Of a stretch of DNA of 24,000 nucleotides, positions 1 through 24,000 are shown piece by piece. This DNA comes from an uncultured Methanomassiliicoccales archaeon. GTDB taxonomy: Archaea; Thermoplasmatota; Thermoplasmata; RBG-16-68-12; JAJISG01. The notes beneath the pieces are model-generated. The model made no database searches, was not told where the DNA came from, and saw nothing but the letters and a program-made list of their open reading frames with translations. Both the position numbers and the translations under genes were made by a program. Numbering within the stretch: position 1 is the first letter of the stretch; each line of letters opens with the position of its first letter. The stretch is taken from positions 52,984-76,983 of the forward strand of contig CAYFYA010000005.1 of the NCBI GenBank assembly GCA_964347325.1, in the 5' to 3' direction.

Positions 1-267
1 GGCGAGCTGGTTGCACTCGCCATCGGCACCGCAGACCATGGGTGCTGCGTGGATCCTGACGGGGCTGGAAACCCGTCCACCCTTCAGTACGGCCATGGGC
101 GGGAAGTCGCGCGAGAGAATCGAGGCGATTCGCTCCAGGTTGAGGGCCGTAACCATGTAGTTGGTAGCGATGCTACCCACAAGGCCGACGCCGGGAAATC
201 CCACAACGAAAAGCGCGGCCGAGAGGTCCATCTCCTTGTGGTCCACAATCCTGATGGAACTCGTCAA
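1..267 (-). CDS. PAC2-family (proteasome assembly chaperone-like, COG1938-type) protein; N-terminal ~89 aa only, gene runs off the left window edge
   Basis: Own translation of the minus frame ending at nt 1: (TTG)TSSIRIVDHKEMDLSAALFVVGFPGVGLVGSIATNYMVTALNLERIASILSRDFPPMAVLKGGRVSSPVRIHAAPMVCGADGECNQLA. The GFPGxGLVG motif about 20 aa from the N-terminus is typical of archaeal PAC2/PbaB-like proteins. It is absent from the ORF track because it is open at the edge. Start is TTG at 267 or ATG at 231. A TTTATTAA box (295-302, minus sense) lies 28 nt upstream of the TTG. Confidence 0.55.
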   Translation of the reverse strand, partial: MTSSIRIVDHKEMDLSAALFVVGFPGVGLVGSIATNYMVTALNLERIASILSRDFPPMAVLKGGRVSSPVRIHAAPMVCGADGECNQLA

Positions 268-430
268 CGTATCGCTGTTGGATTGGGCCTGAGATTAATA
301 AACGTTAGTAGCCACCGCCCTCTACGGTTGTGCAGGGTTATGACGGAAGAGAACGTCAGGAGGCAGACCGAATGAGGGTAGGGACCCCCGGAGTGATTGA
401 CGCAGTCTGGAACACGGATAGGGAGAAGCC

Positions 431-778
431 ATGACGGACAAGGGTAGCAGGAGCCAAAGCGAGCTTGTGGGACGGGTTCACAGTCTGGCGAGCCTCGTCG
501 AGTACAGCCCAGGTTCAATAGTCAGCCGAGCAATCATCGACAAGGATGTGGGGACTGTAACCATGTTCGCCTTTGACAAAGGCGAGGGATTGAGCGAGCA
601 CACTACACCGTTCGACGCCATGGTGCAAGTCGTCGAGGGATCCATGGAGATTGAGATCGCAGGAGAGACCCAACGAGTGAGTGGGGGTGACTTGCTCATA
701 ATGCCCGCCAACCGACCTCACGCGCTGAGGGCTGTCGTGAGGTCCAAGATGCTTCTCACGATGATACGCTCGAGGTAG
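431..778 (+). CDS. Cupin-domain protein (cupin_2 type, 115 aa)
   Basis: ORF track protein. It has the cupin pattern G.GLSEHTTPFDAMVQVVEGSMEIEIAGE...GDLLIMPANRPHAL (G-x5-H..H..E / G..P...H). GGGAG lies just upstream of the ATG. Confidence 0.75.
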   Translation: MTDKGSRSQSELVGRVHSLASLVEYSPGSIVSRAIIDKDVGTVTMFAFDKGEGLSEHTTPFDAMVQVVEGSMEIEIAGETQRVSGGDLLIMPANRPHALRAVVRSKMLLTMIRSR

Positions 779-788
779 CTCAGGACGA

Positions 789-1049
789 CTAGTCCTTGCC
801 CGCCGCCTGTAGCTGCCTTATCCTCTCCAGGAGCATGCGTGCCCTGGGGATCCCAACGTACTCGATCCGTCCGTCGATGATGATCCCCGGAGCGTACTTG
901 ATGTTGAAGTTCGCAGCGTACTCTGGCTCCTCCCGAGGGTCCACCTCGCGGTACTTGAGTTCCGGGACAAGCTCCCGAATCTGATCCAGGACCTCCTCTG
1001 CCCGCTCCTGGTGGAGGCCCGTCGGGGACTTCAAGTACACGAGCTCCAT
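789..1049 (-). CDS. Small thioredoxin-fold protein (MTH895/Thioredoxin_3-like) lacking the CxxC redox motif
   Basis: MELVYLKSPTGLHQERAEEVL...KYAPGIIIDGRIEYVGIPRARMLLERI matches, from memory, the small archaeal glutaredoxin-like layout (beta1-SPTCPYC-helix ... cis-Pro ... G.P). The CPYC position reads GLHQ and the protein has no Cys. The track start at 1055 is GTG; the ATG at 1049 is more likely. Confidence 0.5.
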   Translation of the reverse strand: MELVYLKSPTGLHQERAEEVLDQIRELVPELKYREVDPREEPEYAANFNIKYAPGIIIDGRIEYVGIPRARMLLERIRQLQAAGKD

Positions 1050-1138
1050 CTTCACGGTGTTAGCGGTACCGGGTATTGAAGCTTTCCCGGTGGGTGGTGC
1101 GCCAAAAGGCTCATCTTAACCCCACCGCTCTCCCCACG

Positions 1139-1966
1139 ATGATACTCGTAGCCACCTCTGTGGAGGATGCCGCCAGCCGAACAATTCTCGAGCGGCTTCT
1201 GCGGAGGGGCGACTGGGAGGAGGTGGGTACCTTTGACGGGAACCCCGCATACCAACGAGGGGAGAGAACCTTGGTCACCCTCAAGGACTCCCACCTATAC
1301 AGAGACCACCTGGACACGGAAGTTCGTGGAGCCCTGGGGGTCACAGCGGACCTTGCGATATACGCATCGAGGCATCGAAGTGAAAGCGGGACGAGGAGCC
1401 TCACCGTCCACCCAATAGGTAACTACGGTGAGGCGGAGCTCGGGGGAAAGACGGGCAAGTTGGTTCCCGCAGCATCCCATTGGATGACCCAGGCCTTAAG
1501 ACTCCTGAGGGAGAGGGCTACAAGCCTGGAGTACTCCGTCTCCTTCGAGACCACCCACCACGGACCATATCTTGAGACGCCCGCCTTCTACATCGAGGTG
1601 GGGAGCGACGAGGCCGCTTGGGCCGATGGGGAAGCGGCCTCGGCCATAGCGGGGGTGATCCTTGAGGTGGAATCCGTGGAGTATCCCGTCGCCATCGGCC
1701 TCGGTGGCGGCCACTACGCTCCCCGGATGACCGACGTCGCCTTGGATCGGCGACTGTCCTTCGGCCACCTTGTGCCGTCTCACACCCTCGAGAGGCTTGG
1801 TGAGTCGATGCTTCGACAGGTCGTGGAGAAGTCCCCGGGAGCCTCGTTGGCGTACATCCATCGCAAGGCCGTAAAGGCAGCCCTGAGGAAACGGGTCGTC
1901 GAGATGGTCGAGTCTGAAGGGCTCAAGATCGTTAGGCAGAGCGACCTAGACCCAGTGGACCGCTAG
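1139..1966 (+). CDS. dtdA: D-aminoacyl-tRNA deacylase, archaeal type (DTD2/DtdA)
   Basis: From the internal ATG: MILVATSVEDAASRTILERLL...LTVHPIGNYGEAELGG...SFETTHHGPYLETPAFYIEVGSDE...GLGGGHYAPR, the characteristic DtdA/tRNA_deacylase layout. At 275 aa it is the typical length. The 21 codons upstream of 1139 in the track begin at a TTG and look like an artefact. Confidence 0.85.
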   Translation: MILVATSVEDAASRTILERLLRRGDWEEVGTFDGNPAYQRGERTLVTLKDSHLYRDHLDTEVRGALGVTADLAIYASRHRSESGTRSLTVHPIGNYGEAELGGKTGKLVPAASHWMTQALRLLRERATSLEYSVSFETTHHGPYLETPAFYIEVGSDEAAWADGEAASAIAGVILEVESVEYPVAIGLGGGHYAPRMTDVALDRRLSFGHLVPSHTLERLGESMLRQVVEKSPGASLAYIHRKAVKAALRKRVVEMVESEGLKIVRQSDLDPVDR

Positions 1967-2017
1967 ACTTTGCCGCGTCAATCATATTAAGGGACGCTGT
2001 CACACCAATCTCAGAAG

Positions 2018-2024
2018 TTATATA
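2018..2024 (+). promoter_or_regulatory. TATA-like box (TTATATA) upstream of kptA
   Basis: AT-rich heptamer in a GC-rich intergenic region, 35 nt upstream of the ATG at 2059. GGAGG lies at 2049-2053. Confidence 0.45.
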
Positions 2025-2058
2025 GCAGGGGTCTAGGTTTACATCCTGGGAGGGGTAG

Positions 2059-2706
2059 ATGCTACGGGAGTGCAGTTCCCATGGATTCTTCCGGGGCGAG
2101 ATCTGCCCCAATTGCGGCAGCAAGGGCAAGTTCCTGCTCAATGAGAGGGAGCTAAACACCCTTGGCCGCACGATGGCGGGAGTCCTGCGCCATTTCCCCC
2201 AGAGGTACGGCCTCGAGATGGACGATCACGGTTGGGTCGACCTCCGGGACCTCGTGACCGCCATCCAGATCAGGCACAGGAAGTTCAAGTTCCTCAAGCC
2301 GCACCACATTATCGCCCTCGTCCAGACCGATCCCAAGGGTCGATACCAGTTCGAAGAGGGACGGGTCAGAGCCACCTACGCTCACTCCATCGACCTCGAC
2401 CTGGACTTGCCCACGGAGGACATCCCCCCGGTCCTGTACTACCCGACCACGGAGGAGGAGTGCAGCATCCTCTTGGAGATCGGGCTAAGGCCCGCGGACC
2501 GGCAGTGGGTCCACATCAGCGACACCTTGGAGAGCGCGACGGAGGCGGGACAGGTGAGGACGGCGGACCCTGTCATTCTCAAGGTCGACGCGGAGAAGGC
2601 GAGGGAGGAGGGAGTTGTGATAAAGAAGGCTGGGAAGTACGTCTACATCACCAAGGAGGTACCGCCAGAGTTCCTCAGCCGCGTCGAGGGACCCGAGGCT
2701 ACGTAA
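2059..2706 (+). CDS. kptA: RNA 2'-phosphotransferase (Tpt1/KptA family) with an N-terminal Cys/His zinc-ribbon-like extension
   Basis: The LRH, VRAxxAHS and RQWVHIS elements correspond to the R-H-R-R catalytic tetrad regions of Tpt1/KptA. The N-terminus has CSSHGFFRGEICPNCG. The C-terminal 8 nt overlap convergent purP. Confidence 0.85.
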   Translation: MLRECSSHGFFRGEICPNCGSKGKFLLNERELNTLGRTMAGVLRHFPQRYGLEMDDHGWVDLRDLVTAIQIRHRKFKFLKPHHIIALVQTDPKGRYQFEEGRVRATYAHSIDLDLDLPTEDIPPVLYYPTTEEECSILLEIGLRPADRQWVHISDTLESATEAGQVRTADPVILKVDAEKAREEGVVIKKAGKYVYITKEVPPEFLSRVEGPEAT

Positions 2707-3856
2707 CTATCTTCCCCACTTCGCCCCTATCTATAGCCATCCGGACCTCTAGGGCGACCCTCCTCCCGGTGCTCATCCGGGAGCGCCATAGGGTGTTCCC
2801 GTAGGGGTGGCCTACAGACATGTGGACATTTGTGCCGCCGCCGATTCGTGGCGAGACGTCGTAGATGAAGAAGTTCATATCCTTGTCCACGCACGTCTGG
2901 AGCGTGAAGGGTCCGATCACGCCCGGGGGGAAGTACCTCTGAGTAGCCTCGACATAAGCCTCCGCCAATGGGAAGACCTTGCTCAGCAGGGACTCCCTGA
3001 GGGTAGCCGAGTTATGACCGCATACGACGTACTCCGGGAGTTTCTCTTCGCCAACCAGCGTGAGTTGCTGCTCCGCAGGCAGCCTCACGTGTCCATCCAG
3101 AGATGTCTCGAAGCGCCAGTCGATGCCCAGGAGCTCCAGCCTCTCGCCCGAATCTTCGAGCGGTGAGTAGAAGAAGTCGAAGTTGAAGACGGGACCGAGG
3201 ATGTACTTCTCCACCCTGGCGACCTCCAGATCCTCCTCGGTTATGACGCCCTGCTCGAGGAGGCTGCCGGCCTTCTCCTCAAATTCCTCAGGGCTTGCGG
3301 CGGTGAAGAAGCCCCGCTCCAGCCGTTTGACCTTGTGAGGAAGCTTAATGATGGCCAAGGAGTCGATCTCATCCGGCGAGGTGTACAGGCGAGGAAAGGG
3401 CAGGCCCGCCTTCTCGAGAATCCAGTAGTAGCCCTTCTCCTCTGTCCTCTCCTCCGTCCGCAAGAGATTCCTGCCGCCTATCATCGGTACCCTGAAGTCA
3501 TCCTCCACCTCCCGCATGCCGCAGTAGGAGAAGAAGGACCTGTTGGGGACGAAGAGGACGTTGCCCTTGCGCAGACGGTCCTGGACCCTCTCCGAGGTCG
3601 CCTCCTTGAAGGACTTGAGGACCACAGCCTCGTCAACAACACCCCGGACGATTCTGCCTTCGGCGTCTCGCACCGCCTTGAAGTACCTCGCGTAGGGCTC
3701 ATGCCTCCCCTCCTGGCATAGCGCAATGGTCTGGAATCCTTCCTCCACGGCCCCGTCACACACGTCGAGAGCCGAGTGGGAGGCAAGGACCCCGATCTTG
3801 GCCCGGTCGAGATCGTACTTATCCAACACACCGAGGATGTCATCTCGTGCCATCAT
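2699..3856 (-). CDS. purP: 5-formaminoimidazole-4-carboxamide ribonucleotide (FAICAR) synthetase, archaeal ATP-grasp PurP
   Basis: ILGVLDKYDLDRAKIGVLASHSALDVCDGAVEEGFQT...GNVLFVPNRSF...GGRNLLRTEER...SPRIGGGTN is the PurP signature layout. The start is placed at the ATGATG at 3856/3853, because a TTTTATTA box (3886-3893) sits 30 nt upstream. The track start at 3901 would lie upstream of that box. Confidence 0.85.
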   Translation of the reverse strand: MMARDDILGVLDKYDLDRAKIGVLASHSALDVCDGAVEEGFQTIALCQEGRHEPYARYFKAVRDAEGRIVRGVVDEAVVLKSFKEATSERVQDRLRKGNVLFVPNRSFFSYCGMREVEDDFRVPMIGGRNLLRTEERTEEKGYYWILEKAGLPFPRLYTSPDEIDSLAIIKLPHKVKRLERGFFTAASPEEFEEKAGSLLEQGVITEEDLEVARVEKYILGPVFNFDFFYSPLEDSGERLELLGIDWRFETSLDGHVRLPAEQQLTLVGEEKLPEYVVCGHNSATLRESLLSKVFPLAEAYVEATQRYFPPGVIGPFTLQTCVDKDMNFFIYDVSPRIGGGTNVHMSVGHPYGNTLWRSRMSTGRRVALEVRMAIDRGEVGKIVT

Positions 3857-3885
3857 AGGCCATCCCGGCTTCATCTCGCCTCGGG

Positions 3886-3893
3886 TAATAAAA
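3886..3893 (-). promoter_or_regulatory. TATA box (TTTTATTA on minus strand) for purP, in the divergent purP / AGPS-like intergenic region
   Basis: This is the only AT-rich octamer between the divergent genes. The 30-nt spacing to the purP ATGATG is consistent with a leaderless or near-leaderless archaeal transcript. Confidence 0.5.
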
Positions 3894-3948
3894 CTCCCCA
3901 AGACACGGTGGAAACCTATTCAAGCTGAGGGACGATGCCACCGCGAGC

Positions 3949-5532
3949 ATGAGGAAGGATATGAGGTGGTGGGGGTGGGGTTCCCCCGATGTACGATATC
4001 CTTCAGAACGGCTGGAGCTTGCCCTTCGCTTCCTTGAGACTCGAGGAATCAAGCTCAGGGAGGCCCAAGAAATCCCGAGTGTGCCATCCCTTCCGCCGAG
4101 TCGGCTCAGGGCGGAAGACCTGGAGGCCCTCGAGGGTGCCTTGGAGGTATCCACAGACGACGAAGTCCGCATCAGTCGCTCCCTAGGGAAGGGCTACCTC
4201 GACCTCCTCAAGGTGAGGCTGGGGCGGGTAGAAGAGTTTACCGATGCCGTGGCCTTTCCAAGGGATTCTGAACACGTGCGCCTCCTATTGGAAACGGCTG
4301 CATCGCGCGGAATAGCCGTTGTCCCTTATGGCGGTGGGACCTCCGTCCTCGGGGGACTCAGACCGTTGAGGGGGCGAAACAGAGCTGTAGTCACCGTCGA
4401 CCTTCGTCATCTGAACAAGGTCCTCGAGGTCGACGAGGTCTCCCTTCTGGCCAGGGTGGAGGCGGGTGTCAGTGGGCCAGAACTGGAGGAGGTCCTCGGT
4501 CGGCACAATATGACTCTTGGCCACTTCCCCCAGTCCTTCCACTTCTCCACTCTCGGTGGTTGGATCGCCACCCGAGCCTCTGGTCATCTCTCGGGAGCGT
4601 ACGGTCGCATCGAGAACATGGTCCAGTCGGTAAGTCTTGTGACACCTCAGGGGACCCTCGTCACAAAGGATGTCCCTGCAAGATCCGCAGGCCCCGAGCT
4701 GCGGGAGCTGGTCCTGGGGTCAGAGGGTGCCTTCGGCATCATCACGGAAGCGGTGGTAAGGGTGCGGAGGAGTCCTGAGGCCAGAGCCAGAAGGGTTCTC
4801 CTCATCCCAGGCTTCACCACGGCCTTGGATGCGGCTCGGGGAATGATTCAGTCGGGAATCGTGCCTTCTCTCTTGCGCATCTCAAACGAGGATGAGAGCT
4901 CGATGATCGCTCACATGGCTGGGCTAGAGGCGGAGGAAGTCCCCTCCATAGTCCTCTTGGGCTTCGACGGCACCAAGGATGACACGGTGGCCTCAATGGA
5001 GACCGCAGTTGAATCCCTTGTAGACGCAGGAGCCCTGGACCTGGGAGAGGAGCCCGCCCTCGTCTGGGAGGAGGAGTACTACACGACGCCATACCTTCGC
5101 GATGACTTCCTTGCCCGTGGCCTCCTGGTTGACACGCTTGAGACGGCCGCATCATGGAGAGGACTGCAAAAGCTTTACGTCGCAGTTCGCCACGCATTGC
5201 TGGACGCGTACTCTCAAGGGGGTGTCCAGGGGTTGGTCCTCTGTCATCTCTCTCACACCTATCGAGATGGCGGCTCACTCTACTACACCCTCATCGCGCC
5301 CCGGGAGCAGGGGAAGGAGGTTGAGCAGTGGTGGGAGATCAAGCGGGCCGCCACAGAGGCGATAATGAGAGCGGGCGGGACCATCAGCCACCATCATGGC
5401 GTAGGTACCGATCACCTCTCCTGGATCTTGGAGGAGCACGGAGAGACTGCCCTCATGGCGCTCAAATCGCTCAAGATAGCCGTAGACCCAAAGGGTATCA
5501 TGAATCCGGGGAAGGTGGTGCGGGAGGAGTGA
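3949..5532 (+). CDS. FAD-linked oxidase of the alkylglycerone-phosphate (alkyl-DHAP) synthase-like family
   Basis: N-terminal MRWWGWG (AGPS RWNGWG-like). FAD_binding_4 region VVPYGGGTSVLGG...VDL..LNKVLEVD. C-terminal SHHHGVGTDH...DPKGIMNPGK, typical of AGPS/GlcD-type vanillyl-alcohol-oxidase-fold enzymes. The stop overlaps the next ATG (TGATG). Confidence 0.8.
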   Translation: MRKDMRWWGWGSPDVRYPSERLELALRFLETRGIKLREAQEIPSVPSLPPSRLRAEDLEALEGALEVSTDDEVRISRSLGKGYLDLLKVRLGRVEEFTDAVAFPRDSEHVRLLLETAASRGIAVVPYGGGTSVLGGLRPLRGRNRAVVTVDLRHLNKVLEVDEVSLLARVEAGVSGPELEEVLGRHNMTLGHFPQSFHFSTLGGWIATRASGHLSGAYGRIENMVQSVSLVTPQGTLVTKDVPARSAGPELRELVLGSEGAFGIITEAVVRVRRSPEARARRVLLIPGFTTALDAARGMIQSGIVPSLLRISNEDESSMIAHMAGLEAEEVPSIVLLGFDGTKDDTVASMETAVESLVDAGALDLGEEPALVWEEEYYTTPYLRDDFLARGLLVDTLETAASWRGLQKLYVAVRHALLDAYSQGGVQGLVLCHLSHTYRDGGSLYYTLIAPREQGKEVEQWWEIKRAATEAIMRAGGTISHHHGVGTDHLSWILEEHGETALMALKSLKIAVDPKGIMNPGKVVREE

Positions 5533-7175
5533 TGGAATCCGGCTTCAACTGGAGACGACGAGAGGAGGGATTGGAGGCCCTTGATAAGGAGTTCGACGTC
5601 ATAGTCGTCGGCGGCGGAATCAACGGCTGCGCGGTGGCGAACGAGACAGCGAGGAGAGGTCAACGCGTTCTCCTCTTGGAGAAGGGGGACATCGGCAGCG
5701 GGACCAGCGGTAGGTCATCACGCCTGATCCACGGAGGGTTGAGGTATCTCAAACATGGACAGGTTAAGGTCGTTTGGGACGGGTGCAGAGAGCGCCACTG
5801 GTTGAGGACCCACTACCCCTACCTCGTTCGCCCGGTTCGGTTCATCATACCCTTCTACGAAGGCGAGGGAGAGGGGCCTGTCCTGACTTTTCTGGGACTC
5901 TGGATCTACGATCTCCTCTCGGCCTTCAGGAATGTCAGCAGGCACCGTCGTCTGAGGCGAGGGGAGGTCCTCGCCGAGGAACCAAGACTGCGATCAGGGG
6001 GGCTCCAGGGTGGTGCCGTCTACTACGACTGCATGACCGATGACTTCAGGCTCGTTCTCCTCAACGCCGCCATGGCGAACGCTGCGGGGGCGTACGTACT
6101 CTCGCACTGCCGCGTGGAAGCCCCCACACTCGAAAACGATCGCGTGGTTGGGGTACAGTTCACCGACCTGTTAAGCGGCGAACCCCATTCGGCCCGAGGT
6201 CGAATCGTGATCAACACCACGGGCCCATGGAGCGACCTGATTAGAGTCGGGATTGGGGCCGCAGAGCCGATGTTGAGGCCGACCAAGGGCGTTCACCTAA
6301 TCGTCCCACGGGAGAAGGTAGGTAACCGCAACGCCGTGGTCATCAGATCTCCGACGGATGGACGAGTCCTCTTCACCCTCCCATGGGGGAAGCACACCAT
6401 CATCGGGACCACCGACACCGACTTCCCAGGTGACCCGGACGAGGTTCAGGTTGAGGGGTGGGATGTGGACTACCTGCTCGAGGCAGTGAATGGCGCCTTT
6501 CCTCGGACCGAACTTCGGCGCAGTGACGTAGTGAGCACCTACGCAGCCCTCCGCCCTCTGGTCGGGCGACAAGGTGTGTCCGAAGGAGAGGTAAGCAGAG
6601 ACTTCAAGATCGTGGAAGATGCGCCGGGGCTTGTGTCCATTCTGGGCGGGAAGCTCACCACCTACAGGCCCTCAACGCTTAGGGTTGCAGACATCGTTTC
6701 GCGGATAGTATCCAGGCGTCCGGACAAGATGAGAAGAGGCACTGGCACCCGAAGGGGCATCCCGGAGGAAGACATTCTCGGCATCAAGAAAGAGGCCGCA
6801 CAGAGAGCCGCCCAACTCGGATTGGATCAAGAGGTCGCCGGCTCTCTGGTCGCTTCCTACGGCCCACACTCCGGGTCGATCCTGGAGCTCGCCTCTCAGG
6901 GGGACCTCCGCAGGAGGATTGTTCCGGACCTCCCTCGGATCATGGCTGAGATCGTCTATTCCGTCGAAAGTGAAATGGCTCTGAGATTGGAGGACGTTCT
7001 TGTCCGTCGAACCAGGTTGTTCTACGAAGATACAGGGCACGGGTTGGGGGTAGCCAAGGAGGTCGCGGAACTGATGGCAGCCAGGACGGGGTGGAGTGAC
7101 GAGCGAGTTCAACGAGAGGTGGACGATTACCGTGGCCTCGTGGAATCGATGAGGGCCTCTCTGGAGGGGGGCTAG
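5532..7175 (+). CDS. glpD: FAD-dependent glycerol-3-phosphate dehydrogenase/oxidase (GlpD/GlpO family)
   Basis: From the internal ATG: MESGFNW...FDVIVVGGGINGCAVANETARRGQRVLLLEKGDIGSGTSGRSSRLIHGGLRYL (dinucleotide fold plus the GlpD signature), followed by a long C-terminal GlpD-type helical domain. The 68 upstream codons in the track overlap the preceding gene and are not credible. Confidence 0.85.
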   Translation: MESGFNWRRREEGLEALDKEFDVIVVGGGINGCAVANETARRGQRVLLLEKGDIGSGTSGRSSRLIHGGLRYLKHGQVKVVWDGCRERHWLRTHYPYLVRPVRFIIPFYEGEGEGPVLTFLGLWIYDLLSAFRNVSRHRRLRRGEVLAEEPRLRSGGLQGGAVYYDCMTDDFRLVLLNAAMANAAGAYVLSHCRVEAPTLENDRVVGVQFTDLLSGEPHSARGRIVINTTGPWSDLIRVGIGAAEPMLRPTKGVHLIVPREKVGNRNAVVIRSPTDGRVLFTLPWGKHTIIGTTDTDFPGDPDEVQVEGWDVDYLLEAVNGAFPRTELRRSDVVSTYAALRPLVGRQGVSEGEVSRDFKIVEDAPGLVSILGGKLTTYRPSTLRVADIVSRIVSRRPDKMRRGTGTRRGIPEEDILGIKKEAAQRAAQLGLDQEVAGSLVASYGPHSGSILELASQGDLRRRIVPDLPRIMAEIVYSVESEMALRLEDVLVRRTRLFYEDTGHGLGVAKEVAELMAARTGWSDERVQREVDDYRGLVESMRASLEGG

Positions 7176-7176
7176 G

Positions 7177-8094
7177 ATGCTGATCGTCGTGAACCCCAAA
7201 GCTGCGGGGGGAGAAGTCGGTCGAAGTTGGCCGCAGCTTGAGCCTCGTCTCAGGTCACTGGTCGACATGCCGAGGGTAGCAACCACCACGGGGCCTCTCT
7301 CAGCCATCGGATTCATCGAGGATGCCCTCGCACAGGGTGAGACGGAAATCGCCATCGTCGGCGGCGACGGGACCGTCAACGAAGCCGTCAATGCCCTCAT
7401 CGAAGGCGATCGACCTGTCCTGAAGGAGGCACGTCTCACGATTATCCCCGTGGGTAGCGGCACGGATTACGCCAAGACGCTGGGACTGCCGAGAGGTCTC
7501 GAGCACGCCGAGGCGATTTTTCGGGCTACAGCCACTAGGCTTGTCGACGTGGGGAAGGCGACCTTTGTCAACTTTGAAGGAGAGACGGAGACCCGCTACT
7601 TTGCGAACATCTTGGAGGCTGGTGTGGGGGCAGAGGTGGTCGAGAAGGTCAATCGAAGCTCGAAGCTCCTCGGAGGTACGGCGGCATTCCTGTGGGCCAT
7701 CGTAACGACACTGCCTGGGTATGAGAACCGGGCGATGGAAGTCGAGGTGGATGGTGAGGTGATTGCCGTCGGCCTCATGAACAGTGTGATCATTGCGAAC
7801 GGCAGGTTCTACGGAAGTGGGCTCCAGCCAGCGCCCATGGCTGAGGTCGACGATGGCACTTTCGAAATAGTCCTCATCGGGGATTTCACGCTCGGGGAGG
7901 CGTTAAGCAATCTTGGCAAGCTTCGAACGGGAGACCACCTGGAGCATCCCAAGGTCAGCCATGCTAGGGGGAAGCGTGTCGTCGTTTCGGCCGAGCGTGA
8001 GGTCTTGGCGGAGATGGACGGAGAGGTCGTAGGCGGACTACCGATGGAGGTGGACCTGCTGCCTCGCCTCCTCCCCGTTCGCGTCCTCCGCTGA
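7177..8094 (+). CDS. Diacylglycerol-kinase-family lipid kinase (YegS/BmrU/LCB5-like)
   Basis: MLIVVNPKAAGG...IAIVGGDGTVNEAVNALI...PVGSGTDYAKTLG...EMDGE is the DAGK catalytic-domain layout. The ATG lies 1 nt after the glpD stop. Confidence 0.8.
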   Translation: MLIVVNPKAAGGEVGRSWPQLEPRLRSLVDMPRVATTTGPLSAIGFIEDALAQGETEIAIVGGDGTVNEAVNALIEGDRPVLKEARLTIIPVGSGTDYAKTLGLPRGLEHAEAIFRATATRLVDVGKATFVNFEGETETRYFANILEAGVGAEVVEKVNRSSKLLGGTAAFLWAIVTTLPGYENRAMEVEVDGEVIAVGLMNSVIIANGRFYGSGLQPAPMAEVDDGTFEIVLIGDFTLGEALSNLGKLRTGDHLEHPKVSHARGKRVVVSAEREVLAEMDGEVVGGLPMEVDLLPRLLPVRVLR

Positions 8095-8126
8095 AGGCCT
8101 TATTACTCATCCCCCTTTCTCATGCG

Positions 8127-8684
8127 ATGCCCCTCCCCGCCGTCTACAGGGAATCGCTACCTGTTCTACTATTGGCGGGGCTAGGTCTGGTAGCGGCCGG
8201 CCTCGTCCTCGGAGGAATGAGGGATGTCCTGGAACGTACTCCTGGGCTCCTGGTTATGGTGCCGGCCCTCATCGCCCTTCGCGGCGGCATCAGTGGCGCC
8301 CTTGGCGCGCGGATGGGCTCCGCCTTCCACATGGGTCTAATCTCGGAGGGCAGCCTCTGGAACGACGAGGCTCAGCAGAACGTGCTCGCTGCCGTTCTTT
8401 TGAGCGCCCTCTTCTCCTTCCTGGCGGGCGTATTGAGCTACGCGACCTCGATTCTACTAGGCCTCCAGACTGCAAGTCTCGTGTCCCTTGCGCTCATCGC
8501 CACGCTTGCCGGAACCCTGGCTGGCATTTCGCAGGTTGGCATAACCTTCGGCATCATCCTGGCTGCCTTCCGTTGGGGTCTCGATCCAGATAACGTTACC
8601 ACCCCCACCCTGGCAACCGTCGGGGATGTCATCACAATCCTCCTCCTCTTCGTGATCGCCCTGTCCATGGGAGGCGTTGCATGA
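8127..8684 (+). CDS. MgtE/SLC41-type divalent cation transporter membrane domain, half-size subunit A (185 aa)
   Basis: Multi-TM protein with PALIALRGGISGALGARMGS and GLDPDNVTTPTLATVGDVITILLLF, which match MgtE-family transmembrane-domain motifs. It has no cytosolic N/CBS domains. Confidence 0.7.
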   Translation: MPLPAVYRESLPVLLLAGLGLVAAGLVLGGMRDVLERTPGLLVMVPALIALRGGISGALGARMGSAFHMGLISEGSLWNDEAQQNVLAAVLLSALFSFLAGVLSYATSILLGLQTASLVSLALIATLAGTLAGISQVGITFGIILAAFRWGLDPDNVTTPTLATVGDVITILLLFVIALSMGGVA

Positions 8685-9238
8685 CGTTCTACTCCTACAG
8701 GACCATCATGGGCGAGAGCTTCCTGGCGCTGACCTTTCTTCTGGTTGTCACCCTCCTTGCGGGCCACCTCCTCAACGGGGCTGCCGACCTCTTCCTGGCG
8801 GCCCCCTTTCTCCTCATCCTGGTTCCCGTGGTCAACGGCATCGGCGGGAACGTTGGTACTGTCCTTGGATCCCGAATCACCTCGGGCCTCTATACAGGGA
8901 CCATCGCCCCGAAGCTGGGGGACAGGGGGCTCCTCCGGAACGTCAGAGACGGCGTCATCCTCTACATCGTAACCTTCACCGTTCTGGCAATGTTCATATA
9001 CGGATTGGGGCCATTAACAGGAGTCGTACCACCCTTTGGAGTGGGGGTGCTCCTCTTAGTCATGCTCTCCACCGGTCTGATGCTCGCGGGGGTCCTTACC
9101 GCGGTGACCGTCTCGGTGGCCTTCCTATCCTTTTCCAGGGGCCTAGACCCCGACAACTTCGTCACTCCGGTGGTGACGACTATGGGAGACATCGTTGGAA
9201 TTGGATTCCTGGTCTTGGTTCTGGGGGTGCTACTGTGA
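8681..9238 (+). CDS. MgtE/SLC41-type divalent cation transporter membrane domain, half-size subunit B (185 aa, paralog of the previous gene)
   Basis: VPVVNGIGGNVGTVLGSRITS and GLDPDNFVTPVVTTMGDIVGIGFLV, with the same length and layout as subunit A. ATGA overlap with the upstream gene. Confidence 0.7.
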   Translation: MTFYSYRTIMGESFLALTFLLVVTLLAGHLLNGAADLFLAAPFLLILVPVVNGIGGNVGTVLGSRITSGLYTGTIAPKLGDRGLLRNVRDGVILYIVTFTVLAMFIYGLGPLTGVVPPFGVGVLLLVMLSTGLMLAGVLTAVTVSVAFLSFSRGLDPDNFVTPVVTTMGDIVGIGFLVLVLGVLL

Positions 9239-9843
9239 AAGAGAGCTTTGAGGAAGTCGAGTACGAGCCTACGAGCGTCAAGGACCTGTTGGTTGAGATG
9301 AAGGATACCAGCGAACTGATTATCGACCTGGCGTACGCGGCGGTAATGTTCGACAGTGACGAGCTGGCGGAGGAGGTCCGTCACCTGGAGAGCAGGATGG
9401 ACTTCCTGAGGTACCAGATGCGTATGATCGCCCTCATGGCTAGCAGGACGAGAGAGGACTCCGAGAGGCTGGCGGGGATCCTTCAGGTTGCTTCGGCCGC
9501 GGAGACCATCTCGAACGCGGCGGGCGACATCGTGGACCTCCTGGAGCAGAGGATAGAAGCTAGGCCCTTCCTGCCCTTCGTCCTCCAGGAAGCGGAGGAG
9601 AAGATCCGAATCCTGCGAATGAGCAAGAAGTCCTCCATGCTAGCGCGGGACGTAGCGGACCTTCGAGTTGAGTCGGAGACCGGGATGAGGATTATCGCCA
9701 TCCGCCGCGGAAGACGTTGGAACTACGACCCGCCTAGCAGCACAGTCCTCAGGGAAGGCGACCTGTTGATTGTTCGTGGGACGGAAGACGGCTACAACAG
9801 GCTGACGAGATACGCGTCTGGAGAGGAGGGTTGGCCGGGGTGA
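9235..9843 (+). CDS. Cytosolic PhoU-like helical domain + TrkA-C (RCK_C) domain protein, copy 1
   Basis: Only the last 202 codons of track ORF 8677..9843 are credible, with a GTG start at 9235 overlapping the upstream TGA. The sequence VKDLLVEMKDTSELIIDLAYAAV...ETISNAAGDIVDL is followed by VADLRVESETGMRIIAIRRGRRWNYDPPSSTVLREGDLLIVRG (TrkA-C pattern). Confidence 0.65.
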   Translation: MKESFEEVEYEPTSVKDLLVEMKDTSELIIDLAYAAVMFDSDELAEEVRHLESRMDFLRYQMRMIALMASRTREDSERLAGILQVASAAETISNAAGDIVDLLEQRIEARPFLPFVLQEAEEKIRILRMSKKSSMLARDVADLRVESETGMRIIAIRRGRRWNYDPPSSTVLREGDLLIVRGTEDGYNRLTRYASGEEGWPG

Positions 9844-9847
9844 TCGC

Positions 9848-10402
9848 TTGGATATAGAGGACATTCTCCTTGAGATGAAGGACACGAGCGAGCTGATGGT
9901 GGACCTGGCCTACTCTGCCCTCCTCTACGACAACGAGGAGATCGCCCGCCAGGTCCTGGAGCTGGAGAGCCAAGTAGACGAATGGGACGAACAGGTTCAG
10001 AAGCTGGCGGTGGAGAGGGCGATCGAGGATAGAGACGTGGAGAAGGCCCTGGTCTTCATACGACTCGCGGACTCCATCGAGACAGTAGCCGACGGTGCCA
10101 TCGAGATCGCCGACGTCGTTCTGAGGGATATCGAGCCCCATCCTGTGGTGGCAGCCGCATTGAAGGAGTCAGATACTGCAATCACAACCGTGAAGGTGCC
10201 TGCAGCATCTCCGGCGGCGGGCAGAACGCTGGGGGAGATGAAGCTGGCTTCAGAGACCGGCATGTGGGTCATCGCCATTCGCAGGGGAGAGAGATGGATC
10301 TACGGCCCCGACGAGAACACTCGGGTGGAGCCGGGAGATCTGCTCATCGCCCGCGGACCCGTGGAAGGCGAGGAGGAGCTTAGGCACTACATCGGTGGAT
10401 AG
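9848..10402 (+). CDS. Cytosolic PhoU-like helical domain + TrkA-C (RCK_C) domain protein, copy 2
   Basis: Paralog of the previous gene: ILLEMKDTSELMVDLAYSAL...ETVADGAIEIADV...LGEMKLASETGMWVIAIRRGERWIYGPDENTRVEPGDLLIARG. TTG start. The stop codon overlaps the 3' end of the convergent tRNA. Confidence 0.65.
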   Translation: MDIEDILLEMKDTSELMVDLAYSALLYDNEEIARQVLELESQVDEWDEQVQKLAVERAIEDRDVEKALVFIRLADSIETVADGAIEIADVVLRDIEPHPVVAAALKESDTAITTVKVPAASPAAGRTLGEMKLASETGMWVIAIRRGERWIYGPDENTRVEPGDLLIARGPVEGEEELRHYIGG

Positions 10403-10472
10403 CCCCGGGCAGATTCGAACTGCCGTCACGAGGTCCAGAACCTCGCATGATTGACCGCTACACTACGGGGCT
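10400..10472 (-). tRNA. tRNA-Gln(CUG), copy 1 (73 nt, no encoded CCA)
   Basis: Hand-folded minus-strand sequence AGCCCCGTAGTGTAGCGGTCAATCATGCGAGGTTCTGGACCTCGTGACGGCAGTTCGAATCTGCCCGGGGCTA. Acceptor AGCCCCG/CGGGGCT (A1:U72), discriminator A. Anticodon stem CGAGG/CCTCG with loop TT-CTG-GA. T arm GGCAG-TTCGAAT-CTGCC. Confidence 0.85.
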
Positions 10473-10495
10473 GCTTTGAGGCCTCATCTAGGCCT

Positions 10496-12184
10496 CTAGG
10501 AGCGGTTCACGCCAGAATCGCGTTTCTGCATCTTCGCCCATGGGTCGCGGAGCGTCGCTGTCCTGTTCAGCACCAACCGATCATCTTCAGTATCGGGGTC
10601 CACGCAGAAATAGCCATTCCGTTCGAACTGGAATCGTGAGAAGGGCCCCAGCCCGCGAACCGCGGGCTCGACCTTGCAGCCCATCAAGACCTTGAGAGAC
10701 TCTGGGTTCACGAAATCCTTGAAGTCCCTGCCCCTCTCACCGAGTGGGTCCGATACGTTGAAGAGCTTGTCGTAGAGGCGCACCTGGGCATCGACAGCGT
10801 GTTCAGCCGAGACCCAATGCAGCGTGGATCGGACCTTCCTGCCGTCGGGGGCGTCTCCCCCTCGCGTGGCTGGGTCCACCGTGCAGCGAAGTTCCACTAC
10901 CTCCCCACCTTCCTTGATCGCCTCCTGGCACGTGACCAGGTAGGCGTACCTCAGCCTGACCTCCCGACCCGGTGCCAATCGGTAGTACTTCTCCGGAGGG
11001 TCTTCCATGAAGTCTTCCGCCTCGATGTAGAGGACGCGGGAGAAGGGCACCTTGCGGGTGCCAGCACTCGGATCCTCCGGATTATTCACGGCATCGAACC
11101 ACTCCACCTTGGCCTCCGGGTGGTTCTCGATAACCAGTCTCAGAGGGCGCAGGACACCCATGAATCGCGGCGTGGTCCTGTTGAGATCTTCCCGTACACA
11201 ATGCTCCAAGAATTCGAAGTCGACCGTGCTGTGGACCTTGGCAACGCCGATTCGACTGCAGAAACTCCTGATGGAAGCGGGGGAGTAGCCGCGGCGGCGC
11301 ATCCCACTGATAGTGGGCAAACGAGGGTCGTCCCATCCGTCGACGTAGCCACCCTCGACGAGTTCTAGGAGCTTCCGCTTGCTCATCACCGTGTAAGTCA
11401 GGTTGAGGCGTGCAAACTCGATCTGCCGCGGATGGTAGACACCAAGCTCCCCCAGGTACCAATCGTAGAGGGGACGATGGTCCTCGAACTCCAGGGTGCA
11501 TAGGGAGTGGGTGATGCCCTCGATGGAGTCTTCCAGGCCGTGGGCCCAATCGTAGGTTGGGTAGATGCACCACTTGTCCCCGGTGTTATGGTGGGTGGCG
11601 TGAAGGATCCTGTACATCACGGGATCTCGCATGTTCATATTCGGATGGGCCATGTCGATCCTAGCGCGCAAGACCTTCTCCCCCTCGGAGAACTCGCCAG
11701 CTCGCATCCGCTCCAGCAGTTCTAGGTTCTCACCGACAGACCGCTTCCTGTGGGGGCTCTCGATTCCAGGGGTTGTCAGCGTCCCTCGCTGCTCGCTGAT
11801 TTGCTCCGCCTGCAGGTCGTCCACAAAAGCCTTGCCCTTCTTGACCAGCTGGACCGCATAGTTATACATCTGGTCGAAGTAGTCGGAGGCGAAGTAGAGG
11901 CGGTCATCCCAGTCGAAGCCGAGCCACTTCACGTCCTCGATGATCGACTGGACGTACGTCTTCTCCTCTCTGAGGGGGTTCGTGTCGTCGAAGCGGAGGT
12001 TGCAGAGGCCTCCATACTCCTCAGCGACGCCGAAGTTGAGGCAGATCGACTTGGCGTGGCCTATGTGGAGGTAGCCGTTGGGCTCCGGTGGGAAGCGAGT
12101 GTGCACTCGACCCTCGTATCTGCCCGTCTGGTTGTCCTTATCGATGATCTTGCGGATGAAGTCCGTTGGAGGCTCCGATTCCAT
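10496..12184 (-). CDS. glnS: Glutaminyl-tRNA synthetase, bacterial type (562 aa)
   Basis: It can be aligned by eye along its full length with E. coli GlnS as remembered: [134 protein letters not shown]. The start is placed at MESEPP (12184) because the 28 extra track codons run into the upstream tRNA gene. Confidence 0.9.
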
Positions 12185-12211
12185 GGCAGCCCACTCTGAG
12201 GATGCTGGAGA

Positions 12212-12282
12212 TAGCCCCGGCCGGATTTGAACCGGCGCCTGGGGATCCAGAGTCCCATATGCTGCCACTACACCACGGGGCT
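12212..12282 (-). tRNA. tRNA-Gln(CUG), copy 2 (71 nt, no encoded CCA)
   Basis: Hand-folded minus-strand sequence AGCCCCGTGGTGTAGTGGCAGCATATGGGACTCTGGATCCCCAGGCGCCGGTTCAAATCCGGCCGGGGCTA. Same acceptor stem and discriminator as copy 1. Anticodon stem (T)GGGA/TCCC(C) with loop CT-CTG-GA. T arm GCCGG-TTCAAAT-CCGGC. Confidence 0.8.
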
Positions 12283-12308
12283 GCTCCTTAAGTCTCAGTC
12301 CAAGTTGT

Positions 12309-12316
12309 CTCTAAAT
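12309..12316 (-). promoter_or_regulatory. TATA box (TATTTAGA, preceded by purine-rich GGAAAGG) for the tRNA-Gln / glnS / tRNA-Gln unit
   Basis: Minus strand reads GAGGAAAGGTATTTAGAGACAACTTGGACTGAGACTTAAGGAGC followed by the tRNA 5' end. The box ends 27 nt upstream of tRNA position 1, the canonical archaeal spacing. Confidence 0.55.
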
Positions 12317-12423
12317 ACCTTTCCTCAATTGCGCGGCACGGACCGCTTCAGGCAGGTGGGCTGACATCCACCGCAGCTCCGTAGGGGGGCCACATTATCA
12401 GGGAGGTCTTGCAGGCGGGAACT

Positions 12424-14010
12424 TCAGTCTCGGCTGGCCTCATCCAATCGAGAGAGGACGAAGTCCCTGTCCAGGACGACGAGCAACGGTGCGGCCCTGG
12501 GACCTGATGGCTTACCTAGAAAAACCGTGTAGAGAGCGGCGAAGAACCTCTTCGTCGAAACTCGCAGGGTTCCGCTGCCCGTGAGCTCCACCATGGCATC
12601 CTTCACGCTCCCCTCCAACCAGGGGATGTCCTCCAGCCGACCCCGCAGGGCGGCCAACGCTTCTCTTTCCTTGCTGGAGAGGCCCTCCCGCACCTCAGCG
12701 GGCAAGGTCTCTTGTATCTGAAAGCGTGCATCTTCCGGACCATAGTTGGTCACCCACAGTAGCGACTGTTCAAGCCGCTTCCCAAGCAGCTCCCTCTCCG
12801 CCTGCGTGAGAGACCTATCCAGGAGTCCAGTGTCCTCCAGCCGCCTTGTGGACCAGTCGAGACGGCCGTCAGGAGGTGCCGCTTGAGCCATAATAGATGC
12901 ATGGCGATAGGCAACCTGGAAGGGCATCTCAGAAGGGGGCGCACCGAGTAGAGATAGCGAGTATGACCTAGCCTCAGGCGACTCGCCACTGAAGAACGCG
13001 GCCTCACCTTGGTCATAGGCCTGATGATACAAGTCCATCTTGGCAAGGTCCAGGACGACCCTGCGGCGGATCGGGATGTTGGCATACAGGAAGCGGAGGA
13101 TCTCGGGCTCCGCCATCTCCAGCCACTCCTCGGGCCCGAACCCCACGAAGTCTGAGCTGTCCATATCTCCTCGGTCCTGACCGTTCTCCGATAGGCCCAC
13201 CCACTCGTATGGAATGCCCAAAGGCGGCTTAATCCCAATGACGTCTTCAGCGATGGCAGCACAGCTCTCCCGGGAGCCACCTGGCGCCGCGTGGTCCTTC
13301 CCGAAGGGCTCCACATCCACCTTAAGCAGGGCCCAGAGGGCAGGCCACTCTACCCGCCAGTTCAGTTTGCCCAGACTCAGGTGTGACGTCCCGCTGTGGC
13401 CGCACCCGCACTCATAGTCGACCTCGGCCGCACGAACCTCGAGGGCCCTGGCCTGGCCAACTCGATGACACTCATCGCACAGAGGCTCGAAGGGGACCCA
13501 GCCCTCTGGATGGGGGTTACGGGGCCTGTAATCGTTGAGTATCCGCCTTATCTCCTCCGTCAGGGGCAGTATTCGTCGGACGAGATCAATCATCTCCTCT
13601 CGCTCGTAGATCTCCGTCGTCGTCGTAACCTCGACGCCGGGAGCAAAGCGCTGCAGCGAGGAGCCGAAGCCCTCCCAGAAGTGGTCCACCCAGTTCCCAT
13701 GGCACCCGTGGGGGTCAGGAACGTCGATCAGCCGCCAGCCCGTGTAGGCCTTTCCTTCATCTCCAGCGAACTGTGCGACCTGTTTGGGACTTCCCTTCCA
13801 CGGGTCCTGCGTGTAAAGGACGAGGTGCTGGACTACCTCCTTCCCCTCATCCCTGAGGTGCGAGGCGATGAAGTGGTTGAGGACGATCTCTCCACGCAGC
13901 CTTCCGACGTGCTGGAGGCCCGACACGGAGAGGCCCGCGTTGCAGACTACCTTCGACTTGGACGCTAGGAAAGCGTCTACGGAGTGGGCAAGCTCATCGA
14001 ACCAGTGCAT
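12424..14010 (-). CDS. lysK: Class I lysyl-tRNA synthetase homolog (528 aa) with a non-canonical KMSKS loop
   Basis: MHWFDELA..., SGLQHVGRLRG (HVGN-type HIGH motif), VPDPHGCH, a CxxC...CxC zinc-like insertion, LNWRVEWPALW, EPFGKDH, and C-terminal FFAALYTVFLGKPSGPRAAPLL all follow the class I LysRS layout. The KMSSSKG position reads DMDSSDF. Confidence 0.8.
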   Translation of the reverse strand: MHWFDELAHSVDAFLASKSKVVCNAGLSVSGLQHVGRLRGEIVLNHFIASHLRDEGKEVVQHLVLYTQDPWKGSPKQVAQFAGDEGKAYTGWRLIDVPDPHGCHGNWVDHFWEGFGSSLQRFAPGVEVTTTTEIYEREEMIDLVRRILPLTEEIRRILNDYRPRNPHPEGWVPFEPLCDECHRVGQARALEVRAAEVDYECGCGHSGTSHLSLGKLNWRVEWPALWALLKVDVEPFGKDHAAPGGSRESCAAIAEDVIGIKPPLGIPYEWVGLSENGQDRGDMDSSDFVGFGPEEWLEMAEPEILRFLYANIPIRRRVVLDLAKMDLYHQAYDQGEAAFFSGESPEARSYSLSLLGAPPSEMPFQVAYRHASIMAQAAPPDGRLDWSTRRLEDTGLLDRSLTQAERELLGKRLEQSLLWVTNYGPEDARFQIQETLPAEVREGLSSKEREALAALRGRLEDIPWLEGSVKDAMVELTGSGTLRVSTKRFFAALYTVFLGKPSGPRAAPLLVVLDRDFVLSRLDEASRD

Positions 14011-14016
14011 CCCATC

Positions 14017-14610
14017 TCACGCGATTCCCCTGGCCCTGACCAGGGCCCTCAGGGGTACACCGTCTACATCATCCTTGTCCGTCTTGTTGACCACGACGAC
14101 GGCCAAGACCGCCTTTCCCCCAGCCTGTTGGATCTCATTCGCGGTGCCCCGGATCGTCTCTCCAGTGCCCATGACGTCGTCAACTATAACGACGTTCTTG
14201 CCGTCGACACCAGCATAGTTTGAGCTGAAGGCACCGCCTTTGTGGCGCTCCGCCGCCGGCCGATAGACCACGAGCTCCTTGCCCAAGTCCTCTGAGATGA
14301 GCGTCGCGAAGGGTATGCCGTTGATGGAGATTCCCACAATCGAATCCGCCTCGATGTCCCGCTTTTCCATCTCCTCGAGGATGACATCCGTCAGGGCCGC
14401 CGAGACGAAGCCTATTCGGTTGCCATAGACCCCGATGGATCTCCAGCCAATCTTGATGTCACGGGGCGGGGCCCCACCCTTGACGCCGCGAGTAAGAAGC
14501 CAGGTAACCGTCTCTGAGGATAGGTGCAAATCGTCGCCTATCTCCTTCTCGCTTAGCCCTTTCTCCTTGTACTCCATCGCCTTGCGGACTAGCGCATCTA
14601 TGCTCTTCAT
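14017..14610 (-). CDS. HTH + phosphoribosyltransferase-domain protein (PyrE-like / GfcR-type putative transcription regulator)
   Basis: N-terminal KGLSEKEIGDDLHLSSETVTWLL (HTH) fused to a type I PRT domain with the PRPP loop VVIVDDVMGTGETI. The ATG at 14610 is preferred over the GTG at 14616. The stop lies 6 nt before the lysK ATG. Confidence 0.75.
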   Translation of the reverse strand: MKSIDALVRKAMEYKEKGLSEKEIGDDLHLSSETVTWLLTRGVKGGAPPRDIKIGWRSIGVYGNRIGFVSAALTDVILEEMEKRDIEADSIVGISINGIPFATLISEDLGKELVVYRPAAERHKGGAFSSNYAGVDGKNVVIVDDVMGTGETIRGTANEIQQAGGKAVLAVVVVNKTDKDDVDGVPLRALVRARGIA

Positions 14611-14641
14611 CTGCACACCGGGGAAGGCAACTTGTACACCG

Positions 14642-14649
14642 ATATTAAG
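14642..14649 (-). promoter_or_regulatory. TATA-like box (TTAATATC on minus strand) for the PyrE-like / lysK operon
   Basis: Minus strand reads CCTTAATATCGGTGTACAAGTTGCCTTCCCCGGTGTGCAGATG. The box is 32 nt upstream of the ATG. Confidence 0.4.
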
Positions 14650-14710
14650 GTTGAGTTCTGGTCAACCTGGGCCTTCATATCTGCAGTGCTTGCTTTCGGC
14701 CTTGACGTCA

Positions 14711-16405
14711 CTACATGAGGTCCTCGACGTCCTCCTCCATCTTGGCCAGCTTGTCCTCGACCGCCCTCTTCAGGAGGAAGAAGGGAATGGAACCGGCGTA
14801 GAGAATCGTGTCGTGGAAGAACCCGAGGGAGAACTTGTCTCCCATCCTCTCCTGGACTTCACTCCTGAGGCCCTGGATGAGGTGCTTCCCAAGGAGGTAG
14901 CTCAACTGGTATCCCGGGTTCTGCGTGTAGCGCTTCACCTCGGCCAAGGCTGCGGGCTTCTCGATGCTCGCTTCCCTAACCAGCATGTCGACCGCCTCGT
15001 CGAAGGTCATCTTGCCACAGTGCAGGTCGACGTCGATGATGATGCGGCAGGCCCTCCATATTATGTCCTGGAGCTGGGTGAACCTGACCTCCGGCGACTC
15101 GCTGAAGCCCGTCTCTTGCATCACGTCTTCGGAGTAGTGCGCCCAGCCTTCGACCGTCTCAATCGCCCCGAAACTCCCAAGAACCCTGATGAGGGAGGGG
15201 TTCAGGTTTGCAGCGGAGAGCTGGAGGTGGTGCCCTGGATACCCCTCGTGAACGGCCGTGTTCCGGATGGACGCGTGGCTGTGCTTCCTCAAATCTCCCA
15301 CACCGTCTGAGGGCGGTGTAACGATGTAGACCCCCTCCTGCACCTTGTCAAACTTGGCGGCTCCGAAGAGGGCGGCGAAGGGTATGATGGGCCTGATGAA
15401 GGTGGGCGTCTCCATGACGTGGAGCTTCTCGGCCGGCGGCAGGGTGGCCAGACCCTTCTCCACGATAAAGGAGCGAGCCTCCTGAATGGTCTTCCGCACC
15501 TCCTCCAGGACAGCGTCGAAGTCCTTGGGGTGCTCTGACTTGATGCGATCGTTGACCTCGTCGACGGTAGCCTTCGGGTCAATGGACTTGGCCACCTTGG
15601 CGAGTTCCTCCTTCGATTCCTTCAGGTAGCTATCGCCAAGCTCACGGATCTTGTCCACGCCGAGTCCCAAGCGCCTCATTTCGATGAGCCTCCTGAACTT
15701 CTCCTCACCGAGAATGTGGGGGGCGGAGGCCTCTGGGAGAACATCCTCCTGCAGCCAGGATTGATACTCGGAGAGGGCTGCGGCCGCCTCCTCCTTAGCC
15801 TTCTTGAAGTCCGCAAAGGCGGAGTCGGGAACCTTGCCCGCTACGGATTGGGCGATGACCTCCAGGAAGGCGGGCGTCATCCTCGCCGACTCGATGGCCA
15901 TCTCGGTCCAGAGTTTGACAGGCCGCGTAATCCTGGACTTGATCTCCTTCAGGTAGCGAGGGGTGCCCTCAAGTCTCCCAGTCATCGCCTGGACACGAGT
16001 GGTAAGCGGCGCGAAGTCCCGCGTGAAGAGCGGGAAGAGGGCCTCCCCGACTCCCTCCGCACCTCCCGGCAGAGATTCCCAGAACCTCATCTCTTCCAGG
16101 TCGAAGAGGGATAGGTCCGCTATCTGGAGGGCCAACTCCCAGTCCAGGGGGCGGCTCCCACTGAGTTCCTCAGGATTGAAAGCCTCAAACTTGCTTCTGA
16201 GGTCTTTCGTGAAGGTGATCTCCTCTTCCACGAACTCCCTGGAGTTATCTCCCATCAGGTGGTCGTAGTCGTGAATTCCAAGGAAAGTGGCCCAGACCGG
16301 GTGTCGTTCGATGACCGTGTTGAAGAACTCCCTCGTCGTCGTGTCGAAGTCCTCATCTGACATGGTCGACCCGACGACCGTGGCCTGCATAAGGTTAACG
16401 GGCAT
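14711..16405 (-). CDS. DUF885-family protein (putative zinc metallopeptidase-like)
   Basis: Length and layout match DUF885, with the HEGYPGHHLQ motif and C-terminal YTQNPGYQLSYLLG. The start is placed at the ATG overlapping the pyrD-like stop (TGATG at 16403-16407). MSDEDFD at 16363 is an alternative start. Confidence 0.7.
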   Translation of the reverse strand: MPVNLMQATVVGSTMSDEDFDTTTREFFNTVIERHPVWATFLGIHDYDHLMGDNSREFVEEEITFTKDLRSKFEAFNPEELSGSRPLDWELALQIADLSLFDLEEMRFWESLPGGAEGVGEALFPLFTRDFAPLTTRVQAMTGRLEGTPRYLKEIKSRITRPVKLWTEMAIESARMTPAFLEVIAQSVAGKVPDSAFADFKKAKEEAAAALSEYQSWLQEDVLPEASAPHILGEEKFRRLIEMRRLGLGVDKIRELGDSYLKESKEELAKVAKSIDPKATVDEVNDRIKSEHPKDFDAVLEEVRKTIQEARSFIVEKGLATLPPAEKLHVMETPTFIRPIIPFAALFGAAKFDKVQEGVYIVTPPSDGVGDLRKHSHASIRNTAVHEGYPGHHLQLSAANLNPSLIRVLGSFGAIETVEGWAHYSEDVMQETGFSESPEVRFTQLQDIIWRACRIIIDVDLHCGKMTFDEAVDMLVREASIEKPAALAEVKRYTQNPGYQLSYLLGKHLIQGLRSEVQERMGDKFSLGFFHDTILYAGSIPFFLLKRAVEDKLAKMEEDVEDLM

Positions 16406-17310
16406 CAACGGTGCGCAACGCCAACCATATCCTCGATGTGGGCGTAGCCATTCTCCTCCATGAAGGCCTCGATTTCCTGGCACACCCCTTGGAAGACGTC
16501 GAGGCCGCGGTAGTGCACCCCGCTGCCGATCTGGACGGCGCGGGCACCCGCCATGATGTACTCCACGGCATCGAGGCCCGTGAGAATCCCACCGACGCCG
16601 ATGAGGGGGATGTTCACCTGTTCGTAGATCTCGTAGACACCGCGAATGCCAAGCGGCTTGATGGCAGGGCCGCTCAGGCCACCGGGCCTGTTTCCGAGGA
16701 CGGGTCGCGCCACATCAGGGGCGATGCTCATGGCCTTGACGGTGCTGATGGCGGTGATTCCGTCCCCTCCGGCCTCCTCAACCGCCTGGGCCATGACGAC
16801 TATGTCTCTGACATTGGGCGAGAGCTTCACGAACACCGGAAGCTTGACGGCACTCTTCACCTCGGCGGTAACCCTGGATACCAAGTCGGCGTCTCCGGCG
16901 ATCTCACCCAGTCCTAGCGGGTCGGGACAGCTCAGGTTGAGTTCCAGAGCGTGAGCGCCGTACACCTCCATGGTCCTGGCAAGCGGGCCGAAGAACTCCA
17001 CATCCTCAGCGAAGATGGAGCATATCACCGGCACCTCACTTTCCAGGGCGACCTTGATCTCCGCTGCGTAGTTATCGACGCCTGGGTTGGCCAGACCGTC
17101 GGCGTTCAGGAGACCGTGCTCCAGTTGCACCAGCGAAGGTCCGGAGTTGCCCTCCCTCGGCTCCCGGCCGATGGACTTTGTCACGACGGCTCCCGCCCCG
17201 CTAGCCGCCACCTTGAGCAGGGATTCTCCGCTATCTCCCAGGATCCCGGAGGCTAGCATCGTAGGATTCTGGAGCCTAAGCCTCCCCACGGTGGTAGAGA
17301 TGTTCGCCAT
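16405..17310 (-). CDS. pyrD: Class 1 dihydroorotate dehydrogenase-like flavoenzyme (PyrD/DHOD-DPD TIM-barrel family)
   Basis: LQNPTMLASG, VVTKSIG, GLLNADGLANPG, ELNLSCP, KLSPNV, GGLSGPAIKP and IGVGGI are DHOD class 1 landmarks. Two positions I recall as substrate-binding Asn read Asp (SCPD) and Ser (AIST). No pyrK is adjacent. Confidence 0.7.
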   Translation of the reverse strand: MANISTTVGRLRLQNPTMLASGILGDSGESLLKVAASGAGAVVTKSIGREPREGNSGPSLVQLEHGLLNADGLANPGVDNYAAEIKVALESEVPVICSIFAEDVEFFGPLARTMEVYGAHALELNLSCPDPLGLGEIAGDADLVSRVTAEVKSAVKLPVFVKLSPNVRDIVVMAQAVEEAGGDGITAISTVKAMSIAPDVARPVLGNRPGGLSGPAIKPLGIRGVYEIYEQVNIPLIGVGGILTGLDAVEYIMAGARAVQIGSGVHYRGLDVFQGVCQEIEAFMEENGYAHIEDMVGVAHR

Positions 17311-17377
17311 CCTGCGCGTTATGGGTACCTTCGCCTTAAGGTTCTATCGGACCTATTGTGGGAGTGTGGAGCGATGG

Positions 17378-17617
17378 CTAGGCAAGGATGAGAGCCTTGG
17401 GGAGGATCTGTGGCGTATCGGAATCAAGGTTAAGGAACTCCATACAAGGTGGCGAGAAGTGGGGGCACTCGCTCGCCGCATCCACTAACGAGATCTGGAT
17501 TCTCGTCGCTATGTCTGTAGTGGTCGCCGCCAAGGGGCCATCCTCGTGGCGTTCTTGGCATGTGGCTAGGGAAAAGGCCGCGACGCGGAAGGGGGAAGCC
17601 CTAACAAACCAGAGCAC
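17378..17617 (-). CDS. Hypothetical small protein (79 aa from GTG) immediately downstream of the giant gene; very uncertain
   Basis: It is the only ORF co-directional with its neighbours in the 396-bp gap. Third-codon positions look GC-enriched like real genes. The N-terminus (M)LWFVRASPFRVAAFSLATCQ is signal/lipobox-like. I found no recognisable homology, promoter or SD. Confidence 0.2.
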   Translation of the reverse strand: MLWFVRASPFRVAAFSLATCQERHEDGPLAATTTDIATRIQISLVDAASECPHFSPPCMEFLNLDSDTPQILPKALILA

Positions 17618-17706
17618 CAGCGAGAAGATGTCCTTGGAGTTCTTTGCAATGATCCAGGCCAGCTTTACCAGTCCCTGGAGGCCTTCGTCGGTCGGCGATT
17701 CAGACG

Positions 17707-20700
17707 CTATGGCCAGTCAAAGCTGAAGAGTGCCCAGGAGTAAGACAAGTAAGGCGTTACGACTTCCGTGAAATTCACATCCACAGGCGTATCCTCAATA
17801 TCGGTTATTCCAAAGGCAAGGGGGCCATAGCCGAGTGAGAATTGCCTACGATCCCTGTCGCCGTAGGCGAGACCGAAATCAATAGGTCCATCGAGGGATA
17901 GTCCAGTGGTGGGCGTAGCAAGTACAAGGTATGCGTCTATGCCCGCATCCGTTATGTAGAACGATAGCGCAGGCAACAAGGTGACCTCCGCGCCTGGCCC
18001 TTCTCCGAAGGGGAGAGTGATGGCCACCTCCACCGTCACGAAAACTCCCAGGACGCTGCCGGAGGGAACATTCACCCCGCTAACGAGGAGATCATAGTTG
18101 CTGGGGTCAAAGATTTCTGGCCAGGCAAGGAAGCTGGACAAGTCCGGCAGAGTAAAGGCGAGTTGAACGCCCGTCAAAGTCTCTATTTCATCTATGAACG
18201 AGTTGAAGAGAGCCTGCAAGGTCGCGACGTTCATGTCATCGACTAGGACCGCAACGTCGGCGGCCAAATCCAGAAGCCACTCAACGGTCCGATCGCTCAT
18301 GTCCTTCACACTCTGCGGGATCGGGAGGTGCTGAATCCCTGGGCGCAGTATGTCGTATGCAAGGCTCACCACGTCTTTGGCCGCTACAAGTCCGTTTGCG
18401 ACGAAATCGGCTGCAACCTTGAAACCGGCCTCCAGAAGCTCGACGGGACCAGGGATCTGCAGTTCGTTGACGGATTCGTTCAGAAGGCCGGATACATCTC
18501 TGAGTGCACCGTTCACATCGAGATACGGGGCGAGGAAGCGAGACTGCACGCCAGCGAAAGTCTGTATGCCAGAAAGGATGGCCTCGATGGCTGGCCGTAG
18601 GATCTGCTCAATTACCCAAAGGGCGCCGTCTAGGAGTAGGTCGAGAGCCTCCCTTCCGAGGTCCAAAAGGATTTCCAAGGCCTGAGTCGCGAAATCGTAT
18701 ACCGCGTCGAGAGCATCGGCAACGCCTGCAATGTTTGTCCTAGACTCCGCACTGTTGTCATTGCTGTCCCACGCCCTCACCTTCACATCGAAGCCGTGCC
18801 AGATGGCGCTCCCGATATTGACCTCATGTGAGAACCAGCCCACTTTGATGAAGGCCCTATGAACCTTCACGTTTCCGTTGATGTCTATTCTTACGGTATC
18901 AAGCGTGGTTTCGCCATCCTCGACTTTGAACGTTCCTCGTACCTTCACCCAGTCCAGGACCTCCCTATATCCCGTGACCACCGTCTCGTAGACGGTCCTC
19001 ACGACCCTGTCCCACCGCAGGGTGAGGACATTCCATACGCTCTCGGTTACAGTCCTTTTCACCCTCTCGTAGATCGGCTCGAGGGAAATGTGCACGTCCA
19101 CCGATATGGTGAAATCTGTTATGCTGGGCGAATTGCGCTCTACGATGAGAGGAGCGGGATCCACATGGTCCAATAGCCCGTCCCCGTCCGTGTCGCGGTG
19201 ACGGGGATTCGTACCAATGACAAATTCGTCGTAGTCCGTCAGCAGGTCGCCATCCGAATTGATCCTGGTCGGATCTGAGGTAACCGGTAGCTCCTGGATG
19301 TCGTCCACCCGGTGTATGATGAAGACAATCCAACCATTGTATTCGGTGCCGTCGATTAGGCCATCGCCGTCGGTGTCCTTGTCGAGGGGATCGGTGGAGG
19401 CAAAGAACCACTCATCGTCTGCCAGGTGGTCACCGTCCGTGTCCTGCAGTGTGGGGTTCGTACCATCGTTGTATTCCCACCAGTTCTGGCGGCTATCACC
19501 GTCCTTATCCTTCCACTGATCAACCGAGTCGTAAGCGATGAGGTTGAACTCCAGTTCCCAAGCCGTCGGCATCCCGTCTCCATCGTCATCACTATCCTGT
19601 ATGTTCCAGATGCCATTGCCATCGAGGTCGTGCGTGGCATAGAACTCACCCAGCTCATACTCTTCCAGATTCGTTAGGCTATCGCTGTCGAAGTCAGCGG
19701 CGGCGTCGGTTCCGTTCAGCGGGTCCAATCCGGTGAACTGCCCCCAGCGGGCTTCAAACTCGTCAGGAATCCCATCGCCGTCGGTGTCAGGGTCATTTGG
19801 ATTCGTGAAGTATGTCTGCTCCTCGGCGTCATCCAGCCCATCATCGTCACTGTCCGGGTCCAAGGGATTGGTTATGTAGCCATCAGCTCCACTGTTAACC
19901 TCCTCGAAGTCATCTAGACTGTCCGAGTCGCTATTGGCATCCAGGGGATCGGTTCCATGGATTATCACCTCATCACCGTCCGAGAGGAGGTCGTCATCGG
20001 TGTCACTGTCGGTGAGGTTCGTCTCCCCAGATGCAAAGCCGTCCCACTGCCCGTTGTGGTTGGCATCCTCCGTCCCATCCAAGAGGCCGTCTCCGTCCAT
20101 GTCCGGATTGGTATCGTCGGGGTCAACGCCCGTTATGAGCCCATCATCATCCTGGTCGTTGTCGAGAGGGTCCGTCTCAATCACAGGATTGAGAGGATCA
20201 AAGCGAGGATCGCCTGAAAGGTCGGGATCCAAAACGCCATTGCGATTGAAGTCCTCACCTTCGGCCGGATCGTAGAGGTTGTCGCTATCGAGGTCCACCC
20301 ATCCATCGTACAGAAGGGCATCGCTATCAGAATTCTGATCTCGCGCGTTGATCCACCCGTCTCCATCAGTGTCCCCGTCCCAGGCGTTTTCGGTACCATC
20401 TAGGATTCCGTCGCCGTCAGAATCGGGGTCCAGCGGGTCCGTCTCCCTGAAGGTGGCGGGGGTATCGTAGGCTCCGTTGCGATTCCTGTCCTCAATGCCA
20501 TCCAAGAGCCCATCATTGTCGGAGTCCGGATCGGCGGGGTCCGTTTCCCCCGGATCCGTAAGCCCATCTTTGTCGGTGTCTTCGATTCCGTCGAGGAGCA
20601 AGTCGTCGTCAGAGTCGGCATCTAGAGGGCTCGTCCTCAACCCTACCTCTATCCCATCCACCAACAGGTCGTCGTCCGTATCACTGTCCGTTGGGTTCGT

Positions 20701-23700
20701 TTCGCCAGGATCCCACTTCCCGTTGAGGTTGGCATCTTCTTGCCCGTCTAGGAGGAAGTCAACATCCGTGTCGCCCGACCTGGGATCTGTGAACAGGTAT
20801 TCCAGGTCGTCGGTCAGGAGATCCCCATCTGGGTTGGGGAGAGTAGGATCGGCAGTGACATGAACGGTGGCGCCGTTCACCGTGATATCCCATCCTGCAA
20901 CTTCTACGCCATCGATCAGGCCATCACCATCGGTGTCCTCGTTGGCGGGGTCCGTTATGTACCCGTCGACTCCCGGAATAACCTCCTCATAGTCCGTTAG
21001 GCCGTCGGCGTCCGTGTCCACGATCAGGGGACTTGGCTCGTCGACGTCTGTGAAGCCGTCGCTATCCACATCCTCCTCCCCATCGGCGAGGCCATCGTCG
21101 TCAGAGTCCTTATCGAGCAGGTTCACGATGGAGTCGGTATCAGTATCGACGAAAGGTCGCTGTTCCTTGGCGTCTGGGACCCCATCCCCGTCGGAATCCA
21201 AGTCGACCATGTTTTCCAGTCCATCATTATCCATGTCCGTGTTAGGGTGAACCGTCTGTTCCACGAAATCGGTGATGCCATCGCTGTCGGAATCGAGATC
21301 GAGGGCGTTCAGATACCCATCCTGGTCGGTATCCTTATCGTATAGAGCCTCCGTTCCATCAAGGAGCCCATCATAGTCGCTGTCCGGGATGAAGGGGCTG
21401 ATCCTCCAGTATATCTCCTTGCCCTGAAATCCTACTGCAGGAAGGTCCGACGAGACGATTGATACGCCGGAGGAGACGAACACGTAGAGAGTCCCCTCCA
21501 GAGTCCCTGTCCCGTCCCTATCGAGGAAGTCGGAGAAGGGTTCCCAAATATAGACCCGATCCAAGTCTCGATCGTAGAATATCCTCGTGCCGTCCACCAG
21601 TCTGAACACTCCCTCGACGCCGGGGCTCCTTGCGTTCGCTGGAGATGTGCTCTCCACATCCCTCTCAACGGAATCGAAGAGATAGGCTGCCCCGGGAAGG
21701 CCATCAGTCACGTTCCGGTCGAAATATATCCAGTCATCTGCAGCCGCGTAGTTCTCAATGCTCTCCGCGCCATCTACCACACTCGTCCTAAAGAGAACGA
21801 AGGCCTCCTGGCCATCCTGCAATCCGTCCTCATCATGATCAGTGCCAAGCTCGAAGCCGCCCGCTATCGTGCCGTCTCCGTCCCAGTCGTACGGCTTCGG
21901 ATTCGTCCCAAGGTTGAACTCCATGACGTTCGTGAAAGGCGTCCAGTACCGGGTGAAGTCCCCATCAGGATTCCCGTCATCCCCATCATCCCCAATCGCA
22001 GAGAGCGGGTCGACGTGGACACGGACTTCCCAGCCGTCCGGCAGACTATCTCCGTCGGTGCTCCACTTCAGCGGGTCCGTCTCTGACAGATCCTTCCGAC
22101 CATTCTGGTTGACATCTTCTCCCAATTCATCAGTCGAGAAGACGTCATTTCCGTCCGCGTCAAACCAACCGTCGTAGAGTCCGTCGTCGTCCGTGTCGAA
22201 GTCAAGTGGGTCCGTCACGCTGGCTGGGTCGGCGTCAGAGAGGATTCCGAGCTCGAGGCCGTCGGAAAGCATATCGCCATCCGAGTCCCAGCTCAGTGGG
22301 TTCGTTCCAAGCCTCGACCACTCGGAGAAATCTGTCAGCCCATCGTGATCGCTGTCCACGTTCAAGGGGAAAGTCCCTATGAACACCTCCGTACCATCTT
22401 GGAGGCCGTCTCCGTCCACGTCCGGGTCTAGGGGATCGAGCTGGAGCTTCTCCGCGAGGATGTAGCTCAGGAATGCAGTGAAGTCAAAGTCCTCTGGAAT
22501 GTCCCCGACGATGGAGGTTTCATTCAGGTCAATGATTACCGTGTATATTCCGGCTTCAAGGTCGAAACTCCTTAACCAGAAGGAGTAGATGTCGCTGTAC
22601 CCAGCAGAGAGATAACGATTTGCGTCGGTGATTATGGTGTTGTCATACGTGGGAGGAATTGCCACGCCGTTCTTCTCGACCGTAACCTCAATGGCTTCCA
22701 TGAGCTTCGTCAAGTTGACGGTTGTCTCCGAGGGATACGGATTCAGCCACCGGATGCTGTTGTCGACGAGCCTGTGCTGCTGGGTAACGTTCATTACCTC
22801 GGTGATGTCGAACGACATGTATACGATCTGGCCGCCATCCATCACGTCCCCGTTGTCATCGAAGGTGTTGACACCATAATCGCCAAAGAAGTCCCACTGG
22901 AACACGGGCTGAGCATCCGCGAGGTTGAAGAACGCATCAGCATCTGACCCCGTATACCTCATTAAGAGGACACTCTCGTTCAACGTAAAACCAGAAGTCA
23001 CCGGGTGATCCACTATGGAAATCAGACGGCTGGTTCCTCCATCCTCCAGGCCCACCGCGTGAAGCACGATACCACTGAAGGCGGGATCCGCCCAAGCGAA
23101 GGTGGAGAAGTCCCCTCCCTCGATAAGCAACCTTCCGCCAGTGAGGACGAAGTCAATGAGGAGCGGACGTTGGATAGGATCGGGCAGGGGGTTGGGATCG
23201 TCTCCCGAGCTCCACACCACGAAGTCATAATCCAGCAGGTCAACGTCCCACAGCCGTGTGGAGTCGGCCATATCCACCCTGAGGCCGAGCAGATTCAACC
23301 TAGTCGCGAAGAGATCGGCGCTGAACTCAAGTCCATCTTCAACCTTATCATCATTGACGACCAGCACTCGCGGATTGTACAAGATCCCATTCGCTGGAAT
23401 CTTCAGCCTGTAGTGCCCCTCCTGCTCGATCTGCAGGATTCGCTTGACAGGAGGCATCCACATCCGGAGCTGCTCCCTAACTCTGACGCTATCGTAGGCG
23501 AAGAAGTCAAACAGCTCCTCGGAATCTAGCAGGCCGTCCTCGTCTGTGTCAGGACTATACGCATCGGTTTCGAATCCCACTTCACCTGAATCTAGCAGGA
23601 AGTCCGAATCCGCATCTGCAATCCTGGGTGGCGTTCCGAAGTTGAACTCCCCCACATTCATGAGCAAATCTTCGTCGGGATCATTCACGCCATCCTGATC

Positions 23701-24000
23701 GTCCAACGGGTCGAACTGATACCAAACCTCCCAGCCATCGCTCATCAGGTCTCCGTCAGTATCCTTATCTGTGGGATCCGTGTCATTCAGGTACTCCTCC
23801 AAATTCGTGAATTGCTCGAAGGCGTCGACGATGCCGTCTCTGTCGAAATCATAACCATCGTCGTCGGAATCGATGGCCGAGTCAGACGGATCACGAGGAT
23901 TCAGCCCATATCGCTCCTCCCACGAGTTGGGAATCCCATCCCCGTCCCAGTCCGGGGGCAGATAATAGATTCCAGCTAGAATGGCCGCCACTACAAGGGC
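17707..24000 (-). CDS. Giant (at least 2097 aa) acidic surface/secreted protein with ~50 thrombospondin type 3-like Ca-binding repeats; the reading frame is open to the right window edge
   Basis: A single 6.3-kb ORF. The frame continues through 23992-24000 (ALV-VAAILAGIYYL, the tail of a hydrophobic anchor or signal). It carries dozens of DxDxDGxxDxxE motifs (for example DTDGDGLIDGVE, DPDSDNDGLLDGIE, DKDSDDDGLADGEE) and recurrent DGxPxxWExxYGLNP-type motifs. Confidence 0.85.
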   Translation of the reverse strand, partial: ALVVAAILAGIYYLPPDWDGDGIPNSWEERYGLNPRDPSDSAIDSDDDGYDFDRDGIVDAFEQFTNLEEYLNDTDPTDKDTDGDLMSDGWEVWYQFDPLDDQDGVNDPDEDLLMNVGEFNFGTPPRIADADSDFLLDSGEVGFETDAYSPDTDEDGLLDSEELFDFFAYDSVRVREQLRMWMPPVKRILQIEQEGHYRLKIPANGILYNPRVLVVNDDKVEDGLEFSADLFATRLNLLGLRVDMADSTRLWDVDLLDYDFVVWSSGDDPNPLPDPIQRPLLIDFVLTGGRLLIEGGDFSTFAWADPAFSGIVLHAVGLEDGGTSRLISIVDHPVTSGFTLNESVLLMRYTGSDADAFFNLADAQPVFQWDFFGDYGVNTFDDNGDVMDGGQIVYMSFDITEVMNVTQQHRLVDNSIRWLNPYPSETTVNLTKLMEAIEVTVEKNGVAIPPTYDNTIITDANRYLSAGYSDIYSFWLRSFDLEAGIYTVIIDLNETSIVGDIPEDFDFTAFLSYILAEKLQLDPLDPDVDGDGLQDGTEVFIGTFPLNVDSDHDGLTDFSEWSRLGTNPLSWDSDGDMLSDGLELGILSDADPASVTDPLDFDTDDDGLYDGWFDADGNDVFSTDELGEDVNQNGRKDLSETDPLKWSTDGDSLPDGWEVRVHVDPLSAIGDDGDDGNPDGDFTRYWTPFTNVMEFNLGTNPKPYDWDGDGTIAGGFELGTDHDEDGLQDGQEAFVLFRTSVVDGAESIENYAAADDWIYFDRNVTDGLPGAAYLFDSVERDVESTSPANARSPGVEGVFRLVDGTRIFYDRDLDRVYIWEPFSDFLDRDGTGTLEGTLYVFVSSGVSIVSSDLPAVGFQGKEIYWRISPFIPDSDYDGLLDGTEALYDKDTDQDGYLNALDLDSDSDGITDFVEQTVHPNTDMDNDGLENMVDLDSDGDGVPDAKEQRPFVDTDTDSIVNLLDKDSDDDGLADGEEDVDSDGFTDVDEPSPLIVDTDADGLTDYEEVIPGVDGYITDPANEDTDGDGLIDGVEVAGWDITVNGATVHVTADPTLPNPDGDLLTDDLEYLFTDPRSGDTDVDFLLDGQEDANLNGKWDPGETNPTDSDTDDDLLVDGIEVGLRTSPLDADSDDDLLLDGIEDTDKDGLTDPGETDPADPDSDNDGLLDGIEDRNRNGAYDTPATFRETDPLDPDSDGDGILDGTENAWDGDTDGDGWINARDQNSDSDALLYDGWVDLDSDNLYDPAEGEDFNRNGVLDPDLSGDPRFDPLNPVIETDPLDNDQDDDGLITGVDPDDTNPDMDGDGLLDGTEDANHNGQWDGFASGETNLTDSDTDDDLLSDGDEVIIHGTDPLDANSDSDSLDDFEEVNSGADGYITNPLDPDSDDDGLDDAEEQTYFTNPNDPDTDGDGIPDEFEARWGQFTGLDPLNGTDAAADFDSDSLTNLEEYELGEFYATHDLDGNGIWNIQDSDDDGDGMPTAWELEFNLIAYDSVDQWKDKDGDSRQNWWEYNDGTNPTLQDTDGDHLADDEWFFASTDPLDKDTDGDGLIDGTEYNGWIVFIIHRVDDIQELPVTSDPTRINSDGDLLTDYDEFVIGTNPRHRDTDGDGLLDHVDPAPLIVERNSPSITDFTISVDVHISLEPIYERVKRTVTESVWNVLTLRWDRVVRTVYETVVTGYREVLDWVKVRGTFKVEDGETTLDTVRIDINGNVKVHRAFIKVGWFSHEVNIGSAIWHGFDVKVRAWDSNDNSAESRTNIAGVADALDAVYDFATQALEILLDLGREALDLLLDGALWVIEQILRPAIEAILSGIQTFAGVQSRFLAPYLDVNGALRDVSGLLNESVNELQIPGPVELLEAGFKVAADFVANGLVAAKDVVSLAYDILRPGIQHLPIPQSVKDMSDRTVEWLLDLAADVAVLVDDMNVATLQALFNSFIDEIETLTGVQLAFTLPDLSSFLAWPEIFDPSNYDLLVSGVNVPSGSVLGVFVTVEVAITLPFGEGPGAEVTLLPALSFYITDAGIDAYLVLATPTTGLSLDGPIDFGLAYGDRDRRQFSLGYGPLAFGITDIEDTPVDVNFTEVVTPYLSYSWALFSFDWP
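19160..22446 (-). repeat. Main coding array of TSP3-like aspartate-rich repeats inside the giant ORF, interrupted by a ~145-aa non-repeat insert at ~21385-21815
   Basis: It runs from LDPLDPDVDGDGLQDG (about 22446) to RDTDGDGLLDHVDP (about 19160). The repeats are degenerate at the DNA level (GAC/GAT-rich periodicity) and are not exact tandem copies. Confidence 0.7.
23500..24000 (-). repeat. N-terminal block of ~7 TSP3-like repeats of the giant ORF
   Basis: DWDGDGIPNSWEERYGLNPRDPSD, DSDDDGYDFDRDG, DKDTDGDLMSDGWEVWY, DADSDFLLD, SPDTDEDGLLDSEE. Confidence 0.65.

Follow-up and report, generated by a model that had tools for sequence, protein, structure and literature searches.

An operon for an AGPS-like flavoenzyme, GlpD and a lipid kinase in a Thermoplasmata archaeon: a candidate module for G3P/DHAP-backbone glycerolipids

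Overview

Inspection of a 24,000-nucleotide stretch of DNA from an uncultured Methanomassiliicoccales archaeon (hereinafter the window) reveals three translationally coupled genes on the forward strand, which encode an AGPS-like flavoenzyme, a GlpD-type glycerol-3-phosphate dehydrogenase and a lipid kinase of the DAGK/YegS family. This triad recurs in two domains of life far above chance expectation, and its adjacency is not a matter of chance. We tentatively propose that it constitutes an operon for glycerolipids with a G3P/DHAP backbone, which forms or remodels alkyl ether glycerolipids, a reading that we regard as possible though short of probable; its substrates, the order of its reactions, its anabolic direction and any product of it in the membrane are inferred. 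The first-pass annotation took the host to be an archaeon, and the flanking genes for PurP, DTD2 and class I LysRS, together with relatives bearing the name Thermoplasmata archaeon, bear this out.

Organization of the operon

The features of the locus are as follows:

3857-3960, no strand: divergent intergenic region between purP (minus strand) and the operon, with a putative TATA box and GAGGAAGGA; read from the sequence
3961-5532, plus strand: AGPS-like FAD enzyme (alkyl-DHAP synthase family), gene 1; 523 aa from the ATG at 3961
5530-5534, plus strand: TGATG stop/start overlap of genes 1 and 2, with GGGAGGAG just before; read from the sequence
5532-7175, plus strand: FAD-dependent sn-glycerol-3-phosphate dehydrogenase/oxidase (GlpD/GlpO type), gene 2; 547 aa
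7173-7179, plus strand: TAG-G-ATG junction of genes 2 and 3 with a 1-nt gap, GGAGGGGGG just before; read from the sequence
7177-8094, plus strand: soluble lipid kinase of the DAGK_cat/YegS family, gene 3; 305 aa

Direct reading of the two junctions confirms the tight coupling described at first pass: the gene 2 ATG (5532-5534) overlaps the gene 1 TGA stop (5530-5532), and the gene 2 TAG stop (7173-7175) is separated from the gene 3 ATG at 7177 by a lone G at 7176. Overlaps or gaps of 1-4 nt between the triad genes recur in four other loci (L002, L003, L084 and L086), with equivalent overlaps at the gene 1/2 junction in L002, L084 and L086 and an equal 1-2 nt spacing at the gene 2/3 junction in L002 and L003. 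An open reading frame for gene 1 does extend from 3949 to 5532 on the plus strand, as in the 527-aa product annotated earlier; however, its true start is probably not 3949 but the second ATG at 3961, because a database copy of the protein (P0001, 100% identical, 523 aa) begins there and because ahead of this ATG stands GAGGAAGGA, a sequence similar to a ribosome-binding site, with no counterpart before 3949. GGAGG-like sequences also lie close upstream of the starts of genes 2 and 3. Within the purP/operon intergenic region, the A/T-rich TAATAAAA at 3886-3893 may be an archaeal TATA box with a role in the promoter; a scan for the bacterial promoter consensus returned no match.

Family affinities of the three proteins

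Sequence searches, profile comparisons, the predicted structure and the catalytic residues concur in identifying the gene 1 protein as a member of the AGPS family, as proposed at first pass, rather than of the glycolate/D-lactate dehydrogenase group. It combines FAD_binding_4 and FAD-oxidase_C domains, with the motif MRKDMRWWGWG at the N-terminus and ISHHHGVG close to the C-terminus. A phmmer search of the PDB recovers Dictyostelium ADPS (1.6e-93) and mammalian AGPS (5e-63) ahead of the next family (8e-30), and family profiles separate AGPS (1.6e-151 for Dictyostelium and 3e-116) from D-LDH (2e-58). An AF2 model (pLDDT 84.5) compared by Foldseek gives a TM score of 0.91 to mammalian AGPS as against 0.75 to D-LDH, and by aligned columns and TM the AGPS match spans nearly the whole protein, unlike the D-LDH matches. 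Identity to Dictyostelium AGPS is 36%, on par with other bacterial homologues. Further, R306, S431, Y441 and H477-479 are the equivalents of mammalian Arg419, Thr568, Tyr578 and His615-617; the histidines are kept in 140 of 140 prokaryotic homologues and the tyrosine in 139. At the position of Arg419, the substitution of which by His inactivates the mammalian enzyme (PDB 4bc7 is the structure of this mutant), a second Thermoplasmata subgroup that retains the triad carries a Tyr. NCBIfam matches are to GlcD and related models, all well under their cut-offs, and NCBI labels proteins of this type only as ‘FAD-binding oxidoreductase’.

The initial calls for the other two genes likewise hold. Gene 2, with DAO and DAO_C domains, is by its sequence a canonical GlpD/GlpO-type G3P dehydrogenase and looks like the ordinary housekeeping type: its best NCBIfam matches are the G3P dehydrogenase model PRK12266 (320 bits, below the equivalog cut-off of 360) and type 1 GlpO, and its PDB matches are the GlpD 3da1 (6e-83), the GlpO 2rgh (7.5e-79) and E. 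coli GlpD (2.9e-63). The stretches GGGINGC, SGTSGRSSRLIHGGLRYL, KGVHL, LRPL and GGKLTTYR align with their counterparts in 3da1 and 2rgh, and the GlpDs of the archaeal and Chloroflexota triads cluster with ordinary housekeeping GlpD/GlpO proteins. Gene 3, with DAGK_cat and YegS_C domains and a GGDGT motif, is assignable to the YegS/Rv2252/BmrU lipid kinase family, as it scores 137.8 bits against TIGR00147 (cut-off 118.65) and matches DgkB, BmrU and YegS in the PDB (1e-20 to 1e-14).

Conservation, relatives and origin of the triad

Among archaea, the triad occupies one syntenic slot in two Thermoplasmata sublineages (L002, L003 and L087, all preserving the junction with PurP), despite identities as low as 44%. 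In bacteria, collinear triads with overlapping genes are found in Dehalococcoidia (L084, L086) and other Chloroflexota (L018, L068), and a permuted order occurs in Parvibaculaceae (L078). Of 80 bacterial species loci, 45 have the AGPS-like gene flanked by both of its partners, the mycobacterial glpD1/Rv2251/Rv2252 arrangement among them. The three-way association that the first-pass annotation noted for actinobacteria is real, with both partners present in all 14 Streptomyces and all 7 Nocardia loci and in 10 of 12 from Mycobacterium. All three proteins rank their relatives alike: Thermoplasmata at 50-63% identity, Chloroflexota at 34-47% and Actinomycetota at 24-45%.

The Chloroflexota triads share gene order, strand and stop/start overlaps with the archaeal one and are its most similar non-archaeal versions (AGPS-like protein 46-47%, GlpD 41%, kinase 34-39%), but they reside in bacterial hosts with other flanks (lipoate genes, a glycosyltransferase). 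In the actinobacterial loci the same three families are adjacent, with AGPS-like proteins that share 40-45% identity with that of the window; however, their GlpD1 forms a separate, more divergent group (31-35%), their kinase is only 24-33% identical to gene 3, and glpD1 has a divergent orientation, separated from the flavoenzyme gene by a regulator gene, whereas the archaeal genes share one strand. For Rv2252, DAG kinase activity with a link to PIM synthesis has been reported. The locus of BCG and M. tuberculosis runs Rv2249c (glpD1), Rv2250c, Rv2251 (flavoprotein), Rv2252 (diacylglycerol kinase) (PMC4564863).

Relative to the eukaryotic and myxobacterial AGPS/ADPS enzymes (PDB 2uuu, 4bby; M. 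xanthus MXAN_1676), the gene 1 protein has the full-length fold, FAD_binding_4 and cap domains, 30-36% identity over aligned columns and the Arg419, Tyr578 and HHH-loop equivalents in common; the peroxisomal targeting of the eukaryotic versions does not apply to it. The partners differ: those of AGPS in the classical pathway are FAR and GNPAT, fused as FARAT (the operon of M. xanthus being MXAN_1674-1676; bioRxiv 10.1101/2025.10.10.681575), whereas in the triad their place is taken by GlpD and the DAGK-family kinase. Fatty-acyl reductase and DHAP or G3P acyltransferase genes were found neither in the window nor in any triad locus examined, and therefore the classical partners are locally missing. 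GlpK-GlpD glycerol catabolism also uses an ordinary type 1 GlpD/GlpO, but the triad has no glycerol kinase or facilitator, its kinase belonging to the lipid-kinase and not the sugar-kinase family. Gene 3 shares fold family and GGDGT motif with DgkB/YegS kinases; unlike in either of these systems, the glpD and kinase genes of the triad are coupled with an AGPS-like one.

Other neighborhoods are seen as well. A solo AGPS-like gene of Solirubrobacterales sits near a CDP-alcohol phosphatidyltransferase, another AGPS-like clade adjoins an aldehyde dehydrogenase, and the Dehalococcoidia triad has a glycerophosphodiesterase and an alpha/beta hydrolase upstream. The operon in the window lies amid housekeeping genes with no regulator nearby.

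The closest non-archaeal relatives are bacterial, and the module appears to derive from bacteria. The archaeal genes are nested within the bacterial ones and match their archaeal flanks in composition (GC 0.606-0.608, GC3 about 0.69-0.71), which suggests that the acquisition was old rather than recent; the Thermoplasmata sequences form one clade (bootstrap support 60/60).

Functional interpretation

In the scheme that we tentatively favor, GlpD would oxidize sn-glycerol-3-phosphate to DHAP, from which an acyltransferase encoded elsewhere would make 1-acyl-DHAP. On this substrate the AGPS-like enzyme, with its conserved Tyr, HHH loop and Arg, would put a long-chain alcohol in place of the acyl group through a non-redox reaction via a covalent flavin adduct, giving the ether 1-O-alkyl-DHAP. 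The kinase would phosphorylate the corresponding neutral glycerolipid (diacyl-, alkylacyl- or monoradyl-glycerol) at sn-3 and feed it back into the phosphatidate-type pool, such that bacterial-type (G3P-configured) alkyl ether glycerolipids would be synthesized or remodelled beside the normal archaeal lipids. The anabolic direction is hinted at by the Solirubrobacterales phosphatidyltransferase neighbor, the housekeeping context lacking a regulator and mycobacterial co-expression: the four locus genes of M. tuberculosis/BCG shift expression together (PMC4564863), and Rv2251 and Rv2252 rise with fatty-acid synthase genes upon resuscitation (PMC6689984). Against the proposal stand the missing local FAR and acyltransferase, the Tyr in place of Arg419 in one subgroup and a study of plasmalogen origins that detected no evidence for the plasmalogen pathway among Archaea (bioRxiv 10.1101/2025.10.10.681575). 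Moreover, biosynthesis has no evident need of a GlpD of its own, DHAP being a central metabolite.

The pairing of GlpD with a kinase is also typical of catabolism, wherein GlpD acts in the oxidative direction and the kinase customarily precedes the dehydrogenase, as in glycerol breakdown by GlpK and then GlpD. On this logic the triad might instead salvage or break down scavenged ether or lyso-glycerolipids, which we hold to be rather unlikely: the kinase would phosphorylate the sn-3 position of a 1-O-alkyl- or 1-acyl-glycerol, oxidation of C2 by the GlpD-type enzyme would yield alkyl- or acyl-DHAP, and an exchange by the AGPS-like enzyme, with water or a fatty acid as acceptor, would free the alcohol and deliver DHAP to central metabolism. 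The three enzymes would then form a single linear pathway with no partner missing, which fits their strict co-occurrence and coupling without a nearby acyltransferase or reductase. The aldehyde dehydrogenase beside another AGPS-like clade could dispose of the released alcohol, the Dehalococcoidia hydrolytic genes are in keeping with such a route, and a regulator such as Rv2250c, of the TetR type, is common in inducible operons. However, the archaeal and Chloroflexota GlpDs retain the motifs of the housekeeping enzymes with which they cluster, and nothing in them hints at acceptance of a lipid-substituted G3P; no lyso-PA or alkyl-G3P dehydrogenase is known in the GlpD family. AGPS chemistry is not known to release an alkoxide, and the mycobacterial triad genes rise with fatty-acid synthesis genes (PMC6689984).

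It is more doubtful still that the AGPS-like protein was repurposed within the VAO/PCMH superfamily, for instance as a dehydrogenase or electron-transfer partner in G3P-centred energy metabolism with no ether-bond role. The sub-threshold GlcD matches, the generic NCBI name and the loss of the Arg419 equivalent in one archaeal subgroup are compatible with this, as are the anaerobic GlpABC and GlcDEF systems, in which related flavoproteins join in G3P or 2-hydroxy-acid oxidation. Nevertheless, AGPS outscores GlcD/D-LDH by both profile and structure, its fold match alone is nearly full-length, and the residues of non-redox AGPS catalysis (Tyr578, HHH loop) are near-invariant in the 140 homologues. 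That the genes form no functional unit, being adjacent by chance or through a bacterial fragment joined or binned with archaeal DNA, is scarcely credible: while the nearest non-archaeal relatives are indeed bacterial, this reading is already contradicted by the single contig with archaeal housekeeping genes on both sides, an equal layout independently recovered in a Logan assembly, two NCBI MAGs and a JGI contig, and the composition and clade support given above.

The relevance of the G3P/DHAP glycerolipid module to the lipid divide is to be treated as a hypothesis and not a finding, because it looks bacterial, its GlpD is ordinary and neither FAR nor a DHAP acyltransferase lies nearby. AGPS matches in archaeal MAGs have been reported previously. 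The module to which the present locus belongs occurs widely among bacteria, and in one Thermoplasmata lineage it has been fixed for a long time.

Organization of the operon and its genomic context

The lipid-related operon occupies the forward strand, and its three genes correspond to the following entries of the ORF listing:

3949-5532, forward strand: ORF of gene 1, encoding an AGPS-like (alkyl-DHAP synthase-like) FAD enzyme
5532-7175, forward strand: ORF of gene 2, encoding a GlpD/GlpO-type enzyme, taken from the in-frame ATG used
7177-8094, forward strand: ORF of gene 3, encoding a YegS-family lipid kinase

Reading of the junctions bears out the tight spacing reported in the first-pass annotation: the stop codon of gene 1 overlaps the start codon of gene 2 in a TGATG at 5530-5534, and a lone G separates the TAG of gene 2 (7173-7175) from the ATG of gene 3 at 7177. 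The three genes are translationally coupled, with GGAGG-like sequences also ahead of the starts of genes 2 and 3. The ORF originally assigned to gene 1 stands, whereas its start probably has to be moved by 12 nt, from 3949 to the ATG at 3961. This ATG is preceded by GAGGAAGGA, with nothing comparable before 3949; it is further supported by the fact that the 523-aa product starting there is on record as an identical database protein (P0001), whereas an exact look-up of the 527-aa form returned no match. Both terminal motifs from which the enzyme had been recognized are present, namely MRKDMRWWGWG at the N-terminus and ISHHHGVG close to the C-terminus. The GC content of the three genes is 0.606-0.608, and both GC and GC3 are near the values of the flanking genes. 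A bacterial promoter scan of 3700-8400 found none, its bacterial consensus being uninformative for an archaeal host, and a terminator scan of the same interval returned a single terminator-like site, within gene 3, which is equally uninformative for an archaeon and fewer than in shuffled sequences.

The flanks consist of ordinary archaeal housekeeping genes. Upstream lie a D-aminoacyl-tRNA deacylase of the DTD2 type, Tpt1 and a divergently transcribed PurP; downstream are two half-size MgtE-like genes, two PhoU/TrkA_C genes, GluRS and class I LysRS, followed by genes for a phosphoribosyltransferase, a DUF885 protein and dihydroorotate dehydrogenase. These archaeal flanks, together with close homologues that NCBI names “Thermoplasmata archaeon”, confirm the attribution to an archaeal host. 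Additionally, a Logan assembly, two NCBI MAGs and a JGI contig each yielded the identical layout independently, which, along with the native composition, rules out a chimera or contamination.

Several observations concern the neighboring genes themselves. The PurP ORF is listed at 2699-3901 on the reverse strand, with 400 aa from a TTG start at 3901. Its orthologues at two other Thermoplasmata triad loci have 385 aa (L002) and 379 aa (L003), the listed ORF being about 15 codons longer, and translation probably initiates at an ATG in the stretch around 3851-3856; such a later start would widen the divergent promoter region common to PurP and the operon. The segment at 8127-10402 on the forward strand, which begins 32 nt past the operon, comprises the two MgtE-like membrane genes (8127-8684 and 8681-9238, forward strand, overlapping by 4 nt) and the two PhoU and TrkA_C genes. 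The ORF listed at 8677-9843 was discarded as a reading-frame artefact, the real gene lying at roughly 9235-9843. This set is kept at L002 and L003 and missing from a third Thermoplasmata locus (L087), and hence forms a separate cation-transport unit, which may nevertheless be co-transcribed with the operon. At the far end, an ORF at 17707-24000 on the reverse strand exceeds 2095 aa and extends beyond the end of the window. It has 17% Asp, thrombospondin type 3-like Ca-binding repeats (DxDxDGxxD), a sole Pfam match (TSP3_bac) below the cut-off and a GC content of 0.56 versus 0.60 in the remaining window; it probably encodes a giant Ca-binding protein that is secreted or surface-located.

Family assignment of the three proteins

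The gene 1 product combines the FAD_binding_4 and FAD-oxidase_C domains. In phmmer searches against solved structures it recovers Dictyostelium AGPS (1.6e-93) and mammalian AGPS (5e-63) well ahead of the next family (8e-30), and a profile built from 15 homologues scores AGPS at 1.6e-151 and 3e-116 versus 2e-58 for D-lactate dehydrogenase. An AlphaFold (AF2) model (pLDDT 84.5, pTM 0.85) matches mammalian AGPS (4bby/5ae3) in Foldseek with a TMq of 0.89-0.91 over about 545 columns, i.e., nearly full length, as against 0.75 for D-LDH. At the residue level, R306, S431, Y441 and H477-479 (523-aa numbering) align with Arg419, Thr568, Tyr578 and His615-617 (guinea-pig numbering), two of which are the positions named in the titles of the AGPS mutant structures 4bca and 4bc7 (Tyr578Phe and Arg419His). 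Across the alignment of prokaryotic homologues, the HHH loop is present in 140/140 and the Tyr578 equivalent in 139/140. Searches, profile, fold and catalytic residues thus concur in placing the protein with AGPS, as initially proposed, and outside the glycolate and D-lactate oxidases; a glycolate or D-lactate dehydrogenase identity is rejected on the phmmer, profile and fold scores. The protein is a member of the AGPS (EC 2.5.1.26) family, with the corresponding enzymatic activity, in which a fatty alcohol replaces the acyl moiety of acyl-DHAP, predicted from sequence and model. The WWGWG motif is presumably tied to eukaryotic AGPS; the N-terminal 93 aa searched alone against the PDB gave noise matches only, so that this link draws on the full-length fold match.

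A variation at one of these positions is seen in a second, deeper Thermoplasmata subgroup, which comprises the protein encoded at 9001-10584 of L087 and the homologues P0042, P0044, P0045 and P0054. These carry a Tyr (“MAYLSDEEET”) at the position of the mammalian Arg419 and retain the whole triad of AGPS-like, GlpD and kinase genes. In AGPS itself, Arg419His is an inactivating disease mutation.

The gene 2 product has the DAO and DAO_C domains, an N-terminal GxGxxG FAD motif and the GlpD/GlpO motifs (…HGGLRYL…, KGxH, RPL, GGKxTxYR), and its PDB matches include B. halodurans GlpD (6e-83), streptococcal GlpO (7.5e-79) and E. coli GlpD (2.9e-63). Its proposed GlpD type therefore holds as a type 1 FAD-dependent G3P dehydrogenase/oxidase, at the family level only, since its scores stay short of the NCBIfam equivalog cut-offs (320 versus 360). 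The motifs and its grouping alongside Bacillus GlpD and Streptococcus GlpO suggest that its substrate would be free sn-G3P, with quinone or O2 as the acceptor. Gene 3 was rightly recognized as a DAGK/YegS-family lipid kinase: it has the DAGK_cat and YegS_C domains, the GGDGT motif and PDB matches to the family, and its 137.8 bits exceed the curated cut-off of 118.65 for TIGR00147 (YegS/Rv2252/BmrU lipid kinase family).

Conservation of the triad across archaea and bacteria

Four archaeal loci carry the triad. At L002 and L003 the operon sits in the same slot, and the three proteins are respectively 61/56/63% and 54/50/58% identical to those of the window. L087 has PurP, the triad and LysRS, with about 42-44% identity and no MgtE/PhoU genes, which marks the triad itself as the conserved unit; one cluster-mate of this group is named Thermoplasmata archaeon. 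The best non-archaeal matches (46-47%) come from Dehalococcoidia (L084, L086), with identical gene order and 1-nt overlaps. Loci from Chloroflexia and Chloroflexota (L018 and L068) are likewise collinear with the window triad, three Anaerolineae-type loci have the AGPS-like gene followed by GlpD, and a Parvibaculaceae locus (L078) shows the order GlpD, kinase, AGPS-like gene.

When partners were sought within 7 kb at 80 species-level bacterial loci, both GlpD and the kinase were found at 45/80, GlpD only at 6/80, the kinase only at 3/80 and neither at 26/80. Both partners accompany the AGPS-like gene at all 14 Streptomyces and all 7 Nocardia loci and at 10 of the 12 from Mycobacterium. The actinobacterial layout, with a divergent glpD1, a regulator, the flavoprotein and the kinase, is that of Rv2249c-Rv2252 of M. 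tuberculosis/BCG, so that the association with glpD1/Rv2251/Rv2252 raised in the first-pass annotation is real. A BCG data set shows coordinated changes of about +2.1 to +2.3 for these genes (PMC4564863). The survey thus finds the triad as a conserved neighborhood in Thermoplasmata, Chloroflexota and actinobacteria, and the trio is under selection to stay linked in both domains. Clustering the ORFs of 86 loci all against all, where spurious ORFs from high-GC genomes dominated, brought out lineage-specific synteny only and no universal fourth gene.

The AGPS-like gene also occurs on its own in other contexts. It is solo at 18/18 Solirubrobacterales loci, with GlpD or kinase genes nearby at 0/18; at these loci (e.g., L048, L081, L056) a CDP-alcohol phosphatidyltransferase, an FHA protein and a MerR regulator lie upstream and a 4HBT thioesterase downstream. 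A locus of this type labelled as a Bifidobacterium breve MAG (L060) clusters with Solirubrobacterales in the tree and is probably a mis-binned contig. A metagenome scan with the window protein returned no close archaeal relatives and only 24-46% homologues. Three metagenome contigs (L093, L098, L100, around 5600-13400) hold a separate AGPS-like clade that is 33-36% identical to the window protein and has no GlpD or DAGK neighbors. Its neighbors are NAD-epimerase/PRISE-like genes, reminiscent of MXAN_1674, and an aldehyde dehydrogenase, with a malate synthase G in L098 and a luciferase-like monooxygenase in L093 in addition.

Evolutionary history

The 22 closest Thermoplasmata AGPS-like sequences form a clade with an NJ bootstrap of 60/60; their union with the L087 group is recovered at 26/60 only, and bootstrapping singles out no donor lineage. 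In NJ trees that include no myxobacterial reference, the two eukaryotic AGPS fall outside all triad-type sequences, with the deep order unresolved, and a recent published AGPS analysis likewise encountered too little phylogenetic signal. Gene 1 is 36% identical to Dictyostelium AGPS, which makes it as close as other bacterial homologues. When the tree is rooted on the two eukaryotic sequences, the archaeal ones lie amid bacterial ones. The archaeal GlpD clusters with the Anaerolineae triad GlpDs, in a broad cluster that also contains Firmicute housekeeping GlpD/GlpO, and the actinobacterial GlpD1 proteins stand apart as a more divergent group. The ranking of relatives is alike for all three proteins (Thermoplasmata > Chloroflexota > Actinomycetota). 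Given this nesting among bacteria, the concordant ranking, the native composition and the conserved slot, the most economical scenario would be one old block acquisition of a bacterial-type module, followed by vertical inheritance.

Functional interpretation of the triad

The inferred targets of the module are glycerolipids built on a G3P/DHAP backbone. Our tentative preference, held at somewhat less than even confidence, is for a role in the biosynthesis or remodelling of such lipids: GlpD would deliver DHAP, the AGPS-like enzyme would convert acyl-DHAP, the product of an enzyme whose gene lies elsewhere, to 1-O-alkyl-DHAP, and the kinase would send neutral (alkyl/acyl)glycerols back into the phosphorylated pool. 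This is consistent with the joint upregulation of the mycobacterial genes Rv2251 and Rv2252 and of fatty-acid synthase genes during resuscitation (PMC6689984), the adjacency of the mycobacterial locus to accD6, the CDP-alcohol phosphatidyltransferase near the solo gene of Solirubrobacterales, and the housekeeping context of the archaeal operon, which has no regulator. Against it, a partner of the FAR or GNPAT type, which supply AGPS with alcohol and acyl-DHAP, is found neither in the 24-kb window nor in any triad neighborhood examined, and DHAP supply poses no obvious need for a dedicated GlpD. The missing partners are accounted for by the main rival, a somewhat less probable catabolic or salvage line mirroring GlpK-GlpD, in which the kinase would produce alkyl- or acyl-G3P, the GlpD-type enzyme would oxidize this to its DHAP counterpart, and the alcohol would be freed by the AGPS-like enzyme. 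Such a line would use all three enzymes, one after another; however, it needs a lipid-accepting GlpD, of which neither the sequence motifs nor the GlpD clustering give any sign.

A diverged redox function of gene 1 is unlikely, as the conserved non-redox catalytic residues speak against it, and chance adjacency or artefact has a negligible probability in view of the archaeal flanks, the independent recovery and the wide conservation of the triad. A more far-reaching reading, which we regard as quite improbable, is that in the Thermoplasmata lineage the AGPS-like enzyme would form the ether bond on a DHAP backbone, with an isoprenoid or fatty alcohol, without the canonical G1P/GGGP synthase route. 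As alkyl-DHAP is prochiral at C2, its product could feed either glycerol stereochemistry, so that a living archaeon might contain mixed or heterochiral ether lipids. In this case the triad would be self-sufficient, in that the kinase and the GlpD-type enzyme could turn monoacylglycerol, via lyso-PA, into the acyl-DHAP substrate; if true, this would also explain the triad of mycobacteria, Streptomyces and Chloroflexota.

Relationship to known systems and implications

In the classical pathway AGPS is paired with FAR and GNPAT, as in the M. xanthus operon MXAN_1674-1676 (bioRxiv 10.1101/2025.10.10.681575), unlike the window triad, whose partners are GlpD and the kinase. Agps homologues are common across bacteria and have “surprisingly” also been described in Black Sea archaeal MAGs, without further analysis (PMC11868695), and the AGPS family at the KEGG level has been counted among the candidate LUCA lipid enzymes (PMC11383801). 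The 2025 preprint on plasmalogen origins found no evidence of a plasmalogen pathway in Archaea (bioRxiv 10.1101/2025.10.10.681575). Neither bacterial-type lipid genes in Thermoplasmatota nor AGPS matches in archaea are new. In the literature searched, neither the triad nor Rv2251 has been the subject of a functional study, and no assay of a triad-type homologue is described.

The window harbors an archaeal member of a known, uncharacterized bacterial triad of three well-known enzyme families, presently an annotation-level finding only, with good comparative support. With its presence in mycobacteria (beside FAS-II genes), Streptomyces, Nocardia and Chloroflexota, the triad is among the more widely conserved lipid-related clusters without an assigned function, and this analysis adds a Thermoplasmata lineage in which it has been stably inherited. 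An ether-lipid product, and with it the relevance to the lipid divide raised in the first-pass annotation, are hypotheses. If the module is catabolic, it would represent the first proposed oxygen-independent cleavage route for glycerol ether lipids. If ether lipids are indeed made, an archaeon with a DHAP/G3P-based ether-lipid step of the bacterial/eukaryotic type would offer a concrete case for the lipid-divide debate, and would affect the source assignment of environmental alkyl-glycerol ether lipids and of “Agps” gene matches.

Follow-up and report, generated by a model that had tools for sequence, protein, structure and literature searches.

A conserved tRNA-Gln/glnS/tRNA-Gln cluster with a bacterial-type glutaminyl-tRNA synthetase in a Thermoplasmata lineage

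The window, i.e. the whole 24-kb stretch of archaeal DNA that we have analysed, contains exactly two tRNA genes that are detected by ARAGORN, both of them tRNA-Gln(CTG) on the minus strand, and the gene that is located between them, on the same strand, encodes a bacterial-type glutaminyl-tRNA synthetase (GlnRS). The reading that we prefer, with a probability of roughly 0.6, is that of a conserved tRNA-Gln/glnS/tRNA-Gln cluster, probably expressed in the window as one transcript, whose two tRNA genes are old paralogues that both decode CAG: an uncultured Thermoplasmata lineage would have taken up a bacterial-type GlnRS long ago, and the enzyme would charge both flanking tRNAs, which are predicted to be functional tRNA-Gln of the archaeal type. 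The relevant features of the window are the following:

9848..10402 (+): PhoU/TrkA-C gene, convergent; its stop codon overlaps the final 3 nt of the downstream tRNA
10400..10472 (-): tRNA-Gln(CUG), downstream copy, type B; 73 nt; ARAGORN; Rfam RF00005, 59.8 bits
10473..10495 (-): spacer from the glnS stop to the downstream tRNA; 23 nt; two AGGCCT palindromes, possible 6-7 bp hairpin
10496..12184 (-): glnS, bacterial-type glutaminyl-tRNA synthetase; 562 aa from the ATG at 12184; TIGR00440, Pfam
12185..12211 (-): spacer from the 3' end of the upstream tRNA to the glnS ATG; 27 nt; only a weak Shine-Dalgarno-like GAGTGG
12212..12282 (-): tRNA-Gln(CUG), upstream copy, type A; 71 nt; ARAGORN; Rfam RF00005, 62.5 bits
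12312..12322 (-): promoter-like BRE/TATA element AAAGGTATTTA, located 30-40 nt before the upstream tRNA; read from sequence
12424..14010 (-): lysK, archaeal class I lysyl-tRNA synthetase; TIGR00467 lysS_arch, 270.5 bits; PF01921

The synthetase and its flanking tRNA genes

The original prediction of two tRNA-Gln(CUG) genes that sandwich glnS on one strand agrees with both ARAGORN and the Rfam model RF00005, whose matches span the full length of either copy at about twice the gathering score (29 bits); the predicted spacers on either side of glnS, 27 nt on the upstream and 23 nt on the downstream side, are located at 12185-12211 and 10473-10495, and all of the sequence details that it gave for the two genes are correct. 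The copies match at 52 of 73 aligned positions (71% identity) and have in common the acceptor stem AGCCCCG/CGGGGCT, with A1:U72, as well as A73, G10 and a variable loop of 4 nt; CCA is encoded in neither. Type A, the upstream copy, has a D loop of 7 nt (AGTGGCA), G at position 9, A at position 26, C at position 32, the anticodon stem TGGGA/TCCCC, with a U27-C43 mismatch, the variable loop AGGC and the T stem GCCGG, while the downstream copy has a 9-nt D loop (AGCGGTCAA, with 20a/20b), A at position 9, G at position 26, U at position 32, the anticodon stem CGAGG/CCTCG, the variable loop TGAC, the T stem GGCAG and a U13-U22 mismatch.

Both copies score above the RF00005 threshold and carry YUG at positions 34-36, which assigns them to the tRNA-Gln isotype, and both combine A1:U72 and A73, which are marks of archaeal tRNA-Gln (Marck and Grosjean, as cited in PMC9499178), with the 4-nt variable loop that is given as another archaeal feature (PMC2330236); A1:U72 is invariant in all 29 distinct glnS-linked archaeal tRNA-Gln genes. 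The pair C12:G23, also given as an archaeal tRNA-Gln feature (PMC9499178), is absent from both copies, where G12:C23 is found instead (D stems GTGT/GCAT and GTGT/TCAT); since G12:C23 also occurs in 28 of the 29 related glnS-linked genes, C12:G23 is not general in this lineage.

By its sequence, the GlnRS of the window is a genuine, intact glutaminyl-tRNA synthetase: it scores 696.8 bits with the TIGR00440 glnS model (cut-off 425.8), while the archaeal gltX model reaches 340.7 bits on the same ORF, under its cut-off of 401.75, and all three Pfam GlnRS/GluRS domains (PF00749, PF03950 and PF20974) are present, together with the signature motifs LHIGHAKS and VMSKR. The best structure matches are 5bnz, deposited as glutamine--tRNA ligase (E=4e-212), and structures of E. 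coli GlnRS (5e-206). Nine residues (Arg30, Tyr211, Cys229, Gln255, Arg341, Arg402, Arg410, Gln517 and Arg520), which we take, from structural work on the E. coli enzyme, to form the Gln-binding and anticodon-binding sites, are kept in 15 of 15 Thermoplasmata GlnRS proteins. These proteins form a single clade (99% neighbour-joining (NJ) bootstrap), and the flat GC across glnS (0.59-0.61, equal to the flanks) points to an old resident gene. At least 120 close GlnRS homologues are listed, all at least 75% identical, and those among them with a named source are labelled as archaea, with one exception. Our search for lineage-specific substitutions at tRNA-contact positions that would explain the acceptance of A1:U72, A73 and C3:G70 has yielded only three clade-specific columns, namely F401Y (Thermoplasmata 14/15, Heimdallarchaeia 3/3, bacteria 8%), G454S and an insertion of one residue; Leu136 and Asp235 are not distinctive.

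The layout of the window suggests that the tRNA, glnS and the second tRNA are co-transcribed. The AAAGGTATTTA box probably acts as a promoter, and A-rich or TATA-like boxes (AAAGGTATTTA, AAAGCCTAAAT, AAAGGATAAATA, AAAGTTATATA) precede the upstream tRNA in the related loci, given here by their labels, L081, L172, L161, L002, L163, L167, L003, L107, L165, L166 and L082. The 27-nt spacer is too short for an archaeal promoter, so glnS would be transcribed together with the tRNA before it; the equivalent spacers of L081 and L161 are 27-29 nt long, with AGGTGA located 6-8 nt before the ATG. No AT-rich box has been found in the 23-nt spacer, so in the window no separate promoter is apparent for the downstream tRNA; the downstream spacers of L001 and L162 are 88-90 nt long and contain TATA-like boxes, and among the Thermoplasmata loci the synthetase-tRNA spacers mostly measure 23-102 nt. 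Given the 27-nt and 23-nt spacers and the sole promoter-like box before the first tRNA, the three genes most likely form one precursor, from which two tRNAs and a glnS mRNA with a short leader would be released by RNase P and tRNase Z; the expression of the enzyme would thereby be coupled to that of its tRNA substrates.

Conservation of the cluster among relatives

The tRNA-Gln/glnS/tRNA-Gln layout is a lineage trait: no more than 400 nt separate glnS from a tRNA-Gln gene in 14 of the 15 Thermoplasmata loci, compared with 5 of the 150 bacterial-type loci, which bears out the earlier remark that the sandwich is unusual. The synthetase and its cognate tRNA are immediately adjacent on the same strand, the arrangement by which we recognise a synthetase-tRNA unit. 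The context is archaeal (an archaeal class I LysRS, PurP and DTD2), with the nearest relatives labelled Thermoplasmata, and the neighbourhoods of glnS differ: lysK...purP or PhoU in the clade of the window and its sister, CinA/RTC in L165 and L166, and others in L162 and L164. The order DUF885/PRT/lysK/tRNA/glnS is kept in L001, L002, L081, L161, L163, L167 and L172, and the overlap of the PhoU/TrkA-C gene with the downstream tRNA recurs in L081 and L172; one flank is missing in some relatives (L162, L164 and L082). The lysK/tRNA/glnS junction is not an assembly artefact, since two independent assemblies (L169 and L170, reached via a LysRS look-up) contain it at 99.97-100% identity.

Relatives that lack GlnRS have been sought through LysRS homologues; the best 120 seem without exception to belong to one broad group, and a lysK neighbourhood free of the cassette was obtained only for L171, whose LysRS is 68% identical to that of the window, compared with 48-64% for the cassette-bearing relatives that were compared. 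We have rejected the L171 site as a clean empty pre-insertion site; it is a rearrangement. At the junction in L172, a truncated methyltransferase is found. An integrated mobile element at a tRNA gene has also been rejected: the window contains no integrase, transposase, terminal or att-like repeat and no anomaly of GC or skew, its neighbouring genes are housekeeping genes, and the exact runs that are common to both tRNA ends are only 8-10 nt long. The suggestion that the cassette moved as a self-contained unit holds insofar as the tRNAs stay with glnS across neighbourhoods; it fails for a joint import, since tRNAs of the archaeal type beside an enzyme of the bacterial type did not arrive together from bacteria, and the absence of an integrase, att-like repeats and a compositional anomaly speaks against mobility.

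The structure of the linked tRNAs is conserved: in 30 glnS-linked archaeal tRNA-Gln sequences, 97.4% of the cells are paired and double compensatory changes occur in 12 of 21 pairs, while none of 500 shuffles attained the observed covariation value by any measure. Orthologues of type A, 84-99% identical, are located upstream of glnS in L081, L172, L161, L001, L002, L163 and L167, and orthologues of type B, 89-97% identical, are located downstream of glnS in L081, L172, L161, L001 and L162; the two genes would be old paralogues rather than a recent duplication, with the short-D-loop type A upstream and the long-D-loop type B downstream. Compensatory changes within the lineage are seen in both types of the window, those of type B affecting the pairs 27:43 (C:G, G:C or A:U) and 31:39. 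A divergence of about 29% that is kept in at least five genomes, with both copies under structural selection, is an observation that would also fit specialisation.

Individual copies depart from this pattern. The downstream copy of L161 has C33 in place of the near-universal U33, a third tRNA copy in L165 is clearly degenerate, and repeated tRNA 5' fragments are located beside the cassette of L164. In L001 and L162, a 29-nt insertion occurs at a single position of the D loop, with the remainder of the tRNA intact; folding of the insertion gave no clear bulge-helix-bulge motif, and we regard it as a presumptive archaeal intron.

The anticodons of the cassette are associated with codon bias: relatives of lower GC, rich in CAA, have UUG in the downstream gene, and the CAG-rich clade of the window, at about 60% GC, has CUG there. 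The upstream gene, wherever it is present, always has the anticodon CUG. Both flanks are CUG in the window, L081, L172, L161 and L001, while CUG alone occurs in L162, L082 and L026; across these two groups, the GC of the locus is 0.53-0.66, and CAG exceeds CAA in glnS about 2- to 11-fold (counts that leave out L161, L162 and L172), with 120 CAG against 31 CAA codons in the genes of the window. The combination of CUG and UUG is found in L002, L163, L167, L003, L107, L165 and L166, where the GC of the locus is 0.36-0.51 and glnS is CAA-rich in the three loci counted (L002, L003 and L107). L164 (GC 0.42), with a CUG gene only, runs counter to the trend, and the association is confounded with phylogeny because the independent events are few. 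The sole difference between the flanking genes of L167 is C34/T34, which indicates that anticodon switching happens in the cassette. We have dropped the assignment to the type A lineage of the UUG genes that are found downstream of glnS in the low-GC clade (A'): type A is closer to the upstream CUG genes of that clade (0.80-0.83) than to these UUG genes (0.69-0.76). Genes of 71-73 nt do not settle orthology, and the downstream CUG gene may have come either from a UUG gene, L107 dn1 being a case to compare, or from a CUG copy.

Since the downstream gene is CUG in the CAG-rich clade of the window, both copies would serve CAG, as redundant isodecoders, and a UUG gene elsewhere in the genome would serve the remaining CAA codons; redundancy of the two copies is our default assumption.

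Alternative readings of the paired tRNAs

It is unlikely, in our view, that the two types are divided between two pathways, with ND-GluRS and GatDE retained and one CUG type charged by GlnRS while the other passes through Glu-tRNA-Gln and GatDE. In its favour, selection maintains a pair of CUG isodecoders of different structure in at least five genomes of the window's clade, and the D loop, where the two diverge the most (7 nt in type A, 9 nt with 20a/20b in type B), is a region that GatDE reads and whose extra bases act as an antideterminant (PMC2330236). However, the published determinants of GatDE (A1:U72 and no D loop of tRNA-Glu size; PMC2330236) are equal in both tRNAs of the window, and, with the acceptor stem, A1:U72, A73, G10 and the 4-nt variable loop in common, the known determinants do not separate type A from type B. 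The D arm of type B (GTAGTGTAGCGGTCAATCAT) is much like the one found in the linked tRNA-Glu genes (GTAGTGTAGTCCGGCCAATCAT) and could suit a non-discriminating GluRS, but the arguments conflict, the short D loop favouring GatDE and the likeness to tRNA-Glu favouring GluRS. In the other loci, the flanking tRNAs of L167, L002 and L163 belong to one type and are near-identical, the anticodon being their only difference, and L003, L107, L165 and L166 have one type per anticodon, so two types per anticodon are not a property of the cassette. Genes for gatD, gatE and ND-GluRS are absent from the window and from all fetched loci. The division between pathways draws no support and some counter-evidence from these sequence comparisons, and it is not favoured.

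We also consider it improbable that the tRNA/glnS/tRNA cassette is a mobile code module that spreads horizontally among archaea, e.g. between Thermoplasmata and Heimdallarchaeia, in the manner of pylTS. The unit is intact in at least four different neighbourhoods, the lysK of L171 lacks it despite a LysRS that is closer to that of the window, and the truncated methyltransferase of L172 and the repeated tRNA 5' fragments of L164 would suit such movement. The GlnRS genes of Heimdallarchaeia are followed directly by a tRNA-Gln(UUG) gene in two of three loci, their products group with those of Thermoplasmata in the NJ tree, and the rare F401Y is common to both groups. Against this, the monophyly of archaeal GlnRS has a bootstrap of only 34%, for which reason we take a single origin of the enzyme in Thermoplasmata and Heimdallarchaeia as no more than possible; the tRNAs linked to glnS in Heimdallarchaeia (AGUCCC... 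acceptor) are only 62-75% identical to those of Thermoplasmata, the window bears none of the marks of a mobile element listed above, and the pairing of a bacterial-type enzyme with archaeal-type tRNAs speaks against co-import from bacteria. The GlnRS tree is, moreover, congruent with the groups of flanking synteny, which fits vertical descent with rearrangements.

Somewhat more doubtful still is a joint reading, where GlnRS became fixed beside the host tRNA-Gln, type A, with its shortened D loop, co-evolved as the dedicated substrate and type B stayed a substrate of ND-GluRS and GatDE, giving two parallel routes for the same codon; such a unit may have passed between Thermoplasmata and Heimdallarchaeia. 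It is very unlikely that only one of the tRNAs matters, the other being a duplicate that is decaying or has lost its function: the U27-C43 and U13-U22 mismatches, C33 in L161, the D-loop insertion of L001 and L162, the degenerate third copy of L165 and the missing flank in L162, L164 and L082 would fit decay, but both copies score about twice the Rfam threshold, each type is 84-99% conserved, with compensatory stem changes, across genomes whose GlnRS proteins are only 80-86% identical, and the insertion occurs at one position in two genomes within otherwise intact tRNAs, as expected of a spliced archaeal intron.

Significance and comparison with known systems

Reviews up to 2022 have described all known archaea as lacking GlnRS and have given as the reason that archaeal tRNA-Gln, with A1:U72 and A73, is incompatible with the enzyme (PMC2330236, PMC9499178). 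The conserved cluster that we describe places a bacterial-type GlnRS, widespread in one Thermoplasmata lineage, in physical linkage with tRNAs that keep these 'incompatible' features; such a natural enzyme/tRNA pair makes it possible to study how the barrier to GlnRS was overcome and whether an archaeon uses the direct and the indirect route side by side, and it may provide a new scaffold for orthogonal pairs. The cassette also documents, in compact form, the turnover of tRNA genes: anticodon switching, near-identical flanking copies, an acquired D-loop insertion and copies in decay are seen in step with codon bias. In the literature that we have searched, we have found no earlier description of the cassette and no work on CP070767.

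A close parallel in layout is pylT-pylS of Methanosarcinales and Methanomassiliicoccales, also a compact unit with the synthetase directly beside its cognate tRNA, found in the same broad phylum (Thermoplasmatota, to which Methanomassiliicoccales belong), where the pair supplies a charging route that is otherwise missing in the host. The pylTS cassette, however, serves a new amino acid through a dedicated suppressor tRNA and its transfer is known, whereas the present cluster concerns a canonical amino acid and the host's ordinary archaeal-type tRNA-Gln, in two flanking copies.

The enzyme itself resembles bacterial GlnRS (E. coli glnS; structures 1gsg, 1o0b and 1qtq), with about 60% identity over the full length, the same three domains and the residues for catalysis and anticodon reading kept. 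The host, in contrast, is archaeal, and at the sites where U1:A72, G73, G3:C70 and A37 are found in E. coli tRNA-Gln, the adjacent tRNAs, as presumed substrates, carry A1:U72, A73, C3:G70 and G37; GlnRS from E. coli or yeast reportedly does not charge archaeal tRNA-Gln (PMC2330236), and charging by the GlnRS of the window is therefore assumed. With the ND-GluRS/GatDE route, the cluster has in common the features of its tRNAs, namely A1:U72, the lack of extra D-loop bases of the tRNA-Glu kind and the 4-nt variable loop (PMC2330236, PMC9499178), but in the present case there is a GlnRS gene, in physical linkage with the tRNAs.

Among archaea, GlnRS genes have been reported in Heimdallarchaeia, located beside cox genes (bioRxiv 10.1101/2024.07.04.601786); they too are of the bacterial type and have a downstream tRNA-Gln in two of three loci, but they belong to another lineage and neighbourhood, encode proteins of about 650 aa and have one flanking tRNA, which is UUG. 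In bacteria, glnS is adjacent to tRNA-Gln in L029 (labelled Bacteroidales), L114 and L117, where a tRNA-Gln(CUG) gene is located just downstream on the same strand; unlike the archaeal cluster, the bacterial arrangement has a single tRNA without a sandwich, is rare (5/150) and, where read, involves a tRNA of the bacterial type (U1:A72 in L029).

The tRNA-Gln genes and glnS in the window

The scan of the window with ARAGORN has revealed two tRNA genes in total, both of them tRNA-Gln genes with the anticodon CTG, and the Rfam tRNA model (threshold of 29 bits) agrees on both. This bears out the original prediction that two same-strand tRNA-Gln(CUG) genes flank glnS, the GlnRS gene, and every sequence detail that had been reported for the two tRNAs was correct on re-reading the genes.

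Features of the tRNA/glnS/tRNA cassette and its tRNA-related neighbours
12312-12322: BRE/TATA-like box (AAAGGTATTTA), 30-40 nt upstream of the first tRNA
12212-12282, minus strand: upstream tRNA-Gln(CUG), "type A" (ARAGORN; Rfam 62.5 bits, end to end)
ATG at 12184, minus strand: glnS ORF between the tRNAs, 562 aa from that ATG (TIGR00440)
10400-10472, minus strand: downstream tRNA-Gln(CUG), "type B" (ARAGORN; Rfam 59.8 bits, end to end)
Within 1076-1966, 2059-2706 and 12424-14010: DTD2-type D-aminoacyl-tRNA deacylase (PF04414), Tpt1/KptA RNA 2'-phosphotransferase (PF01885) and class I LysRS

The ORF scores 696.8 bits against the glnS equivalog TIGR00440 (cut-off 425.8) and under the cut-off of the archaeal GluRS model; its product contains all three GlnRS/GluRS domains of Pfam and matches solved bacterial GlnRS structures, that of E. 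coli among them, at E ~1e-206 to 1e-212. The junction of lysK (the class I LysRS gene), tRNA and glnS recurs at 99.97-100% identity in two independent assemblies of essentially the same organism.

The upstream tRNA is separated from glnS by 27 nt, with only a weak Shine-Dalgarno-like motif where the relatives have AGGTGA, and glnS is separated from the downstream tRNA by 23 nt, where no AT-rich box was found past the stop codon; boxes similar to the one upstream of the first tRNA are located at the same place in the relatives. Judged from this geometry, the most economical reading would be a single tRNA/glnS/tRNA precursor, cut by RNase P and tRNase Z. Since relatives with longer spacers (71-90 nt) have additional TATA-like boxes, the degree of transcriptional coupling probably varies among them.

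When 30 archaeal tRNA-Gln linked to glnS are aligned, pairing within the cloverleaf reaches 97.4% of the cells, against 29-47% in slid controls, and 12 of the 21 pairs have changed on both sides; none of 500 shuffles equals the observed value on any measure, a control that overstates significance because the sequences are related. Pairs A1:U72 and G2:C71 are invariant, while in the type B anticodon stem of the window's clade, pair 27:43 is C:G, G:C or A:U and G31:C39 is replaced by A:U, which is also compensatory. These compensatory changes, along with the conservation of each type (84-99% across genomes with GlnRS 80-86% identical), make it unlikely that the window tRNAs are pseudogenes.

Conservation and turnover of the cassette

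We have collected 15 Thermoplasmata glnS loci, scanned for tRNAs with ARAGORN and an insertion-tolerant pattern search.

Cassettes of the Thermoplasmata loci (locus GC in parentheses)
Window's clade; window, L081, L172, L161, L001: type A CUG / glnS / type B CUG (0.53-0.66)
Window's clade; L162: type B downstream only (0.53)
Sister clade; L002, L163, L167: type A CUG / glnS / type A UUG (0.50-0.51)
Low-GC clade; L003, L107, L165, L166: CUG / glnS / UUG, then tRNA-Glu(UUC); two UUG genes in L107, a degenerate extra copy in L165 (0.36-0.40)
Single locus; L164: CUG downstream only (0.42)
Single locus; L082: CUG upstream only (0.56)
Single locus; L026: CUG upstream, opposite strand; tRNA-Glu(CUC) downstream (0.54)

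The tRNA-Gln/glnS sandwich is a lineage trait. GlnRS is 80-86% identical within the window's clade, and the neighbourhoods differ (DUF885/PRT/lysK on one side and purP or PhoU/TrkA on the other; CinA/RTC in L165 and L166; different again in L162 and L164), with the tRNAs staying beside glnS in every one of them. A tRNA-Gln is located within 400 nt of glnS in only 5 of 150 bacterial-type loci. In L029, L114 and L117, bacterial-type loci that cluster in the GlnRS tree, a tRNA-Gln(CUG) is located directly downstream of glnS on the same strand, and cognate linkage is therefore not exclusive to archaea; the one that was read (L029, labelled Bacteroidales) is bacterial-type, with U1:A72.

At the lysK side of the cassette, the relative whose LysRS is most similar to the window's (L171, 68%) has no tRNA or glnS: its lysK leads directly into an intact methyltransferase gene and then the gene of a giant Kelch-repeat protein. 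A 75-aa piece of the L171-type methyltransferase, located between lysK and the cassette in L172 (1408-1635), marks a rearrangement breakpoint at the cassette edge.

The comparison supports cassette anticodons that track codon bias, with few independent events and with L164 as the exception. L164 aside, cassettes with CUG genes only have a locus GC of 0.53-0.66 (n=8), and glnS is CAG-rich in all five that were counted (i.e. all but L161, L162 and L172); cassettes with a UUG gene have a locus GC of 0.36-0.51 (n=7), and glnS is CAA-rich in 3/3 counted (L002, L003, L107). The linked tRNA-Glu genes follow the same trend, with CUC in L026 and UUC in the low-GC loci. The window genes use CAG 120 times and still use CAA 31 times, so a tRNA-Gln(UUG) gene should occur elsewhere in the genome.

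The two window tRNA-Gln genes share the same nucleotide at 52 of 73 aligned positions, and their divergence is an old paralogy. With the anticodon left out, type A (D loop of 7 nt) is nearest, at 0.80-0.83 identity, to the CUG genes located upstream of glnS in the low-GC clade; it is thus probably their positional orthologue, in which the D loop has been shortened. The D loop of type B is 9 nt long, and the D arm strongly resembles the one in the linked tRNA-Glu genes; type B is nearest to the downstream gene of L164 (0.85), then about equally near to the upstream CUG genes and the downstream UUG gene of L107 (0.75-0.81). The window's downstream gene may be a former UUG gene with U34 switched to C or a relocated CUG gene, origins that are inseparable in genes of 71-73 nt where gene conversion is evident.

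Anticodon switching does occur in the cassette (L167, L002 and L163). The tRNAs of L167 (2858-2928 and 4737-4807) are 71-nt direct repeats flanking glnS, identical except for C34/T34, those of L002 are direct repeats that differ at two positions, and L163 is a like case; such near-identity suggests that the genes underwent conversion or that the anticodon switched recently, and recombination between the repeats could loop out glnS.

Further variants were observed among the linked tRNAs. The downstream type B genes of L001 (5768-5868) and L162 (4775-4875), missed by ARAGORN, carry a 29-nt D-loop insertion at one common site after GGTCAAT. The 3' portion of the insertion is conserved (CCTCAGCCGGCAAAT), and the insertion is presumably an archaeal intron of a non-canonical kind, for which MFE folding gave no clear bulge-helix-bulge motif. 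In L107, the anticodon arm of the extra tRNA-Gln(UUG) (4715-4787, CCGGCC-TTTGGAG-CCGGC) matches that of the neighbouring tRNA-Glu(UUC) (4964-5040, CCGGCC-TTTCGAG-CCGGC) at essentially every position but 36, whereas the acceptor stems are different, a possible sign of remoulding between Glu and Gln tRNAs or of conversion of the arm. Between glnS and the UUG tRNA of L165 (~4740-4815) there is a decayed tRNA-Gln(UUG)-like relic, mismatched at G2-A71 and uncalled by ARAGORN, which is the counterpart of L107's extra UUG gene. Ahead of the downstream tRNA of L164 is a spacer of 251 nt (4690-4940), in which the 5' end of the tRNA (AGCCCCGTAGT...) occurs twice more; behind each copy come an A/T-rich stretch and a ...GGGGAT terminus, and the copies may represent tRNA-derived repeats or what is left of earlier insertions. 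In L161, the closest relative sampled (GlnRS 86% identical, GC 0.66), the downstream type B gene (4200-4272) has C33 (anticodon loop CCCTGGA); U33 is near-universal in tRNAs.

Origin of the GlnRS and routes to Gln-tRNA

The window neighbours are archaeal: class I LysRS (lysS_arch), PurP (DUF1246/DUF1297), DTD2-type D-aminoacyl-tRNA deacylase and Tpt1. Genes related to tRNA are abundant around the cassette, among them that of the tRNA-splicing enzyme Tpt1/KptA, and the deacylase and Tpt1 genes are also close to it in L163 and L167. In reference genomes, the nearest GlnRS genes (70-82% identity) are from MAGs labelled Thermoplasmata, Thermoplasmatota or "Methanobacteriota", followed by those of bacteria (57-67%) and three Heimdallarchaeota (~60%). 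In a large protein collection, all 120 clusters among the matches listed are at least 75% identical to the window GlnRS, the source names, where given, being Thermoplasmata, Thermoplasmatales, Methanomassiliicoccales, Euryarchaeota RBG_16_68_12 and, once, Petrotogales. The GC content is flat across glnS, so glnS is an old resident. A minus-strand ORF of 2094 aa (17707-23991) runs to the window edge; its GC (0.55-0.58) is slightly below that of the rest of the window, and Pfam yields nothing above threshold for it, the one hit, to a TSP3 repeat, being sub-threshold.

Neighbour joining (NJ) places the Thermoplasmata GlnRS in a single clade (99% bootstrap) that is nested within bacterial sequences, and the Heimdall GlnRS in another clade (100%). 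The residues for glutamine binding and anticodon reading in E. coli GlnRS are kept in all 15 Thermoplasmata sequences, with roles that we take to be those of the E. coli structure work. Position 401, which adjoins Arg402, the reader of G36, has the same number in E. coli and the window; it is Tyr in 14/15 Thermoplasmata and 3/3 Heimdall sequences, the bacterial consensus being Phe (Tyr in 8%). Tyr401 may reflect adaptation of both groups to archaeal tRNA-Gln, with its G37 in place of A37, or else their common origin.

That the cassette moved as a self-contained synthetase-tRNA unit fits the persistent linkage and has a parallel in Heimdallarchaeota, where a tRNA-Gln(UUG) is located just downstream of glnS in two of three loci; against it, the tRNAs are archaeal while the enzyme is bacterial, mobility genes and compositional marks are absent, and the grouping of Thermoplasmata with Heimdall GlnRS has a bootstrap of 34%. 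Also in a Heimdallarchaeota MAG (L023, 6538-6608), a tRNA-Gln-like gene located 2.5 kb downstream of glnS has the acceptor AGCCCTG with A1:U72. Its anticodon loop is abnormal, with a length of 6 nt in GTAGG-TTTAGG-CTTAC that becomes 8 nt when the last pair is open; ARAGORN calls the gene "tRNA-??? (ta)", its MFE fold is not a cloverleaf, and it may be either a pseudogene or a suppressor-like tRNA of the UUA/UAG type.

It had also been proposed that one tRNA-Gln serves GlnRS and the other the GluRS/GatDE route. The premise has support in the literature: GatDE recognises A1:U72 and rejects tRNA-Glu via extra D-loop bases (PMC2330236). Such a partition is possible but rather improbable, because the acceptor stem, A73 and the 4-nt variable loop conserved in archaeal tRNA-Gln (PMC2330236) are common to both window tRNAs, so that no known determinant tells them apart, the D-loop difference is arguable either way, and in sister genomes one tRNA type, or one per anticodon, is enough.

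Relation to known systems

GlnRS has been described as lacking in all known archaea (PMC2330236, PMC9499178) or in "almost all" of them (PMC8762117), a transfer to Archaea has been asserted (PMC8879553), and a preprint places GlnRS next to cox genes in Heimdallarchaeia (10.1101/2024.07.04.601786); our literature search, which was incomplete in coverage, turned up neither a described Thermoplasmata GlnRS nor an account of the tRNA-flanked arrangement. Archaeal tRNA-Gln is not charged by E. coli and yeast GlnRS (PMC2330236), and the value of the cassette lies in an archaeal GlnRS that is tied to tRNAs thought to be incompatible with GlnRS. The window tRNAs themselves are ordinary, and clusters of a synthetase gene with its cognate tRNA genes are of a known kind, to which the window cassette belongs.

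Follow-up and report, generated by a model that had tools for sequence, protein, structure and literature searches.

A bacterial-type glutaminyl-tRNA synthetase gene set between archaeal-type tRNA-Gln genes in uncultured Thermoplasmatota

The window, the whole stretch of 24,000 nucleotides that was analysed, carries a glnS gene. Its product is in all likelihood a functional glutaminyl-tRNA synthetase (GlnRS) that descends from bacteria, has become fixed in a large uncultured clade of Thermoplasmatota and most likely attaches glutamine directly to tRNA-Gln of archaeal type. The enzyme family is known and the domain of life unexpected; the protein is annotated in databases, yet contradicts the statement, made in reviews of 2020-2022, that all known archaea are without GlnRS (PMC9499178, PMC7373986, PMC8007984). 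The reason given in the same reviews is that archaeal tRNA-Gln, with its A1:U72 and A73, is unusable by GlnRS, so that no transfer of the enzyme into archaea would be possible. All coordinates given below are positions within the window.

The glnS gene and its product

The gene lies at 10496..12184 on the (-) strand, stop codon included, and was identified from the glnS equivalog HMM, conserved residues and dN/dS. Translation from an ATG at 12184 yields 562 codons followed by a TAG stop. An NCBI-derived record (P0001) gives a 590-amino acid ORF from a GTG at 12268; this start overlaps the upstream tRNA gene and was therefore rejected as an over-extended call. The class I motifs are present as YLHIGH (residues 38-43) and VMSKR (residues 266-270). 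The protein scored 696.8 bits on NCBIfam TIGR00440 glnS (cut-off 425.8) and 841.6 bits on PRK14703 (cut-off 681), the top-scoring NCBIfam model. Pfam assigned tRNA-synt_1c (PF00749, 368.5 bits) and two anticodon-binding domains, PF03950 and PF20974, both C-terminal, in agreement with the two beta-barrel anticodon domains of GlnRS. The top PDB matches, full length, were the GlnRS of Pseudomonas aeruginosa (709 bits) and of Escherichia coli (689 bits), with E values of about 1e-212 against solved GlnRS structures. The fold of the protein is settled by this sequence evidence as that of GlnRS. Estimates of dN/dS for glnS were 0.12 against locus L081 and 0.05 against locus L001; the reading frame is intact and under purifying selection.

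Twelve residues (R30, H40, H43, D66, Y211, C229, Q255, K270, R341, R402, R410 and Q517) are invariant in 18 of 18 Thermoplasmatota GlnRS, among which position 136 is either L or V (Leu136 in the window). We take R341, R402, R410 and Q517, from the E. coli complex, to be the U35/G36 anticodon-pocket residues. Alignment to E. coli GlnRS also located H215 and the RGTLTxPG unpairing loop, which reads RGTLTTPG in the window. The enzyme is of bacterial type in that it is without the eukaryotic N-terminal extension, retains the unpairing loop and clusters with bacterial sequences.

The earlier note had read the product as an intact bacterial-type GlnRS and not a glutamyl-tRNA synthetase (GluRS), and both statements held. 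That it is instead a GluRS-like or non-canonical paralogue (non-discriminating, GluQRS-like or moonlighting) is very improbable. As a member of the GlxRS superfamily it does give weak matches to GluRS and GluQRS models, but the glnS equivalog cut-off was exceeded by 270 bits, while both archaeal GluRS models remained under theirs (gltX_arch 340.7 against 401.75; the other 295.7 against 516). Gln255 and a full bacterial anticodon pocket are further at odds with such a paralogue, as are Cys229 and His215. Cys229, which replaces an Arg of GluRS, and His215, which holds Arg30, are signatures of GlnRS, and the role of the unpairing loop was described in the same work (PMC2978374).

Genomic context

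The neighbourhood of glnS is archaeal, as had first been proposed from the sequence. The upstream neighbour, at 12424..14010 (-), encodes a class I (archaeal-type) lysyl-tRNA synthetase (LysRS; TIGR00467 lysS_arch, 270.5 bits, cut-off 147.55), which also adjoins the tRNA-glnS-tRNA cassette in L001, L002, L081 and L085. PurP, the archaeal FAICAR synthetase, was assigned from profile matches at 2699..3901 (-) and is the downstream neighbour kept in relatives; in the window it is parted from the cassette by an inserted block of 6.5 kb (3949-10402). DtdA (PF04414) and Tpt1 are further neighbours of archaeal type. The window is syntenic with L001, L002 (CP070767.1, a closed Thermoplasmata-type chromosome of 1.99 Mb), L081 and L085, and independent Thermoplasmata assemblies repeatedly show the arrangement PyrD, DUF885, PRTase, class I LysRS, tRNA, glnS, tRNA, PurP. 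The contig is no chimera but truly archaeal.

The earlier note had also allowed for a bacterial or chimeric contig, and a mis-binned one would likewise make the archaeal GlnRS an assembly artefact. One member of the clade, P0047, is labelled 'Petrotogales bacterium', and identity to bacterial GlnRS reaches 60-67%. Such an artefact is, however, opposed by the same gene order in at least five independent assemblies, the 1.99 Mb chromosome among them, by the archaeal-type tRNAs 23-27 nt from glnS, by a uniform GC content of about 0.60 across the locus and by the presence of PurP, DtdA and class I LysRS, all markers of archaea. It can be considered effectively refuted, with next to no probability left to it.

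Flanking tRNA-Gln genes

A tRNA-Gln(CUG) gene lies on each side of glnS, on the same strand. The upstream gene, 'type A', at 12212..12282 (-), is 71 nt long with A1:U72, A73 and a short D-loop (ARAGORN; Rfam tRNA 62.5 bits) and ends 27 nt before the glnS ATG. The downstream gene, 'type B', at 10400..10472 (-), is 73 nt long with A1:U72, A73 and a longer D-loop (ARAGORN; Rfam tRNA 59.8 bits) and follows the glnS stop codon by 23 nt. The two are 73% identical. Both are archaeal in type, judging by A1:U72 and A73. The earlier note had recognised A1:U72 in the neighbouring tRNAs, but it had missed that both are tRNA-Gln(CUG) and flank glnS in a conserved cassette. Orthologues of the type A gene are found 5' of glnS in L001, L002, L081, L085 and L086, and those of the type B gene 3' of glnS in L081, L083 and L086, with compensatory changes in the anticodon stem. 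A tRNA-Gln gene within 350 nt of glnS was found at 12 of 13 loci of the Thermoplasmatota clade and two of three Heimdallarchaeia loci, as against 5 of 150 bacterial loci, all five with a tRNA-Gln of bacterial type (U1:A72/G73). The conserved linkage of glnS to tRNA-Gln genes is new here.

A TATA-like box, TATTTAG, part of aaaggtatttagag, was located by eye at 12311..12317 (-); the 5' end of the upstream tRNA follows it by 28 nt. A similar box, aaaggataaatagag, occupies the same position in L002 and L085, and the element is presumed to be the promoter of the cassette. With glnS between two tRNA-Gln genes of the same strand, short spacers on either side and a single archaeal TATA-like box, the cassette would probably be transcribed as one tRNA-mRNA-tRNA co-transcript, so that enzyme and substrate would be expressed together.

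Both flanking tRNAs of the window decode CAG only, and CAA accounts for 21% of the Gln codons in the window; at least one further tRNA-Gln must therefore be encoded elsewhere. Derivation of the downstream CUG gene from the UUG gene of relatives by a T34C change was considered and rejected, the tRNA body being a different one (type B). The type B body also bears CUG in L003, L026, L083 and L086.

These tRNAs bear on a second possibility, namely that GlnRS coexists with the ancestral non-discriminating GluRS (ND-GluRS) and GatDE, with the tRNA-Gln isodecoders partitioned between the two routes, for example by short versus long D-loop or by A73 versus G73. In the window, as in L081 and L086, glnS is surrounded by two different tRNA-Gln(CUG) bodies; L112 has UUG isodecoders of the A73 and the G73 kind next to each other, and a subclade (L003, L084, L087 and L112) has shifted to G73, the determinant used by bacterial GlnRS. 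Recognition by GatDE reportedly involves the D-loop and A1:U72 (PMC9499178), and A1:U72 is kept everywhere. However, A1:U72 is accounted for equally well by the unpairing mechanism of GlnRS, and at most loci the flanking pair is nothing more than one CUG and one UUG isoacceptor. Neither gatD nor gatE appeared in the Pfam lists of the fetched loci, which amount to no more than a few per cent of any one genome; asparaginase and GatB_N domains were likewise absent from these lists for the roughly 20 kb around glnS in L081-L085, a span uninformative for whole genomes. Coexistence with partitioned isodecoders is possible, if on balance doubtful.

Origin of the synthetase

The GlnRS of the window shares 56-67% identity with 74 bacterial sequences and on average 45% with eukaryote-like ones. 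In neighbour-joining (NJ) bootstraps, the only phylogeny computed and one in which the bacterial sample is biased to the closest matches, the Thermoplasmatota GlnRS formed a clade at 100%, nested among bacterial sequences, and the eukaryote-like GlnRS a separate clade at 100%. Bacterial GlnRS were monophyletic without the archaeal clades in 0.5% of bootstraps. The metagenome matches listed were mostly bacterial loci, with L086, L087 and L112 the members of the archaeal clade among them. Horizontal transfer from bacteria, as first suggested from the sequence, is the best reading of this tree. Of the bacteria sampled, Planctomycetota (Phycisphaerae) and Binatia came nearest.

Vertical inheritance of a GlnRS ancestral to these archaea, with bacteria as the recipients, would account for its occurrence in two distant archaeal phyla. 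The archaeal clades are, however, narrow and nested among diverse bacteria, whose monophyly without them was as rare as stated above, and most archaea are without GlnRS according to reviews. The likelihood of an ancestral archaeal GlnRS is accordingly minimal.

A more elaborate form of transfer, in which a tRNA-Gln/glnS/tRNA-Gln module entered once from bacteria and then passed between Thermoplasmatota and Heimdallarchaeia, its isodecoders (A73/G73, short/long D-loop) being split in some lineages between GlnRS and a retained GatDE, appears unlikely. If it were so, the shared H180/W213/Y401 triple and the glnS-tRNA-Gln linkage would mark one origin, and two naturally orthogonal Gln-charging systems would operate in one cell.

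Within Thermoplasmata, GlnRS is spread over the whole lineage: clusters sharing 75-86% identity number more than 120. Closed genomes that encode it include CP070767.1, CP070739.1 and CP070724.1. The earlier note had asked whether the enzyme was already annotated and described in this lineage. Annotated it is, PGAP and IMG naming the protein glutamine--tRNA ligase in Thermoplasmata MAGs; a literature search for a paper on GlnRS in Thermoplasmatota returned passing statements only.

Charging of archaeal tRNA-Gln

In the preferred reading, direct charging by a GlnRS of bacterial ancestry, the bacterial machinery is kept. It comprises the unpairing loop with Leu136, which opens a weak first base pair, the Gln-specific active site (Arg30, Tyr211, His215, Cys229 and Gln255) and the U35 and G36 pockets. 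Archaeal tRNA-Gln already presents the weak A1:U72, G2:C71, G10, U35 and G36, which leaves C3:G70, A73, G37 and A38 as the main mismatches to the E. coli identity set. G73 and G3:C70 are identity elements for E. coli GlnRS; with A73 and C3:G70 in the window tRNAs, charging would therefore need an adapted enzyme. The H180, W213 and Y401 triple is specific to the archaeal GlnRS clades, and these residues are candidate adaptive substitutions for archaeal tRNA-Gln. The window GlnRS would charge these particular flanking tRNAs, and consequences for the GluRS/GatDE route may be expected.

A lineage-wide GlnRS under selection, encoded between tRNA-Gln genes of archaeal type, constitutes a natural counter-example to the barrier argument of the reviews. 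This argument is directly testable, since the enzyme, the A73 tRNAs and the G73 variants of the sister subclade can be synthesised and assayed. For genetic-code engineering, the cassette supplies a candidate GlnRS/tRNA pair whose identity rules are unusual; it is also a case study of a cell's switch from tRNA-dependent amidation to direct charging.

Comparison with known systems

In length and domain order the window GlnRS resembles bacterial GlnRS such as E. coli GlnS (1GTR/1QTQ) and that of P. aeruginosa (5BNZ). Identity to E. coli GlnS is 56% across 543 residues, the alignment beginning at E. coli residue 5, and the two have in common HIGH, MSK, Arg30, Tyr211, His215, Cys229, Gln255 and the unpairing loop with Leu136, in addition to Arg341, Arg402, Arg410 and Gln517. 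It differs from bacterial GlnRS in its archaeal host, in the H180/W213/Y401 triple of the archaeal clades and in the embedding of glnS between tRNA-Gln genes. The presumed cognate tRNA-Gln of the window has A1:U72, C3:G70, A73, G37 and A38, whereas that of E. coli has U1:A72, G3:C70, G73, A37 and U38.

The best NCBIfam model, PRK14703, represents the GlnRS/YqeY fusion (Deinococcus radiodurans, 2HZ7), and PGAP gives this name to the Thermoplasmata proteins. The match covers model positions 13-562 of 769, the window protein ends at residue 562 and Pfam detected no GatB_Yqey domain in it. As the YqeY tail is missing, the fusion name is a misnomer for the Thermoplasmatota clade.

The archaeal indirect route, ND-GluRS (PDB 3AII) with GatDE, yields the same product, Gln-tRNA-Gln, on A1:U72 tRNAs, but does so in two steps via Glu-tRNA-Gln, and the window protein fails the archaeal GluRS models. 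The ND-GluRS of that route is without the unpairing loop (PMC2978374), which the window protein possesses.

Linkage to tRNA-Gln is paralleled in three Bacteroidales-like loci (L029, L119 and L122), where a tRNA-Gln(CUG) gene lies 60-130 nt after glnS on the same strand. Among bacteria, however, such linkage is rare (5/150 loci), and the tRNA is of bacterial type (U1:A72/G73) and single, with no flanking pair.

An archaeal counterpart occurs in Heimdallarchaeia (e.g. Ca. Heimdallarchaeum aukensis, CP084166.1), where a preprint briefly noted it next to cox genes (bioRxiv 10.1101/2024.07.04.601786). It is likewise bacterial-type and 57-61% identical to the window GlnRS; the H180/W213/Y401 signature is present in two of three Heimdallarchaeia GlnRS, and in two of the three loci glnS is followed, after 72-111 nt, by a tRNA-Gln(UUG) gene. 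The glnS neighbourhood is unlike that of Thermoplasmatota, and these sequences form a separate clade at 100%; for a sister position to the Thermoplasmatota clade, NJ bootstrap support is only 42-47%.

Identity and integrity of the synthetase

The glnS gene lies on the minus strand, running from an ATG at 12184 to a TAG at 10496-10498, and its 562-amino acid product carries the motifs YLHIGH (residues 38-43) and VMSKR (residues 266-270). The protein scored 696.8 bits against the NCBIfam glnS equivalog TIGR00440 (cut-off 425.8), while falling under the cut-offs of both archaeal GluRS equivalogs; an archaeal GluRS identity is accordingly rejected. Pfam identified the class I E/Q catalytic domain together with the two beta-barrel domains that bind the anticodon. 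The closest solved structures were full-length bacterial GlnRS from P. aeruginosa (5BNZ, 709 bits) and E. coli (689 bits), followed by those of D. radiodurans, human and yeast, with GluRS structures much lower.

Cys229 and His215 are signatures of GlnRS, and in the bacterial enzyme a loop at 132-141 bearing Leu136 opens the weak first base pair of tRNA-Gln (PMC2978374). When the protein and 17 other clade members were aligned and mapped to E. coli numbering, R30, H40, H43, D66, Y211, C229, Q255, K270, R341, R402, R410 and Q517 were invariant in all 18, with variation at positions 136 (Leu/Val) and 235 (Asp/Asn). Alignment of the window protein to E. coli GlnRS placed His215 in it and an unpairing loop reading RGTLTTPG, as opposed to RGTLTQPG in E. 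coli. Nei-Gojobori dN/dS was 0.12 against L081, the closest relative (86% identical), and 0.05-0.06 against loci L001 and L085, indicating that glnS is under purifying selection. Judged by sequence, the product belongs to the bacterial-type GlnRS family, with all testable defining features present, and the intact enzyme, distinct from GluRS, that the earlier note had proposed is upheld.

A second NCBIfam model, PRK14703 'GlnRS/YqeY fusion' (cut-off 681), scored above TIGR00440 at 841.6 bits. The alignment spans only positions 13-562 of its 769, so the YqeY tail that distinguishes the fusion family is absent, and membership of that family is rejected despite the database name. The PGAP name 'GlnRS/YqeY domain fusion protein' is a misnomer for these archaeal proteins, which at ~560 amino acids lack a YqeY domain. 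An NCBI-derived protein collection stores the gene as P0001, of 590 amino acids (10496-12268, minus strand, GTG start at 12268). This version is over-extended, since it runs through the upstream tRNA-Gln gene; the start codon in homologues corresponds to ATG 12184.

Genomic context

The class I LysRS beside glnS passes the archaeal LysRS equivalog, and further neighbours encode PurP, PyrD, a DUF885 protein, a phosphoribosyltransferase (PRTase), an archaeal-type D-aminoacyl-tRNA deacylase (PF04414) and Tpt1. G+C content is uniform at ~0.60 over the whole locus. The order PyrD, DUF885, PRTase, LysRS, tRNA, glnS, (tRNA), PurP, Tpt1, DtdA was found in four independent sources, namely a Thermoplasmata MAG (L001), a 1.99 Mb MAG chromosome (L002, CP070767.1), a JGI metagenome contig (L081) and an ENA scaffold (L085). 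The contig is archaeal rather than a chimera, which bears out the archaeal surroundings described by the earlier note, including A1:U72 in the window tRNAs; a bacterial or mis-assembled contig is very unlikely.

The window contains an additional block of 6.5 kb (3949-10402), which separates PurP from the downstream tRNA. This block is missing in all four sources and is a lineage-specific insertion adjoining a tRNA gene. It encodes a GlcD-like FAD oxidase, a GlpD-like glycerol-3-phosphate dehydrogenase, a YegS-type lipid kinase, an MgtE-like protein and two PhoU/TrkA-C proteins. An ORF of at least 2094 amino acids (17707-23991, minus strand) runs to the window end with a G+C content of 0.55-0.58, against ~0.60 in the remaining window. 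Its sole match in Pfam is a bacterial TSP3 repeat below threshold, and it probably encodes a giant surface protein.

Distribution among archaea

Homologue searches with the window GlnRS yielded over 120 clusters with identities of 75-86%, several on contigs of 1.9-3.2 Mb. Those that are named bear the PGAP-style name 'glutamine--tRNA ligase/YqeY domain fusion protein [Thermoplasmata archaeon]' or the labels Methanomassiliicoccales archaeon, Thermoplasmatales archaeon and Euryarchaeota archaeon RBG_16_68_12; glnS is therefore lineage-wide and routinely annotated. A scan of species-representative genomes revealed a second archaeal group in Heimdallarchaeota (58-61% identity), with the complete Ca. 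Heimdallarchaeum aukensis genome among its members. The GlnRS of P0047, from a contig of 6.2 kb that bears the label 'Petrotogales bacterium', groups inside the Thermoplasmatota clade beside P0083 and P0120; this is probably a mis-binned archaeal contig.

Reviews of 2020-2022 describe all known archaea as devoid of GlnRS, for the reason that archaeal tRNA-Gln is unusable by the enzyme (PMC9499178, PMC7373986, PMC8007984), and one review words the absence as 'almost all archaea'. A passing remark has GlnRS transferred 'to Archaea and Bacteria', citing Furukawa 2017 (PMC8879553), and a 2024 preprint lists GlnRS beside cox genes in Heimdallarchaeia (bioRxiv 10.1101/2024.07.04.601786). Beyond such contrary remarks, neither Thermoplasmatota GlnRS nor the tRNA-Gln cassette was the subject of any paper found by literature search. 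Novelty in the lineage therefore held in part: the gene is visible in database annotation, which tempers the finding, but no describing paper was found. The enzyme is of a known family in an unexpected domain; what is apparently new on top of it, and was not spelled out by the earlier note, is the conserved tRNA-Gln/glnS cassette.

Origin of glnS

Identity of the window protein to 74 bacterial GlnRS was 56-67%, highest for Binatia, Phycisphaerae and Acetivibrio, and ~45% to eukaryote-like GlnRS, which differ in bearing long N-terminal extensions. Neighbour-joining (NJ) trees (200 bootstraps, 104-105 sequences, ~545 columns, simple distance correction) recovered Thermoplasmatota, Heimdall and eukaryote-like clades each at 100%. 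Monophyly of the bacterial sequences, which were taken from best hits, to the exclusion of the archaeal clades occurred in 0.5% of bootstraps, and the sister group of the Thermoplasmatota clade had a median size of three sequences. These results place the archaeal genes within the bacterial radiation. Transfer from bacteria is the best reading of these trees, in line with the horizontal acquisition suggested by the earlier note.

There may have been one transfer or two: Thermoplasmatota and Heimdall sequences grouped together in only 42-47% of NJ bootstraps. The triple H180/W213/Y401 is shared by 17 of 18 Thermoplasmatota sequences and two of three Heimdall sequences; in full it is found in none of the 74 bacterial GlnRS, where the nearest variants are HWW in Phycisphaerae L006 and HWF in an Acidimicrobiales MAG. 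It gives a hint of a link between the two clades. In the E. coli complex we take position 180 to adjoin Pro181 of the acceptor-stem loop and position 401 to adjoin Arg402 of the G36 pocket; the triple may represent an adaptation to the tRNA.

The tRNA-Gln/glnS cassette

ARAGORN predicted a tRNA-Gln(CUG) on each side of glnS, both on the minus strand: an upstream type A gene (12212-12282, Rfam 62.5 bits) set 27 nt ahead of the ATG, and a downstream type B gene (10400-10472, Rfam 59.8 bits) beginning 23 nt past the stop codon. Both have CUG, A1:U72, G2:C71, C3:G70, G10, G37, A38 and A73, and neither gene encodes CCA, marking them as archaeal-type tRNA-Gln. With a mutual identity of only 73%, they fall into two body types: a short D-loop and the T-arm GGTTCAAATCC characterise type A, a longer D-loop and the T-arm CAGTTCGAATCTG type B.

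In 12 of the 13 Thermoplasmatota-clade loci (window, L001-L003, L026, L081-L087, L112), a tRNA-Gln lies no more than 350 nt from glnS. The commonest layout is CUG, glnS, UUG (L002, L003, L085, L112), with the UUG gene of L084 lying ~1 kb downstream; CUG, glnS, CUG occurs in the window's own sub-lineage (window, L081, L086). Two of three Heimdall loci carry a tRNA-Gln(UUG) 72-111 nt downstream. Adjacent tRNA-Gln genes, of bacterial type (U1:A72, G73), were present in 5/150 bacterial loci, so the linkage is rare there, yet not confined to archaea. In L029 (5648-5721, labelled Bacteroidales) and the metagenome contigs L119 (5797-5870) and L122 (2288-2361), which have a near-identical tRNA, a bacterial-type tRNA-Gln(CUG) lies 60-130 nt downstream on the same strand.

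Orthologous tRNAs show compensatory changes in their stems, for instance, in the window against L081, at pair 49:65 of type A and at four of the five pairs forming the type B anticodon stem; these argue that the cassette tRNAs are functional. A TATA-like box, aaaggTATTTAGag, precedes the first tRNA by 28 nt, with close counterparts in L002 and L085 (aaaggATAAATAGag). The spacer between tRNA and glnS, also 27 nt in L081 and 4 nt in L085, leaves no space for a separate glnS promoter. Together, box and spacers suggest that a tRNA-mRNA-tRNA precursor would be co-transcribed. The cassette is apparently undescribed as a feature.

Locus L112 (3859-6040, Ga0209636_10000108) reads tRNA-Gln(CUG, G73), glnS, tRNA-Gln(UUG, A73), tRNA-Gln(UUG, G73), tRNA-Glu(UUC), its adjacent UUG isodecoders differing in the discriminator base; a tRNA-Glu adjoins the cassette in L003 and L026 also. 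The downstream tRNA-Gln(CUG) of L081 (4200-4272) has C33 (loop CCCUGGA) at a position where U is near-universal. An 89-nt 'tRNA-Stop(tta)' called by ARAGORN in L002 (3132-3220, minus strand) looks by eye like an intron-containing tRNA-Asn(GUU), not a suppressor. In the Heimdallarchaeota MAG locus L023 (JAUWEG010000059.1), a third tRNA-Gln-like gene (6538-6612, plus strand, Rfam tRNA 48.8 bits) lies between glnS-tRNA-Gln(UUG) and tRNA-Gln(CUG). With an acceptor AGCCCTG...CAGGGCT-A-CCA and an aberrant anticodon arm (5-bp stem, 6-nt loop UUUAGG), it could be a UUA-type, ochre-reading tRNA-Gln derivative or a pseudogene.

Charging route and comparison with E. coli

Of the 162 Gln codons in genes of the window, 34 are CAA, and both flanking tRNAs are CUG; a tRNA-Gln(UUG) is therefore encoded elsewhere in the genome. 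GlnRS may have replaced the GatDE route or may coexist with it; coexistence with tRNA-Gln isodecoders partitioned between the two is less likely than not. Neither GatDE nor a non-discriminating GluRS appeared in the Pfam lists around glnS at five loci (~1% of a genome).

The A1:U72 pair of archaeal tRNA-Gln has been treated as a GatDE determinant (PMC9499178). Bacterial GlnRS requires a weak 1:72 pair openable by Leu136 (PMC2978374), and since archaeal tRNA-Gln has A1:U72 the unpairing mechanism is already satisfied; A1:U72 would be the weak pair opened by the Leu136 loop. The bacterial determinant G73 occurs in a subclade (L003, L084, L087, L112) and A73 is kept in the window's lineage, a pattern that may reflect tRNA and enzyme still adapting to each other. 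Compared with the E. coli tRNA-Gln identity set, as summarised in PMC9976931, archaeal tRNA-Gln has G2:C71, G10, U35 and G36 in common and differs at 3:70, 73, 37 and 38.

Follow-up and report, generated by a model that had tools for sequence, protein, structure and literature searches.

The 24,000-nucleotide stretch of DNA analysed here (the window), from an uncultured marine-sediment archaeon of the Thermoplasmata, ends within the gene for a giant acidic protein, P0001, that is probably a type-II, membrane-anchored, Ca2+-binding surface stalk with a lineage-specific head. P0001 has an anchor-like N-terminus, TSP3-type repeats and a modular layout. As first noted from the window alone, the open frame (17707..24000, minus strand) runs for 2,097 codons without a stop and continues past the window edge; the complete protein is 2,125 residues, only 28 of them outside the window, and the window translation is 100% identical to the matching part. 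The architecture proposed in the initial annotation holds, with a hydrophobic segment, about seven repeats, a 355-residue non-repeat region, a 1,095-residue repeat region and a 485-residue C-terminal domain, as do its inserts, one of 135 residues (given there as about 145) and two that are short and beta-like. The features, in window coordinates, are as follows.

23956..24000, minus strand: C-terminal 15 residues (P0001 29-43) of the predicted N-terminal transmembrane or signal-anchor helix (full-length sequence, hydropathy, orthologues)
23515..23955, minus strand: N-terminal block of about 6-7 TSP3-like DxDxDG repeats (P0001 44-190), 24.5% Asp (self-built HMM; TSP3_bac 18.7 bits in 3 stretches)
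22750..23514, minus strand: 255-residue alpha/beta globular module (P0001 191-445; weak profile and structure matches to flavodoxin)
22450..22749, minus strand: 100-residue beta-rich module (P0001 446-545; predicted strands), following the alpha/beta module
21805..22449, minus strand: second TSP3-like repeat block (P0001 546-760), 21.9% Asp (TSP3_bac 26.1 bits, self-built HMM)
21400..21804, minus strand: 135-residue non-repeat insert (P0001 761-895), predicted to be mostly beta (alignment, conservation)
19165..21399, minus strand: main TSP3-like array (P0001 896-1640), 25% Asp, about 25 units (TSP3_bac, TSP_3, CglD model, self-built HMM)
20845..20895, minus strand: short beta-like insert GWDITVNGATVHVTADP (translation)
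19270..19335, minus strand: short beta-like insert GWIVFIIHRVDDIQELPVTSDP (translation); the short form picks up just upstream
17710..19164, minus strand: 485-residue orphan C-terminal domain (P0001 1641-2125; no family match, conservation)
17707..17709, minus strand: stop codon TAG (translation)
19378..23524, minus strand: approximate stretch missing from the 734-residue short form (P0126, junction DNA, BLAST limits)
17707..21900, minus strand: low-divergence tract of recombinant pattern (nucleotide identity to the L002 orthologue)

The off-window first 28 residues, MAAQQGTSRPKTPFFRDTKKLAAISVAA, complete the predicted anchor on which the initial annotation had made its proposal depend. Five basic residues (R9, K11, R16, K19 and K20) are followed by a hydrophobic helix of 22 residues, for which the 19-residue Kyte-Doolittle mean peaks at 2.67 at residues 17-28+, and then by the acidic, presumptive ectodomain; the basic tail and the helix are kept in four orthologues (P0001, P0002, P0126 and P0003). 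Because the basic residues lie ahead of the helix and the acidic part after it, the positive-inside rule is satisfied. A hydrophobic core of about 22 residues, preceded by an n-region of about 21 residues with five basic residues, resembles a signal anchor and is long for a cleaved signal peptide. The same segment might instead be a cleaved Sec signal peptide, in which case a polyanionic, Ca2+-cross-linked protein would be released to build or bind an extracellular matrix or biofilm, in the manner of COMP and thrombospondin, TSP3 proteins that are secreted into the matrix. A small-residue (V/I)LAG motif close to where the hydrophobic segment ends, conserved in all four orthologues, is a possible signal-peptidase site, and P0001 offers no second anchor, with neither a C-terminal transmembrane helix nor a PGF-CTERM-like tail seen in its sequence. 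However, the signal-anchor-like proportions of the segment, and the absence of an AxA-type site directly after the helix, make such secretion unlikely.

The acidity ascribed to the protein from the outset is borne out by the full sequence, in which Asp makes up 17.4% of residues and D+E 23%, as against 4.7% K+R (pI 4.05). The high Asp content is particular to P0001 rather than a trait of the proteome. N-glycosylation sequons are not enriched (10 versus 11.2 expected), and cysteine is absent altogether. P0001 has 61 copies of DxDxD, compared with 10.6 in shuffled sequences (shuffle maximum 23), and 19 copies of DxDxDGxxDxxE, compared with 0.01. A self-built HMM finds about 40 TSP3-like units, some 30 of them with E<0.01, so that the original count of about 50 was too high; similarly, the DG(I/L/M)P..WE..Y..(N/D)P motif said to punctuate the array has only 2 matches by a relaxed pattern and so hardly does so. 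Profile searches agree with the proposed TSP3 type, in that the second block (26.1 bits) and the main array (25.2 bits in 6 stretches) exceed the Pfam cut-off of 25 bits for TSP3_bac; over the whole of P0001 the score is 22.5 bits, below that cut-off, and Pfam support is thus marginal. The two short inserts within the main array are related to each other and beta-hairpin-like. The long antisense pseudo-ORFs reported earlier are indeed present within the repeat blocks (19-35% Ser, 8-14% Pro).

TSP3 repeats bind Ca2+ and have been described in giant extracellular proteins with a predicted membrane anchor. Where bacterial TSP3 repeats have been solved, in OmpA, Ca2+ binding reportedly depends on an intra-repeat disulphide; since the P0001 repeats are without cysteines, Ca2+ stoichiometry and rigidity may differ here. 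Deep marine sediment, the source of one carrier of the gene (PMC8319310), is a setting in which Ca2+ is plentiful, and this is counted in favour of the Ca2+-binding surface stalk.

Extreme charge density extends along the entire protein, non-repeat domains included (pI 4.05-4.23), and raises the alternative of an envelope coat, a dense negative layer loaded with Ca2+ or Mg2+ that would replace or supplement an S-layer, buffer divalent cations and shield the membrane, with the globular modules serving for packing only. Such a role would suit the lack of a recognisable binding domain (Pfam, NCBIfam), and the Thermoplasmatales, an order in the same class, are reported to be without a paracrystalline S-layer (PMC12448462). 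It is hard to square, however, with the 734-residue P0126, a natural short form in a related species (733 of 734 residues identical in the L005 ORF 9248-11452). Here, the middle 1,391 residues are absent, and the junction is in frame, inside a DTDGDGLLDG repeat unit. About 30 of the roughly 40 repeats are thus lost, and what is kept is exactly the anchor, a few repeats of the N-terminal block and the C-terminal domain; head and anchor are the conserved core. In addition, constraint falls most heavily on the C-terminal domain and the 135-residue insert rather than on the repeats themselves. A coat protein would be expected to be very highly expressed, and a single-copy gene in a housekeeping context shows no indication of that; the neighbouring housekeeping genes offer no functional hint. 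A bulk-charge function is unlikely.

For the anchored stalk that we favour, the modules between the repeats are largely without relatives. The 355-residue non-repeat region consists of the 255-residue alpha/beta module and the 100-residue beta-rich module. The former contains the invariant motifs DxxxWSSG and GGRLLIEGG ... GGQIVY ... NxIxWL, matches nothing in Pfam, NCBIfam, PHROG or PADLOC, and has no evident cofactor-binding motif. Its one outside relative, P0121 (34% identity over 174 residues, E 2e-17), is a secreted-type protein in which the module sits directly after the signal peptide. Structure prediction and Foldseek, the route suggested in the initial annotation for the non-repeat domains, gave only weak matches for this module. 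The AlphaFold models are poor (pLDDT 36 and 39.5), but the flavodoxin 5lji is the best match of the alpha/beta profile against the PDB (E 0.02) and again comes first in Foldseek with the weak model (E 0.075), with the amidotransferases GatD and PuuD also high among the structural matches. A beta-alpha-beta-alpha-beta pattern like that of flavodoxin-like and class-I glutamine-amidotransferase-like domains is predicted, and the module appears weakly flavodoxin-like in fold; all these matches are non-significant (E 0.02-0.2) and correspond to no Pfam family. Unlike flavodoxin, the aligned stretch has no evident FMN-binding loop and the predicted setting is extracellular, and the lack of any Cys in P0001 makes a catalytic triad of the amidotransferase type unlikely. 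The beta-rich module (pLDDT 50-77 in parts; 70% identity to P0002) has no family match in Pfam. The 135-residue insert, without a match in Pfam, NCBIfam or PDB, is 89% identical to P0002 and forms, with the C-terminal domain (88%), the most conserved part of the protein. None of the recognised adhesin domains (such as VWA, lectin or Ig-type) was detected anywhere in P0001.

The C-terminal domain is predicted to comprise, in order, a short beta segment, two helices, a beta-sandwich-like block, about eight amphipathic helices and a beta-rich tail, the last ending in an invariant LSYSWALFS(F/Y)DW. It matches nothing in Pfam, NCBIfam, PHROGs, PADLOC or PDB, its AF2 model (pLDDT 36) gave nothing significant in Foldseek, and it is present in just 3 of 185,579 species genomes. 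An exhaustive phmmer search of 1.84 billion representatives returned four proteins at E<=0.001, namely P0001 and P0123 from its own lineage, P0124, which is probably a spurious repeat match, and P0125, a weak partial match. The low-divergence tract is 76-94% identical in nucleotides to the L002 orthologue (mostly 84-94%). In the same comparison the gene's 5' 2.1 kb reach about 72%, and the housekeeping genes that flank it 70-73%; the boundary lies near 21900, just upstream of the 135-residue insert. This mosaic pattern suggests interspecies exchange of the 3' 4.2 kb. If that represents effector exchange, the C-terminal domain could be a membrane-active or toxic tip on a long stalk that acts on contact, as might be read from its helices and following amphipathic beta-strands, from a moderately hydrophobic stretch at residues 1998-2030 (KD ~1.7), and from P0125, the sole outside relative, which runs on into multiple hydrophobic helices. 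Yet hypervariability is the rule in polymorphic toxin tips, and this domain is instead one of the two best-conserved parts of the protein (88% and 61% identity between species); no immunity-like gene follows it, the next gene, 219-400 bp on, being pyrD; and neither by family nor by fold was a toxin or pore-former matched, the fold model being unreliable. Such a function is very improbable.

The gene is real and under purifying selection by its sequence evolution, because an independent assembly carries a syntenic orthologue with 82% identity and dN/dS is 0.134, versus 0.10 for the neighbouring pyrD. As the initial annotation had expected of a true gene, the frame is undisrupted in independent assemblies: L002/L004 encode 2,130 residues, with just 7 gap positions relative to the 2,125-residue form, and the 3' end is spanned by L001 and L008. 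Sequences identical or 97.6% identical to the 3' end occur in two assemblies besides that of the window. Comparison of lengths among relatives, also proposed there, gives forms of 2,125, 2,130 and 734 residues. The sequence is repetitive and compositionally biased, and the 734-residue version could in principle be an assembly collapse, so that the long frame might merely reflect repetitive GAC/GAT-rich DNA or an assembly misled by repeats. This reading is effectively refuted by dN/dS, conserved frame and length, synteny and independent assemblies, besides an SD-like GGAGG that precedes the start codon of two orthologues and repeat copies only 60-79% alike in DNA, among which TRF lists no array.

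Among known systems, Myxococcus xanthus CglD (NF033765), a beta-integrin-like gliding adhesin at the cell surface that mediates Ca2+-dependent adhesion and traction, likewise has a long DxDxDG TSP3/COMP-type block. The CglD model scores 267 bits on P0001 over 8 stretches (best stretch 1014-1184), a score that falls short of the equivalog cut-off (400) and comes from the repeats alone. CglD itself is a lipoprotein of the outer membrane whose other parts include a VWA/MIDAS domain and EGF-like modules rich in disulphides, whereas P0001 has a predicted transmembrane anchor, no VWA, no cysteine and about three times the repeats. Eukaryotic thrombospondin and COMP (PF02412 TSP_3, the calcium 'wire') have in common the tandem DxDxDGxxDxxD/E, an extracellular location (predicted for P0001) and a C-terminal globular domain behind the repeats. 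However, TSP_3 reaches just 14.5-16.1 bits on P0001 (16.1 in the main array; cut-off 25), phmmer against PDB sequences found no thrombospondin or COMP match, disulphide-forming cysteines are absent and the TSP_C lectin-like domain was not detected. Also close are the bacterial TSP3-repeat giants (PF18884 TSP3_bac; the Omnitrophota 'Dockerin-type' proteins, bioRxiv 10.1101/2023.11.21.568195), which are also long, Asp-rich and predicted to be membrane-anchored, with globular modules between many DxDxDG calcium-site repeats. P0001 differs in its archaeal host, its repeats marginally at the Pfam cut-off, its orphan non-repeat modules without dockerin, discoidin or another recognised domain, and a length far short of the Omnitrophota giants of at least 30,000 residues.

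For topology, Ca2+ binding, stiffening and adhesive role, we infer the following arrangement. P0001 would be held in the membrane (N-in, C-out) by a single transmembrane helix preceded by a short, basic tail in the cytoplasm, with about 2,080 residues outside the cell. There, some 40 TSP3-type DxDxDG sites, all without cysteine, would take up Ca2+, and possibly Mg2+, from the pore water, and the cation-loaded sites would make the poly-Asp regions fold as a stiff stalk of strong negative charge. The flavodoxin-like module, the beta module and the 135-residue insert would be spaced along it, and the 485-residue head at the far end would most likely contact a ligand, a surface or another cell. 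P0001 may thus be a Ca2+-rigidified surface fibre or adhesin, as originally proposed. Its type of repeat is shared by 727 large bacterial and archaeal proteins (Thermoplasmata, Heimdall-, Thor- and Woesearchaeota entries included) that combine it with modules typical of extracellular proteins (OmpA, S8 peptidase, transglutaminase, beta-helix and PKD among them). Since giant surface proteins built on TSP3 repeats are widespread among bacteria and archaea, P0001 is a protein of an ordinary kind.

The giant aspartate-rich gene is a single open frame of 2,097 codons at window 17707-24000 (-), with its stop codon at 17707-17709, and it runs past the window edge, as the initial annotation had proposed. 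Its full-length product is available in the protein database as P0001, a protein of 2,125 aa that is 100% identical to the window translation over residues 29-2125, and the 28 N-terminal residues absent from the window were taken from that entry. Aspartate makes up 17.4% of P0001 and Asp plus Glu 23%, against 4.7% for Lys plus Arg; there is no cysteine, and the pI is 4.05. The domain layout also stands, with verified coordinates, and reads as follows from the N- to the C-terminus:

Hydrophobic segment
About seven repeats
Non-repeat region of 355 aa
Repeat region of 1,095 aa, interrupted by an insert of 135 aa and by two short beta-like ones
C-terminal domain of 485 aa

The Ser/Pro-rich antisense pseudo-ORFs are present as described. 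Two details required correction: a self-trained HMM puts the repeat units at about 40, of which about 30 have E<0.01, where some 50 had been counted, and the DG(I/L/M)P..WE motif, described as recurrent, is rare, with 2 matches to a relaxed pattern.

The giant ORF is a real gene under constraint. Its orthologue P0002 (2,130 aa, 82% identity) sits between a Hel308-type helicase and pyrD in the independent assembly GCA_012974945.1, at a locus syntenic with that of the window, and a species-representative Methanomassiliicoccales MAG (L004) carries a same-length gene at the same position; the frame is thus intact in independent assemblies. The long forms P0001 and P0002 are just 7 gap positions apart, and dN/dS is 0.134 for the giant gene versus 0.10 for the neighbouring pyrD. 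Two other assemblies, L001 and L008, contain the 3' end at 100% and 97.6% identity, and in two orthologues a TTG start is preceded by GGAGG. Repeat-driven misassembly is unlikely because the repeat copies are only 60-79% alike at the DNA level and Tandem Repeats Finder reports no real array; the chance that the ORF is an artefact is negligible.

The other window genes are archaeal housekeeping genes, encoding PurP, class-I LysRS, GluRS, an archaeal D-aminoacyl-tRNA deacylase, Tpt1, PyrD and MgtE/PhoU-TrkA_C proteins, and the carriers of the family are labelled as Thermoplasmata or Methanomassiliicoccales MAGs, one of them from a deep marine-sediment project (PMC8319310). A halophilic 'salt-in' proteome was considered as the cause of the acidity and rejected. 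The neighbouring proteins have an ordinary Asp content (3-9%, with pI values of 4.3-9.1), and the acidity is therefore specific to the giant protein. The gene neighbourhood offers no hint of the giant protein's function. Scans of the 3' intergenic region for bacterial-type promoters and terminators, which are unsuited to archaea, yielded nothing. Several features of the surroundings are recorded here in their own right:

Window 3949-5532 (+), called ORF of an FAD-linked oxidase
Window 5328-7175 (+), called ORF of a GlpA-like FAD oxidoreductase
Window 8127-10402 (+), MgtE-type divalent-cation transporter membrane domain, then two PhoU + TrkA_C proteins
Window 10400-10472 (-) and 12212-12282 (-), two different tRNA-Gln(CUG) genes, either side of the GluRS gene
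Window 16374-16411, pyrD/DUF885 junction lacking a pyrK-like gene
L002 17504-18286, L003 6461-7246 and L005 12663-13448, three related genomes in which a pyrK-like gene (DHODB_Fe-S_bind) separates pyrD from the DUF885 gene
L002 1259-3592 (-), 777-aa PKD-repeat protein, putative surface protein
L002 23259-26393 (+), Kelch/beta-propeller protein of more than 1,426 aa, putative surface protein

The two oxidoreductase ORFs overlap by about 200 nt, and the true start of the GlpA-like ORF is probably downstream of the call, since its Pfam domain begins at residue 90. Both tRNA-Gln(CUG) genes are confirmed by Rfam, at 59.8 and 62.5 bits, and they share 52 of 73 aligned columns. Because the upstream copy overlaps the GTG codon that was mechanically called as the start of the GluRS ORF, GluRS must actually begin further downstream. 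The window genome and the Logan contig L001, which is identical to it, have pyrD directly abutting or overlapping the DUF885 gene. The MgtE/PhoU-TrkA_C cluster lies about 7 kb from the Ca2+-repeat gene and is also found near the locus in L005, with no link to the giant gene established. The large PKD and Kelch proteins close to the orthologue in L002 are a hint that large extracellular proteins are a major investment of this lineage.

By their motif content and profile matches, the repeats of P0001 are of the TSP3 type. The DxDxD pattern occurs 61 times versus 10.6 in shuffles, and the exact motif DxDxDGxxDxxE 19 times versus 0.01, in a tandem unit of about 22 residues. The Pfam family PF18884 (TSP3_bac) scores 22.5 bits on the whole protein, under the gathering threshold of 25, but 26.1 and 25.2 bits, just over it, on isolated repeat blocks (18.7 for the N-terminal block), and precomputed annotation assigns it to the orthologues P0002 and P0003. 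The eukaryotic family PF02412 (TSP_3) reaches 14.5-16.1 bits against its threshold of 25, its conserved cysteines being missing. Eukaryotic TSP3 repeats are disulphide-bonded, unlike those of P0001, which have no cysteine to pair. In the case of the NCBIfam model NF033765 (gliding_CglD), 267 bits are collected over 8 stretches (cut-off 400) in the repeat part of the model only, the best stretch covering model positions 70-256 of 1124; the equivalog definition calls for at least 400 bits over the full length, including the VWA/MIDAS half, and Pfam gives no VWA match. A search of the repeat block against PDB sequences returned no match, probably due to the bias filter. As many as 727 large proteins share the repeats with P0001, including entries from Thermoplasmata, Heimdall-, Thor- and Woesearchaeota, and many of the bacterial ones pair TSP3_bac with OmpA, S8 peptidase, transglutaminase, beta-helix or PKD modules. 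According to published work, Ca2+-binding TSP3 repeats form part of giant extracellular proteins that are predicted to be membrane-anchored, and in the Myxococcus adhesin CglD TSP3-type repeats go with Ca2+-dependent adhesion. For a bacterial OmpA TSP3 structure, Ca2+ binding is reported to be disulphide-dependent.

With the 28 off-window residues added, the N-terminus of P0001 reads MAAQQGTSRPKTPFFRDTKKLAAISVAAALVVAAILAGIYYLPPDWDGDG. Residues 1-21 carry five K/R residues and are followed by a hydrophobic helix of about 22 residues and then by the acidic repeats, a design repeated in P0002, P0003 and P0126 (a 734-aa short form). Hydropathy peaks at 2.67 over residues 21-43; the one other region above 1.4, residues 1998-2030, is moderate (1.4-1.7) and contains charged residues, so that the recovered N-terminus has the anchor-like design of a basic segment and a single hydrophobic helix, with no further transmembrane segment by hydropathy. 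Given the positive-inside rule and the long hydrophobic core, the N-terminus is read as a putative uncleaved signal anchor in an N-in/C-out orientation. At the other end, P0001 closes with ...YLSYSWALFSFDWP and lacks a terminal hydrophobic helix; no C-terminal anchor or sorting signal (PGF motif, transmembrane helix and basic tail) was found, nor any sorting-domain match in an NCBIfam scan. N-glycosylation sequons, taken as a sign of surface exposure, are not enriched.

The three non-repeat segments had no credible match in Pfam, NCBIfam, PHROGs or PADLOC; HATPase_c (E 0.057) and phrog matches (E 0.03-0.09) were dismissed as noise. Residues 191-445 have no Pfam match even at E<=10, and one outside relative, P0121 (34% identity, E 2e-17), where a signal peptide stands immediately before the module and P_proprotein and FlgD_ig domains come after it. 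A PDB sequence profile search of this segment places the flavodoxin 5lji first (E 0.02, 17.3 bits), as does Foldseek (E 0.075) with a partly confident model (pLDDT 50-77 in the first half), where the class-I amidotransferases GatD and PuuD also rank among the top matches (E 0.08-0.5). From these convergent but weak matches the segment is probably flavodoxin-like, with no cofactor motif evident in the aligned stretch. Residues 446-545 are beta-rich and without a match, and the insert at residues 761-895, highly conserved at 89% identity, had none either, the PDB profile search included.

The C-terminal domain (residues 1641-2125) matched no family library searched. Designed helical bundles and HslU, the matches from the PDB search (E>=0.09), were set aside as a compositional effect of Leu-rich helices, and Foldseek with a poor AlphaFold model (pLDDT 36) found nothing significant. 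The predicted secondary structure runs from beta through two helices, a beta block and about eight amphipathic helices to a beta-rich tail with the invariant end LSYSWALFS(F/Y)DW. From 1.84 billion representatives, searched exhaustively, phmmer with this domain retrieved four proteins at E<=0.001. P0001 and P0123 are an own-lineage pair; P0124 (2,714 aa, 10 stretches) was rejected, its match being probably an artefact of low complexity or repeats in a DUF11-like array; and P0125 is a weak partial relative, with 28% identity over 152 aa covering the beta-sandwich-like block and first helices. This sole outside relative, a 382-aa protein of an AT-rich organism (L007 796-1944), has several hydrophobic, transmembrane-like helices beyond the shared part and also ends in ...LDW. 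Three of 185,579 species-representative genomes carry the domain, as do two loci in a set of 241 million metagenome records.

A related species, Thermoplasmata archaeon K_3_bin.4, encodes the 734-aa form at the same locus, in the order anchor, first repeats, junction, GWIVFII hairpin, two repeats and C-terminal domain. The junction is in frame within a DTDGDGLLDG unit, and the middle 1,391 residues are gone, equivalent to a deletion of about window 19378-23524 that takes with it the alpha/beta module, the insert and some 30 repeats. The short ORF, seen at L005 9248-11452 and L003 3046-5250, is reproduced in two assemblies with 733 of 734 residues identical, and it turns up both in a Logan assembly and on a deposited MAG contig with 47x coverage. 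Assembly collapse is unlikely, as the independently deposited 47x contig has the same ORF with one substitution and the junction repeats of the window genome share just some 20 of 27 bases, with the proviso that both assemblies may stem from related samples. In P0123, from a more distant lineage (61% identity), a long repeat array still precedes the C-terminal domain, which makes the long form the apparently ancestral one and the short form an apparent product of repeat-mediated deletion. Judged from these variants, anchor and head are the conserved core, and the stalk with its embedded modules is dispensable in at least one species.

Divergence from the orthologous locus in GCA_012974945.1 (L002) is unevenly distributed, with an abrupt change along the gene:

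5' 2.1 kb of the giant gene: about 72% nucleotide identity; third codon positions 40-56%
Flanking housekeeping genes: 70-73% nucleotide identity (70-74% when taken together with the 5' 2.1 kb)
About window 21900 to the stop codon: 76-94% nucleotide identity, mostly 84-94%; third codon positions 58-89%

Against L002 and L004, dS is 0.26-0.59 in the 3' 4.2 kb (17707-21900) versus 1.3-2.4 in the 5' 2.1 kb and flanks (21900-24000 and 12457-17341); for instance, it is 0.26 for the C-terminal domain versus 1.6 for pyrD, 366 bp downstream. Synonymous divergence this low cannot be put down to protein-level selection. The most economical explanation is an exchange of the 3' 4.2 kb between the two lineages after they diverged, and the pattern is suggestive of the distal gene part having recently recombined or been laterally exchanged between species.

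The layout is modular, with a conserved head that the short form has kept. On balance, we favour an anchored, Ca2+-loaded acidic stalk that presents a lineage-specific head, like other TSP3-repeat surface adhesins. The N-terminal signal anchor would hold the protein in the membrane, N-in/C-out, the repeats would load Ca2+ to form a rigid acidic stalk, and the stalk would present the C-terminal head, which by analogy with those adhesins may serve in attachment; topology, Ca2+ binding, rigidity and adhesion are all properties that we infer for P0001. A cleaved protein, secreted into a matrix, is unlikely beside the putative uncleaved anchor. That the protein acts chiefly as a charge or cation coat is likewise doubtful, and is weakened by the short form. 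A contact-dependent effector is very improbable, as the tip is highly conserved and no immunity-like gene is present.

A bolder extension of the anchored-stalk reading, and one we hold to be improbable, is that the 485-aa domain, perhaps with the 135-aa insert, is a new fold and the cell-cell recognition or attachment head of a small marine-sediment Thermoplasmata clade, with heads swapped between species by homologous recombination and stalk length tuned by repeat-mediated deletion. Head swapping is proposed because the 3' 4.2 kb is 76-94% identical versus 70-73% for the surrounding genome, and length tuning because of the 2,125-aa and 734-aa forms.

Giant Asp-rich TSP3-repeat surface proteins are already widespread and described, and P0001 is one more member. 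It stands apart by its archaeal host, by repeats free of cysteine, by three orphan modules, by its long and short forms and by a putatively recombinant 3' part. To our knowledge, very few archaeal surface proteins have been characterised besides S-layer proteins, pili and archaella, and the literature searched contained no characterised archaeal TSP3-type protein. The locus provides a clean example, full-length and free of cysteine, that exists naturally in long and short variants. It could serve to test disulphide-free Ca2+ binding by bacterial-type TSP3 repeats, and also the means by which sediment Thermoplasmata not yet in culture attach themselves to particles or partners. Its value is that of a lead rather than a discovery, the orphan domains being its distinctive parts. 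That significance would grow should the C-terminal domain turn out to be a new recognition fold that species exchange, in which case the gene would be a mobile 'surface identity' cassette, and more than another repeat protein.
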